Made by a program: the position numbers and the translations under genes
Shown: positions 1 to 64,000 of the stretch, piece by piece
Layout of the letters: each line of letters begins with the position of its first letter
Numbering within the stretch: position 1 is the first letter of the stretch
The notes under the pieces: model-generated
The model's input: the letters and a program-made list of their open reading frames with translations, nothing else
Databases searched by the model: none
Told to the model about the DNA's origin: nothing
Assembly (NCBI GenBank): GCA_035221665.1
Contig: CM069136.1
Coordinates: 56,544,001 to 56,608,000 of the forward strand
Length of the DNA: 64,000 nt
Direction of reading: 5' to 3'
Source of the DNA: Okamejei kenojei
Taxonomy: Eukaryota

Positions 1-1112
1 CCGAGGACCGTGAAATTTTCCTGTTCATAGGGATGTTGTTCGCAAGATGCCCGAGGTGCATGGGAGAGAGTGTCAGCGACATGCATGTCCTTACCCTTAG
101 TGTAGGTAATAGAGAAATCGTACCGCTGCAGCTGCATCATCATATGCTGCAAACGTGCTGGCGCGGCGTGGATGGGCTTGTTCAGGATTGTCACCAGTGG
201 TTGGTGGTCCGTCTCGACCGTGAAGGTGTTGCTAAAGATGAAGTCGTGGAATTTGGAACAAGCAAAACGACGGCCAACAGTTCCTTTTCGATTTGCATGT
301 AGTGCTGCTCCGTGTCGGTCATGGTGCGAGAGGCTTACGAGACGGGTAGTAGACTGCCCTCGGCAGGTGGTTGCAAGCAGGCTGCGCCAAGCCCGAATTT
401 CGAAGCATCACAGGTGATCGTCACCGGACGTTTCAGGTCGAAAAACATTAGAGTCGGTGAACTGGTCAGTTTGAACTTTTAAGATATTGAAAGCAATCTG
501 ATGTTGCTGGAACCATGACCATGCTGTGTCCTTTTTTGTCAGCTCCCGCAGTGTGGAGCTTAGTTCGCTGAGGTTCGGTATGAACTTGCCGAGATAGTTT
601 ACCATGCCCAGAAAACGCTGCAGGCTGTTCATGTCTGTGGGGGCAGGCATTTCTGTGATGGCAGTAGCCTTCTTCGGATCGGGTTTGAGACCCTTAGGAG
701 TGACGATGTGGCCGACGTAGGAAACCTCTGGAACCCAGAACTTGCACTTGTCAGGATTAAGCTTGAGGTTGATCTTGCGTGCGCGATCCAAGATGAGCCT
801 GAGATTGGTCGAGCTCTGTTGCATCTTTGCCATACACTTGGATATCATCGACAATGATGGCACAAGGTAGGTCCTCGACTAATAGCTTCATAGTTCTTTG
901 GAAGACTACACTGGCAGAGTTGATTCCGAATGGCATTCTCAGAAACCTGTATCTGCCGAATGGGGTGGCAAATGTGGTGAGGTTTGATGACTCCTTGTCC
1001 AGCGGTATCTGCCAGAAAGAGTTCTTTGCATCGAGGACAGAAAATAAGGTTGCCATTCCGACCTTTGCTGCAACATCCTTGACAGTCTTAATAGGATGGT
1101 GTGGGCGCTTAA

Positions 1113-1735
1113 TAGAAACATAGAAACATAGAAATTAGGTGCAGGAGTAGGCCATTCAGCCCTTCGAGCCTGCACCGCCATTCAATATGATCATGGCTGA
1201 TCATCCAACTCAGTATCCCGTACCTGCCTTCTCTCCATACCCTCTGATCCCCTTAGCCACAAGGGCCACATCCAACTCACTCTTAAATATAGCCAATGAA
1301 CTGGCCTCAACTACCCTCTGTGGCAGAGAGTTCCAGAGACTCACCACTCTCTGTGTGAAAAAAGTCTTTCTCATCTCGGTCTTAAAGGATTTCCCCCTTA
1401 TCCTTAAGCTGTGACCCCTTGTCCTGGACTTCCCCAACATCGGGAACAGTCTTCCTGCATCTAGCCTGTCCAACCCCTTAAGAATTTTGTAAGTTTCTAT
1501 AAGATCCCCTCTCAATCTCCTAAATTCCAGAGAGTATAAACCGAGTCTATCCAGTCTTTCTTCATAAGACAGTCCTGACATCCCAGGAATCAGTCTGGTG
1601 AACCTTCTCTGCACTCCCTCTATGGCAATAATGTCCTTCCTCAGATTTGGAGACCAAAACTGCACGCAACTCCAGGTGTGGTCTCACCAAGACCCTGTAC
1701 AACTGAAGTAGAACCTCCCTGCTCCTGTACTCAAA
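1113..1735 (-). mobile_element. CR1 LINE 3' fragment, subfamily A, copy 1 (inserted in Gypsy pol)
   Basis: ORF2 C-terminus YEERLDRLGLYSLEFRRLRGDLIETYK...RGHSLRI; (TTTCTATG)n 8-mer tail; 5'-truncated. Confidence 0.93.
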
Positions 1736-2250
1736 GTATTTGATTGGCAGTATTCAGTTCTTTTGAGTTGATGCACAAACGGATTTCATTTTTTCCCTTC
1801 TTGACTGTGGCAATCATGGTTGAGACCCAGTCGGTGGGGTCGCTGACTGCTTCAATTATGCCTGTGGAGGCCATGTCCTTCAGCGCAGAGTGAACCCTGT
1901 CAGTCATGGCAAATGACAATCGGTGTGGAGGTCGGATGACGGGTGTCACTTCGGAGTCAATAATAATCTTGTAAGTCACGGGCAACTTGCCCAGGTTGTT
2001 GTCAAAAAGATCAGGGAATTCACTCAGCGGGTCCAGGGAAATTTGCAACTTGTGGACCGTTTTGTCAAAGGAGATCAGCCCCAGTTCCTGACAGGCCCGG
2101 TTACCAAGCAGAGTAACTGAATTAAAGTTCAAGGCATAGAAGGTCAAATTCCTCGTGGTTTTTTACAGCACACATTTCAAGTTGGTTTTTCCCAAAGGCC
2201 GCAGAACCGCCCCTCCCCTTCAGCGTCTCCAATTGGAGGCGTTGGTTCGG

Positions 2251-2268
2251 ATCCCACTTCTGACGCCA
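2251..2268 (-). promoter_or_regulatory. Primer-binding site complementary to tRNA-Leu 3' end
   Basis: Minus strand TGGCGTCAGAAGTGGGAT, one mismatch to the common vertebrate Gypsy PBS TGGTGTCAGAAGTGGGAT, abutting the LTR's CA. Confidence 0.8.
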
Positions 2269-2415
2269 TGTAAATGACTTCCAGACTCAGTACATGATTC
2301 AAACACATCTTCAATCAGCACTGAAACTTAACAGCATGAAGGATGATTAGTTGTCAACACATCCTGGCTGCTCTAACTGTCAGTGCTGGGAAATAATATT
2401 AATATAAATATTACA
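2269..2415 (-). repeat. 5' LTR of the Gypsy element (~147 bp)
   Basis: On the minus strand it begins TGTAAT and ends TTTACA (TG...CA with TGTAA/TTACA inverted termini), directly followed by the PBS. Confidence 0.75.
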
Positions 2416-3174
2416 GTGGGGTGGAGTTAGAGATGCTGGCTGGTGTGTGATTGGTTAACATGCAACATCAATCTACAAATATTGTTCCAACTTTCCAAAC
2501 CAGCAAACAATTCTTTATAGAACTGTTGCATTGATTATTTGTATTTCTGGCAAAGCTCTCTTTAAGAGCTCAACTCAACAATAGGCTGTATCAATAAGGT
2601 TATTCAATGAGCAACTATTCTTAACCTGGTTCAGTCCTTGCAGCTGTTTTTTGTAAGAGCCTGGAGTGGACAAATAAGTTTCAGAAAATAATGATATATT
2701 GCGGCAATACTTTAGTGTTTACTTCCAAAAACACAAATGTTTTCCATCTGTCTTTAATTACACTTAAATAATCTTGGTTGTGATTTCAAAGAAGTCATTT
2801 AGGTACCAAAATGTGTGAAACAAAGGGTGAATTTTAAACTTCATTGTTTGGGGCTGGAATCTATCTGAACATATTACTCACCCTGATAAATACGGAGTTG
2901 GTTCAGTTCTGCAATGTGTTGGAACTCACTTCTGTAAACTGCAGTTGATGCTAGGTCAGTTGTTAATTGTTACTTTTTAAAAAATATTATTAAGAAATAT
3001 TGAGTAGCTGTGGAGTTAGGTCTAAAAGATCTAAGTGGTCTATTCCTCACAAGTTCTTAGTTGATTAGCAAGAGATTAAAGTTCCACATTTAGTGTAAGA
3101 TGTCAAATCATCCACATTTCTCTCCTGCTATTGTACATTCAAGGCCTCTGCAGTTTGATTTTTGAATAATTGTT

Positions 3175-3378
3175 TGAGGACTTTGTGTTATCAACGTTCC
3201 GACGTCGGAGTGCCAACATCCTGGCGAGCGGGCCTGAGCTGCGGGCTGCCCGTAGCGGCGACTGTGTGGGGATGTTTTATGTTGAACTCTATAGTCTGTT
3301 GTGTTCTTTATTTTATTGTATGGCTGTATGGTGATCACATTTCACTGTGCCAGCTAGCACGTGTGACAAATAAATGTA
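3175..3378 (+). mobile_element. 3' end of a non-autonomous retroelement (same tail type as 44455-45160)
   Basis: GTATGGCTGTATGGT...TGTGACAAATAAATGTA tail resembles the reverse complement of 44455-44580; the tail continues TCTTGTAT after CR1 copy 2. Confidence 0.5.
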
Positions 3379-3380
3379 GT

Positions 3381-4015
3381 AACATAGAAACATAGAAATT
3401 AGGTGCAGGAGTAGGCCATTCAGCCCTTCGAGCCTGCACCGCCATTCAATATGATCATGGCTGATCATCCAACTCAGTATCCCGTACCTGCCTTCTCTCC
3501 ATACCCTCTGATCCCCTTAGCCACAAGGGCCACATCCAACTCACTCTTAAATATAGCCAATGAACTGGCCTCAACTACCCTCTGTGGCAGAGAGTTCCAG
3601 AGACTCACCACTCTCTGTGTGAAGAAAGTCTTTCTCATCTCGGTCTTAAAGGATTTCCCCCTTATCCTTAAGCTGTGACCCCTTGTCCTGGACTTCCCCA
3701 ACATCGGGAACAATCTTCCTGCATCTAGCCTGTCCAACCCCTTAAGAATTTTGTAAGTTTCTATAAGATCCCCTCTTAATCTCCTAAATTCCAGAGAGTA
3801 TAAACCAAGTCTATCCAGTCTTTCTTCATAAGACAGTCCTGACATCCAGGAATCAGTCTGGTGAACCTTCTCTGCACTCCCTCTATGGCAATAATGTCCT
3901 TCCTCAGATTTGGAGACCAAAACTGCACGCAATACTCCAGGTGTGGTCTCACCAAGACCCTGTACAACTGAAGTAGAACCTCCTGCTCCTGTACTCAAAT
4001 CCTTTTGCTATGAAA
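3381..4015 (-). mobile_element. CR1 LINE 3' fragment, subfamily A, copy 2
   Basis: Nearly identical to copy 1; same 8-mer tail; AAATGTA at 3372-3378 and 4013-4019 is a possible TSD. Confidence 0.93.
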
Positions 4016-4609
4016 TGTATCTTGTATATTACTCTGTTAAATGTACTGATACTCCCCGACTTGTGTAATAAGCGAGTTGTGTAAAATCACACTTAGGTAA
4101 CCAATTCACAACAGGTTGTCCCGTTTCCTGAATGACCTGTTATTGCAACAGGAAGATGGCGAGGACTTCCCGTCCACTTCATAGATGTAACAATATTACC
4201 CGGGCTCGCTGCTCTTCCATTTTCGGCCACTGTTGGTGTGACACTGGGAAGGAGAGTGAGAACGAGAGAGACAGTAGGGAGCAACTCCCGACCCAGTTGC
4301 TGGCATCTTCCACAAGGTGCACCAGTGAGCCCTTCTTCGCCTGTTGATGCACCATCCGGTTGATGTGGCTGTTGTCACGGCTCGTGTAGTAGCCACTGGG
4401 ACACCACTTTCATCAGGCCGCCACCACCAACAGTTTGTGCTCAGTCACCTTGGGGCTCTCTCCCCTCTCTTCATGTTAGCTGTTGCTATGTCTGCCTCCC
4501 CCTCCACTGCCACCGCCTCCTCTTCCCTTCGATTTGTCCACTCTGCCGTTCCACTCTCAAGCGGTCCACCCTTCACCGCTACCTCCTAACCCCAGAGGTG
4601 GTGGACAAA

Positions 4610-4885
4610 GCGACTGATGTCTGTTAAAGGACTGTTATTCACCTCGGCCATTCCCTCTTCTTTCCTCTCCCATCGGGCAGAGAAAACAAAATCTTGAATG
4701 CATGTACCACCAGATTCATGAACAGCTTCTTCCTGCTGTTAATAGATTACTGAATGGTCTTCCCATAATTTATCGGGGAAGCTTGATCTTCCAACCCATC
4801 TTCATTGTGTTCTTGGGTATGGCTTGATTGTATCCGCTTTTAGTGTGATTTCATTTAATTGGATAGCATGCAAACAAAAGTGCAT
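4610..4885 (+). mobile_element. Degraded Rex1/Babar-like LINE 3' fragment
   Basis: CACCTCGGCCATTCCCTCTTC...CCCATCGGGCAGAG...ACCAGATTCATGAACAGCTTCTTC (HPGH..F..LPSGRR..TTRF.NSFF-like), similar to 47390-47810. Confidence 0.55.
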
Positions 4886-5525
4886 CACCGTATCTGACCT
4901 GCCTCACCCACTGAATTCTTCCAGCACTTCGTTTTGCTTAAGATTTTAGCATCTGCAATTTCTTGTGTTTCTGAATTAAACGCAAAGCGGCTGAAATGAA
5001 TCAAGTATAAGATCAGCCAATACAAATATCCTGTTTCTGTGCTATCGATTCTAATACAAAAACTATTAACACTATGACAGGAAAAATAATTGGTATCTGT
5101 TCTTAAAAATATGCTATAATTTCTGTTGTAATCTTTGTTGTGGTGCACAATCTCACATTATTCTACCAATGTTTATTTTCAATAGTAATGCATGTACTTG
5201 TATATTACTTTCAGAAATATGTCCTCACATTTTACATTGAAATAGCTTAATCTGTAAAACTTTGTTGTGTTTTGGATTAAATGCAGAAAAGCAATTTCTG
5301 CCAGTAGGTACAGCTGGTATTTGAGGTGGTTTTCCATTGGTTGTACCTTCCATATCTTTCATATTTCAGTAGATTTGAGGATTAAAAAAAAACAGTTATC
5401 AATACTTTACAAAATGTCAACGACTCAGTTATACCAAAAGAAAATTTGGCAAATTTGTTTTTGGAAACAAAAAACATTGTTGGAAATACGTAATTGATTA
5501 AAAGAAAACATCTATTGATGCTCCT

Positions 5526-5860
5526 GAACACATCATCAGTGATGTAATCTGGGTCATTGGGTGTTTCGGATCTTTCAACATCAGACATCCTCACCCAGGA
5601 AACCCAGCCATGATTGACCAGGCCACGACGTGATCAGGTGGCATTTGCTCCTCCCCATGGACCTCCTCTCCTGATTCAGAGTCATCTCGAGGCCTTCTCC
5701 GCTGCCTCTGTGGTGTTCTTGATGGCTCTTCTCCTCTCCATTCCGTTGATGCCCAGCGCATTCAAGGTTTTGTAGAGTGATTGCCCTGCAAAACCTCTCC
5801 AGCCAACCTCGATGGGCATACATCTTGCCTTCCAGCCCTGCTTACGGCAGTCTATGTCCA
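5526..5860 (-). mobile_element. HERO-like (restriction-like endonuclease) non-LTR retrotransposon 3' end with 3'UTR
   Basis: Manual minus-strand translation: ARCMPIEVGWRGFAGQSLYKTLNALGINGMERRRAIKNTTEAAEKASR*L*IRRGGPW, matching the PIEVGCRGF...AE.ASRWLW C-terminus of HERO-clade elements. Confidence 0.7.
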
Positions 5861-6052
5861 GCTCTTACGTAACAGTACGTAACAGCTTTAACAGCAACTA
5901 TGGAGAGAACAATGTCTTGATGTTTCAAATCAATGACCTTGATTTATTTTACTCGTAATTGAGCCTGTGCTCAGAGGGCTCTTGCTCTGTATTGTTTAAT
6001 CGGAAGATATAACTTTATCATTTTGGCTGGATTTTAAAGATCCTATGGCATT

Positions 6053-6891
6053 ATAGAAACATAGAAACATAGAAATTAGGTGCAGGAGTAGGCCATTCAG
6101 CCCTTCGAGCCTGCACCGCCATTCAATATGATCATGGCTGATCATCCAACTCAGTATCCCGTACCTGCCTTCTCTCCATACCCTCTGATCCCCTTAGCCA
6201 CAAGGGCCACATCCAACTCACTCTTAAATATAGCCAATGAACTGGCCTCAACTACCCTCTGTGGCAGAGAGTTCCAGAGACTCACCACTCTCTGTGTGAA
6301 GAAAGTCTTTCTCATCTCGGTCTTAAAGGATTTCCCCTTATCCTTAAGCTGTGACCCCTTGTCCTGGACTTCCCCAACATCGGGAACAATCTTCCTGCAT
6401 CTAGCCTGTCCAACCCCTTAAGAATTTTGTAAGTTTCTATAAGATCCCCTCTTAATCTCCTAAATTCCAGAGAGTATAAACCGAGTCTATCCAGTCTTTC
6501 TTCATAAGACAGTCCTGACATCCCAGGAATCAGTCTGGTGAACCTTCTCTGCACTCCCTCTATGGCAATAATGTCCTTCCTCAGATTTGGAGACCAAAAC
6601 TGCACGCAATACTCCAGTGTGTGGTCTCACCAAGACCCTGTACAACTGAAGTAGAACCTCCCTGCTCCTGTACTCAAATCCTTTTGCTATGAAAGCTAAC
6701 ATACCATTCGCTTTTTTCACTGCCTGCTGCACCTGCATGCCTACTTTCAATGACTGGTGTACCATGACACCCAGGTCTCGCTGCATCTCCCCTTTTCCTA
6801 ATCGGCCACCATTTAAATAATAGTCTGCTTTCCTGTTTTTGCCACCAAAGTGGATAACCTCACATTTATCCACATTATACTGCATCTGCCA
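6053..6891 (-). mobile_element. CR1 LINE 3' fragment, subfamily A, copy 3
   Basis: Nearly identical to copies 1 and 2; extends further 5' (MQYNVDKCEVIHFG); CATTAT on both flanks. Confidence 0.93.
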
Positions 6892-7757
6892 AACATTATT
6901 TCAAAGAAAGGCTGGGTGTTTTTTCTGATAACCTGTCCAATGTTTTATTCCCCAATTAATATTAACTATTCTGGCTTAACTCTGAAGCCCAATTATTTTG
7001 TGAGGTCCTGCTCATCATCAACTTGGTCCAGGAGGCTTCTGTAGCTCTGAATTGGGAATTTGTGAAGCAATGAGTTTATCCACATGGATGTGGAGCTGCT
7101 CGACCATATTTGGGTCAATGTCCTCTCTAAAAAACAAATGGAGGGAAATGTATGTCCTCCTTAACCCAAGTCCCTGTTGTATATGGTGAAACATTGCTTA
7201 CTCAGCAGAGATGGTTGACTATTTCATGTCACATTCTAATAATCATAGTACATTTACATTATTATTCTTATCTCATGCCTTCTGTTTTTCAGCAGGTAAC
7301 TGTCCTATCACGCTTACCTTCAATTACATTCACCTTAGCTTTGCTGATAATCGAAACTGGTGGATTCATTCGGAGAATTTCAACTCCACTAGACAACATT
7401 CATTGATACTATTTGTCAACCATGCTGATTTGTTTAAAAAGGTTCAAACTGCATCAGTCAGGAATAATTGTAAAAGTTAGGATTACTCAATCCTTAAACA
7501 ACACAGTGACTGTTTAATTCAGGTCACATTTGGATTCAAGTCATACTTGAGTCACACTCTTGATAATAGACTATGGTATCCATTCCACAACTGATGTCTA
7601 TAGTTTAAAGGCTTTTCATTCACACATGTCGTAAATAATACAGTGAGGTTTATACAGTTGAATGGTAGAATTCTCTGGATCGGTTTATCCTCTCAGCAAT
7701 CAGTCCTGACGGGCTTTAGCTAAATGGATTGCAGAGATGAACACTATACCAGCAAAA

Positions 7758-8078
7758 GGACGGCACAGTGGTGTAGCGGTAGAGTTCATGCCTCACAAAA
7801 GCAGAGACCCAGCTTTGACTCTGACTATGGTTGCTGTCTGTACAGAGTTTGTACGTTCTCCCTGTGACCACGTGGGTTTTCCCCGGGTGCTCCGGTTTCC
7901 TCACACATTCCAAAGACGTGCATGTTAGTAGGTTAATGAACTTCTGTAACTTGCCCCTCGTGTGTAGGATGGGATCGCATAGAACTAGTGTATGGTTGAT
8001 TGATGGTTAGCACGGACTTGGTGGGCTAAAAGGTCATGTTCCCACATGGTATCTCTAAATCTATATAAATAAAATAAA
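7758..8078 (+). mobile_element. tRNA-derived V-SINE (HE1-like)
   Basis: tRNA-like head GGCACAGTGGTGTAGCGGTAGAG, core GAGTTTGTACGTTCTCCCTGTGACCACGTGGGTTT, CR1-type tail. Confidence 0.8.
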
Positions 8079-8199
8079 AAAGTAGTTTTCAATTAATCCA
8101 GACCCATTCTTAAAACAATGGAAATTTTTCAGATGTTTCAGATTCTCAAGCAGTTATGTGCCACGGCAGAAATTGATGTTCAGCAAGTTTGATTACTGT

Positions 8200-8403
8200 G
8201 TAAGAAGGAACTGCAGATGCTGGATTAAACCGAAGATAGACACAAAAAGCTGGAGTAACTCAGCGGGACAGGCAGCATCTCTGGAGAGGAATGGGTGACG
8301 TTTTGGGTCTGAAGAAGGGCCTCGACCTATAATGTCACCCATTCCTTCTCCCCAGAGATGCTGCCTGTCCCGTTGATTTTCTCCAGCTTTTTGTATCTAT
8401 CTT
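8200..8403. mobile_element. Fold-back Penelope-pLTR-derived element with hammerhead remnant
   Basis: Inverted arms AAGATAGACACAAAAAGCTGGAG.../...CTCCAGCTTTTTGTATCTATCTT, central CTGAAGAAGGG; 15-bp TSD AAGTTTGATTACTGT at 8185-8199 and 8404-8418. Confidence 0.75.
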
Positions 8404-9574
8404 AAGTTTGATTACTGTTGGGTTCCTGGCACTATTTACATTCACAGTTGTCAAGCTAGGTTTTTGATTAAATAATTTTATCCACGTTTCAAACACCTCA
8501 GAGTCCTCATTCAAATCTATTGTCTATTCTGCAGTTTAGAATGGACAAAGCATCTATTTTAGGGATGTCAGTTGAAAAGAGAGCTCATCTGGAAGGCAGA
8601 TGGGTGAATGAGATCAGTTTACTTGTAACTTCCAAGCAAGCATTGCTTTAATGTGACCAACATTTGTACTGACTTTACCGGATGTGTATAAAATATCTTT
8701 GAAGTTCTTTTTTTTGGTTCCCGTTTGTCCATATGTTCAAAAATTTAAATTGATGCACTGCTTTGCTTGATTGGAAGCTGACAGTGTTATTTGTAATTTT
8801 AAACATATTGAAGTATTTTTTAACCAAGTATTTAAGTATGTTTTTTTATTTATTTAAGTAATTGAGTAATTTCAGTAAAATTTGCATTGAATACTTTGCA
8901 AAACATCTATAAGTGTTTCTTTTTGGTAAGGGAGGTTTGAAAAAAGTTGGATGTAGTTAACCTGAATTTTCAATATTTCAAGTATAACTTCATTAAGAGA
9001 GTAATGAAGTATAACTTCATTAAGAGAGTAATTTTGTTCAAAAATACCAATAAATAGCTACACTCCTCCTAAGCTCCTGAAAGGATGATGGTATATTCTT
9101 CACTTTCTGACCTTTTTCCATCTTTTATTTTTGTGAAAAGGGATAGCAAAGGCCAAAATATCATCAACCTTTCAGTTATCACATCTACTTGTAATCTCAT
9201 TGATGTTGTGCAATCTCATATTACCTTGGAAGGTCAAACATTCCTCTGTTCAAATTCAGATTTGTTACTTGATATTAGGCAAATGAGAATATATGACAAG
9301 GGTGACCATGATCTTGGTCTTCCTGTGTTAGATCCCTGCGCTTATTCTCCAGCCTTTGGTTTTCCAGGTATGATCCTGTATTCACTTCTCTCTGGGTGCT
9401 CTTTGCTACACAACTAAATCGAAAAAAATAAGTTCATTGCTAAAATATAATAGCAGAAAATGCATAAGTATCATACAGAAGAAGAGCAATTAATTAATAA
9501 GTAATAGCATTTGAACGGTACGGATAGGATTATGTGCACACTTTTCTGCTGTCAAGGCCCAGTATCATTGGTAC

Positions 9575-9772
9575 ACAAGAGACTGCAGATGCTGGAATCT
9601 TGAGCAAAACACAAAGTGTGAGAGGGATTCAGCAGGTCAGGTATCATCTGGGGAGGGTATGGACAGATGATGTTTCAGGTCAGGAATCTTCTTCAGACTC
9701 GTGACACGAAACACGTCTGACCATTCCCTCCCCAGATGCTGCCTGACTGGCTGGGTTCCTCCAGCATTTTAA
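9575..9772. mobile_element. Fold-back pLTR-derived element
   Basis: GACTGCAGATGCTGG head, inverted arms; minus-strand CTGAAGA-AGATTCCTGACCT-GAAAC at 9672-9696. Confidence 0.65.
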
Positions 9773-10184
9773 TGTTTTTCCTCATTGTCATAAATGTTCG
9801 ATTACATTAGAATGACATTAGAAAATGTAATTCAATGTCCATTTTCAGTTTTTAAGATTATTTATTTTTACAATTTTAATCGTACTTTGGGTTTAACTGT
9901 TATGACTTTTTACTTGGGCAACAGTAGTGGCTATTATTCATTGGTCCCTCTAGAAGTAGTCTAGAGGTATTCAAGATTAACCATCTTCACCATTTATTTT
10001 TCCTCTATGGTCTGAGCGAGTTTATCTTCACCTATCAGCACCAGTTCCTCAGCTCAGCATTCCTGCCTATTGTCATATGTTTAATTAGACACTTTTTATA
10101 TACTGTAATCTTCTATTACTTGGAACTTATTATAATTTGCTATGTTCATCTCTTCTAGATCTTCTTTCTAGACTTCCAATTATG

Positions 10185-10425
10185 TTTAGTTTATTGTCAC
10201 ATGTACCGAACTACAGTAAAAAGTTTTTGTTGCATGCTGATCGGTCAGCGGAACGACAATACATAATTACAATCGAGCCATTCACAGTGTATAGATACCT
10301 GATGAGGGAATAACGTTTAGTGTAAGATAAAGCCAGTAAAGCCCGATCAAACATAGTCCAAGGGTCGCCAATGAGGTAGATAGTAGTTCAGGACCACTCT
10401 CAGTTGTGGTAGGATGATTCAGTTG
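10185..10425 (-). mobile_element. Rex1/Babar-type 3' tail fragment
   Basis: TTTAGTTTATTGTCACATGTACCGA...ACAGT tail shared with the other Rex1-like fragments. Confidence 0.45.
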
Positions 10426-10704
10426 CAACCTATACATACTCTTGTATGTAGCTATTACTTCTGACCATTGCGTTTCATTATATTATCTTAATTTGATTCA
10501 TATTCCCCATAGAATTATTTCATCTCATCAATATATTACAAGCAATTTGCTCACTAAACTCTGCAGACATTGAAAACATTGCAAAAAATACTGACTCGCT
10601 GTTCCCACATTTCATATAAGAATACAATTTAGAAATATTTTTTTAATTATTTGCTTTTGTTTTTCATCCATGCCTGACATTTCACAATATAAAAACAGCA
10701 CATT

Positions 10705-10812
10705 AACGTCACCTTGTCCTTTGCTCCACAAATGCTGCCTCACCCGCTGAGTTTCTCCAGCATTTTTTGTCTACCTTCGATTCTTCCAGCATCTGCAGTT
10801 CTTTCTTAAACA
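10705..10812 (+). repeat. pLTR-derived repeat, single arm
   Basis: AACGTCACC...ATGCTGCCTCACCCGCTGAGTTTCTCCAGC...CAGCATCTGCAGTT. Confidence 0.6.
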
Positions 10813-11282
10813 TAAAATCTAATATACTCTTTTTATCCAAGTAAACTGCAATGTATTACAAGTATAACAGTAACAGTGAATTGAATATATTTTAAATAGG
10901 TTAATCCTATTGATTTTATTTTTATATTAATTTCTTTTTAAATCACACTAATTTGATTGCTAAATCTCTAAATTATAGTATGTTTTTTTGCATGATCAAT
11001 TTGGATTCCTTATAATTGAATAATTTAATTTTCTTAATGTAATTTAACCTATCATGCTTTGCACACAGTGCACACTTGGGGTTTTTTAAGATATATATCT
11101 TCTTGAAGATAGTTCCAATCAACAATTTCAAAGTGAGTCATATTGCAATAAATAGCATCTGAGGCACCTCTCCCTTAAAATAATTACAACATTGTTAGGT
11201 ACTTAAGCAGATTATACTTAAGCAGAATCTTCCACCCTATTTTGTACCATGAGCAACTTGGCTGTTCCAATGTTGTCAAAAC

Positions 11283-11537
11283 ATGAGCCTTCCTGGCCCT
11301 TGCAGTGTACAGTTCATCAATGGAGGGAAGGTTGCAGCCAATAATCTTCTCTGCTGGTCGGACGATTCGCTGCAGCTTCCGGGCGTCATGCTTGGTGGCT
11401 GAGCCAAACCAAACCATGATGGAGAAGGTGAGAACAGACTCTACGATGGCCGTGTAGAATTGGACCATCATTGCCTGTGGCAGATTGTGCTTCATCAGCT
11501 GCCGCAGGAAGTACATTCTCTGATGTGCCTTTTTGAC
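11283..11537 (-). mobile_element. Rex1/Babar-like LINE ORF2 fragment
   Basis: QRMYFLRQLMKHNLPQAMMVQFYTAIVESVLTFSIMVWFGS, typical post-RT region. Confidence 0.75.
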
Positions 11538-12834
11538 TTAACTTAAAAACTTAAGTATCTTAAAATAAGGTAGGGTGCAACTTACTAACCCAACACAGCT
11601 GTGGTGTTCCTCTCTGTGCCCAACCTTTCTCTGAAGGCATATTTCACAACAAAGAGAAACCTTGCGTTTCAATCTCATAGGGATCAATGACAAAACTGGA
11701 AAAAATCCCATCACCCTTGCCCACAATTTTGCTGCAAATATTAATTGCACTGAATAATAGCTGAAAAATGATGTTTCACAATCATAAATCATAATATAAA
11801 TAATAACAAATAAAAAAGCTTTGCTTTGATCAAGGCACTTTTAAATATAGTTCTTTGACATCGTGCTTTAATGTATATATTACCTGCAAGTATTGATCTT
11901 TGCTTTCATTGTTTTACTTTACCAGTAGTAACATTGCCTTTCATCTCAGGATAACCCTTTTTTGGAAGTTTTTGATTTAGCATTGCCATGAACAGCAAGC
12001 TTGAAGATAGTTGGGGAAGCCATTTACTCCACGCTATTATTTAATTCAACTGCAACGATGCAGCACTTTGGATATTTTTTTGTTACTTTATTTACAAAAT
12101 AGATCGGGGTAAAGGAAAATCAATGGGGAATATAGATAGCATCTTGTTTATAGAATATATCAAACATCAACATTCACACTCTTTTGTCTTGCTTATAGTT
12201 GTAGAATTTGGAAAATTTGTATATTTGGGATTTGAAACCTAAACCTGCTCATATACAGGGATTTGGTGAAAATTCTCTTTTAGTGTGAATCTATTCTAGC
12301 ACATTATCTTGAGACAATAAAATGTTAGAGAACATTAATTTTGATGTGGAAAGAACTAGTCTGTCAGTCCATCAATTCACATACTGTGATTGGGATCCTG
12401 AGCCATCTATATGTGTGAAATGGTAAACTCAGCAAGATAATCTGTTGACCTTTTTCATACACTTACCTAAACAGTCTGAACATTCTCTCACCATAAGTAC
12501 ACTGGCACTTTGCTTACCACTCGGGATGCATTACTCAGGGGCAATTCTGTTAATGGAATAGAGCTAAAAGGAGCCGTCGCCGCATTTTATGTAGAGGGAT
12601 GAATTACTGACAATATTGGTGTACTCGGAATCTGGCACAAATCCATTCCCTCACAGCTGTTGTGTGGAGTACGCAGTTGAAGGCTCAGCACTCTGCTGGT
12701 ATTCTTGCAACAATGAAACTGCCAAATGCATCTCATCTCTGCTTGACAATGCGGACTGGAGTTGGTGGTTGAAATGAGAGGGGTGGATTGCTTAGGTTCT
12801 CAACACAGCGAGCTGCAGCCTGAGAGAACGTCAG

Positions 12835-13060
12835 GAACAGGAATAAGAACAGGAGTTGGCAATGAGGCCCCCTCGAGCCTTCCTACCGTTCAGTATAATT
12901 GTGGCTAATCTTTGCTGGTCTCTCCTACGCCAGTTCCCCATTTATCCTCAATTCCATAATTTCTCACATTTATTTATCTCCACCTTAAATTTGTTTATTG
13001 ATTTGCCCTCCAACACCCAAGGGCAGAGAATTCCAGTGATTCACTGCCCTTTGAGAGAAC
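12835..13060 (-). mobile_element. Old CR1 3' fragment
   Basis: Diverged match to the CR1-A 3' end (AGAACAGGAGT..GGC...CCCCTCGAGCCT; GGCAGAGAATTCCA). Confidence 0.55.
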
Positions 13061-14639
13061 ACAGTATGGGAGAGGTGCCGGGTGATATGTACCTGTGAGC
13101 GTTTGGACTCCAGGACCATGAGTGCTCTAATGATTGAGCACTCTCACGACTAGTGCTAAGAGGAGTAACAGTGCACTGTGATTTTGTTAGGCATTATATA
13201 AATAGCTCTGAAGAGTTGAGATTGCCCCTCATTTCCCATCACTACCACCTTTTAGTGAAAGACTTGACCTCCAATGATGAATCTTGAGAAAATATATGTA
13301 CCTGTTGGCCAGAGCTTATTAGTATATTTGAAAATAAATCTTCAAATGGTATAAATGGAAAAAATAAATAAATTCTGAAAACATTTGGCATTTCCAAGTG
13401 TTTTCAGTGTTTTCTGTTTTTATCACAGAGTATTGCATATTGTAGTACCTGGTGCAGATGTGTCTATGTTACCAAAAATAAATATATCAATTGGGTTTTA
13501 AGCATGAAGAGCTGGAAAATCATGACGCCAGAGTGGTTATCTGCAATTCTGCAAATTTCTCCCAATGCCTCTGCTGTCAAGGTGCAGGGCTGATTGCTGC
13601 CCAATCTTGGAGACACTAAAATGGAAGTAGTACTAAAAGAGCTATTAGAACAATGTTGGCAAAACTGTTGTTTGGGAGTTACCAAATTATTTTTTCTGCC
13701 CTTTCTCGCCTATGTCTAATATATAATACATATACTATATATAACGCAGCCAATGTAAACATTCAATTTTATACAATTGATTTATGTTGCTATTGCTTGG
13801 AGAAGCCATACCAGTATGAAGGGAAGACCAAATTTGGTGGACTTTGTGAATGAATATTTTCTTTTTGGTCTCTAACTATAGGAATGTAATTTCTACTGAG
13901 TTATTTAATCATGAACAGTTTAGTTGGCTTGCACGGTTTGTACATTTACAATATGAAATGAAAAATATGCGAAGAGAATGAAGTAATAAATTAGCACCAT
14001 AATTGGAGTTGTTTTAACATGCAGTTGAAAAAATGTGCGAAATTTAGAGGAAAAATAATGGTTTTGCAATGGAATTCTGGCACGGTATAGCCTAATAGAA
14101 ATAAGCACATTCTTTTGCAATCCAGTTCAGTGCACATTTTTGCACACTGATGTTAAGGCACATTGCTGAAATGGACAAAATATTGATCAGCATCCACTTT
14201 TATTGATTTTCATGAAAATAATGAAAAGTGCAAATGTAATAATTCTGAAATAAAAACAGAAAACCCTGGGAAGACTCAGCAGGTCAGACAGCATCTGTGG
14301 AAATGTGAAACAGAGGCCGAAGAGCTGAATGAATTATCACTTATTTATATTTGATGCTCCCAACAGAGGAAAGACAAAATTGTCATTATCTGTACCTTGG
14401 TCATTGTACTCAAATTTCACATTCCTCGCTGAAGGATATAGTAGTTTGACCAGTTTGTTTAGTTTAGGTGTCTAATGTTCTTTGTTGTCACCTCCCACTT
14501 TCATCAACATATCATGCTGAATGTTGAAAAACCCAATGCTGAAAAGCTATCTAACTAACAGCAGATGCCAATACAAAATTTATCCCCATTTAACCTGTTT
14601 CAGATCCCCCCCACCCTTCATTTACATGTAATAGACCCC

Positions 14640-15420
14640 AGAGTACATTTCATGTAGTTTTTGTCATATGCACACAATTACAATAAGGCGTATGTACAAT
14701 GAAAATCTTGTTTTTGTGCAATGCCTGAGCATCACTCAGACAATGCACAAATTAGACATATTATTTGTAAATTAGACATCCAGCAAGAAAGTAACAAGAG
14801 AAAAACTATAAAAAAGGACATTAGTGCGAAACTAAAGGGAAAAAGTCTACAATCGTGAGAGATAGTTCTCAGTGAACTGTTGTCAATGTCGGAATATGAT
14901 TGTGCGGGTCGGCTCAAGAACCTGATAGTTCAGAATCATAAGAATGAGAAGAGGCACTTCACCCCTTTAAGTCCATGCTGACCACCAATCACCCGTTTGT
15001 ATTAGTTCTATGTTATCCTACATTCTCATCCACTCCCTACACACCAGGGGCAATTCACAGAGGCCAATTAACCCACACGTCTTTGGGATGTGTTAGAAAA
15101 CTGAAGTTCACACAGTCACCAGGGAATATACAGACTGCACCCGAGGCCAGGATTGAACCCAGGCTTCTGGCGCTGTGAAGCAGCAGCTCTACCAGCGACA
15201 CCACTATGCTGCCCCTGTAGGAAAGTCGCTGTTCTTAAACCTGCTGGTATCTGACTCCCTTCTGCCCAACGGTTACAGGAGAAGGGGGCATGGCCCAGAT
15301 GGTGGGGATATTTGATGATATATGCTGCCGCCCTGAGGTAGTGCCTCATTTTGATGCTTTGACTGGTGGGGAAGCTGCTGGTGATGGATAGGGCTAGGTT
15401 CACCAATCTGCAGTCTCTTG
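14640..15420 (-). mobile_element. Rex1/Babar-like fragment interrupted by a SINE
   Basis: CCTGATAGTT (14921-14930) resumes as GTAGGAAAG..CTGTTCTT (15217+); YPHHLGHAPFS...GRR-like motif on the minus strand. Confidence 0.55.
14931..15215 (-). mobile_element. HE1-like V-SINE
   Basis: Reverse complement begins GGGGCAGCATAGTGGTGTCGCTGGTAGAG, with B-box-like GGTTCAATCC. Confidence 0.75.
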
Positions 15421-16833
15421 TTTTCTTGTGTATTGTGAAAATTAGTTTTTCATGTTCATCCGTTAATCTATATTATTAAATAGACTTACCATCTATTTAT
15501 GTGGCAGTGCTATACTATTTGGCCGCCATGTTTCTCCATATGGTAGCAATGAAAGTCGTTCCAATATGCTACAAATTCTCGAGTTAAAATGTCTGAAATG
15601 TAAAAGTACACGTTGCTTTTGTTTGATTTTTGCTAAAAGTCACACTGGTAAACTATAACTTGTAATCAAGGAAGAGCAATTGTCAGAGGTGCTGAGAGCA
15701 AAACATTTATCAATTTCAGTTTTTGATTAAAGCTAATTAATCTTGGAGCAACCAACGACATTCTATGATTGGCTTTCGTGCATCTGGGGATAGTGGACTA
15801 ATAGTCTTATTCCTGATTGCTGTATAGTGCTCCACGCTGAAAATTGGTTGTGCAGACATGGAGATTGGATTTTGAAATGTTTGTAGCTGGAATTCTTCTC
15901 AATAGTTAGCTGTGCATCCTCCATTTAGGATGTGCCATTACTTAAATCCCACTGACATTCAGTCTTACCCATAGAATTCCCCCTCCCCCAAGGTTATAGC
16001 AGGATTCCATTCCGAGGAACACTTATAGCCCAAGCTATTGGGAAGTCCTAGTATCACAGAAATGGCTATCACTGGAGAGTGAGCAAGCAGAGGAACAGTG
16101 GCCACTAGCCAGCATCCCTGACTCAATCAGTGAGGGGTCTGCTCAGCTATCCCAGTTCTGCTCGGCTCAACGCAGCCCCCAATTGTGGCTACGTGGCAGG
16201 TGAGAAGATAAGGCATATAGCGATGCCTTGTTCCCAATGAGCAGAAGATGTCAGCAGCCAGCAAATCCATCTCCATCCATCCCAACGGTTTCCCACATAC
16301 TCTTTTGTAGGTTGGGTGATCATACCTTGGAGAGGACCCGAAGAGAAAATTGTGTGGCCATCGAAGAATAGGCATATCGATGAATGCTAAATTAAATTGT
16401 ATATATTGTAAACCCTCTCCACAAATTTTAATGGGATTGAGAATAAAAATTAAGATACAATATTGGGCATGTTTATTTTATTGGGGTGCAGCATGCATAA
16501 AATGTGCAAGTAAGTGTGTCGAATTGTCAAATTGTGGCAGAAGTTAAAGCCTTGAGTGATTTGGTGAGGGCTTCAAATGTGATTTCTGACAGCTGAACAA
16601 ATCTGTCAGATGCATCTCTCCGAATCAGCATGCTTTTCAGATTAACATAGAAACATAGAAAAATAGTTGCAGGAGTAGGCCATTCGGCCCTTCGAGCAAA
16701 TTAAATTTGCTGTTCCCTATTGATTTAGATTGTGTTGAATAATATATATGTTTGCTTCATGTAGGTACAAAGAGATGATTTCATACACAGAATTATTTAC
16801 TGTAAAGTTATTAACAAGAGATTAAAATAAAAA

Positions 16834-16922
16834 AGACACACATTGTAGGAGTAACTCAGTGTTAGGCAGCGTCTCTCGAGAACATGAATAGTTGATCTTT
16901 CGGTTTGGACCCCTTCTTCAGA
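16834..16922 (-). repeat. pLTR-derived repeat with hammerhead core
   Basis: Minus strand CTGAAGA-AGGGGTCCAAACC-GAAA at 16898-16921. Confidence 0.6.
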
Positions 16923-18369
16923 ATGGCTGTCCATTTGAAGAGAATATCTTGTTTTCTGTGCATCCATAGCTTAACTGTGTTGCTGTTTGAAAGGCATCGG
17001 ATCCTGCTATGGTGTACAAACTTTAAAACCTAGGTGCTGGAGCATATTTAATTAAGTAGGAAATATGTTTTAACTTTACAGACCAGCATTACTCGAGGTG
17101 TGCACTTTGGGTGGAGAGTGAGAGCTAAATTCAGATATTTTTTGGGGGTATTCTCATCAACCTATTCAAAGGGAATACCTTTGGAACTTAATGGTAATGG
17201 AAAACAGTAATGGAAAACAATCAGATGTTGTTAGTTTATGCTTAGCCCTAAAACTCCCCTGGGGGCACATGTTACATAAGAAATTCAAATGTGAGCAATT
17301 TAGCACCACCTGATTTTTAGGTAAAATTAAATTAAATTCTCTCCACATGGCGAGATTCTATAGGCAATTTCTTCAAAGCTGCATTCAGTTGCTTTTATGC
17401 TATCACCACATCTGGTTTGGCTGGGGGCGCTAAGGTTAGATATTTTAAGCAGCATGGATGACAATTTTAGTCAGTGGTTTGATGTATCGTGAATGCTAAC
17501 TTTTTAACTTTAATTTAGGTGTTATGGTGCCTTTGAGGATTTTTAGTTATTTGTTAGGTTTTCAGTTTTGTTAAGCAATGCTTTGTTTCTCTTGCTAGAT
17601 TTGTCATAATTCATGTGAATGAATAGACATCTACAGTACAAATATCAGGGAGCAAATGTGATCATGACTCAGATAGGGCTACAAAACAATAAAGGCAGCT
17701 GTGTGATGGGGTTGAAACCATATAAAATTACCCACCTTGTGCAATCCACCATTGCAATGTTTTGTGACCTGAGGGATTGGCAATTATTGTTGTTTGCCAC
17801 AGACTATTCTTGATCGTATGTTGGAATATCATGTTTATTTTGGAATGTTACAGATTTAATACCAGTAAAGTGCAGAAACTAGATGAAGATTGAAAATAAG
17901 TGAAAAAGCAAAGTGCACAGAGGAAACTAGTTTTTGTTTATAATGTTTGTACTCATTTACTCTTCAAAAGAAATAATTAAAATGTTGTAAGCTCAATCAG
18001 TGATCTTTTCATGTCAACCAAATAAGCAGTAGTGATTATTTTCAGTCCTTTAGGGTTTACATATATACCAGCGGCCAAATCAACATGATGTAACATGAAA
18101 AATCTGCTGCAATATAAGTAAATATGTGTCCTTAGTTTGCTGAAGTTGGCAGAAACTGTTAAACTTCGATATGCTTTTAAAGTATAAAAACATTACACAA
18201 GGCGCGGGAGTCACTCAACAGGTCAGACAGCATCTCTGGAGATCATGGACAGGCGATGTTTCTTCAGTCTGAAGAAGGGTCCCAACCCGCCTTTTGCATA
18301 TGGGATCTGTGAACTATTTCTGTAGATGTGGTAAGTGTATGTGCTAAGGGGATGTGCTTGGGTATGCAA

Positions 18370-18618
18370 TTAGTTTAGTTTAGAGATACAGCGCAGAAAC
18401 AGGCCCTTCGGATCATCACGCCATCCAGCGATCCTGCACACTACAATATCTCACACACACTAGGAACAATTTACAATTATACCAATTAAGCAACAAACCT
18501 GCATGTCTTTGGTGTGTGGGAGGAAACCGGAAAACCCATGCAGGCCACAGGGAAAACGTACAAAATCCGTACAGACAAGCATCCGTAGTCAGGATCGAAC
18601 CCTACCGCTGTGCCGCCC
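18370..18618 (-). mobile_element. HE1-like V-SINE
   Basis: (TTTAG)n tail, GAAACAGGCCC, GTGGGAGGAAACCGG, CGTACAAA. Confidence 0.75.
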
Positions 18619-18737
18619 TGTGTTCACAGGACTTTTTTTTAAAGAAAAAAAGAATTCTGCAATTGCACTTCACACATGTGAGAATAAAAGCACCATTGAA
18701 CCCAAAACGTAGCCTGAATGAGAGATGCTGCCTGACT

Positions 18738-20644
18738 GAAAAGAAATTAGGAAGGCTAAAAGAAGATATGAGGTTGCTTTGGCAAGAAAGGTGAAAGTAA
18801 ACCCAAAGGGTTTCTACAGCTATATTAATAGCAAAAGGATAACGAGGGATAAAATTGGACCATTAGAGAACCAGAAAGGACAGCTATCTGCAGAGCCAAA
18901 AGAGATGGGGGAGATATTGAACAATTTCTTTTCTTCGGTATTCACCAAGGAGAAGGATATTGAACTCGGTGAGTTAAGGGGAAAGAGTAGAGTAGCTATG
19001 GAAACTATGAGATTCAAAGAGGAGGAGAAGTACTGACACTTTTGAAAAAATATAAAAGTGGATAAGTCTCCAGGTCCTGACAGGATATTCCCTAAGACAT
19101 TGAGGGAAGTTAGTGTAGAAATAGCAGGAGCTATGACAGAAATATTTCAATGTCATTAGAAACGGGAACAGTGCCGGAGGATTGGCGTACTGCGCATGTT
19201 GTTCCATTGTTTAAAAAGGGTTCAAAGAATAAACCTAGCAATTATAGACCTATTAGTTTGACGTCAGTGGTGGGCAAATTAATGGAAAGGATACTTAGAG
19301 ATAATATATATAAGCATCTGGATAAACAGGGTCTGATCAGGAACAGTCAACATGGATTTGTGCCTGGAAGGTCATGTTTGACAAACCTTCTTGAATTATT
19401 TGAAGCGGTAACTAGGGAAAATTGATGAGGGTAAAGCAGTGGATGTTGTCTATATGGATTTCAGTAAGGCCTTTGACAAGGTTCCCCATGGAAGGTTGGT
19501 TAAGAAGGTTCAATCTTTGGGTGTTAATGGCGGAGTAGCAAGATGGATTTCAACAGTGGCTGAATGGGAGATGTCAGAGAGTAATGGTGGATGGCTGTTT
19601 GTCAGGTTGGAAGCCGGTGACCAGTGGGGTGCCTCAGGATCTGTGTTGGGTCCACTGTTGTTTGTCATGTACATCAATGATCTGGATGATGGGGTGGAAA
19701 ATTGGATAAGTAAGTATGCAGATGATACTAAGATAGGTGGTGTTGTGGATAATGAAGTAGATTTTCAAAGTCTACAGAGAGATTTGGGCCATTTGGAAAA
19801 GTGGGCTAAAAGATGGCAGATGGAGTTTAATGCTGATAAGTGTGAAGTGCTACATCTTGGCAGGACAAATCAAAATAGGACGTACATGGTAAATGGTAGG
19901 GAATTGAGGAATGCTGTGGAACAGAGGGATCTAGGAATAACTGTGCATAGTTCCCTGAAGGTGGAATCGCATGTAGATAGGGTGGGTAAAGAAAGCCTTT
20001 GGTGTGCTGGCCTTTATAAATCAGAGCATTGAATATAGGAGTAGGGAAGTAATGTTAAAATTGTACAAGGCATTGGTAAGGACCAATTCTGGAGTATGGT
20101 GTACAATTTTGGTCGCCTAGTTATAGGAAGGATGTCAACAAAATAGAGAGAGTACAGAGGAGATTTACTAGAATGTTGCCAGGGTTCCAGCAACTATGTT
20201 ACAGAGAAAGGTTTGAACAAGTTAGGTCTTTATTCTTTGGAGCGCAGAAGGTTAAGGGGGGACTTGATTGAGGTCTTTAAAATGATGAAAGGGATAGACA
20301 GAGTTGACGTGGATACGTTTTTCCCATTGAGGGTAGGGAAGATTCAAACAAGAGGGCATGACATGAGAATTAAGGGACAGAGGTTTCGGGGTAACGTGAG
20401 GGGGAACTTCTTTACTCAGAGGGTGGTGGCTGTGTGGAATCAGCTTCCAGCAGAAGTTGTGGAGGCAGGATCGATTTTAACATTTAAGAGTAAAGTGGAT
20501 AGGTATATGGACGTGAAGGGAATGGAGGGGTATGGTCTGAGTGTAGGTAGATGGGACTAGGGGAAAACAAATGGTCGGCACGGACTGGAAGGGCCGAGAG
20601 GGCCTGTTTCCGTGCTGTAATTGTTATATGGTTATATGGTTATA
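18738..20644 (+). mobile_element. CR1 LINE subfamily B, ~1.9 kb 5'-truncated ORF2 (RT), copy 1
   Basis: NYRPISLTS, QHGF..GRSCLTNL, YMDFSKAFDKVPH, GSVLGPLLF, YADD; (TTATATGG)n tail; several 1-bp frameshifts. Confidence 0.95.
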
Positions 20645-21161
20645 CCATGTTCCCTAGAGATGCTGCCTAACCAGCTGTTATCCCAGCACTTTGTCTTTTT
20701 CCTTCGTAAACCAGCATCTGCAGTTCCTTGCGTCTATGCTTTTAAAGTAATGTTTTTAACCCCATACTTTGTCATTGACTGCCAGAAAGTTTTGAAATCT
20801 TACAATTCATAAATCTGTAAACATAAGTGGACAATTTTGTTGTGGAAATAATAAAATACGCAATCCAATCGGATGACTGGACCAGTTGCTACCTTCTTTT
20901 GTCAATGTTCAAAATATTTTATTTGTTTGGAAGATCAGAATTTTTACTATTTATGCATTTAAATTGATTAAGAATGTAATTAATGATTAATGTCATTAAT
21001 TTTGCACTGTTTTGTCTTTGAAATACTCCCACAAATGATCTGATTAATGAGCAACAACCTCACAATGTAACTAAACTTATTCAGTACTGAGTCATACTCT
21101 TTTCTTCGATGTACCATGATGCTACTTTCATATGATGGGTGGGTTCTTGTACTTGAACGTA

Positions 21162-23036
21162 CAGCCTTCCGCTCACTCTGGTTACCCGACTTGGTAATTA
21201 AACCCGCCAACAAGGGAGGTGCCATGGTAATCTGGCGCGCTGACCTCAACCGGACTGAGACCAGGCGACAACTCTCAGACACCTCCTTTTACTTATTATT
21301 GGATCATGACCCCACAGATGAGCACCAGGCCTTAATATCACACACCATTACTGACTTCATCACATCCGGCTCTCTGCCCGCTAAAGCCTCCAACCTTATC
21401 GTTCCCCAGCCCCACACGGCCCGATTTTATTTTCTCCCCAAAATCCACAAATATAACTGTCCTGGCAGACCCATTGTTTCTGCTTGTTCATGGCCTACCA
21501 AATTAATTTCCACATACCTCTACTCCATCCTCTCCCCCCTGGTCCAATCCCTACGTCCAATATACCTCACACGCTCTGCGTCTCTTCAATGACTTCCAGG
21601 CCCCCACTCCCTCATCTTTACTAAGGATGTCCAGTCGCTCTACACCTCCATCCCCCACCAGGAAGGTCTTAAAGCCCTCCGTTTCTTCCTCGACCACAGA
21701 ACCAGCCAATTTCTGTCCACCAATACTTTCCTCCACCTAGCAGAGCTGGTCCTTACCCTCAACGACTTCTCCTTCGACTCCTCTCACTTCCTCCAGATCC
21801 AAGGCATAGCTATCGGGCACTTGTATGGGCCTGCCGCTTTGTAGGGTACGTCAAACATTCCCTGTTCCAGGCGTACACTGGCCCTACCCCGAACTCTACC
21901 TCCGCTACTTTGACGGCTGCATAGGTGCTACCTCCTGCACCCATGCAGAACTCACTGACTTCATCCACTTCATCACTAATTTCCATCCTGTACTCAAAGT
22001 CATTTGGACCATCTCCGACATCTCTCTACCGTTTCTCGAGCTCACCTTCTCCATCAGAGGAAATAGATTATTGACCGACATCTACTTTAAACCTACTGAA
22101 TAACAGAGCTATCTTGACTACACTTCTTCCCACCCTGCTTCCTCTCTATCACCCTTCTCCCAATTCCTCAGTCTGCGCCGCATCTGTGCCCAGGACGAGG
22201 TTTTACACACCAGGGCATTAGAGATGTCCTCGTTCTTTAGGGAACGGGGGTTCCCCTCTTCCATTGTAGATGAAGCTCTCACTAGGGTCTCCTCAATATC
22301 CCGCTCTTACTCCCCATCCCCCCTCTCATAACAAGGACAGAATCCCCCTTGTCTTCACCTTCCACCCCATCAGTCGTCGCATACAACATATAATCTTCCA
22401 ACATTTTCGCCACCTCCAAAGGGATCCCACTACTGGCCATATCTTCCCATCTCCACTTCCTTCTGCAGAGACCGTTCCCTCCTTAACTCCCTGGTCAACT
22501 CATCCCTTCCTACCCAAACCACTCCCTTCCCAGGTACTTTTCCCTGCAACCACAGGAGATGCAACACCTGTGACTTTATCTCCCCCCTTGATTCCATCCA
22601 AGGACACAAACAGTCATTCCAGGTGAGGAAGAGGTTCACTTGCACCTCCTCCAACCTCATCTACTGCATCCACTGTTCCAGGTGTCAACTTCTCTACATC
22701 CGCGAGACTAAGCACAGGCTCGGCGATCGTTTCGCTGAACACCTCCGCTCAGTCCATCTTAACCAACCTGATCTCCCGGTGGCTCAGCACTTCAACTCCC
22801 CCTCCCATTCTCAATCTAACCTTTCTGTCCTGGGCATCCTCCATTGCCAGTGAGGCCCAGTGCAAATTGGGGGAACAGCACCTCATATTTTGTTTGGGTA
22901 GTTTACACTCCAGCAGTATGACCGTTGATTTCTCTAACTTCAGGTAGCCCTTGCTCTCTCTCTCCTTCCCCTTCCCAGTTCACCCACTGGTACCTGCCTC
23001 ACCTGCTGAGTTTCTCCAGTATTTTGTGTGTACCTT
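21162..23036 (+). mobile_element. Penelope-like element (RT + GIY-YIG endonuclease), decayed
   Basis: IKPANKGG, FYFLPKIHK, PGRPIVS, DVQSLYTSIPH, YLRYFDG (YIDD remnant), FTCTSSNLIYCIHCSRCQLLYIRET.RL..RF.EH; ORF stop ~22947, then a pLTR remnant. Confidence 0.9.
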
Positions 23037-23533
23037 CCATAATTTATGATTGGTTTCATAATGGTAACATTTAAGAACGTCAAATAAATCATAGCAACTG
23101 TTTAGTCAGTTTCATCAGTGGTGACCTTTTGAGTAATTCTGCTGCTTTCTTTGATATTTTTTCTTCTTGATGTCTTGCAGCTTGATATTTTATAGGTGTA
23201 CTGATGGATTTTAATTTTGTTTTTTTTGTCACATTCGAGCTGGAGTGCATAACTCTCAACTCCCTCAACCAGCAATACAAAAATTATGGATTACAATTTT
23301 CTTAAAATAAATGGTTAGAAACATAATAGTAAGATTAAACGAGAACTTACCAGTTCGAAGTTTGATCATTATTTTATGAGGAGTAACGATGAGGGATTAC
23401 GTGAAGAAGCCCCGCCTGGCGCTAGAACGGCATACTTCAAAGCAGCGGCATGAAAAACACAGAACACCATAGCCGGAGTAAGATAGTAAGGCATAATCGA
23501 TAATATCAATTGATAGTGAAACAAAGCAGGTGA

Positions 23534-24480
23534 TTATAGTGAACCCAACACCGCGTATCCAAAGCCTGTCATTGTGTAAACAGGTTTATTGTAGAACTTT
23601 GAAAAAGTTTCTTCTTTACACCACCCTGCGGTTTCTAAAATGTGTTCGAGTGGTACGTCCTGTAACTTCGCCGCGGACGTAGCTGCTGCCCTGGTGGAGT
23701 GAGATTTGAACACATCAGTGTCTACTCCTGCTAAAAGTAACACCTGTTGAAATTGTTTGTACTGAAGCTTTTGTGTGTGGTTTCTTATGCATAATCATTA
23801 ATGTTTTTTCATCACCTCGAAGAGTTTTGGTAACTTTTATATATTGATTCAAATGTTTAACTACACACAACGTTGGATCAATAGGGTAAGCTTGAAACAT
23901 TACCTTTGCTCCAGTTCTCCCTGGTCTGCTTTGTTTGATCAGATCGTAAACATAAAACACAATGTTATCTGCAGCCACATGCATACAGTCTAAACGTAGC
24001 ATTTGTAATGTTTGCACCTTTTGTGCTGAAACCAATGGCATTAACATTACTAATTTAAATGTTAACTTTTCCAATGATAAAACTTCAATTGGAGTCCATT
24101 GCCTAAGTAAAGTAAGTACAATGCTGACATCCCAAATTTCTGTATATCTTGGTTTGGGTGGATTTTTGTTAAAGATTCCTTTCATAAATCTGGATATTAA
24201 TGCATGTGATCCAATTGATTTCTGGACAGAGATTTGTCCTAAATAAGATGATAAGGCACTACGTGCACTATTAATGGCACTATAACTTAAGTGCTGCTCA
24301 AAATGCAACTCAGCAAGGAACTCCAATATGTTTGCAATGTTCACAGTATGATAGGATATATTTGATTGTCTACAAAAATTTTCCATTTCTTTATATGTGT
24401 CATATATTGTTTCTGAGTGCTATCTCGCCATGATGCGACTATAACATCCATAGTTCTATCCGACAATCCAAGCTCTTGTA
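23534..24480 (-). pseudogene. DIRS ORF3 tyrosine recombinase (frameshifted)
   Basis: SAINSARSALS, PKPRY..IWDV, CVV, HSTR, GW...TF.KFY; frameshift near 23745; the first catalytic Arg position reads SAQK. Confidence 0.88.
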
Positions 24481-24489
24481 GTGGTCTGG

Positions 24490-26295
24490 TCAAAACCTGC
24501 AGATTAACAAATTCATATAAGCATGTAATGGATGAATCTCTTTGGTTACTGGTTTTATTAACAAATCACTGCTGCTAGGAATTGACATATATGGTTCTTT
24601 AATCATGTTTAACATCAATGGGAACCATGGTTGGGTCGGCCAATTGGGAATCACCAATAATCCTGTGGCAGAATCTTGTTCTATTTTCTTCAGACATTGC
24701 TGAACCAGAGCAAATGGCGGAAAAGCATAAAAGAACATATTCCCCCAATGTAGTGAAAAAGCATCTACTGCATCTGGATCTGGTTCCCAAGACACATATT
24801 TAGGCAATTGATGATTTAATCTTGATGCAAACAGATCAATGTCTGGTAACCCATATTGAATCACAATTTTACTGAAAATTACTGGGTTCAACATCCATTC
24901 TGTGTTGTCTTTAAACACCCTTGATCTATTGTCCGCCACCACATTATCTTTACCTGGGATATAATTTGCCAAAATCCAAATTTGGTGCTTAATACACCAC
25001 TGCCATATCTGATTTACCAGACAATCACATGATACCGATCTGACTCCACCCATGTGATTAATATATGCAACAGCTGTTTTATTGTCTAATTGTATCAGTA
25101 CATGCAGATTCTTTTTTGTTGAACAATAGGCTTTTTAATCCATAAAACGCCCCCAATAACTCTAAATAGTTAATACCATATATTTGGAGAAACATTTCCT
25201 CTTGGACAGTCCATCTGCCCCCACAACTGGTAAATGAATCTGTCGCCCCCCATCCGAGAGCACTAGCATCTGTTTGTAAAAATACTTCAGGCTGTTGTAT
25301 TAAAATGTTTTTAGCAGCTTGTGGGACATTTTCAATCCACCATTGCAATTCCAATAAAGCTTCTTTTGTTAATTGCATAGGCCTATCATAATGGCCTGCT
25401 CGCTTTTTTAGAGCTCTTATTTTGTCCCTTTGAAGGTTTTGGTAACGTAATGGACCAAATTCTACTGCAGGAAATGCTGCTACTAATTTACCAATAACAT
25501 TTGCTACTTCCTGGATGGAGGGATAAGGTTTGTGAATGAGACCCCTACAGACCATTAAAATATCATCAATCTTATCTGTTGGCAAAGTTACTAACATAGT
25601 AACTGAGTTAATCACAAACCCCAAACAGTTAATTGACTGTGCTGGCTGCAGCTGGGACTTAATTGGATGAATCAAGAAACCTAACTTCTCAAATAAAGTT
25701 TTAGTTGCTGAAACTAATTTTCCAGCTGATTCCTGATTACTACTGATAATTAAAATATCATCCAGATAAGCCATAATGATGTGCTTTTGTGCTCTTAATT
25801 GTGCTGAAGCTGGTTTCAACAGCTTTGTGAAGAGCCTGGGAGCTGAACTTAACCCATTTGGTAAAGCTTTAAATTGCCACAGCTGTCCCAGCCAATTAAA
25901 TTTTAAATACCTTCGAAAAAATTGATGTATTGGTACTGAATAGTACGCATCCTTTAAATCAATTGTAGCCATATAATAACCTGCTGATATCAAATGTCTT
26001 GTAGTGTTGAACATTTCCATCTTAAAATGTTTATACTCGACAAATGTATTAAAGTTTGTAAGGTCCAGAATAATTCTGCAACCACCATCTTTTTTACTTC
26101 TTGGAAAGATATTTGACACACATTGATGTTTATGTTCAACAGTTTTTTCAATAACACCTTTTTTAAACAATTTGTCAATTTCCACATTAATTTCTGCTTC
26201 TTCAATAGCAGAAAACATGAAACCATAAGCAGGTTTATTTTGTACCGGAGAGTTAACACCCTCTTTAAATGTTATAGTAGCTCCTGAAACTGTAA
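24490..26295 (-). pseudogene. DIRS ORF2: reverse transcriptase, RNase H and N6-adenine methyltransferase-like domain (frameshifted)
   Basis: IDLKDAYY, LPNGLSSAPRLFTK, YLDD, TDASALGWG, INYLEL, DN.TAVAYINHMGG; MT-like DLFASRLN...YAFPPF; frameshifts near 26295 and 25130. Confidence 0.88.
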
Positions 26296-27618
26296 AATAA
26301 ACCGATCAGATGTGATGGCAAGCCATTCATCATAAAACATTTGTAATCTCCCTCCAACTGGAGATTTGTCCACAGTTTCTTTAAGAATAGAATAAATTTT
26401 TTGTACCTCTCCATATGAACGTGGTGGTCTCCTTCTCCCCGTATACGGGTGAACATTTGGCTGTGTCGGATGGTAATATTTTCTTATCATATTCCTGCCT
26501 CTGTTTCCAAAATCAAATCCCCTCCTTGACGAAAAATACCTTTTTTGTCCAAAACCGAAAGGTCTCATGTGGCTAATAGATTTAGCCTCTTCATCCATTT
26601 CTCTTATTTGTTTAGGCAGGTTCTCTCCAAATAGATAACCAGGAGCTTGAACACCACTTGATCGACACAGACCTGCAAACCTTGGATGAAATATGGGCCG
26701 AATCGCAATTTTCCTCATACAATTAATTTCATAAAAGGAATTGCACAATAAGCCCAAAGTATCTTTTTGGATTTTAACCATTTCCGACCCTTCCATTTGC
26801 CTTCCAAAAGCAGTAATGGCAGCTGAAATCAGTTTGAGGATTCTTTGAAATCTTATTTCTTGTCCTCTCATGCCTGGAGTCATAGGCGTCCATATAGACG
26901 GATTAACCGTAGGTACCTTCAATGAGGTGCAATTTTCCGGTGTTTTATATAATTCTGCTGTTTCAATCATCACAGAATCTTGAAGTTGGTGAGATACCAT
27001 ATAATTAATACTGGCAGCTAGGTTTTCTTCCATAGCCTCACCACTTCCTTCAGGTATAGCAAAATCTTTTGCCATATCAGGCACATCTGGCCTCTTCTTT
27101 TTTATTTGTGGTGTGCACTCATAATCCACATCACCACTTGCAGGGTCTGACTTTTGCAGCCCTGATACACCTGGAATTATATCCAATGAGACTTCCTCCA
27201 CCCTTAATCCTGGGTCTGGAGTTTCAAATTCCCAATTTGGCACATAGCCATATTCTGGATATTCAAACCCCTCAGGGTCATTTTGGGAAACTTCTGGGTA
27301 CTGTGACCCTTGCCTCATTATATTTTGGAGCACTTTCTCCATATGTTCCATTTTAAGCCATATAGCTTTATTATCCGGAGGACTTTCATTATCAGAGTCA
27401 ATATCAGAAACCACGGGCCTCACGGATTTCTTTTTACTTTTTCTAGGAATATTTTCCTCCGTGGTTTGCATTTCTGGAGAAATTATAGTCTCACTAACGG
27501 GTGAATCTGCGGCCACCGGTATCGGAACCGTATCCGCACTAATCTCTTGTCCCGACTCTTTAGCTTCACCCCGGGATGATCTTTTTACCCGCGAAATTTT
27601 CCTTTGAGACTTCTCCAT
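26272..27618 (-). CDS. DIRS ORF1 (gag-like), running into the pol N-terminal motif
   Basis: 448-aa ORF with P.NC..L.VP.VN..IW and LFGENL motifs; ends with VGGRL..F...W..IT.D, typical of the DIRS pol start. Confidence 0.75.
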   Translation of the reverse strand: MEKSQRKISRVKRSSRGEAKESGQEISADTVPIPVAADSPVSETIISPEMQTTEENIPRKSKKKSVRPVVSDIDSDNESPPDNKAIWLKMEHMEKVLQNIMRQGSQYPEVSQNDPEGFEYPEYGYVPNWEFETPDPGLRVEEVSLDIIPGVSGLQKSDPASGDVDYECTPQIKKKRPDVPDMAKDFAIPEGSGEAMEENLAASINYMVSHQLQDSVMIETAELYKTPENCTSLKVPTVNPSIWTPMTPGMRGQEIRFQRILKLISAAITAFGRQMEGSEMVKIQKDTLGLLCNSFYEINCMRKIAIRPIFHPRFAGLCRSSGVQAPGYLFGENLPKQIREMDEEAKSISHMRPFGFGQKRYFSSRRGFDFGNRGRNMIRKYYHPTQPNVHPYTGRRRPPRSYGEVQKIYSILKETVDKSPVGGRLQMFYDEWLAITSDRFILQFQELL

Positions 27619-28139
27619 TTTTCTCTTTTATTATCTGGCTAAATCAGTACACCAGCGTGACTCTGATTTTAAATTTTACTTTCACTTTTGCTGGTTCTAC
27701 CAGCGTAACGTCTTTTTTAGAACGTCCCCTATTTTCCTTGCACTTACCTGCGGGTCCGTTCCGGCCGCTGCGAGGAGCTGCGCTCTGCAGCTCTTGCTTC
27801 TGCCGTCAGTGTCGACGTAATGGCCGTTCTAGCGCCAGGCGGGGCTTCTTCACGTAGTCACTCACGTGACTCCGAAGTAAAATTCAACTTTTGCATTGAA
27901 TCTTTCTGTCAAATGGCATGATATTCTTATCTTGGGATATTGTAGTACTATGGTCTAGTTACCAGAACTGCTATGTGAAGGCCTAGTCTTTGATGTGCAG
28001 GTGAGTTTGAATCCCACTGTACCTAGGCAATTAAAATGAATATTACATAAAATGAAAGGCCATATCAGTAATGGCAACTATAAATGCCCAACTGGTTCAG
28101 AAAATTGCTGATCTTAATCTGCTTATGTTTTTGTTATGA

Positions 28140-28350
28140 TGGAAGAGACTGCTGAAGTTGGAAACTTAAGGAAAAAACAGCGCTGAAAGAACTCAGTGGT
28201 TCAAGCAGGAGTAGAGAGAAATGGACAGGAAATTTTTCAGTTTGGGATCTTCCTGGGATCGGTCAAAGAGGGGTCCTGACCTGAAATGTCACCAAAACAT
28301 TTGCCTCCACAGGTGTTCTTTGACCTGCTGAGTATCTGCTTTATTTTTTG
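28140..28350. repeat. Old fold-back pLTR-derived element
   Basis: Diverged arms GAACTCAG..TCAAGCAG and GGTCCTGACCTGAAATGTCACC...TGACCTGCTGAGT. Confidence 0.5.
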
Positions 28351-29624
28351 ATCTTTGTAATATCAGACTCAATGAAATCTGTCTGACTCTGAAATTCTGG
28401 GACCCTGAAATTCTGGGATAATTGAGGATGCAGTAATGATAGCCCCATCCTGTCATCAAAGCAACACCACTTTTAAAAATACATATATGCACCTAGGAAA
28501 ATGTTATACAGGAATGATATTTGGATCTTAATAACTTTTATGAAAGTTCAAACTTTAAACTTCCTTATTAATCATTTTTTTAATTGACACGTGTGTCCTT
28601 GAGCTGCCGTTTTTTCTTGTCAAGTTAGACATGGTACACCGTGGGACTGATGAGCTTCTCAATAATTTAGAATTAAAGGTTTCACTGAGTGTTTTGAGAT
28701 GTCTGGTGAGACTTCACTCCCAGCACTAACTTCTCCATCTAATGGATTTTGCTGCTTTTGGGGCAGGGTAATCCAATACTGCTGCAGCAGCTTAGAGGCA
28801 AGATCGTAATGATCTCATATCAACAAAATGCACCATAGGGAGTGAAGGAAATGTGGCTTGGAGACCTCCAATGGATTTGTCAGACTGCATGTATTCTGAT
28901 TATTATGTATGTTTAATTGGTTAAAGTAACAAGAACTAATAAGCACAGAAGGACACGGAATTGGAATTAAGAGGCATAATTATAATGGATAATAATCAGA
29001 GCAAGATTTTTTTTTTAAATGCAGTTGATTTTCAGTTGTGCCTCACAGGAAGAGCAGAAGTTTGAAGGAAATCGGGATTAGTATTTTTCTAGGCATTTAT
29101 GGATAAGTTTAAACAAAAGCATGTGATTTTTTAATGAATGCACATAGAGGTGTGGGCCCATAGACTGCAAGCACGAGGTGTTAGATGAGTGAGGAATCTA
29201 AGGGTGCAGAGGGGTGATGAAATGGGGAATGACAGGTTTGGTTGGTGGTTGCCTGCATTGGGGAAGACAGATGGCTGTGGATTTAAGCATTTCTATCCTC
29301 ATACCTCATCAGCCACTGCAGCACAAAATCATCTATTGTTATTCTTTTAAATTGTAATCTGAAATCTGGGCATCACCAGCAAATATGACGTTTATTGGCC
29401 ATCTCTGATTGCCCTTGAAAAGGTGTTAATGAACTGTTGTTTTTAATTCGCTGCAACCCTACTGGTGGATGGCAATCCCACTGCGTTGTTGAGTTGGACA
29501 TTCCAGGATATAGACTTAATGGCAGTGAAGGGCCACCAATTATATTCCCAAGGCAGAATGGTGTGCTACTTGGAAATAGTCAGGGGAGCCGAAGTGAATA
29601 ACTGCATGATATTTTCTAGATGGC

Positions 29625-29815
29625 ACTCCTCCCATATCCCAAAGATATTCAGGTTTGTAGGTTAATTGGCCCCCTGCAAAATTGCCCTTAATGTGTGAAT
29701 CCCCAGAAAGTGAATGAGAAAGTGGGATAACAGAACTTATAATGGGTGAATGTTCAGTGTGGACTCGGCGGGCCAAAGGGCCTGTTTCCATGCTGCATCT
29801 TTCATTCAATTGAAT
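29625..29815 (+). mobile_element. HE1-like SINE 3' half
   Basis: CCTCCCATATCCCAAAGA...GTAGGTTAATTGG...GGGCCAAAGGGCCTGTTTCC. Confidence 0.6.
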
Positions 29816-30743
29816 CAAAAAAGTGCTCTGTACCGATATATGGTTGGACTAAAATACAATTCCATAAGAAATAAACTATTTTACAAATTGCCTTTAATAT
29901 GAAGAAGGTTCCGAACACAAAACATCAAGATTTTTTCAAGAATTGGAATCTAGGACAATAAAATTATTTAATGTGATGACAGTGCCAAATTGTTATGCAA
30001 ATTCATGAGTTGTATAAAGTTTTAACCTGCAATCTTCCTGTGTGTTTGGATTAATATCATAATTGTTAATGTTATTGGTCAATTGGGTGCTTACCTCCAA
30101 TGCCATCTGGTGAAATGCACACAATCATTCACTTGAGGTCTGCTCAAAAGAGCTGTGTCTGTAGAAACAAATGACAAAGTGCTCAGATTGGTTCTTTCCA
30201 TACTTAAAACTAGATAATTTTGTACTTTCGTGAACAGCTGAATTGTTGAATAATGTGTTAGGAAATTAATTTCTTAACATCTCTGTTTAACAAATTAGCA
30301 TTTGTAGGTGCTGGAATTAGACCCATTCTCTTGTAATGTGTGCATTGTAAGCAGCTGCAGTAAAATAATAAAGTAAATCATCTATCTTACTGCAGCAGGT
30401 TTCTACAGAATGCATAAATTAAAAAAAGACCTTAACCAGTTTTTAATGCACAGAATTCTATTGGGATTATTTGAGAACATTTGAGAAAATGCATTTATGC
30501 TCTTAAGTTTCAGAATAAGTTCTATATAAAATTGTCACAGTCATATTGGAACGAAACAGGCTATTTGACTCACGGTGTTGATATTGACCGTCAGTTACCC
30601 ATTCACATCAATCCCACTGATCCAAAAAGCCAATTTTTGTTCTCTCCAACAACAAGCTGCATGGTTTTCCTCAATTGTGGAAAAGTTTGTAATTTATTGC
30701 AGATGGTAATTGCATAAAGATAGGGCATTTTAAATACCATTCT

Positions 30744-30897
30744 ATTTTAAGTTGCTATTTGTTATATGGTTATATGGTACCATTAATACTTACAATGGAC
30801 AATTGCAATATTTTGCAAATTTTAAGTTGCTATTTTGTTATATGGTTATATGGTACCATTAATACTTACAATGGATAATTGCTATATTTGGCAAATT
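30744..30897 (+). repeat. ~76-bp tandem duplication, each unit with a CR1-B-type tail
   Basis: Two copies of TTTTAAGTTGCTATTT(T)GTTATATGGTTATATGGTACCATTAATACTTACAATGGA. Confidence 0.85.
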
Positions 30898-31874
30898 GTA
30901 CAATCTTCTAACCATTATCTTAAGAGTCAAATATAGCAAAACTGGGTATAATAAGTGCTGATTGTTTTGAGTTTCCTTAAACTCTGGTACAATGTTCAAC
31001 GGTAAGAAGCAACATGTATCCATCTCAGTTTTCCCGTTATCCTGTTTTGTGTTGGTACTTCTGTGGATAAAACAGTACAAGTATTGTGAAAACTTAATCT
31101 GCCTCCACTCTATATTTTAGTGACCAGCACCAAAGAGCCTGTAGGGGTCTGTGCAATGGAGCAATTCATCACTTAGATGAATACATTGTGATTATGCTCT
31201 GAGGCCAGCTACAAGTGATGGATCTGTGTAATTTGTAGCGCAAGAATTTCAGATGAGCCGGATCAGCTGAAGCTTCTTGATTTACACAGATGAGTCATTG
31301 AAGGTGGCAGAGCAAGTAGTTCAGGGACATTAAAAAATAAAATTAATGCTTTGTATTCGTATATCAAATGCAAATGCAAAATGTACAAGATATCAAGTCT
31401 AAATTATAGTCCTATTTGTGTTGGCACTTCATTATAGGACTGATACATGGTAATGAGTGTGGAGTTATAGTTTGGAGAGACTTGAAGCTGAGATTTTTTT
31501 GAGTGAACCTCTGCAGATTAAATGATGATACGTCTTCAAAATTAGAGGTTCAAAATGGATAAATGGTGGTGTATTGTTTACATCTGTTTGGAGATAGTTA
31601 TCATTAGTTAATGTTAGGATAATTACAAACAGAATTGATGAGCAAATCAAAATAAACCACATAAAGAGCAGATATTTGTTCTCTTTAAATTATTTTCTCT
31701 GTAAATTATTTAAAGGGAATATTTGAAGATTTAGAAAGAACGTTGGCAAGAACATAAGCTTAGTTACTTATACAAATCCTTTCCACAAAGTATACAAATC
31801 CAGAATACGACTTATTTGTAAATGTGGGTGTTTCATCCTCCTAGTAATATGGTAAATCAGAGCCCGGATTAGCA

Positions 31875-32150
31875 GGGGTGGTCGAACGGTTGATTTGTTG
31901 CCTTACAGCGCCAGAGACCCAGGTTCAATCCTGACTACAGGTGCTGTCTGTATGGAGTTTGTATGTTCCCCCCATGACCGCGTGGGTTTTCCCTGCGTGT
32001 TACGGTTTTACTCCCACACTCCAAAGACGTGTAGGGTGTAGGTTAATTAGCTTAGGTAAAGATTGTAAATTGTCCCTAATGTGTAGGATTGTGCTAGTGT
32101 ACGAGGATTGCTGGTCAGCGTGGACTTGGTGGGCGTTGTATCTCTATATC
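31875..32150 (+). mobile_element. HE1-like V-SINE
   Basis: GCCTTACAGCGCCAGAGACCCAGGTTCAATCC, GGAGTTTGTATGTTCCCC. Confidence 0.78.
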
Positions 32151-32203
32151 TGAATATTCTTACTCCCTGTCGAAGATCCTGTCTTGTAGCTTGTTAGGAT
32201 TTA

Positions 32204-33797
32204 CAGTGCCTTCCAAAATGTTTGGGACAAAGATCCATCATTTATTTATTTGCTACTGTACTCCACAATTTGAGATTTGTAATGGAAAAAATCACATTGT
32301 CAGATTTTAATAAAGGACAGTTTTATACATTTTGGTTTCACTATGTGGAAATTACAGCAGTGTTTATACATAGTCCCCCCATTTCAGGGTACCATAATGT
32401 TGGGACACAGCAATGTCATGTGAATGAAGGTAGTCATGTTTAGTATTTTGTTGCATAACCTTTGCATGCAATGACTACTTGAAGTCTGCGATTCATGGAG
32501 ATCATCAGTTGCTGGGTGTCTTCTTTGGTGATGCTCTGCCAGGCCTGCACTACAGCCATATTTAGCTTATGCTTGTTTTGGGGGCTAGTCCCCTTCCGTT
32601 TTCTCTTCAGCATATAAAAGGCATGCTCAATTGGGTTCAGATCAGGTGATTGACTTGGCCACTCAAGAAATGACCATTGTTTAGCTTTGAAAAACTCCTT
32701 TGTTGCTTTAGCAGTATGTTTGGAATCTTTGTCTTGCTGTAGAATAAACCACCAGCCAATGAGTTTTGAGGCATTTGTTTGAACAGATAGGATGTATCTA
32801 TACAATTCAGAATTCATTATGCTACGAACATCAATGAAGATAAGTGAGTCAGTACCTTCATCAGCCATACATGCCCAGGCCATAACACCCCCACCACCCC
32901 CCACAGATGAGATGGTATGCTTTGGATTTTGGGCAGTTCCTCTCCTCCATACTTTGCTCTTGCCATCGCTTTGATATCAGTTAATCTTCGTCTCATCTGT
33001 CCACAAGACCTGTTTCCAGAACCGTGGATGCTCTTTTAAGTACCTCTTGGGAAACTGTAACCCAGCCATCCTATTTTTGCGGCTAACTAGTGTTTTGCAT
33101 CTTGCAATGTAGCCTCTGTATTTCTGTTCATGAAGTCTTCTGCGGCAGTGGTCATTGACAAATCCACACCTGAACATTGTTTCTGATCTGTTGGACAGGT
33201 GTTTGGGTTTTTTTCTTTATTCTAGAGAGAATTCTTCTGTCATCAGCTGTGGGGGTCTTCCTTGGCCTGCCAGTCCCTTTGTGATCAGTAAACTTAACCA
33301 ATGCTCTCTTTCTTCTTAATGATGTTCCAAACAGTTGATTTTGGTAAGCCTAAGGTTTGGCTGATGTCTCTAACAGTGTTATTCTTGTTTCTCAGTCTCA
33401 TAATGGCTTCTTTGACTTTCATTGGCACAATTTTGGTCCTCATGTTAATAAACAGCAATAAAAGTTTCTAAAGGTGATGGAAAGACTGGAGGAAAGACTA
33501 GGTGCTGAGAGCTCTCTTATACCTGCATTAAGGAGGCATTTAAACACACCTGAACAATTACAAACGTCTGTGAATCCATGTGTCCAAAACATTACGGTGA
33601 CCTGAAAAGGTGGGACTATGTATAAACACAGCTGTAATTTCTTCATTGTGAAACCAAAATGTATAAAAATACTCTTTAATAAAATCTGACAATGTGCACT
33701 TTAACTACATGTGACTTTTTTAATTACAAATCTCAAATTGTATAGAGGCAAATAAATAAATGATGGGTCTTTGTCCGAAACATTATGGAGGGCACTG
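32204..33797 (-). mobile_element. Tc1/mariner DNA transposon (DD34E), full length, inactivated
   Basis: CAGTGCC...GGCACTG termini, TA on both sides (32202-3, 33798-9), ~200-bp imperfect TIRs. Confidence 0.93.
32440..33443 (-). pseudogene. Tc1 transposase
   Basis: Starts MRTKIVPMKVKEAIMRL; WTDETKIN, QQDKDSKH, WPSQSPDLNPIE with 34 residues between the second D and E; frameshifts and stops. Confidence 0.9.
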
Positions 33798-34923
33798 TAT
33801 GTGTGTGCTTCTTTGTTGGCAGATAATCAGATTCAATACAATCCTAGTCCCGATATTGTGCATAGTTTGCGGAAAGCTTTCAGTTCCTGAATGCCATTTT
33901 ATAGCCAAAGCTTGGCTAATCACATGTTGAATATTTGATGCACATTTTGGGCATGTATATGTTCTGGTAAAATCTTCTAGCAGGCATTTAACTGGGGGCT
34001 TTCTATTCACATCCAACACAAGTGCGGATTGTCCACTATAATCAAGTGAGGGTAGTAAAGTTTAATCCTATGCGCCTGGGACGGGTCCAATATTCACGGC
34101 ACCTTCATGCTGCTTGATCTCGATGCTCCCACAACCGGTAGTACGTCATGTGGTGTCAGCGATGTGGGGGGAGGGAGGCAATGCATTGGAAGTTTCAGAA
34201 TATGCTATTTAACCAAATAACCAAAATCCGCTATATAAAGGTCCGTTATTGCTAGGGTTTTACTGTATCTAACTTTGGATCTTGTACATGTGGCAATCAT
34301 TTATAATTTCCAAGGGTGAGTGGGCAGAGTTTGAATGCCAGCCTCATTGAGCAGACTGAATGGTGAAACATCCATGCAGGTATCTGTTTCTTAAAGCACC
34401 TCCAGCTTCTATTCTCTTGACCTACTGCCCATTGAATGTCGCCAGACAAAATGTTTTGGAATGACTATTTTCAAAGAAAATTTCAAAGAAATTTCAAATT
34501 GCTGCTGCAGTTCAGCAATATTTTGACACGTCTGTTCAGTTTTTCCATTGTTAGTAAACCATTATAACACTTTGAAATATTGTCGCAAAATAGTTTTAAG
34601 GAGACGTCACGGGTGGTATTGCTCTGCCATTGTTGTGTAATTATAATGTATTATAATGTTTATTAATGTAGACTTGGTTTAGTGCAAGATTCTTTATGAT
34701 ATTTGAGAGGAAAAAATGAAGTTTCAAATATACTGGTGATACAAGGGCTTTAAGCTGATGATCCAAAGTGTGAAGAAGGAAAACACCAGGGCAGTTAGAT
34801 CCACGGCCAATTTGACAATTTAATGATTTCTCTTGCAATTAAATACCTAGCACAAACTAGAAATTTCAAGACACTGTAAAACCTTTTAATCCATCTTTTT
34901 GTGTTTTGCAATGTATCTGATGA

Positions 34924-35109
<186 letters not shown>

Positions 35110-35199
35110 TGAGTGAATGAATTGCTTTGAAGTGTAGTTGATTTGGTCATTGAGTTTTCTGCAGAAATGAAGGAGTTATCCATCACATTCTGTAAATAA

Positions 35200-35430
35200 A
35201 GGGTCACTTGGCGATTTTATTCGGCGACTGCCTACATAATTGACTGACGTATCAGGTCACCGAAAATTTTGTGGAGGTGACGCAGCGTGATGATGTATGA
35301 TGCGCGTTTTTTTTTCAAGTGTTGCAACATTTTTTTGTCGCCACTGGATTTTGAAATGTTCAAAATCTTTTGGCGACACTGATATGATGCCGGCAGTCAC
35401 CGAAAAAAATCGTCAAGTGGGACGGGCCCT
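35200..35430. mobile_element. PIF/Harbinger-type MITE
   Basis: Inverted ends AGGG..CACTTGGCGATTTT.TTCGGCGACTGCC / GGCAGTCACCGAAAAAAATCGTCAAGTGGGACGGGCCCT, with TAA on both flanks. Confidence 0.65.
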
Positions 35431-35689
35431 TAAGAATGGTAATTCTGTGATGATGTGGAAGCTTTCATCATGCTGAAATTCACTCTTAGTATTAGATTTG
35501 CCGTTATTCTTCCAGCAAATTGTGGCAAGTGTAGATTTTCCTTTGGTTATTTTTTGTAGAGCAATAATGGAAATTGTACAAGTACATTGCAATGCTTGGA
35601 AGGTGATAAATTAAATACAATTAAAAAGCAGATGCGGCTTGAATCAGTGTTCTTCCTTAATTGACACAGAATTAAGTTCGTCCATATTG

Positions 35690-36290
35690 CAACGTTTCAC
35701 CGAACACTTGCACTCGGTCTGTCAAGGCCTGCTGAACATCTTGGTTGCTAACCATTATAACTCCCCTTCCCAATCCCATACTGGCATTTGTGTTCTGGGT
35801 CTCCTCCATTGCCAGGTCATTAATTTGGAAAGGAGGCACAAAAGATTCACCAGCATGTTATCTCGACTTGTGGGCCTCAGCTGTATGGAGAGGCTGGATA
35901 GGCAGGAACCATTTCTTTGGAGGATAATTAGGCTGAGCAGTGACCTTATTGAAGTATTGAAAAATGAGAGGCATAGATAACGTGAATGCCCAGAGTAGAA
36001 GATTCTAAAACTAGAAGACATAGACTTAAGGGCAAGAGTGAAGAGATTTCAGAGGACCCTCGGTGCAACTTTTTCACTCAGTGCAGTTGATATCTGGAAT
36101 AAGTTGCCAGAGGAAGCAATAGAAACAGATGCAGGTATATCTTTCAAATGACATTTGTGCAGATACATAGGTACGAAGGGATTAGAGGGATATGGGTCAA
36201 ATAGCTCTAGCCAGAGTGCAAATGTGGTTGACATGGACAAGGTCGGTCAAAGGGTCTATTTCTATGCTATATATCAGTATGATTTTTACT
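35690..36290 (+). mobile_element. Old PLE GIY-YIG fragment joined to an old CR1 3' fragment
   Basis: RFTEHLHSV...VANHYNSPSQSH (PLE), then RFTSML...ERLDR...DLIEV (CR1). Confidence 0.65.
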
Positions 36291-37847
36291 CCATGACACC
36301 ATATACTTTGTGCAAGATGATAATGATGTTCATGACCTGCAAAGCAATATTTTAGTTTAAGAAATGCTGGCTGAACTATATCAAGGCTGGCCAGTGAAAC
36401 CGGGGACATTATTGGTGGACCATTGAATGGGATGGATGATATCCTTATTTCACATCTTTTCCTATGTAGATGAAATCATGTGTGATAGTTTTCAGTTTCG
36501 AAATGAGGCTCGTTTGGAAGTAAAATCACAAGTCCGTATCTCCTAAATCTTTTAATATTCTACAATCTCTTGAAAAAGTGTGTTCTCGACATATTCTTCA
36601 GGAGACCAAATTGCTGCTTGTTTATTTCTGATAACATAGAGAACAATCAAAATATTTAAAACATACACTTTGATACCATCTGCAGGCCCCTTTATACCAG
36701 TAATATTGTTTTATCTAGTGGCCTCACTCGAATAACCTGATGCATAGAAACCATGTACTCAATGTACTTCAAGCAGAATTCTTTTCAGAGGTATTATTCT
36801 TGAAGAATAATACTTTGCTGCTGACTCTGCCAAGGCTGGTGAAAGGAATTTTGTTTGAGGAACATGTAGTCTCAGAGATTCAATTGCTGCTTCATTCTGG
36901 TAAATGCATCAAATTGTTCTTCAACAATAATTATATTTGTAGTAACATCTATAAATTCCAACCAGTGTTGATCCAACTGGAGCAAGGGTGCTTTGCTTCC
37001 AATTTATGAACTGCTGCATCAAGATGAGCACCTGGCAGAATGATTTAAGTCTTTACTTTACATGACCATCTGCAGATAGTTGTAAGCATTGATGCATGTT
37101 TCTGGTAATTTACTGTATAATGTTATTGTTGCATCTCATGTACCGGTAAAGCTGCAGCAAGTATGAATTTAATTGTTCCAGTTCATGTCTTGTGCACATG
37201 GCGAATACACACCCTTGACTCTTGAGTTTGCGTTCTTTTAGAACATTAAGTGGAGGATTGAGGATTTCTGACATTGGGAGACTGCATTTAAGGACTTTTT
37301 GCTTGCAGCTGCAAAGACTGATATAAAAGCATTTTGTATCTCACACCATGGAATGCATCAGCACTAGTTCCACAATGTCCAATTGTGGTAAATGTAAACC
37401 CAATGCTGTTGCTAGGATGAATCCTAAGCAGATGAACAAGCTGTCTTAAGTCCATAATTGCAGCTTTTCGATCTGCTGTTAGAAGAATATTCATGTGGGC
37501 AAGCAAGCTCAGTGTTCTTGTACTTGGTCGTTTGAAGCATTCAGCTTGTTTTTCTGTTACCATTGGCAGCTATTCCTATTAGTCTATGACTCTGGATTGC
37601 CTGTGATTGTGAAAAGCAAACATTCTGTAAATGGGAAATAAAAAGAGAAAAAAGTTAGCTAAAGACTGTGACTGAGCTTTTGAGTTTATTGCAGTGTGGA
37701 CGGATTACAATAATAAAATTTAATTGGCTAATGTAATTGTATCTGAGTGATGAAAACAAAATCCTTGTGTGTGATCTGTGCAACTCGATGCAACATATGA
37801 CACTAATTGCATTTGTTGACCTAGTTCCTATAAAGGTCATAATATAC

Positions 37848-37862
37848 CACGCACACGCACGC

Positions 37863-37906
<44 letters not shown>
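37848..37906 (+). repeat. (CA)n microsatellite
   Basis: CACG/CA dinucleotide run. Confidence 0.95.
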
Positions 37907-37908
<2 letters not shown>

Positions 37909-38118
37909 CATATAAAACAGTGGTAGAATGTTCTTAATTAGGTTTTATTGAGAGGAAAGTCGTTAACAGTATAGTGACTAATGCTGTTCTAGGCATTATA
38001 CTCTGAAACAGTTTAGGTGGTCAATTAAGACGGTTTGCATGACGTGTGTGATATTGTGCTCGGACGAAGGGCGTAGTTACCAGTCGGAATTATGCTCAAT
38101 GAAGCATTCACATATTAT

Positions 38119-38335
38119 GTTCAAGAAGGAACTGCAGATGCTGGAAAATCAAAGGTAGACAAAAGTGCTGGAGAAACTCAGCGGGTGCAGCAGCATCTAT
38201 GGATCAAAGGAAATAGGCAACGTTTCAGTCCGAAACCCATCAGTCTGAAGATGGGTTTCGGCCCGAATTGTTGCCTATTTCCTTCGCTCCATAGATGCTG
38301 CCGCATCCGCTGAGTTTCTCCAGCACTTTTGTCTA
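38119..38335. mobile_element. Fold-back pLTR-derived element with two opposed hammerhead-like cores
   Basis: ~85-bp near-perfect arms GTAGACAAAAGTGCTGGAGAAACTCAGCGG/CCGCTGAGTTTCTCCAGCACTTTTGTCTAC; CTGAAGA-TGGGTTTCGGCCC-GAAT at 38245-38268; 14-bp TSD CATTCACATATTAT at 38105-38118 and 38336-38349. Confidence 0.8.
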
Positions 38336-39039
38336 CATTCACATATTATTTCTGCTTCAAATAACTCACAAACTTAACATATTCACCAATCAAGACATGA
38401 TATATGCCACAATGACATGCAGCAAAATTATAAAACAATATCTCAACTCTTTTTACACATTGCAATTAATGCAATTTCTATTAGTTCTTTCCACTTCCAA
38501 ACAAAAATGTGGTTGGATTATTCAGCAAATGATCAACCTGTGTCAATAAATCCGGGACCATGGTAACATATATGCTTAACCATGCACACTACAGATTGAT
38601 GCAAGCATGTTTTCTGTGAAGGACCGAAAATTACCATGACATGGCCATAGCATGGGTCGTTATTGCTATTGACACTTTAACACTCTGGCTTCCCACATAT
38701 TTTTTCCATAACAAAATGTACAGGTTGCAAGGATTTCGAAAGGCATTTTATGATAATAACTGTTTAAACCGACTATACCCATCTGACAGGTTAAACATTA
38801 CACTAACTGACAAGAGATGGCCAAAGGACATAACTGCAGCAAATGTTCTTTTGGTAATATGTTTAAAGGTGTCAAAACAAATAATAACATTGGGAATTAA
38901 AACACATTTGATTGCATTCCATTATCAAACATAATCAATGTTCGCTCTGAAGACCATGAAGCCAATAGGGTCAGGGGGTGTGTGAATCAGTGCGGGGTGG
39001 ATAGATGGCGTGCGGGGGGGGGGGGGGGGGGGTGGTGGT

Positions 39040-39720
39040 TGAGGAGGCAATCGGTGCGGAAGGAATGGATTGAGGCAGGTGAATTAGTACGTGTTGGTTG
39101 GAGTATGTAAAATTGTGAGGGGATCAGTACGGGATGGATGGAGGGGATCAATATAGGATGAATGGGGGTAGATGAGTACGGGATGGATGGGGGGATCAAT
39201 ACAGGATGAATGGAGGGATCAGTACAGGATGAATGGGGGGGTCGCACAGGATGCATGGAAGGATTAGTACAGGATGAATGGGGGGAGGGTCAGGACAGTG
39301 TGGATTGGAGGGTCTGTGCAGGATGAATGGGAGATCACTACAGGATGAATGAGGGGATCAGTACAGGATGAATGGGTGGCTCAGTAAAAGATGAATGGGT
39401 AGTTCACTACAGGATGGATGGGGGGTTTGGTGCAGGATAAATGGAGGGTGGGTCAGTACGGGATGAATGGGTGGCTCAGTGCAGTATGAATGGGGGAGTA
39501 GTGCAGGATGGATGGGAAGGGGGGTCAGTTCAGGATGAATTGGGGGACCAGTGTAGTATGGATGGGGGGGGGGGGGGTGGCAGGAGAATCAATGTGAGAT
39601 GGGTTGGGTGATGAATAGATTGGGGGGGGGGGGGGTAGATGGGGAGTATAGTACAGGGGATGTCAGTGAGGACTGAATAGAGGAGGGAATGGGGATCAGT
39701 ACAGGATGTAGAGGAGGGGT
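39040..39720 (+). repeat. G-rich minisatellite, ~22-bp unit GGGGGATCAGTACAGGATGAAT
   Basis: More than 20 diverged tandem units visible, with poly-G runs. Confidence 0.85.
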
Positions 39721-40110
39721 CCCAGGATAAGAGGGGTGGAGGGGGGCGTACAAGAGAGCGAGAGAGAGAGAGGGCGGGGGGGGGTGGGGTGGAAGGGGCA
39801 GAGGAGGTGGGGAGGAAAGAAGGTCAGCGCTCCTCGGACAGCATCGCCCCACTGCCTTGGCCGTCCCTGTCCAACGCCAAAATGCCGCCACCAAAGGTGG
39901 AGGCGGTTGGGATGTTCTCGCCACCGCCACCCCTCCTCCGCCAGCTGACAGTAAGGTGCGGGGCCGAGCGGTGCAGCTCAAAGATCCTATAGCTATAGGA
40001 TCTTTGATGCAGCTGCTTCAGACGGCGGAAGGAGACCTCCCTATCTCTCGCCCTCTATCTCCTTCCCTCTAACTCTGCCCTCTCCCTCTCTCTACCCCTC
40101 TCTCCGTCCC

Positions 40111-40273
40111 TCCCTCCTCCCGGCCTCAGCATACGAGAGGGGTTGTTTTGAAAGCGCCATTGGCGGATTGGCAAGCAGTGGCCGTTATCAGGACGATAGC
40201 GGCCGCTGCTTGCAAATCTGCCAACGGCGCTTTCAAAACAACCCCTCTCGCACGCCGAGGCCGGGAGGAGGGA
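40111..40273. repeat. GC-rich long inverted repeat (~79-bp arms, 5-nt loop)
   Basis: CGAGAGGGGTTGTTTTGAAAGCGCC / GGCGCTTTCAAAACAACCCCTCTCG and flanking pairing. Confidence 0.85.
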
Positions 40274-40544
40274 AAGAGGGAGAGGGAGGCCTCCTTTCAC
40301 CGGGCGGGGTGTGGGGGGAGGAGGCGTTGGAGCCGCTGTTGCGGCTGCTGATGCTGCTGTTGCCACTGTTCGGGGCCCATCATTCGCTCCGACCCTTCGT
40401 CACCACGCCCCACAATCAAAGATACTAGAGGAATACAGCCGCCGCCGTCGACACGAAACGTCACGTTCCTATACTCCAGAGATGCTGCCTGACCCGCGGA
40501 GTTACTCCAGTTTTTTGTGTCAATCAGAATAAACCAGTATCTGC

Positions 40545-40638
40545 TTGCCAAGCCGGGCAAAATGAGTCGGCGTTTAGGTTGCACGGCGGCACTTTGGGTG
40601 GTCAATGGCACCCGGGCAACCGCTAATTTCGAGCCCTG
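40545..40638 (-). mobile_element. hAT-like transposon end (partner end not found)
   Basis: Reverse complement starts CAGGGCTCGAAATTAGCGGTTGCCCGGG. Confidence 0.45.
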
Positions 40639-40958
40639 TCTTTATAAAATTACTTTTTGTCTCTAATCTTGACATAATATAGACACATTTGAAATTTTAG
40701 CTCTGGATTTTTATTTCACATTGTCAAGTAAATCTTCTTTGTGCAAAGCTTGTATGCAATCATTTATATTTTAAGTAAAGCATGTATTGATCTTGGTAAA
40801 GTAGAAATTAGTAAGTTTTAATAGTGTTTTTGTGAATTGAATAACAATTATGGAGGTGCACGACAGAAATAAGATGCCACATCTCTATCATAATAGTTGT
40901 TAATTGATGCCACTGAAGTAATTTGCTTTAATTTTTCTAAAACATTTTTTTCCAATAG

Positions 40959-41084
<126 letters not shown>

Positions 41085-41975
41085 TGAATGAAGTCCAAAG
41101 GCTGGTTGAGTACAGGTGTTTATGATCAAAGTCGAAGAGCATAGCTTATCCAAGCAAGGAAAAATCCATTACCATTGCATAAATGCAGTGGATTTAGTAT
41201 CAAAAGGACCTTTAGAGATTCTGTTTCAGCATTTTGGTCTGGCCCGTATTCAAATTCATATGGGAGTTGAATTTGGAGAATTAATAACAGATTCATCATT
41301 TAAACCAAAAGTCTCTGGATGTATTGATGGTAAAGGCCTTGAACTAAATTGTGTATTTTAAAAACAATGTTCAGATTTTGTGTATTACTTCAATTCTGTC
41401 GTTTGGTGTCTTCCAAATTTGTGTAGCCACCCAAAATTACTTTTAAGCTCTTTTGTTCACAAGATTTTTCTCAGAAAAAGCATTCACAGTCTGGGCCAAC
41501 TGCCATCTGTGTTGCCCTTCAGACCTTGAAATGCGTTTAGAATGCAGAAGTATTCCAGGCACCACACAAGATCTGATTTAGTTCCTTTCTTGGCAGCGGT
41601 GGTCTATACAAAATTTCACCACTGAAGATGGGTTCAGCTAAAAATATTGTTCATATGAAATAATGCCCTTTGCTACCACAGTAGTTCCAGATAATATAGC
41701 AGCATTTTATGCTGTGACTAAGTGTGCAACAATTGTAAAATTCAGATTTTAGGCTGGATTGTTTAGGTACAACCTGAACTTTGCAGCTCTAATTAGTGCC
41801 AATTCATGTTTGTTTAATATTTTGGCCTAGTACTATATTATTTTAGTATGTAGGTTCTTACAAATGTTAATGCACAAAAGCAATGAATTAGCAATTGAAC
41901 ATAAGTGCAGGTTAGATTTTTATCCTGTTTAAAAAATATATATAAATTGTGCACATTTGTTTCAAATCTTCTTAG

Positions 41976-42104
<129 letters not shown>

Positions 42105-43051
42105 TGAATGTTTTAATATATGGTACAAAACCTGAGAGGGAAAATTCACTAGCAATAAGCCAAATATTCATGTACACACACTTGGATGGAGCAGGTTAAA
42201 TTGAAGATGTGAGGCAAGTATACAACTTGCAGTAATGAGTTTGAGTTTGCAATGATTATGCAGACTATAATTATGCAGTGCTGTGTAATGAATTATGTGT
42301 AATCCCTTGAATTGTCATGTGTTTTTCTTTTTGATTTGTTGCTGTACTATGAATATATGATGAAACAATGTTTTTAATGTGCAGAAATAAATAAGAATTG
42401 GTGACAATTTAGATACTTTCTCAAAATATTTTTTGTTCATTCTGTTTTTCAATAGTAATACGTCTAAGTGAGCCTAATTCTAGGTTTGATAATAACCCAT
42501 CATTTACTTTTCCTATAATGGAAGAGTGAGTGTAAAGTATTTAATGGCCTTTGAAGACATTTTAAGATGGAGCAATATCACTACTGGGAACTCCGTTCAT
42601 TGTTTTGACTATTAACCATGCCTACTAAAATGGATCAAATGTGCATAAAATTAACATTTATTAATAACATTACAGGGAACATTTATTTCTATGAATTTAA
42701 AACATGAAGGAAAGATAAGAGATTTAAAATTGGCATCAAAATTATTTGGCATTATGAAACCTTTGAAATCAGTTAGCCTTATAACAAATAGTATGGTTTG
42801 ATGAAGCTTAATTTATCTGAACCTATTCTCAAAGGGAATCTTATATTGAATTTGAAATCCACACACTTTGAGGTCATTTTATTTCTTGTTCATAAATTAT
42901 AGGAGCAAAGTTAGGCCATTCTTAAATTTGTAAATATATATTAAAAAATAACTTTATTAATTGTTGGTTCTCTAGTTATCTATGCCACAAGTTGTAAATG
43001 CCCAGTTGAATGGAACTAAACTGCATGCATTTGGAAGACAGTAATTTCTGA

Positions 43052-43459
<408 letters not shown>

Positions 43460-43739
43460 TAGATTTCAACACTTTCAAAATTGGTATTGTCTTGGAAATT
43501 CTTAAAATTCAATTTTCTCTCATTCATTTGCGCTATATTTAGAAAAAGACTAAAACAAGATGATCATTCTATGCAGTCAATGATCCTTTTATTTGCAGGT
43601 AACAGGTGATAAAATACATTTTTTTCGGTCATGATGGACTATCAGCAGAATGCTGACTGAATGCCAGAATTTTACCAGAAATGGGGTTGTTTCATTTACT
43701 TACTCAAAGATAAACAATGGAGAATAATTAAATGAAATT

Positions 43740-43932
43740 GGGGCTGCACAATTCTGCCTTACAGCGCTAGGGACCCGGGTTAGATCCAGACTAGGCATGC
43801 TTGTCTAAATGGAGTTTGTACGTTCTCCCCTATGTATAGGATAGTGTTAATGTGTGGAGATCACTGGTCGGTGCGGACTTGGTAGGCCGAAGGACCTGTT
43901 TTCGCAATGTACCTCTAAACCAACGTAAACTA
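43740..43932 (+). mobile_element. HE1-like SINE with internal deletion
   Basis: GCCTTACAGCGC..GGACCCGGGTT, GGAGTTTGTACGTTCTCCCC joined directly to the tail. Confidence 0.65.
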
Positions 43933-44139
43933 ATGCTAGCTATGCTTTGAATTTTTTGTCGAATGATGGGCCCCGAACAATTCTAACACCATGCATATCC
44001 AATAATCATCATTCATCTGAGTGTCCAGATGTTGGTGTCCACATATAGCCATATGTATGTTCAGCACGAGCCTCTGTAGACCTCTCTGGTGAATATTGCG
44101 GTAACATCAGGGCCAATCCAAATTCGCTTCTCATTTAAT

Positions 44140-44450
44140 CACAAAGTGCTGGAGGAACTCAGCAGGTCAGACAGCATCTGCGGAGAGAATGAACAGGGGA
44201 TGTTTCAGATTGGGACTGATATGGACGAGTGGGGCGAAAGCTGGAAAGGAGAGGTGGGGGGCGGGATAGAGCCTGGCAAGTGATGGGTGGATACAGGTAG
44301 GGGAGTTTGATAGGCGGAGGGGTGGATTAGAGATAAAAAGAAGACATGGGAGTCAGATAAAAAGAGGAGAGAAATGTAAAGCTCGACAGGAGGGAATGTG
44401 GGTGGTAAGAAAAACCTGGTGCTATGAGCAAGGTTCCAGCATCAGCCAGT
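44140..44450 (-). repeat. PLE 3' end / pLTR fragment
   Basis: ACAAAGTGCTGGAGGAACTCAGCAGGTCAGACAGCATCTG followed by a purine-rich tract. Confidence 0.55.
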
Positions 44451-44454
44451 TCTT

Positions 44455-45160
44455 CAAGGTTTCAAGGTCAGTTTATTGTCACATGTACCAATTAAGGTAC
44501 AGTAACATTTTAGTTACCATATAGCCATACTAAGTGAATAGCAACAAGACACACAACCATAGAAAAGTTAACAAACATCCACCACATTCCTCACTGTGAT
44601 AGAAGGCAATAAAGTTTCTTCCTCTTTGTTCTCCCGCGGTCGGGGCAGTCAAACTGTCCGCAGTTGGGGTGATCAAACCCTCCGCAGCCGACGATCGAAC
44701 CCCCTATCGGGGTGATCGAAACTCCCGCGTCGGGGCGGTTGAAACTCCGCCGCATGGAGCTTCCGAATCGGCCTCTTCTTACCAGAGACCGCGGGCTCCA
44801 TGATGTTAAAGTCCACGGGGCCCACGGTTGGAACTTTGATCCCCGGCAAAGGGATAGCAAGATCCTCAATGTTAGAGTCCCACAGTCTCCTGCGGCTTGG
44901 AGCACCCATTATGTCTCCAGGAAAGGCCGCCAACTCCAAGATGTTAGGCCGCAGTGGGGATGGAGATACGATACGGAAAAAAATTGCATCTCTATCGAGG
45001 CAAGTGATTGAAAAAAAGTTTCCCTCAGCCCACCACCCCCCACATAAAACAAACCAAGGAACACTAAAACATACTTTTTAACACATACTAAAAATAACAA
45101 AAAGAAGAAAGGACAGACAGACTGTTGGCGAGGCAGTCACTGATGGTAGCGCCACCCGGT
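44455..45160 (-). mobile_element. ~700-bp non-coding retroelement with GC-rich internal repeats and Rex1-like tail
   Basis: Minus strand starts CCGGGTGGCGCTACC, has internal ~22-bp TCGAAAC.CC.. repeats and ends TGTGACAATAAAC(CTTGAAA)n. Confidence 0.55.
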
Positions 45161-45451
45161 TGTGCCTTGCTTCTCATTTAGTCTTGTCTGCATGCAATCT
45201 GCTCTGTGGGAAGCAAATGTGTTGTGATTGGAGACGATAATTTAATTTTTTTTACCCACCCCTTCTAATCTACTGCTTCACAGGTTTTCGCTGAAAAGTA
45301 AAACTTGCAAGCTTCTTTACAACTGATGATATGATGGTTTATGACCTTGTGATCATCTAAAACTCTGCTGCCTGTGTCCTAACAAACGCCAATTTCTCTC
45401 AACATCATTCAGCTTGCCACTTGTGCTGGCATCCAGTTGAAGTGATACCTT

Positions 45452-45548
45452 GAAGGTCAAGAAAGGTCTCGACCTGAAACATCACCCATTCCTTCTCTCC
45501 AAGATGCTGCCTGTCTGCTGAGTTACTCCAGCTTTTTGTGTCTATCTT
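45452..45548 (+). repeat. pLTR-derived arm
   Basis: GGTCTCGACCTGAAACATCACCCATTCCTTCTCTCC...GAGTTACTCCAGCTTTTTGTGTCTATCTT. Confidence 0.6.
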
Positions 45549-46734
45549 AAGAAATTCTCACCCTTGTTTTCCCTCACTCTGTTAATATCTTATCAACTTA
45601 CAATGACTGTTTTGCAGAAGTTTTTTAAAAATTTCCATTTATGCTTTTCTACTTTGCATTCAAATCCAAACATGTTGTATTTTCAAAAATTGTCTTTTTA
45701 ATCCTTACAATTCCACTTGAACTCCCTCAATGCCTAATTAAAATAATGGAGCATAACTGCTAATTGGTTTACCAAAATGTGTTGAATTGTAGGTTTATAC
45801 CTATTTTAAATTATATTTTTGCAAAATCTTTCATTGGAGGTACCATTTTTAATGATGAAATATGATATGGTTTAAAGTGAAATGTACATAGATCCTGCAG
45901 CAGAGCAGAGGGGTTAAAAGAGGAAAGTAGGCGAAAATGGAAAAATAACATCACATTGATCTTTTAATGGATGCAACATCCTGAGGTATACTTCATGCAG
46001 AATTGTGTTCCTTGCTGTTTTAAGTATAAGAGAGTTAACCTGATCCCTTTTATTAACATGGACTATTTTTTAACTAACCATTATTTTAACTCCATTTTCA
46101 GCCACAATAACTTCTCCAAAACAGGTCTGTCCAATCTTTAAATACAAAGTGTGATCTGTTCTGCAGATGACTGCTCAGTCGAACCATGCACTTGAAGATG
46201 TAAATGCTTTACTTGAAGTTACTCTATGTATTTCTATTTCACTTGCTGTTTTTTAACAGTATATCCTAATATTTCCTCAATCACATATTTTTTTCAATGC
46301 ATTCAATTTCTTTTCAAAGAGTATTATAATCTCTGCTTCAGTAGGAATATGCAGCAACACATTTCGTGTTCCAATAAATCAATTTACATAATACCTTCTT
46401 AGTTCCTCATTCCCCTTAAGATAATCTCATATATCCTGATGTCAATTTGCCAAACATGGGCAAAAGCCTCTTGCATTATACAAAATCTAATATATCTTTG
46501 TTAGAATCCCCTTAACCTTTGCTTTGTTTTCCCTCCGGAACAATCTTTATATAACTATCCTTTCATGGGTGTTATAATTCTATTAGATTTACATAGTGCT
46601 ATTTCCTTACAGTATCTTCCACTAAAAATCTGAACAGAAATACAGGTGGTTGACCATAGCTAACCTTCTTCTAAAAAAAGAACTTCTAGATTTTTTCTCA
46701 ATACTGTTTCATTCTTACCTGCACCAAATTGTAT

Positions 46735-47128
46735 CAATGGACAATAGATGCAGAAGTAGGCCATTCAGCCCTTCAAGCCAGCACCAAGATTCAATGTGAT
46801 CATGGGTGATCATCCACAATCGGTACCCCGTTCCTGCCTTCTCTCCATATCCCTTAACTCTATCCCTAAAAGCTCTATTTAACTCTCTCTTGAAAGCATC
46901 CAGAGAACCAGCCTCCATCGCCCTCTGAGGCACAGAATTCCACAGACTCACAACTGTCTGGGTGAAAAGGTTTTTCCTCATCTCCGTTCCAGATGGATTA
47001 CCACCTATTCTTAAACACTGTCTCCTGGTTCTGGACTCCCCAAACATTGGGAACATGTTTCCTGCCTCTAGTGTGTACAAACCATTAATAATCTAATATG
47101 TTTCAATGTGATATCCTCTCATCCTTCA
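46735..47128 (-). mobile_element. CR1 3' fragment
   Basis: EAGNMFPMFGESRTR...TEMRKNLFTQTVVSLWNS...GYGEKAGTGY. Confidence 0.85.
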
Positions 47129-47389
47129 TCTGTTTGCCTGTTCTTTACTTTCTGCATTCTTATCCACAATTTACCACATACTTCCAGTGAACTACTCTTT
47201 TGTGTCTATACTTAAATGATTCAAGTAAAACACCACAGATCATTGTGACAAACCACTCTTTCCAAGGCTTTCCCTTTTTTTGGGTCTTTTTAATGTTCAT
47301 GATTGGCATTAACAGTTTCTGGATGAGATCATGAAGGTTTTTTGTGTGCCTGATACTATATGAATTTCACCAGTTACTAGAATGACATA

Positions 47390-47810
47390 CGCTTCCCTTC
47401 ATTGATTTCATCTACACTTCCCACTGCCTCGGCAAGGCTGCCAGCATAATCATGAATCAGTCTTACCCAGGTCATTCCCTTTTCACCCTTCTCCCATCAG
47501 GCAAGAGGTACAGAAGCTTGAAAACACATGCCTCCAGATTCAGGGATAGTTTCTTCCCAGTTGTTACCAGGCAACTGAATGGTCCTCTCACCAGTTGGAG
47601 TGTGGTCCTGACCTCCCATCTACCTCATTGGAAACCTTTGAATTATCATTAATTGGACTTTATCGGACTTTACCGTGCACCTTAATCCTTCATCTGTGCA
47701 CTATGGAAAGCTTGATTGTAACCATGTATAATCCTTTTGACTGGATAGATAGCAAACCAAAGCTTTTTACTATACCGTAGTACATGTGACATTAATAACC
47801 TAAACAAAGC
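47390..47810 (+). mobile_element. Rex1/Babar-like LINE 3' end
   Basis: SYPGHSLFTLLPSGKRYRSLKTHASRFRDSFFP, then a 3'UTR ending TACATGTGACA. Confidence 0.75.
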
Positions 47811-48027
47811 AATTACAAGAAATGTCAATATTTTCAGTGCACCTATGCCGCAGACGGCCTTTTGCTTAATCTGCATTGCATTCACTGTATTCCAGGAATT
47901 AATCTGTGTCTTTTTGATTTCTATTCGTCATTTGACTTCTGACATTATTTTCACGTACATCAAAATAGAATTGTGTTACATTGCCATATTTTACCACATT
48001 AGAATGAAAAATTAACTGTTTTCACAG

Positions 48028-48082
48028 AGTGACTTGTGGTCATTAGGGATCACGGCTATTGAAATGGCAGAAGGAGCACCTC
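48028..48082 (+). CDS. MAP4K4: MAP4K4 exon 8 equivalent
   Basis: ttcacag|SDLWSLGITAIEMAEGAP+C|gtaagt; 55 nt. Confidence 0.95.
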
Positions 48083-48277
48083 GTAAGTAATACAATGAAA
48101 CGTAACATATATTTAAATGGGCAATTGCTTGATTAAAATGTTGTATTAATGGTGCCAAAACATGAATCCAGCCAGCCTAATGGCAAGACATTTTATCTTC
48201 CTGTCTGAATTCTAAATTTTGAGTTTGGAAAAGTTCTCAAAACAGTCTTTCAGTAATAACTGCAAAAGGAGTTAGGA

Positions 48278-48708
48278 ACATAGAAAAATAGGTACTGTAG
48301 TAGGCCATTCGGCCCTTCGAGCAAGCACTGCCATTCAATATGATCATTGCTAATCATCTAAAATCAGTACCCCGTTCCTACTTTTCCCCATATCCCTTGA
48401 TTCTGTTAGCCTCGAGCTATATCTATCTCTTGGAAACATCCAGTGAATTAGCCTCCATTGCATTCTGTGGCAGAGAATTCCACAGATTCACAACTCTCTG
48501 GAAGAAAAAGTTTTTTCCACATCTCAGTCCTAAATGGCCTAACCCTTACCCTTAAACTGTGACCCCTGGTTTTGGACTCCTCTAACATCGGGAAGATTTT
48601 TCCTGTACCTAGCCTGTCCAATCCCTTAAGAATTTTTTATGTCTCTATAAGAACCCCTCTCATCCTTCTAAATTAAAGTGAATACAAGCCCAATTGATCC
48701 AATCCTTC
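48278..48708 (-). mobile_element. CR1 3' fragment (older relative of subfamily A)
   Basis: AACATAGAAAAATAGGT..AGTAGGCCATTCGGCCCTTCGAGC...CTAGCCTGTCCAA.CCCTTAAGAATTTT. Confidence 0.85.
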
Positions 48709-50779
48709 AGTTGAGCAAGACCGGTAAATGGACGAATTATTGCTGTAGAAAATTGCATACAGCCAACTGCTAAAACATTCAATGATAAAGGAAAAGTGGA
48801 TGACACCAATACAATGTTGATGGTGTGGGAATTAGCAAATGAAGTGCAAAGGGGTTTGTGATGTTTTATTAATCTCTTAATGTCATATCACATGGAGTGA
48901 TCAGCATAGCAAATATAATATTATATATTGCATATAAATCAGAGTATTATACTAAAACTGCATTGTTTATATCCTGTACTGAATGCTGTTCAGTTTTGTT
49001 GTTTGAACCACCAAAAGGAGATTGAAATTAGAAGAGAATGAAGCCAATTCTCTTATATTTTAAAATCAGAGATGAAGACAAACGCTAGTGATCTTTTAGC
49101 ATGGTCACAGATGCAGCATTATATTGGATGTAAATGAGCATAGGTGAGGTAAATCTGAAGCCGTTGTTTCAAAGCAACGTATGATATTTGTGCAAGGATA
49201 CAAAGGCAGTTCTGCTATAATACAATAGTTGCATCCCTCAGAAACTTTATGTTTTGGAAAATCAAAACAATTGTCAATGGGGTTAAGGGTGTTTAGGGGT
49301 TGGAGAGTTTCAGACTCACAGTAACAAAGTTAGCCTTCCCTGGTTGGATTTTCAAAAATAGAGGTTTTTAAACTAAGTTTATTTTTGTTACCACAAGCTA
49401 AACATACTGAAGGCTGAATGCTACATTGAGTAATAATGAACGTGTCAATAGGAGCAGACACTTAATTTCAATGGCCCCTTGCAGTGAAAGCAGAATTTTT
49501 TTTTTTTTTTTCCCAATACAACTTTTTTATCTGCTTGTCAATTTCCAAAATATGTTTAAAGTGACTCTCTAGTACCTGATTGAAATTGCACAATTTACTT
49601 TGGAATAACCAATTAGGCCTGCACAAATAATGTTCATCAATAACATTATATCTAGTCATGTTGAGGAAATGAGAACCATCTGTATTTGTTAAAATTGGTG
49701 AAAGGAGCAATGTATTCAAATATCAGGAATAACATGGCACAAAGTACTTTCAGCAGTCAAAATAGACACAATGCTGGAGTAACTCAGCGGGTCATTCAAC
49801 ATTCAAGAGATTCAAGTTTCAATTTTGGACACTGATATAATCACAGTAGCTAAGATGTGTTGAACAACCTCCCACATTGACCTGCCTCACGCAACGACAA
49901 TATTGGGAATCTGTTTTTTGACCTGGAACTTGATTATGATTCATTACACTTTCATTTGTATTCTCTCTGCAGATCTATGAAAGTATTTGAAAATTAAAAG
50001 AATTGTAGGTGCTAGAAATCTAAAATTAAATTGCTAGAAACACTCAGCTGGTCAAGCAGCCCTGCAGGAAGAGAATCAGAATTAACATTTTGAATCAAAG
50101 TTATTAAAATTTTTTGTCTCTTTCAGAAGGCTGAGTGCTTACAGCATGTGATTCCTCTATCATAAATATATTATTTTATATATAAAAATATACCCACTAC
50201 ACGTGTTATTCCATAACAACTTTTCAGTTCAATTACAAAAGAAAGTAAATAATCAGTATAATGAATGATTCATTATGGTTCATTCGATACGCCAAACTCT
50301 CCTGTCAGATCACATTACTGGGTAGGACTAGCATTTGTTACCTTCTTGCTTGTGTAAAAATAGTGTGGATAACTTGCAATGCTTAAGTTATATATCTGTT
50401 TTGATATACCCGGCAATAGCTTAAAAAAAGAACAAATCATGCTTTGTAATTTGGGTACTTTAATTGTTTTCCAGACTGAATTGTCAGTTAAAGGCTAAAT
50501 CATTTTTAAACTTAAGTGGCGGTGAGGTGAGGGAGGAAAGGACCAGAATATATTTCTGTTTCATTATTTATTATCCCTGAGGTGTTGACACAATTTTTAG
50601 TGGAATCAACTGAGCCTACTGGCTAAGACATACTCAAACATAAATAAGACTTTATTTTCGATAAGCAGTAACTCTGATAATGAAATGCACAAGATGCAGC
50701 GTAGGGGCATCAATCAGCCCATGGAGTCAGCCTGTCTGGCCTGCCTGCACTCACTGCTCCAAGGGGTTTGCATGTGTCC

Positions 50780-51380
50780 AGTCTGAAGAACGGTCCCAAC
50801 CTGAAATCATACCTATCCATGTTCTCCTGAAATGCTGCCTGACCTGCTAGAGTTACTCCAGCATTTTGTATCTTTGTATATCCAGTTTGGGTGCCCACCT
50901 TGACTCATCATTCTTGCGGCCTACAAGGTTTGGTTCTGTCCCATTAGATTTGCTGCTGGCCCACAGTCCCTAAGGTTCTACTTCTCATGGTCATAGTCAT
51001 ACAGTGTGGAAACAGGCCCTTCAGCCCAACCTGGCCACACCGACCAACATATCTACACTGGTCCCACTTGCCTGTTTTTGATCCATTTCCCACTAAATCT
51101 AAACTATTCATGTTCCTGTTTTAATGTTTCTTAAACATTGCGATAGAAACTGCGTTAGCTGTTGTTGGCTTTCTGGTCTTATCGCTTGCCAGGCTTTGTC
51201 CTGCTTCCAGTTTTCTCAGCCTTTTCCAGTTTTCTCAGCCTACTACAATCAGTCTAAAGAAGGGTCACAATCTGAAACATCATCTATCCATTCCCTCCAC
51301 TGATGTTGCCTGACCCGCTGAGTTATTACAGCACTTTGTGTTATGCTCTGGATGCCAACATTGGCACTTCCTTATGTTTC
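50780..51380. repeat. Cluster of two pLTR-derived arms and a CR1 tail
   Basis: CTGAAGA-ACGGTCCCAACCT-GAAA at 50783-50806; CR1 tail ~50990-51140; second arm ~51245-51380. Confidence 0.55.
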
Positions 51381-51960
51381 ATGCAGGGAATAAATAGGGT
51401 GAATGCACCTCGTTTTTTTTCTCCCAGTTACAGAATCAAGAACCAAAGGACATAGTTTAAGGTCAGAGGGGTTGATTTAATAAGGGGCATCTTGGTTGGT
51501 GTGTTGTATAACTATGATTAATGCAATTGGTCAAAGGAAAATTCAATTAGACATCTACTCCTGCACTGATCCCAAGGTGCACAACGCACGTACACCACAC
51601 GGGTTCTACAGGGTCCAAGTGGCTCGGTTTAAGAATGGACCATTCAAGTAAAATACACTTTTTTTCTCTTTAGCCTTTTGAAATATCAATGTCATATGTC
51701 ATATAAGAATATAACCAAGCACAGGACATGTGATCTGGATGGAAAGAGGCAGTGAAGTATTGTTGATAGGGTAGGGAAGAGACCAAAAATACTGATCTCT
51801 GTTTATGCACCACAGCTTTGGATCATAAATCCAGCCTTTCCTCAAAAACGTTGTGCCTTCGCTGGATTTTAATTAGAAGTTAAATGATAGAAGATGGGGG
51901 AAAGATGGGAAGATGGGAAGCCTAGAATGAAGCATTTGTTTCCATTTTGAGTTGCATTAA

Positions 51961-52080
<120 letters not shown>

Positions 52081-52696
52081 TAAGTACTTTCACATCATAG
52101 GGTAATGTTTGCCTATGATATTTCATTATTTGGTTCATGGCCTCCTCAGTGCATCATTTCTCATTGTAGTGGTCAAAGATGAAACTACCATGAATGAGAA
52201 TGAATTCCGCACAACATTAATTCAAAATGCTGATTTGATTAATTCACGATCAGTGTGACCTCCATCATCACAATAACCGGGTTAAATAACAGGGTTTCAT
52301 TTTTGGTGCCTTAACCATGGTACATTTCCTTTGCAATCTAGATTTATTTTTGTCTTTTCCCCACCTTTGGTGCTCTGTGTAAATTTTAGATGCTTGTTTT
52401 TTATTTTATTTGCAAAATGTTATTAAATATGTAGTTTTGCTATTGACATTTTTCAAATATTGAAATCTAACTGCATAGAAATGGGATTTCATGATGGAAA
52501 TTGTTGCCAAGTATAAAAACAAGACCAATAAATCTACTTCCTACATAGTTTTGATGGTTATATTTATTCATGAACAAAGATTGTGTTGAATGAAAAGCCA
52601 CAATGAAAATTAAGCATCAATTAAAAAAAAGTTTTTGAATTGAAAGTCCATAAAGTTTACAGTAATAATAATTACATTCCATCTGGTAATTGTCCT

Positions 52697-52894
52697 TCGA
52701 TAGACACAAAGTGCTGGAGCAACTCAGCGGGTTAGACATCATCTCTGGAGAAACAGGATAAGGGATGCTTTTCGTGTTGGGATACTTCTTTAAACTTCTC
52801 CTTTTTCTCCAGGATGCTGTCTGATCCACTGAGTTACTCCAGCACTTTATGTTCTTCTGTGTAAACCAGCATCTGCAGTTCTTTGTTTCTACAA
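52697..52894. mobile_element. Fold-back pLTR-derived element
   Basis: Inverted arms; 11-bp TSD GTAATTGTCCT at 52686-52696 and 52895-52905. Confidence 0.7.
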
Positions 52895-55240
52895 GTAATT
52901 GTCCTGTATTGGATGTACTTAAACATTGGATAAACATCCGATTTCCTTTCCTGATGAAGCCCCTTATGAAATGATAAATCTGAGAAATGCTGAAGAATTA
53001 AATTTGCTCCAATTTCAAGCAGAATTGGACCTGGGATGAATTGCAAAAAGATAAGCACTCGTTAATTTTATGTTGGATTCTAAATTAATATCAAAAGGTA
53101 ACTTCATTCTGCAATGAACCTGTGGGAACCATTAATTGGTTATTCTCATTTTCCAGAATAATTAAGAATGCCCCTTCCCTGGACCCATTTCCATTCTTGC
53201 TTGGTCACCGGAGCTTTTCCATTAGACTGGTTTATTATGTGATTGTGTAAATTTTTTATTATGATTTGAAATCATCTTTTGCTTTCCAATTCAAGATTTC
53301 CTATTAATCCAGTGGTTAAATAAAACTATATCCAAACATTCATTTGATTTTTCTCTTTAATCTTCTTGTATGTCAAAGTCATTGGAAAAATATAACAAAG
53401 CTCATGAGATATGATGGAAAGTGGGAGTATTGCTGACGGGGTTTATGCCTTTTATCTTCTTGCCCCATAATTAAGTTCATGCTGTGATTAATTGAACACT
53501 TGGCATAGTGAATTACTTTAAATGGTTAATTTTGCAGAATGTTTGTGGAAGCTTTTCCTCAAGTTAAAAATCGAGAGACTGCAGTTGAAGGATATGCCCC
53601 TGCCTCAGTATGAGAGGGCAAACCACCTTGGATGTGATTTGCAATTAGATAATTATTTAGTGCAAATTTTTAAAAAGGATAACATGTTAGTAGTTTCTTA
53701 TGCAGTCACATAGCTGTAAAGAAATTACCACTGCACTGCTACTCTCATTCTTTTCATGATACCTAATTGACCCTAAACTTTACCGTCTTTAAGAGGCCAG
53801 CCTGAAAGCCAGTTTTACCTTCTTTTTTTCTTTGTCAACAAGAAGTTAATTACTTTTATTCCTGCTGACCAATGGAAATAAAAAGCATGTTTCTCATTGA
53901 TTACTGGTTTATATAAAATATTACAGGATATAAATGTTATCAATGAAAATAATGTACACGCTTGCTCTTCCTGGACATAATAGGAATTTGAAAATAAGAA
54001 TTGTGTACACCATTTGGTAGTAAACAATTGTAAATAAGTGTGGAAGGAAGTGAGAAAAATCTACTCATTCAGTCATTCAACTACCTCCTTCCTATTTAAT
54101 TTATTCAATTTCACAATTAGCTGGATTTTGAGCTATTCTTATGTTGATCCTAGTATGTAACAGCAGATTTTTTTCAGAATAATCATTGTTCTCACAGTGC
54201 ACTAGTCATTTTCTTCTGTGTGACTGGCTTATCCAAAGATCAACATAGGAAACAAACTAATAAATCACAGGAAATTATTTATGATAAAATGCATGTCATT
54301 CAGGTTTTATATTATACTTGCCTCTTAATGTTTATGCTCGGGAAGGCCGCCTTTAACTTCCCCTGTGGCTGTACATATGACACTGCACTGATCCTTTCAT
54401 AGGATTTTGCAGAACCAGTCCACGTCTATTTCAGTAATGTGCAGTTGTTTTTATCCAGTCACATAAATTAATCCTAGTCTTTTGCCGTGATCTAATTTCC
54501 GTTTCATAAAAATCTAATGCTTGAGTAGGAATTATCTTTTACAATTAGATTCTATTTTTTTCCCTGAACAAAATAGAATACATTTGCTTCATAGCCTCTG
54601 GTGTTTTGTGTTTTTTTAATTAATGTGTGATTTTTGTTCTTTCCTTGAGCTTGAACCTCTTGAATTTGAGTGGTAAATTTAGTTTCTGCTTTCTCTACCC
54701 CAAAACATGATTTGTTTTAAATTTTACAAACTGCATCCTTTGTAGTCATTATTTTCTCTACCTGCGTTAACTGCAGATTTGACTGGTATGTAGTTGGTTT
54801 CTATTTATGTACCAAAAATTTAAGTGTTCTGCAGTAAGTCTGCCTATTCCTTTTGTTCCCATAATCCACTCCATTCAGAGACTTTATGTCGGTTGTGTTG
54901 ACGGGTTTCCCAGGAATTGCACGGTTATCGGATCATGTCAAGTAGAATTACAGGAACTCCAAATAAATCAGATGAATGCTTAGATATTTCTAAAACTTAT
55001 TCAAAGCCTACTAGAGAGTGTACAGTATTTATAAATGCTTTGAATATTTGCATATTAATAACAATACGGTATTTGATATTTTAAAATTGTTTTTACTGTT
55101 AAATGTCTAGTACAAGGCTTATTGGTTTTTCCTAATTTTACAAAATATTGAAATTCCTCTAGTTTCCAATGAACTGTGATATGCAAATTTTAGTCCTTGA
55201 ATTGATTGGCTGTGAAGAAAATAAACAAAATAAACTGCTT

Positions 55241-55492
55241 CTGTCCGCGCCGACCACTGATCCCTGTTACACGAGCATACACTGCACACTAAGGCCATTT
55301 AATAATTTTTACCAAAGCCAATTCACCTACAAACCTGTACGTCCTTGGAGGGTGGGAGGAAACCGGAGCACCCAGGAAAAACCCACGCGGTCACTGGGCG
55401 AACGTACAAACTCAGTACAGACAGCGGCCATAGTCAGGATCGAAGTCAGGTCTCTGGTAAGGCAACAACTCTACTGTTGCACCACCTTGCCA
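55241..55492 (-). mobile_element. HE1-like V-SINE
   Basis: GGGAGGAAACCGGAGCACCC..GAAAACCCACGCGGTCAC..GAACGTACAAACTC. Confidence 0.78.
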
Positions 55493-55744
55493 CTACTGAA
55501 ATGCTACACATGTCTGAGAATCCATTTGTGCTGCAGGTGTTTCCTCAGAAAATTACACAGAACTTTTGCGGTCCCTTGCAAATATGAAATACATTTTATG
55601 GGAATGTATGCTTCCTTGTAATACAAAATAAATACCTACGCTGTATAGAAATAAACTGTCATTTAATATTAATGCAAATTGGAACACTGAATAATGTTGT
55701 TCAACTGGTAAGGATGCAGTTTTGTGCCTCAGTGAGAATTCTAA

Positions 55745-56050
<306 letters not shown>

Positions 56051-57084
56051 TAAATAGTAAGTAATGTTGTTCACTGGAATATAATTCACATTTAATCTGG
56101 ACAAGACTTAATCTCATCCCAACATTCCATAAGAGGGTAGCATCAAAATATTAAATCCATATTCATAATTCTACATATGAAGTTTTAAAACCATCAATTT
56201 AATAAATGTATTCTCATTATGTTTAATCATGCAATGATAGAAATTAAATCAACAATATTCTCGTTACTTATTTGGCAAGCCTCCCTAAACCATGAATGCT
56301 TCAGTTCTTCCTTTATATCCAAATGCTCCTTGACAATACCCATTGTCAAGTCGCCATCCAAATTGGTTCATTACATGACTTTTCCCAATAATCCATGTTT
56401 GAAGATGATGTAGGACATTCCTTACAACTAAGACATCCATATCATGCAATTAAATGGCGGGTTGTATTTGTTGCTAGCTTTTTAGTTAAATAATTAGCCT
56501 TAAGGAACACCATTTCATGACTCGTTCATTTCTTTGCAGTTTGTGACATATTGATATATTTTAAAAGGTAAAATCTGCAGTGAAATTGTGTAGTTTAAAA
56601 ATGGAGATCTGGGAGTTCACAGCTGCATCTCTGAAGTGGCACGCAAAGTTGGCACTTTAAAAAACAAGTAATAATCCATTGCTTTTTAAATAGAGGAGAA
56701 AGCTACGTTGAGGTTTTTTCAATTATTGATTAAGCTTCATCCTGTGTTGTTGCGGTACTGGGCACCCAGAGCTTCCAAGTAGTACAGATTTTCCTTATTT
56801 TGTCTGGAAATGCGATCAGAATACGGATGTACGGGTTTGCTTTGTAAAATATGGATTTTTAAAAATCAGCCTGACTTCCTGTTTCATCTTGCTACTTAAA
56901 AAATGCAAGGATATAAAAAGTCATTTAGCTCTTAAAGTTATAGCAGATCAAATCTATTAGTATTTTAAATTTCAAGATCTGCATGATTATTTTTGTAAGC
57001 TTTGATCTGCCTGTCCCGCTACAGGTTTAAACAGCGCTGTCAGTTTAATGCTATGGGTTCTAATTATAGCACTACCAGCTGGAG

Positions 57085-57360
57085 TGCTATTGCCTTTACA
57101 CATAGCGCTATGGGCTTTACACATAACGCTGTGGGCTTTACACAGAGCGCTGTGGCCACAGCGCTATAGGTCACAGACTGTTCAGGGAAGAGAAGTAGAG
57201 GGGGAGTGGGAGGGAGGGAGGAAATAAGAGAGGGAGGGAGGAAAAAAGGAAGGAGAGAGGGAGGAAGAGAGGAGGAGGGAAGGGGAGGGAGAGGGAGAGA
57301 GAGAGGGAGGGTAGGAGGGAGAGGGAGGGAAAGAGAGGAATGAGGGCGAGAGAGGGAGGC
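57085..57360 (+). repeat. 21-bp tandem repeat (~3 units) followed by a polypurine tract
   Basis: GCT(A/G)TGGGCTTTACACA.A.C units, then GA-rich low complexity at 57184-57360. Confidence 0.75.
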
Positions 57361-58107
57361 TTCCAAAATGGCTTCTACATCATCATCTCATGCTAAAAGC
57401 AGGAAGCAGCCGTTCAAACAGCAGTGTACAAAGAGATGGCAATGAATGCACTGTCAAGTAAGGCATTGGTAGCAAAGTTATGCATTCTTATACTCTTACA
57501 TGGGTATGACCGCACATAAAAAATAACACTTTTTTCAGCAAAATGGCACCGCGTAAAAATACTGATTTCCACAGCAAAATACTGATCTTCAGGTACTCGA
57601 ATACTGAAATGCTCTGACAAAAACTTGGCAGCTCTGGGCACCACAGTTTGCACATTGAAGAAGGATTTCATTAAAGTGGAGACAGGAGAAGCTGAAGTTG
57701 TTTACAGTAAAATGATAGGGAGGGAAGTCAAATAAAGTATGTTGAGTTGACATGAATAAATGGGAATAATTTTCTTTCCACTGCCGGGGGGGGGGGGGGG
57801 TAAAAACCTAGGAAGTTCAAAGGATGAAAATGTTTGTCAAATGTACTTGTTCTGCATTGCATTGGTGCATTGGTGGCAGCAGTTTTGTGGTGGAAGCAGT
57901 TTTATATTGACTGAGAATATTGGTATAGTTTGGCTAGTTTTTTTACCAATTAACACAGCTACAATGGTCCATATGATGGCTTCTTTAGTAATGGATATGA
58001 TTTGGTATTTTCGTTCCATCAATAAACGTATCTCCTTCCCACTGTTTTGCAAATGACTTGAAGGTTTTGAATGATGTTTGTAATGCCTAATGTCCAATTT
58101 GACTTAG

Positions 58108-58180
58108 ATGAAACTGAATATGAATACAGTGGAAGTGAAGAGGAAGAAGAGGAATTGCCTGAGCAAGAGGGAGAGCCAAG
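58108..58180 (+). CDS. MAP4K4: MAP4K4 exon 11 equivalent (acidic stretch)
   Basis: acttag|(D)ETEYEYSGSEEEEEELPEQEGEP+AG|gtaata; 73 nt. Confidence 0.95.
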
Positions 58181-58509
58181 GTAATAGTATGTTGCTAAAA
58201 GTATTTTTTTGGACAGATGTAATCTAAGTCACAAGAAAGCCCACTATTAATTTTGTTTGCTTTTGTTTCTACATTCTGTTTTTACAATTTATACCTTTAC
58301 ATTCTCCTTTGCACCTAGTTTTCATTTATTATATATTTGTTGTTTTTGTAAAAACATAAGTTCTCAGGTGCATGATTCTCTAGTTAAGTGAATGACCAGC
58401 CAACATTCCCTCTGGATAAAGTGATTCCAGGTTTAGAATCTCTTGTCCGACATTCTGTGTCCTGGCAGTTTCACCGGAGAGCCTCACTGAGCAGTGAATC
58501 TGGACATTG

Positions 58510-58745
58510 CGGGTGGCACTGTGGTAGAGTTGTTGCCTTACAGTGCCAGGGAGCCAGGTTCGATCCTGATTACGGGTGATTTTTCTGGGTTTCCTCCCAC
58601 ATTCCAAATACATGTAGGTTTTAGGTTAATTAGCTTCTGTAAATTGTTACTAGTGTGTAGCATAGGACTAGTGTACATGTGATTGCTGGTCGGCGTGTAC
58701 TCGGTGAGCTGAAGGGCCTGTTTCCACGCTATCTCTGAAACTAAA
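58510..58745 (+). mobile_element. HE1-like V-SINE
   Basis: GGGTGGCAC..GGTAGAGTTGTTGCCTTACAG..GGTTCGATCCTGA; tail GAAGGGCCTGTTTCC. Confidence 0.75.
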
Positions 58746-59091
58746 ATCTACAATGAAATCGACAATGAAATCTCCCATGATCTGGCATGTTTTGAATCTA
58801 CTGTACTAAATTAGACTGCACAATTTTGTAGCTAATTAACCCAGCAGTGTGACTGTCACAATCTGAGCTGACAGCATTTTTGACTCGAAGAACTTGGGGT
58901 TATGGACGGTTCCAAGAACCCTTGCCCAACCCAGGGAGTGTCTGTACTTAAAATAAAATAGCTGCCCTACTCAGAGGAAGATGATTAGTGGTAATTTTCT
59001 GTGGTCAGCACCAGTGAGGCTCTCAAGGGAAGACACAAAGTACTGGTGTAACTCAATGGGTCAGGCAGCCTCTCCGGCGAACATGGATAGG

Positions 59092-61243
59092 CAGGGCTAC
59101 CAACTCTCACGCATTGAGCGTGAAACTAACTAATTTGAGGAAATTCTCACGCTCGCACGCTGATGACAGAAGTTCTCAAGCTCAAAAAAATATTTTAAAA
59201 AAAAATATGAATAGATAAATAAAGTCACACTCCTCCACACTCACCAATGAGAATAGTTTTTTTGTTGGCGGGTTCCCTGTTAAGAACGAGCAACAGACTT
59301 AAGCCCATCGCACACTATTTAAAATGGCAATGTAGACAAAAATGCTTGAGAAACTCAGCGGGTGAGGCAACATCTATGTCTGAGTTTGACCCTTCTTCAC
59401 ACTCAAGCATTTCTCCAGCATTTTTGTCCACCGCTCTATAGATGCTGCCTCACCCGCATTCACATTCCCGTGCAGATGGTGTGAGAGATGAGACGTGGCG
59501 GTGGTCCCAGCACCAACCCCGCGTTCCCCCCCCCCCCCCCCCCCTCAGGCACCGCTCACACCCCCACCCTCACCTGCGGCGGCTCTGTGGCCGTCGGCCG
59601 CTCTGTCCACACCACATGGAGTTGCCAGGAGCGAACCGGGTGAATGGGGGCGTCGGTGAAGTCTCCGGAGCCGCGGGGATGAATCTCGGGCTATATCTCC
59701 GCTCCGATGCCTGATCCTTAGGTCACTGACCCTCACCTCCCACGGACCCCAGCTGGACACAGAGCATCCAGGCTGGCCCGCATTCCCGGGGAGGGGGGGA
59801 GAGAGGGAAATGCTCCCTGGACATCGCCAAGTCCCCGCTCACTCTGGGTGTTGTCGCCGCTTCACTGACACACACTCTGCACAACCTAACACACACTCTC
59901 ACACACAACCTAACACACACACTTACACACACACAAGGTTTAAAGGGATATGGGCCAAATGCGGATACATGGGACTAGTTTAGATGGGGTATCTAAATCT
60001 GCATTTACAAGTTGGGATGAAGGACCTGTATCCATGCTGTAAGATTGTGACACACTGCAGAAAGGGTGCAATTGCTCTGGAGAGGATCCAGGGGCGATTT
60101 ATGAACATATTGGCGGGGCTTGAATTTTTTTTTCACTTTGAAGAAAGATTTGATAACTGGGATTGTATTCTCTGTAGCAACGGAGGTGAAGAAAAGACTT
60201 AGTTGAGGTGAATAATATTATGAGAATAGGACCTGTTTCGCTTAACAAAGAGTGTAAGAAGGAACTGCAGATGGTGTTTTAAACTGAAGATTGACACTAA
60301 AAGCTGGAATAACTCAGCAGGACATGCGGCATCCCTGGAGAGAAAGAATAGGTGATGTTTCGGGCCGAGACCTTCAGACTGAAGAGGTTGAAAACCAGCC
60401 ATAAAACACAATGACTGGAGATGTGTGTTATCCAACTAAGGGCAGTAATTATAATCATGTGTTCATCTTTGTTGACGTGACACCATAATAAATATATTAC
60501 AGAAAAAATAATTTAATGTGGTGGCACGGTGGCGCAGCGGTAGAGTTGCTGCCTTGCAGCACCACAGACACAGATTTCATCCTGACTATTTGGTGCTGTC
60601 TGTACAGTATTTGTACATTCTCCTTACGACCACATGGTTTTTTCTGGATATTCCGGTTTCTCCCACATCTGTGCAGGTTTGTAGGTTAATTGGCTTCTGT
60701 AAATTGTCCATGGTGTGTAGGATACAACTGGTGTAAGGTAGATTTCTGGTCGGTATGGACTTGGTGAGCTGAAGGGCCTGTTTCCATATATATGTTTTAC
60801 ATATATACCTTAATTTCATTGAACCGTATACGGTTGAATATGTGGCATTATTTTCGACTTGTTTCTATAGTCGAAGGGTAAGGTTGATTGATTTATTTGT
60901 GCAGAACAGTGATGGAACTCAGAACACTGATGGAACTCCTCTTGCCTTGTTTCTAGGTTTTTGTTTCTCTATATATACGCATAACAGCCTGAATTATAAT
61001 CTGATTTCCATACATGAATATACTAAGGTCACTCATGTGCTGCACCTGTTGATCAGAGCCTGGCTCTACTGTGGAATATAGTTAGGAATGTAATTTAGCC
61101 TATCCTTATTCATACCTAATCCAATTTGAAGCATAAATGTTGCATTCAAGTGTAAGTTAAAAGACTCGCAACAGTATGCACCAGATTGCACAATTTCAAG
61201 CTGAAAAATGCAAAAGCTCCCTACTAAAATGTTGGCAGCCCTG
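59092..61243. mobile_element. Non-autonomous hAT-like DNA transposon (2.15 kb) with 6-bp TSD
   Basis: TIRs CAGGGCTACCAAC / GTTGGCAGCCCTG; GATAGG at 59086-59091 and 61244-61249; splits a pLTR repeat that rejoins when the element is removed. Confidence 0.75.
60519..60790 (+). mobile_element. HE1-like V-SINE nested in the hAT-like element
   Basis: GGTGGCACGGTGGCGCAGCGGTAGAGTTGCTGCC head; GAAGGGCCTGTTTCC tail. Confidence 0.78.
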
Positions 61244-61249
61244 GATAGG

Positions 61250-61280
61250 TAACATTTCGGGTTGGGACCCTTCTTCAGAT
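61250..61280 (-). ncRNA. Putative minimal hammerhead ribozyme core (PLE type)
   Basis: Minus strand CTGAAGA-A-GGGT-CCCA-ACCC-GAAA-TGTTA: both conserved boxes with an intact stem II. Confidence 0.5.
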
Positions 61281-61946
61281 TGTTTGTGGTGGTGATAGGA
61301 GGAGGAGAGGAGGAAGAAAATTGGAAGGTAGAATGTGCAGGCTAGTGTGGCAAGTGATAGATGGATGCAGATGAGAGGGGTTTTGGATTGGCAGATGCTT
61401 GGACAAAGCCAGTGAAAGACTAAAGATATGAGATAAGGGTAGACAAATTGCCCAAGTGGTGGACCTTTAGGTCCAACATGACTGTTAGTAAGTTGAACAT
61501 TTGTGTTTTTTCCCTCTGCATTTTCTTCTTCCATCTGTTCTCCAGAGAAAAATGTGCCTGTTCTCTATTCTGTGCCTCCCTCTGGTGGCACAGAACAGAA
61601 ATCCGTGTGAAAATCTGATATTTGATCAGCCAAATGATATCATCAATAATTAAATGTTCTTAACGGTGTCTAACATTTCTCAGCCATGCCATAAGTAATG
61701 TGGAAATTGGAAAAAAGTGAACATGAAATAAATGTCTGTTATGATTTGTTCTAATCATGCAGTTGAGGAAAGTTTTGACTGTAAATGGACCAGGAGAGGA
61801 ACTGAAGGCTATGATTGCGTCCTGGTGTTTGCATCATACCGTTGTATGAGAACAAGAATATAGTTCAACTTTCTATCAGAACAAAACATAGAAAAACGGC
61901 TGGGTGCATTTTTACATTTGAATTTTTACATTTGAATTTTTACATT

Positions 61947-63280
61947 GGATATTCCCTAGGACATTGAGGGAGGTTAGTGTAGAAATAGCAGGAGCTATGA
62001 CAGAAATATTTCAAATGTCATTAGAAACGGGAATATTGCCGGAGGATTGGCGTACTGCGCATGTTGTTCCATTGTTTAAAAAGGGTTCAAAGAATAAACC
62101 TAGCAATTATAGACCTATTAGTTTGACGTCAGTGGTGGGCAAATTAATGGAAAGGATACTTAGAGATAATATATATAAGCATCTGGATAAACAGGGTCTG
62201 ATCAGGAACAGTCAACATGGATTTGTGCCTGGAAAGTCATGTTTGATAAACCTTGAATTTTCTGAAGCGGTAACTAGGGAAATTGATGAGGGTAAAGCAG
62301 TGGATGTTGTCTATATGGATTTCAGTAAGGCCTTTGACAAGGTTCCCCATGGAAGGTTGGTTAAGAAGGTTCAATCTTTGGGTGTTAATGGCGGAGTAGC
62401 AAGATGGATTCAACAGTGGCTGAATGGGAGATGTCAGAGAGTAATGGTGGATGGCTGTTTGTCAGGTTGGAAGCCGGTGACCAGTGGGGTGCCTCAGGGA
62501 TCTGTGTTGGGTCCACTGTTGTTTGTCATGTACATCAATGATCTGGATGATGGGGTGGAAAATTGGATAAGTATGCAGATGATACTAAGATAGGTGGTGT
62601 TGTGGATAATGAAGTAGATTTTCAAAGTCTACAGAGAGATTTGGGCCATTTGGAAAAGTGGGCTGAAAGATGGCAGATGGAGTTTAATGCTGTTAAGTGT
62701 GAAGTGCTACATCTTGGCAGGACAAATCAAAATAGGACGTACATGGTAAATGGTAAGGAATTGAGGAATGCTGTGGAACAGAGGGATCTAGGAATAGGAA
62801 ATTTACTAGAATGTTGCCTGGGTTCCAGCAACTATGTTACAGAGAAAGGTTGAACAAGTTAGGTCTTTATTCTTTGGAGCGCAGAAGGTTAAGGGGGGAC
62901 TTGATTGAGGTCTTTAAAATGATAAAAGGGATAGACAGAGTTGACGTGGATAAGCTTTTCCCATTGAGGGTAGGGAAGATTAAAAACAAGAGGGCATGAC
63001 ATGAGAATTAAGGGACAGAAGTTTAGGGGTAACGTGAGGGGGAACTTCTTTACTCAGAGGGTGGTGGCTGTGTGGAATGAGCTTCCAGCAGAAGTGGTGG
63101 AGGCAGGATCGATTTTAACATTTAAAAGTAAAGTGGATAGGTATATGGACGTGAAGGGAATGGAGGGGTATGGTCTGAGTGCAGGTAGATGGGACTAGGG
63201 GAAAACAAATGGTCGCCACGGACTGGAAGGGCCGAGAGGGCCTGTTTCCGTGCTGTAATTGTTATATGGTTATATGGTTA
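61947..63280 (+). mobile_element. CR1 LINE subfamily B, copy 2, with internal deletion
   Basis: Nearly identical to 19083-20644 but lacks ~220 bp at ~62795; (TTATATGG)n tail. Confidence 0.95.
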
Positions 63281-64000
63281 ATTAATTGATTTAAAAAGAG
63301 AGAATTAAAAGGTTTTGGCCCTTTTGAGAATAAAATAATGAAATAATGGCACATAATTTTGAAATATTATTTGTATTTGGAGAATCCATAATTTATGCAA
63401 GCATAATAATGTTTTTCTGCCCAGTCATAAGTCGATATGGCAAATCTACCTCATCTTTCTATCAATGTCTCAGAGTGGATCCATTTTCTTAGCTTGTCCA
63501 GTCCTTGTATTTATTGCCCGATGTGTTCTGGTGAAGGCATATGCTTTTGAATTCTGGTTACCATAAATTAGGGACAGGGACTGCCTGAAAAAGGCTTGAA
63601 TTCAGCCTCAGTGCTAGAAGTTAAGCTAAACTATTTATGAATGGGTAGTTGAATAAAATACCCTTAAGTGAATTAATGCTGTTACCAAAGTGCTTGCAGC
63701 AAAGAATAAAATGATAAGCTGATAAGATTAGGTAAAGTGGAGTGAATCGTCATACGGAGGATGAATAACAGATTAGACCTTAATACAATCTGAAAAGTCT
63801 ATCGAATTGAAAGTAATTATGTACTTCGTCATAAACTAATGTGACTGTCTGCAAGAGAGAAGTGTAACCAACAAAATCAAAACTTGGTGCCATTTCATAA
63901 ATTCTGAGGAAACTAAGAAGTCCTGATGCATGAAGGAATATAATTTTGCATTGGGTTCGAAGGGTACATGTAAACGTTAAAGCATTGAGCTAATCAAGAA

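Follow-up and report, generated by a model that had tools for sequence, protein, structure and literature searches.

Judging from their sequence, the short fold-back elements scattered through the genome of the skate Okamejei kenojei are, with a probability of about 0.8, pairs of terminal repeats of a Penelope-like element (PLE) lying head to head, likely made anew at each insertion by cutting of both target strands and priming of two short cDNAs. As elements they are ordinary, the skate hairpins being the shortest form of a published layout of PLE insertion. The hammerhead ribozyme motif that they carry is likely an inherited and mostly broken passenger, not the engine of a new mobile element.

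Hairpins in the Window

The window is the whole stretch of DNA analysed here, 64,000 nucleotides of contig CM069136.1 (positions 56,544,001 to 56,608,000). The original prediction placed about 15-20 related copies in it and described complete copies as two inverted arms. An arm profile built from 11 loci finds 25 arms at 21 places and covers 15 of the 16 positions first listed; position 28140 is recovered through its right arm at 28266, and 4895 is only a weak local alignment. Head-to-head pairs occupy only 4 of the 21 places, and all the others are single arms.

The target-site duplications (TSDs) reported around three of these hairpins are exact, with lengths of 15 bp (8185/8404), 14 bp (38105/38336) and 11 bp (52686/52895). 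Since they enclose both arms, each hairpin was inserted as one unit, as had been proposed. The fold-back at 8185-8418 is 81% self-complementary over 193 nt (self-match), and 3 nt of microhomology (8307-8309) are common to its two arms. The features are collected in Table 1, in model coordinates in which +1 is the G two bases before CUGANGA, +3 the hammerhead C3 and +23 G12, cleavage being expected after +30.

Table 1. PLE-derived features of the window (window positions; arm extents in model coordinates).
Feature	Position	Strand	Remarks
Left TSD copy, 15 bp	8185..8199	.	Exact repeat of 8404-8418
Left arm, PLE terminal repeat, +18 to +133, without CUGANGA box	8200..8309	-	Profile and alignment
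Tail of about 33 nt of this left arm	about 8200-8232	-	
Right arm, PLE terminal repeat, +1 to about +97, tail-less	8307..8403	+	
Decayed minimal hammerhead	8309..8336	+	CUGAAGA intact, GAAA altered at G12 and A13; sequence, alignment
Right TSD copy	8404..8418	.	
Older fold-back	9579..9771	.	Left arm tailed, right arm from +18; no convincing TSD
Fold-back, 14-bp TSD	38105..38349	.	Left arm tailed, both cores broken
Fold-back, 11-bp TSD	52686..52905	.	Right arm tailed and starting near +43, left core broken
Single arm, +25 to +133, tailed	10705..10814	+	
Single arm from -1, tail-less	16834..16925	-	
Single arm, +16 to +117	40448..40544	+	
Single arm, +6 to +97	45459..45548	+	
Single arm from -1, tail-less	50779..50872	+	
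Single arm with tail and short piece of PLE 3' UTR	51239..51373	+	
Single long arm, -2 to +132, tailed	60252..60382	-	Partner arm nearly absent
Broken, 5'-truncated parent PLE copy	21162..23040	+	RT and GIY-YIG relics; 82.6% over 1251 nt to locus L015

Two loci at most 100 kb upstream (L053 and L058) repeat the 38105 hairpin together with its TSD and as much as 1.6 kb of flanking sequence; this hairpin is therefore a single insertion that was duplicated locally. The duplication that carries it is present three times within about 120 kb (window 38008-40000, L053 7337-9401 and L058 3163-4342; 76-93% identity). Empty insertion sites for the 8185 hairpin were sought in contigs of other organisms and none was seen. 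At window 8365-8900, contigs of two runs, X19 and X23, from organisms H and K, align with the right flank and stop inside the right arm. There is a weak sign that the 8185 insertion may be older than the split from organisms H and K.

The neighbourhood of these copies contains other relics. Positions 23715-27627 (- strand) hold a retrotransposon relic with an RT (Pfam RVT_1, E 1e-19) and a weak Dam methylase match, which we take to be DIRS-like, with recombinase-like and gag-like frames. In the same way, 408-2162 (-) presumably holds LTR-type RT fragments and 32440-32976 (-) a DDE_3 transposase relic, and several window frames are presumably CR1-like LINE pieces. A protein kinase exon is found at 43052-43462 (+; Pfam Pkinase, E 7e-6), which we assume from its motif to be MAP4K-like; the nearby PLE copies are therefore probably intronic. 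Positions 40100-40284 form a GC-rich, near-perfect inverted repeat of 185 bp, unrelated to the PLE arm, that matches Rfam MIR7533 with an E of 1e-15, far below the gathering score.

The Parent Element

Each arm is a hammerhead-bearing PLE end of about 100 nt, with or without a tail of about 33 nt. Genome-wide, 4,324 sites match a 39-nt hammerhead pattern exactly. In 6 of the first 30 of these loci, the PLE type known from 21162-23040 is present, and its GIY-YIG end and 3' UTR run directly into the arm. The proposal that this PLE type (given then as 21162-23036) mobilises the hairpins is borne out, the arm forming its 3' end in these loci and also adjoining the long frame of locus L171. The window copy has lost its own hammerhead, its terminal arm covering only +56 to +100. 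The RT segment of this copy has 12,842 first-look candidates in the assembly.

Twenty loci were chosen for long open frames from 150 that were scored. In L171, an open frame of 1197 codons lies directly downstream of an arm and its tail and matches RT and GIY-YIG (Pfam RVT_1, E 5e-6; GIY-YIG, E 0.004; both below the curated cut-offs). Its translation includes a C-x4-C-x2-C cysteine motif in the RT-EN linker. A Zn-finger-like cysteine motif between RT and EN is given for Neptune and Nematis in PMC8557442, and the parent PLE is likely of the Neptune type.

A partial tandem forms pLTRs in three of the 20 loci (L171, L173 and L180): the upstream partial copy ends with arm and tail and runs straight into the ORF, and the arm on the downstream side extends only to the inner site. 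This layout indicates a double role for the arm, which closes inserted copies at their 3' end and also heads the ORF-bearing unit. Furthermore, 5 of the 20 loci contain an inverted 5' copy of 413-1684 bp. L176, L181 and L183, read by eye, are inverted and one-tailed, with TSDs of 13-14 bp. Taken together, the short hairpins and these multi-kb inverted, one-tailed, TSD-flanked PLE copies indicate a continuum, of which the hairpins are the short end. The inverted PLE of L176 (4575-8252; 3.5 kb, 14-bp TSD) lies inside an arm of an older hairpin.

Arms, Tails and Target-Site Duplications

The survey covered 1,464,000 bases, i.e., 120 ten-kb stretches at round coordinates on large contigs, 20 others beside the window, and the window itself. 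Among the 550 profile hits, the 529 that align to a reference were kept; 343 of these arms stand alone, and the other 186 make up 93 head-to-head pairs. In the dispersed 1.2 Mb taken separately, the densities are 359 arms and 64 pairs per Mb, which extrapolate to about 990,000 arms and 177,000 pairs in the 2.76-Gb assembly. Hairpin length ranges from 111 to 465 bp, with a median of 187 bp (93 pairs).

The 3' ends of the 330 well-matched arms are bimodal, at about +91-97 and +128-133, the outer class corresponding to the tail. Both classes of end recur, at positions 8197 and 8232/8233, among the loose ends listed with the best support in contig sets X19, X21 and X23. Once 17 pairs with a short arm are set aside, 76 pairs have two intact ends; exactly one arm is tailed in 67 of them compared with 37.7 expected (p = 1e-12), eight pairs being tail-less and one two-tailed.

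Direct repeats of at least 9 bp, mostly 13-16 bp, flank 33 of the 93 pairs, 36 of 331 solos and none of 392 re-paired controls. TSD-flanked hairpins, a count of which had been proposed as a check, are therefore far above the control level, while 60 pairs have no TSD by the same rule, as do 22 of the 39 younger ones. The two arms of a pair also share more derived differences than permuted arms (18% versus 10%, with a maximum of 12% in 60 permutations) and are more alike in sequence (85.7% versus 81.7% identity).

Formation of the Hairpins

The most probable course of an insertion would be as follows. The protein of the element would cut both target strands, the staggered cut yielding the TSD. 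On RNA of the same source, priming would begin at the tail site for one strand and at the inner site for its counterpart. Both cDNAs would then run out near the 5' edge of the ribozyme and join through microhomology, and the ribozyme, inherited from the parent PLE, would end up locked inside the hairpin. A lizard PLE protein was found in vitro to cut and extend both strands, with RT starting at two sites that bound the tail; this reaction is independent of ribozyme cleavage, and a protein dimer was predicted (PMC11167929). In the skate, we infer two-strand priming from fossil insertions, not from cDNA intermediates. It should be emphasized that the concordance between arms could also reflect finer subfamilies or conversion within the palindrome.

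The 5' Boundary of the Arms

The arms have a preferred start, as 98 of the 330 well-matched ones begin at -2 to +2, and the 3' UTRs of different PLEs converge on YCAGTCT at this boundary. The consensus of the initiator is YYANWYY, and YCAGTCT at the arm start, with its A at position 0, fits an initiator-like motif. The start site of a downstream PLE lies within the upstream pLTR according to PMC6765202. With a view to a cap-derived G, the base that precedes the start A was counted: it is G in 5,895 cases genome-wide versus A or T in 13,079, and among the first 100 listed matches of a subfamily pattern, counted by hand, it is G in 36, A in 42 and T in 22. A TSD with exactly one extra G is found in only 2 of 30 G loci (L256 and L260).

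This pile-up of 5' ends may be due to stalling of the RT at the ribozyme or to short copies acting as sources. A tentative reading, held at somewhat under even confidence, is that the short copies are run-off products: transcription would start at the A located 5' of the hammerhead, a dimer of the RT-endonuclease would prime both strands about 100 and about 130 nt inward on RNA of the same source, the cDNAs would anneal at the 5' quasi-palindrome, and the copied template would be one left uncut by the ribozyme.

Single arms could instead behave like SINEs, a source arm with an internal start signal and priming sites being re-transcribed and feeding both solos and hairpins. The clustered 5' ends could also come from a non-autonomous source, which counts against the preferred explanation of the hairpins. 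In favour of SINE-like sources, 86 of the 96 solos starting at -5 to +6 have unique upstream DNA, and 25 of the 34 solos with a TSD of at least 10 bp start in this interval. A tandem unit of 66 nt (+23 to +89) that recurs without change at unrelated positions in three loci (L071 5953, L091 1649-1781 and L097 8738-8804) would also agree with them. However, the variants of the arms match those of body-attached PLE copies, and the arm of L171 heads an ORF-bearing unit, so that a separate source is unneeded for short products; SINE-like sources thus appear rather unlikely. Tandem units of 54 nt are also found in both arms of L032 9231-9581. The CUGANGA box is absent from the 66- and 54-nt units, which may come from a source with an internal array or from repeated re-priming of the RT.

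Junctions between the Arms

The junctions of the 93 pairs have 86 distinct coordinates. The arms had been thought to meet at the hammerhead core, which does not hold for all of them, as both arms span it in 13 pairs and neither arm does in 32. Some junctions are recurrent. For example, the tailed arm starts from +18 and its partner from +1 in 5 of the 93 pairs, and a symmetric 19-nt junction has 2,747 exact matches; the commonest symmetric junction is a quasi-palindrome. In 7 of 30 symmetric-junction loci, one and the same tail-less hairpin lies inside a TTAA-flanked MITE of 620-660 bp, presumably Kolobok/T2-like. This MITE, which has terminal inverted repeats, was observed in L115, L118, L119, L124, L129 (about 1297-1956), L132 and L135. 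Four of the remaining 23 loci have no tail. In the 19 others, the centre base can be assigned to the tailed arm 10 times and to its tail-less partner 9 times. This 10:9 ratio argues against a single master hairpin, which would fix the relation between base and tail. L117, also among the 30 loci, is a chimera of two subfamilies, a point against the preferred explanation.

Inverted pairs of fixed spacing (340 and 378 bp) were considered as a discrete family and rejected: they ride inside a larger young repeat and have lost the GAAA box. A young repeat in L281-L287 and in L249 from 6274, 91-99% identical over the compared part, holds two GAAA-deleted PLE hairpins beside a GT-rich tandem array. 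The few shared-junction sets examined are passengers of other repeats.

Self-priming was proposed for the Adineta Penelope (PMC3846280). Applied to the same parent PLE, a single cDNA or antisense template would fold at the junction palindrome and then be copied. The quasi-palindrome of the commonest symmetric junction would suit this mechanism, as would the excess identity between arms and their private variants, such as a deletion common to both arms of L130. However, a fold-back copy cannot exceed its template, yet some pairs are mutually non-nested, the tail-less arm having 5' sequence absent from the tailed arm, up to 249 nt of PLE body. The origin of the centre base from either arm equally and the chimeric L117 also tell against self-priming, which seems improbable. 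The centre-base ratio, the non-nested arms and the one-tail rule together lead us to prefer two-strand priming to self-priming; later conversion or deletion could blur the centre-base, chimera and non-nesting tests.

The Hammerhead Motif

The CUGANGA and GAAA boxes had been taken as a hammerhead core. Intact family members do have a true minimal layout, alignment revealing in young copies the core boxes, the extra base after A9, G10.1-C11.1 and the palindromic helix III; in the three TSD-flanked copies of the window, however, the core is intact in none of the six arms. It is intact in 23 of 62 body-attached arms and in 18 of the 74 fold-back arms that span it, which leaves 76 of the 93 pairs with no intact core, 16 with one and a single pair with two. 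G12, which lies within a CpG, is mismatched in 27% of 263 core-spanning arms, like other CpG sites. The non-CpG core positions vary less than neighbouring ones (134/2574 versus 402/3257), which fits conservation in the source elements.

The hammerhead covariance search suggested at the outset, made with Rfam on the window, gave no hammerhead at E<=1 and only generic hairpin hits. RNA folding of single arms did not give the monomer hammerhead fold, the probability of G10.1-C11.1 being 0.03 or less. Opening the core is predicted to cost 49 kcal/mol in a young hairpin, compared with 4-8 kcal/mol when the arm is single. When a head-to-head unit is transcribed, its antisense arm comes first. Furthermore, the 5' ends of the 330 arms have no peak at the cleavage site, with three at +31 and 10 at +29 to +33 compared with the 98 at -2 to +2; only 6 of the 186 fold-back arms start at +29 to +33.

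These data bear on the discrete retrozyme-like family of the original prediction, whose hairpins would be transcribed, self-cleave or circularise, and be copied from master hairpins by the PLE enzyme. Such a family would explain the high copy number, the TSDs enclosing the whole unit and the recurrent junctions. It is nevertheless very improbable, considering the diversity of the junctions, the centre base that no master fixes, the symmetric-junction loci that ride in a MITE, a size range from 111 bp to several kb, an arrangement that is head-to-head and not tandem, a core that is mostly broken or base-paired shut in the hairpin, and 5' ends that do not gather at the cleavage site. The contrary possibility, simple PLE truncation products with random end points, is largely correct as to truncation and incorrect as to randomness. 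As for two independent solo insertions side by side, or a later rearrangement, single arms are abundant and PLEs do insert into older copies, as in L176, but this reading is hardly credible and is refuted by the single TSD enclosing both arms and by the orientation bias (the first sample has 66 head-to-head pairs but only a single close tail-to-tail one), as well as being at odds with the strict one-tail rule and with a same broad subfamily in both arms of 78 of 79 pairs.

Comparison with Known Elements

Inverted-pLTR PLE insertions with a palindromic head-to-head junction, a one-sided tail and a TSD are already described in PMC3846280 and PMC8557442. The skate hairpins share with Pen2a_Av of Adineta and with the general PLE scheme the inverted terminal repeat, the palindrome or overlap at the junction, a tail of 30-40 nt on one arm and the enclosing TSD. 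They differ from what is given there for Adineta in being mostly ORF-less, with a median of 187 bp and about 64 per Mb, in their TSDs (mostly 13-16 bp versus 8-10 bp in Adineta, PMC3846280), and in their 5' ends, which cluster at the 5' edge of the ribozyme.

The motif resembles the type I minimal hammerheads of metazoan PLEs, as presented in PMC4209133, by its CUGANGA box, an extra base before G10.1-C11.1, a short stem II and a palindromic ACGU replacing helix III. According to the same study, these are also mostly single motifs from truncated PLEs, opposite-strand hammerhead pairs 100-700 bp apart were already noted in Schistosoma, and helix I has only 2 bp in D. virilis, as it appears to have in the skate.

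Poseidon of Anolis carolinensis (PAc) is similar in that RT starts internally at two sites which delimit the tail, and in having a hammerhead and tail at the start of the ORF region, and no sign of ends at the cleavage site (PMC11167929). It belongs to a different clade, the skate PLE having the cysteine motif in the RT-EN linker. Compared with PAc, the first ATG of the long frame of L171 lies after the tail, not in stem II (PMC11167929). Inverted genomic products are not analysed in the main text of the PAc study.

Metazoan non-LTR retrozymes are, according to bioRxiv 10.64898/2026.07.22.740005, also non-coding, pLTR-related, PLE-dependent and endowed with a type I hammerhead. Their definition in that preprint requires a head-to-tail tandem in which two or more successive units have an intact hammerhead, whereas the skate units are head-to-head and mostly broken, and neither hammerhead-bearing tandem units nor copying from a shared master was found. 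A literature search outside Repbase, Dfam and subscription papers found no study of this PLE family in cartilaginous fish, and the examined passages of PMC5753468 contain nothing on this skate PLE family.

Significance

The value of the skate hairpins lies in their number, since about 180,000 hairpins and 1 million arms, by extrapolation, make a very large natural data set on how inverted PLE ends are formed, a question called unresolved in PMC8557442. Annotation pipelines should treat such hairpins as PLE ends and avoid the labels retrozyme, MITE and microRNA hairpin. A testable prediction of two-strand priming, against the published proposal of self-priming, follows from the one-tail rule, from arms that are not nested and from a centre base without bias. 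In addition, the pile-up of 5' ends predicts that transcription starts at the 5' boundary of the arm. If the run-off reading is true, the ribozyme would be at the very head of the mRNA, and about 1 million short copies would map the PLE reaction.
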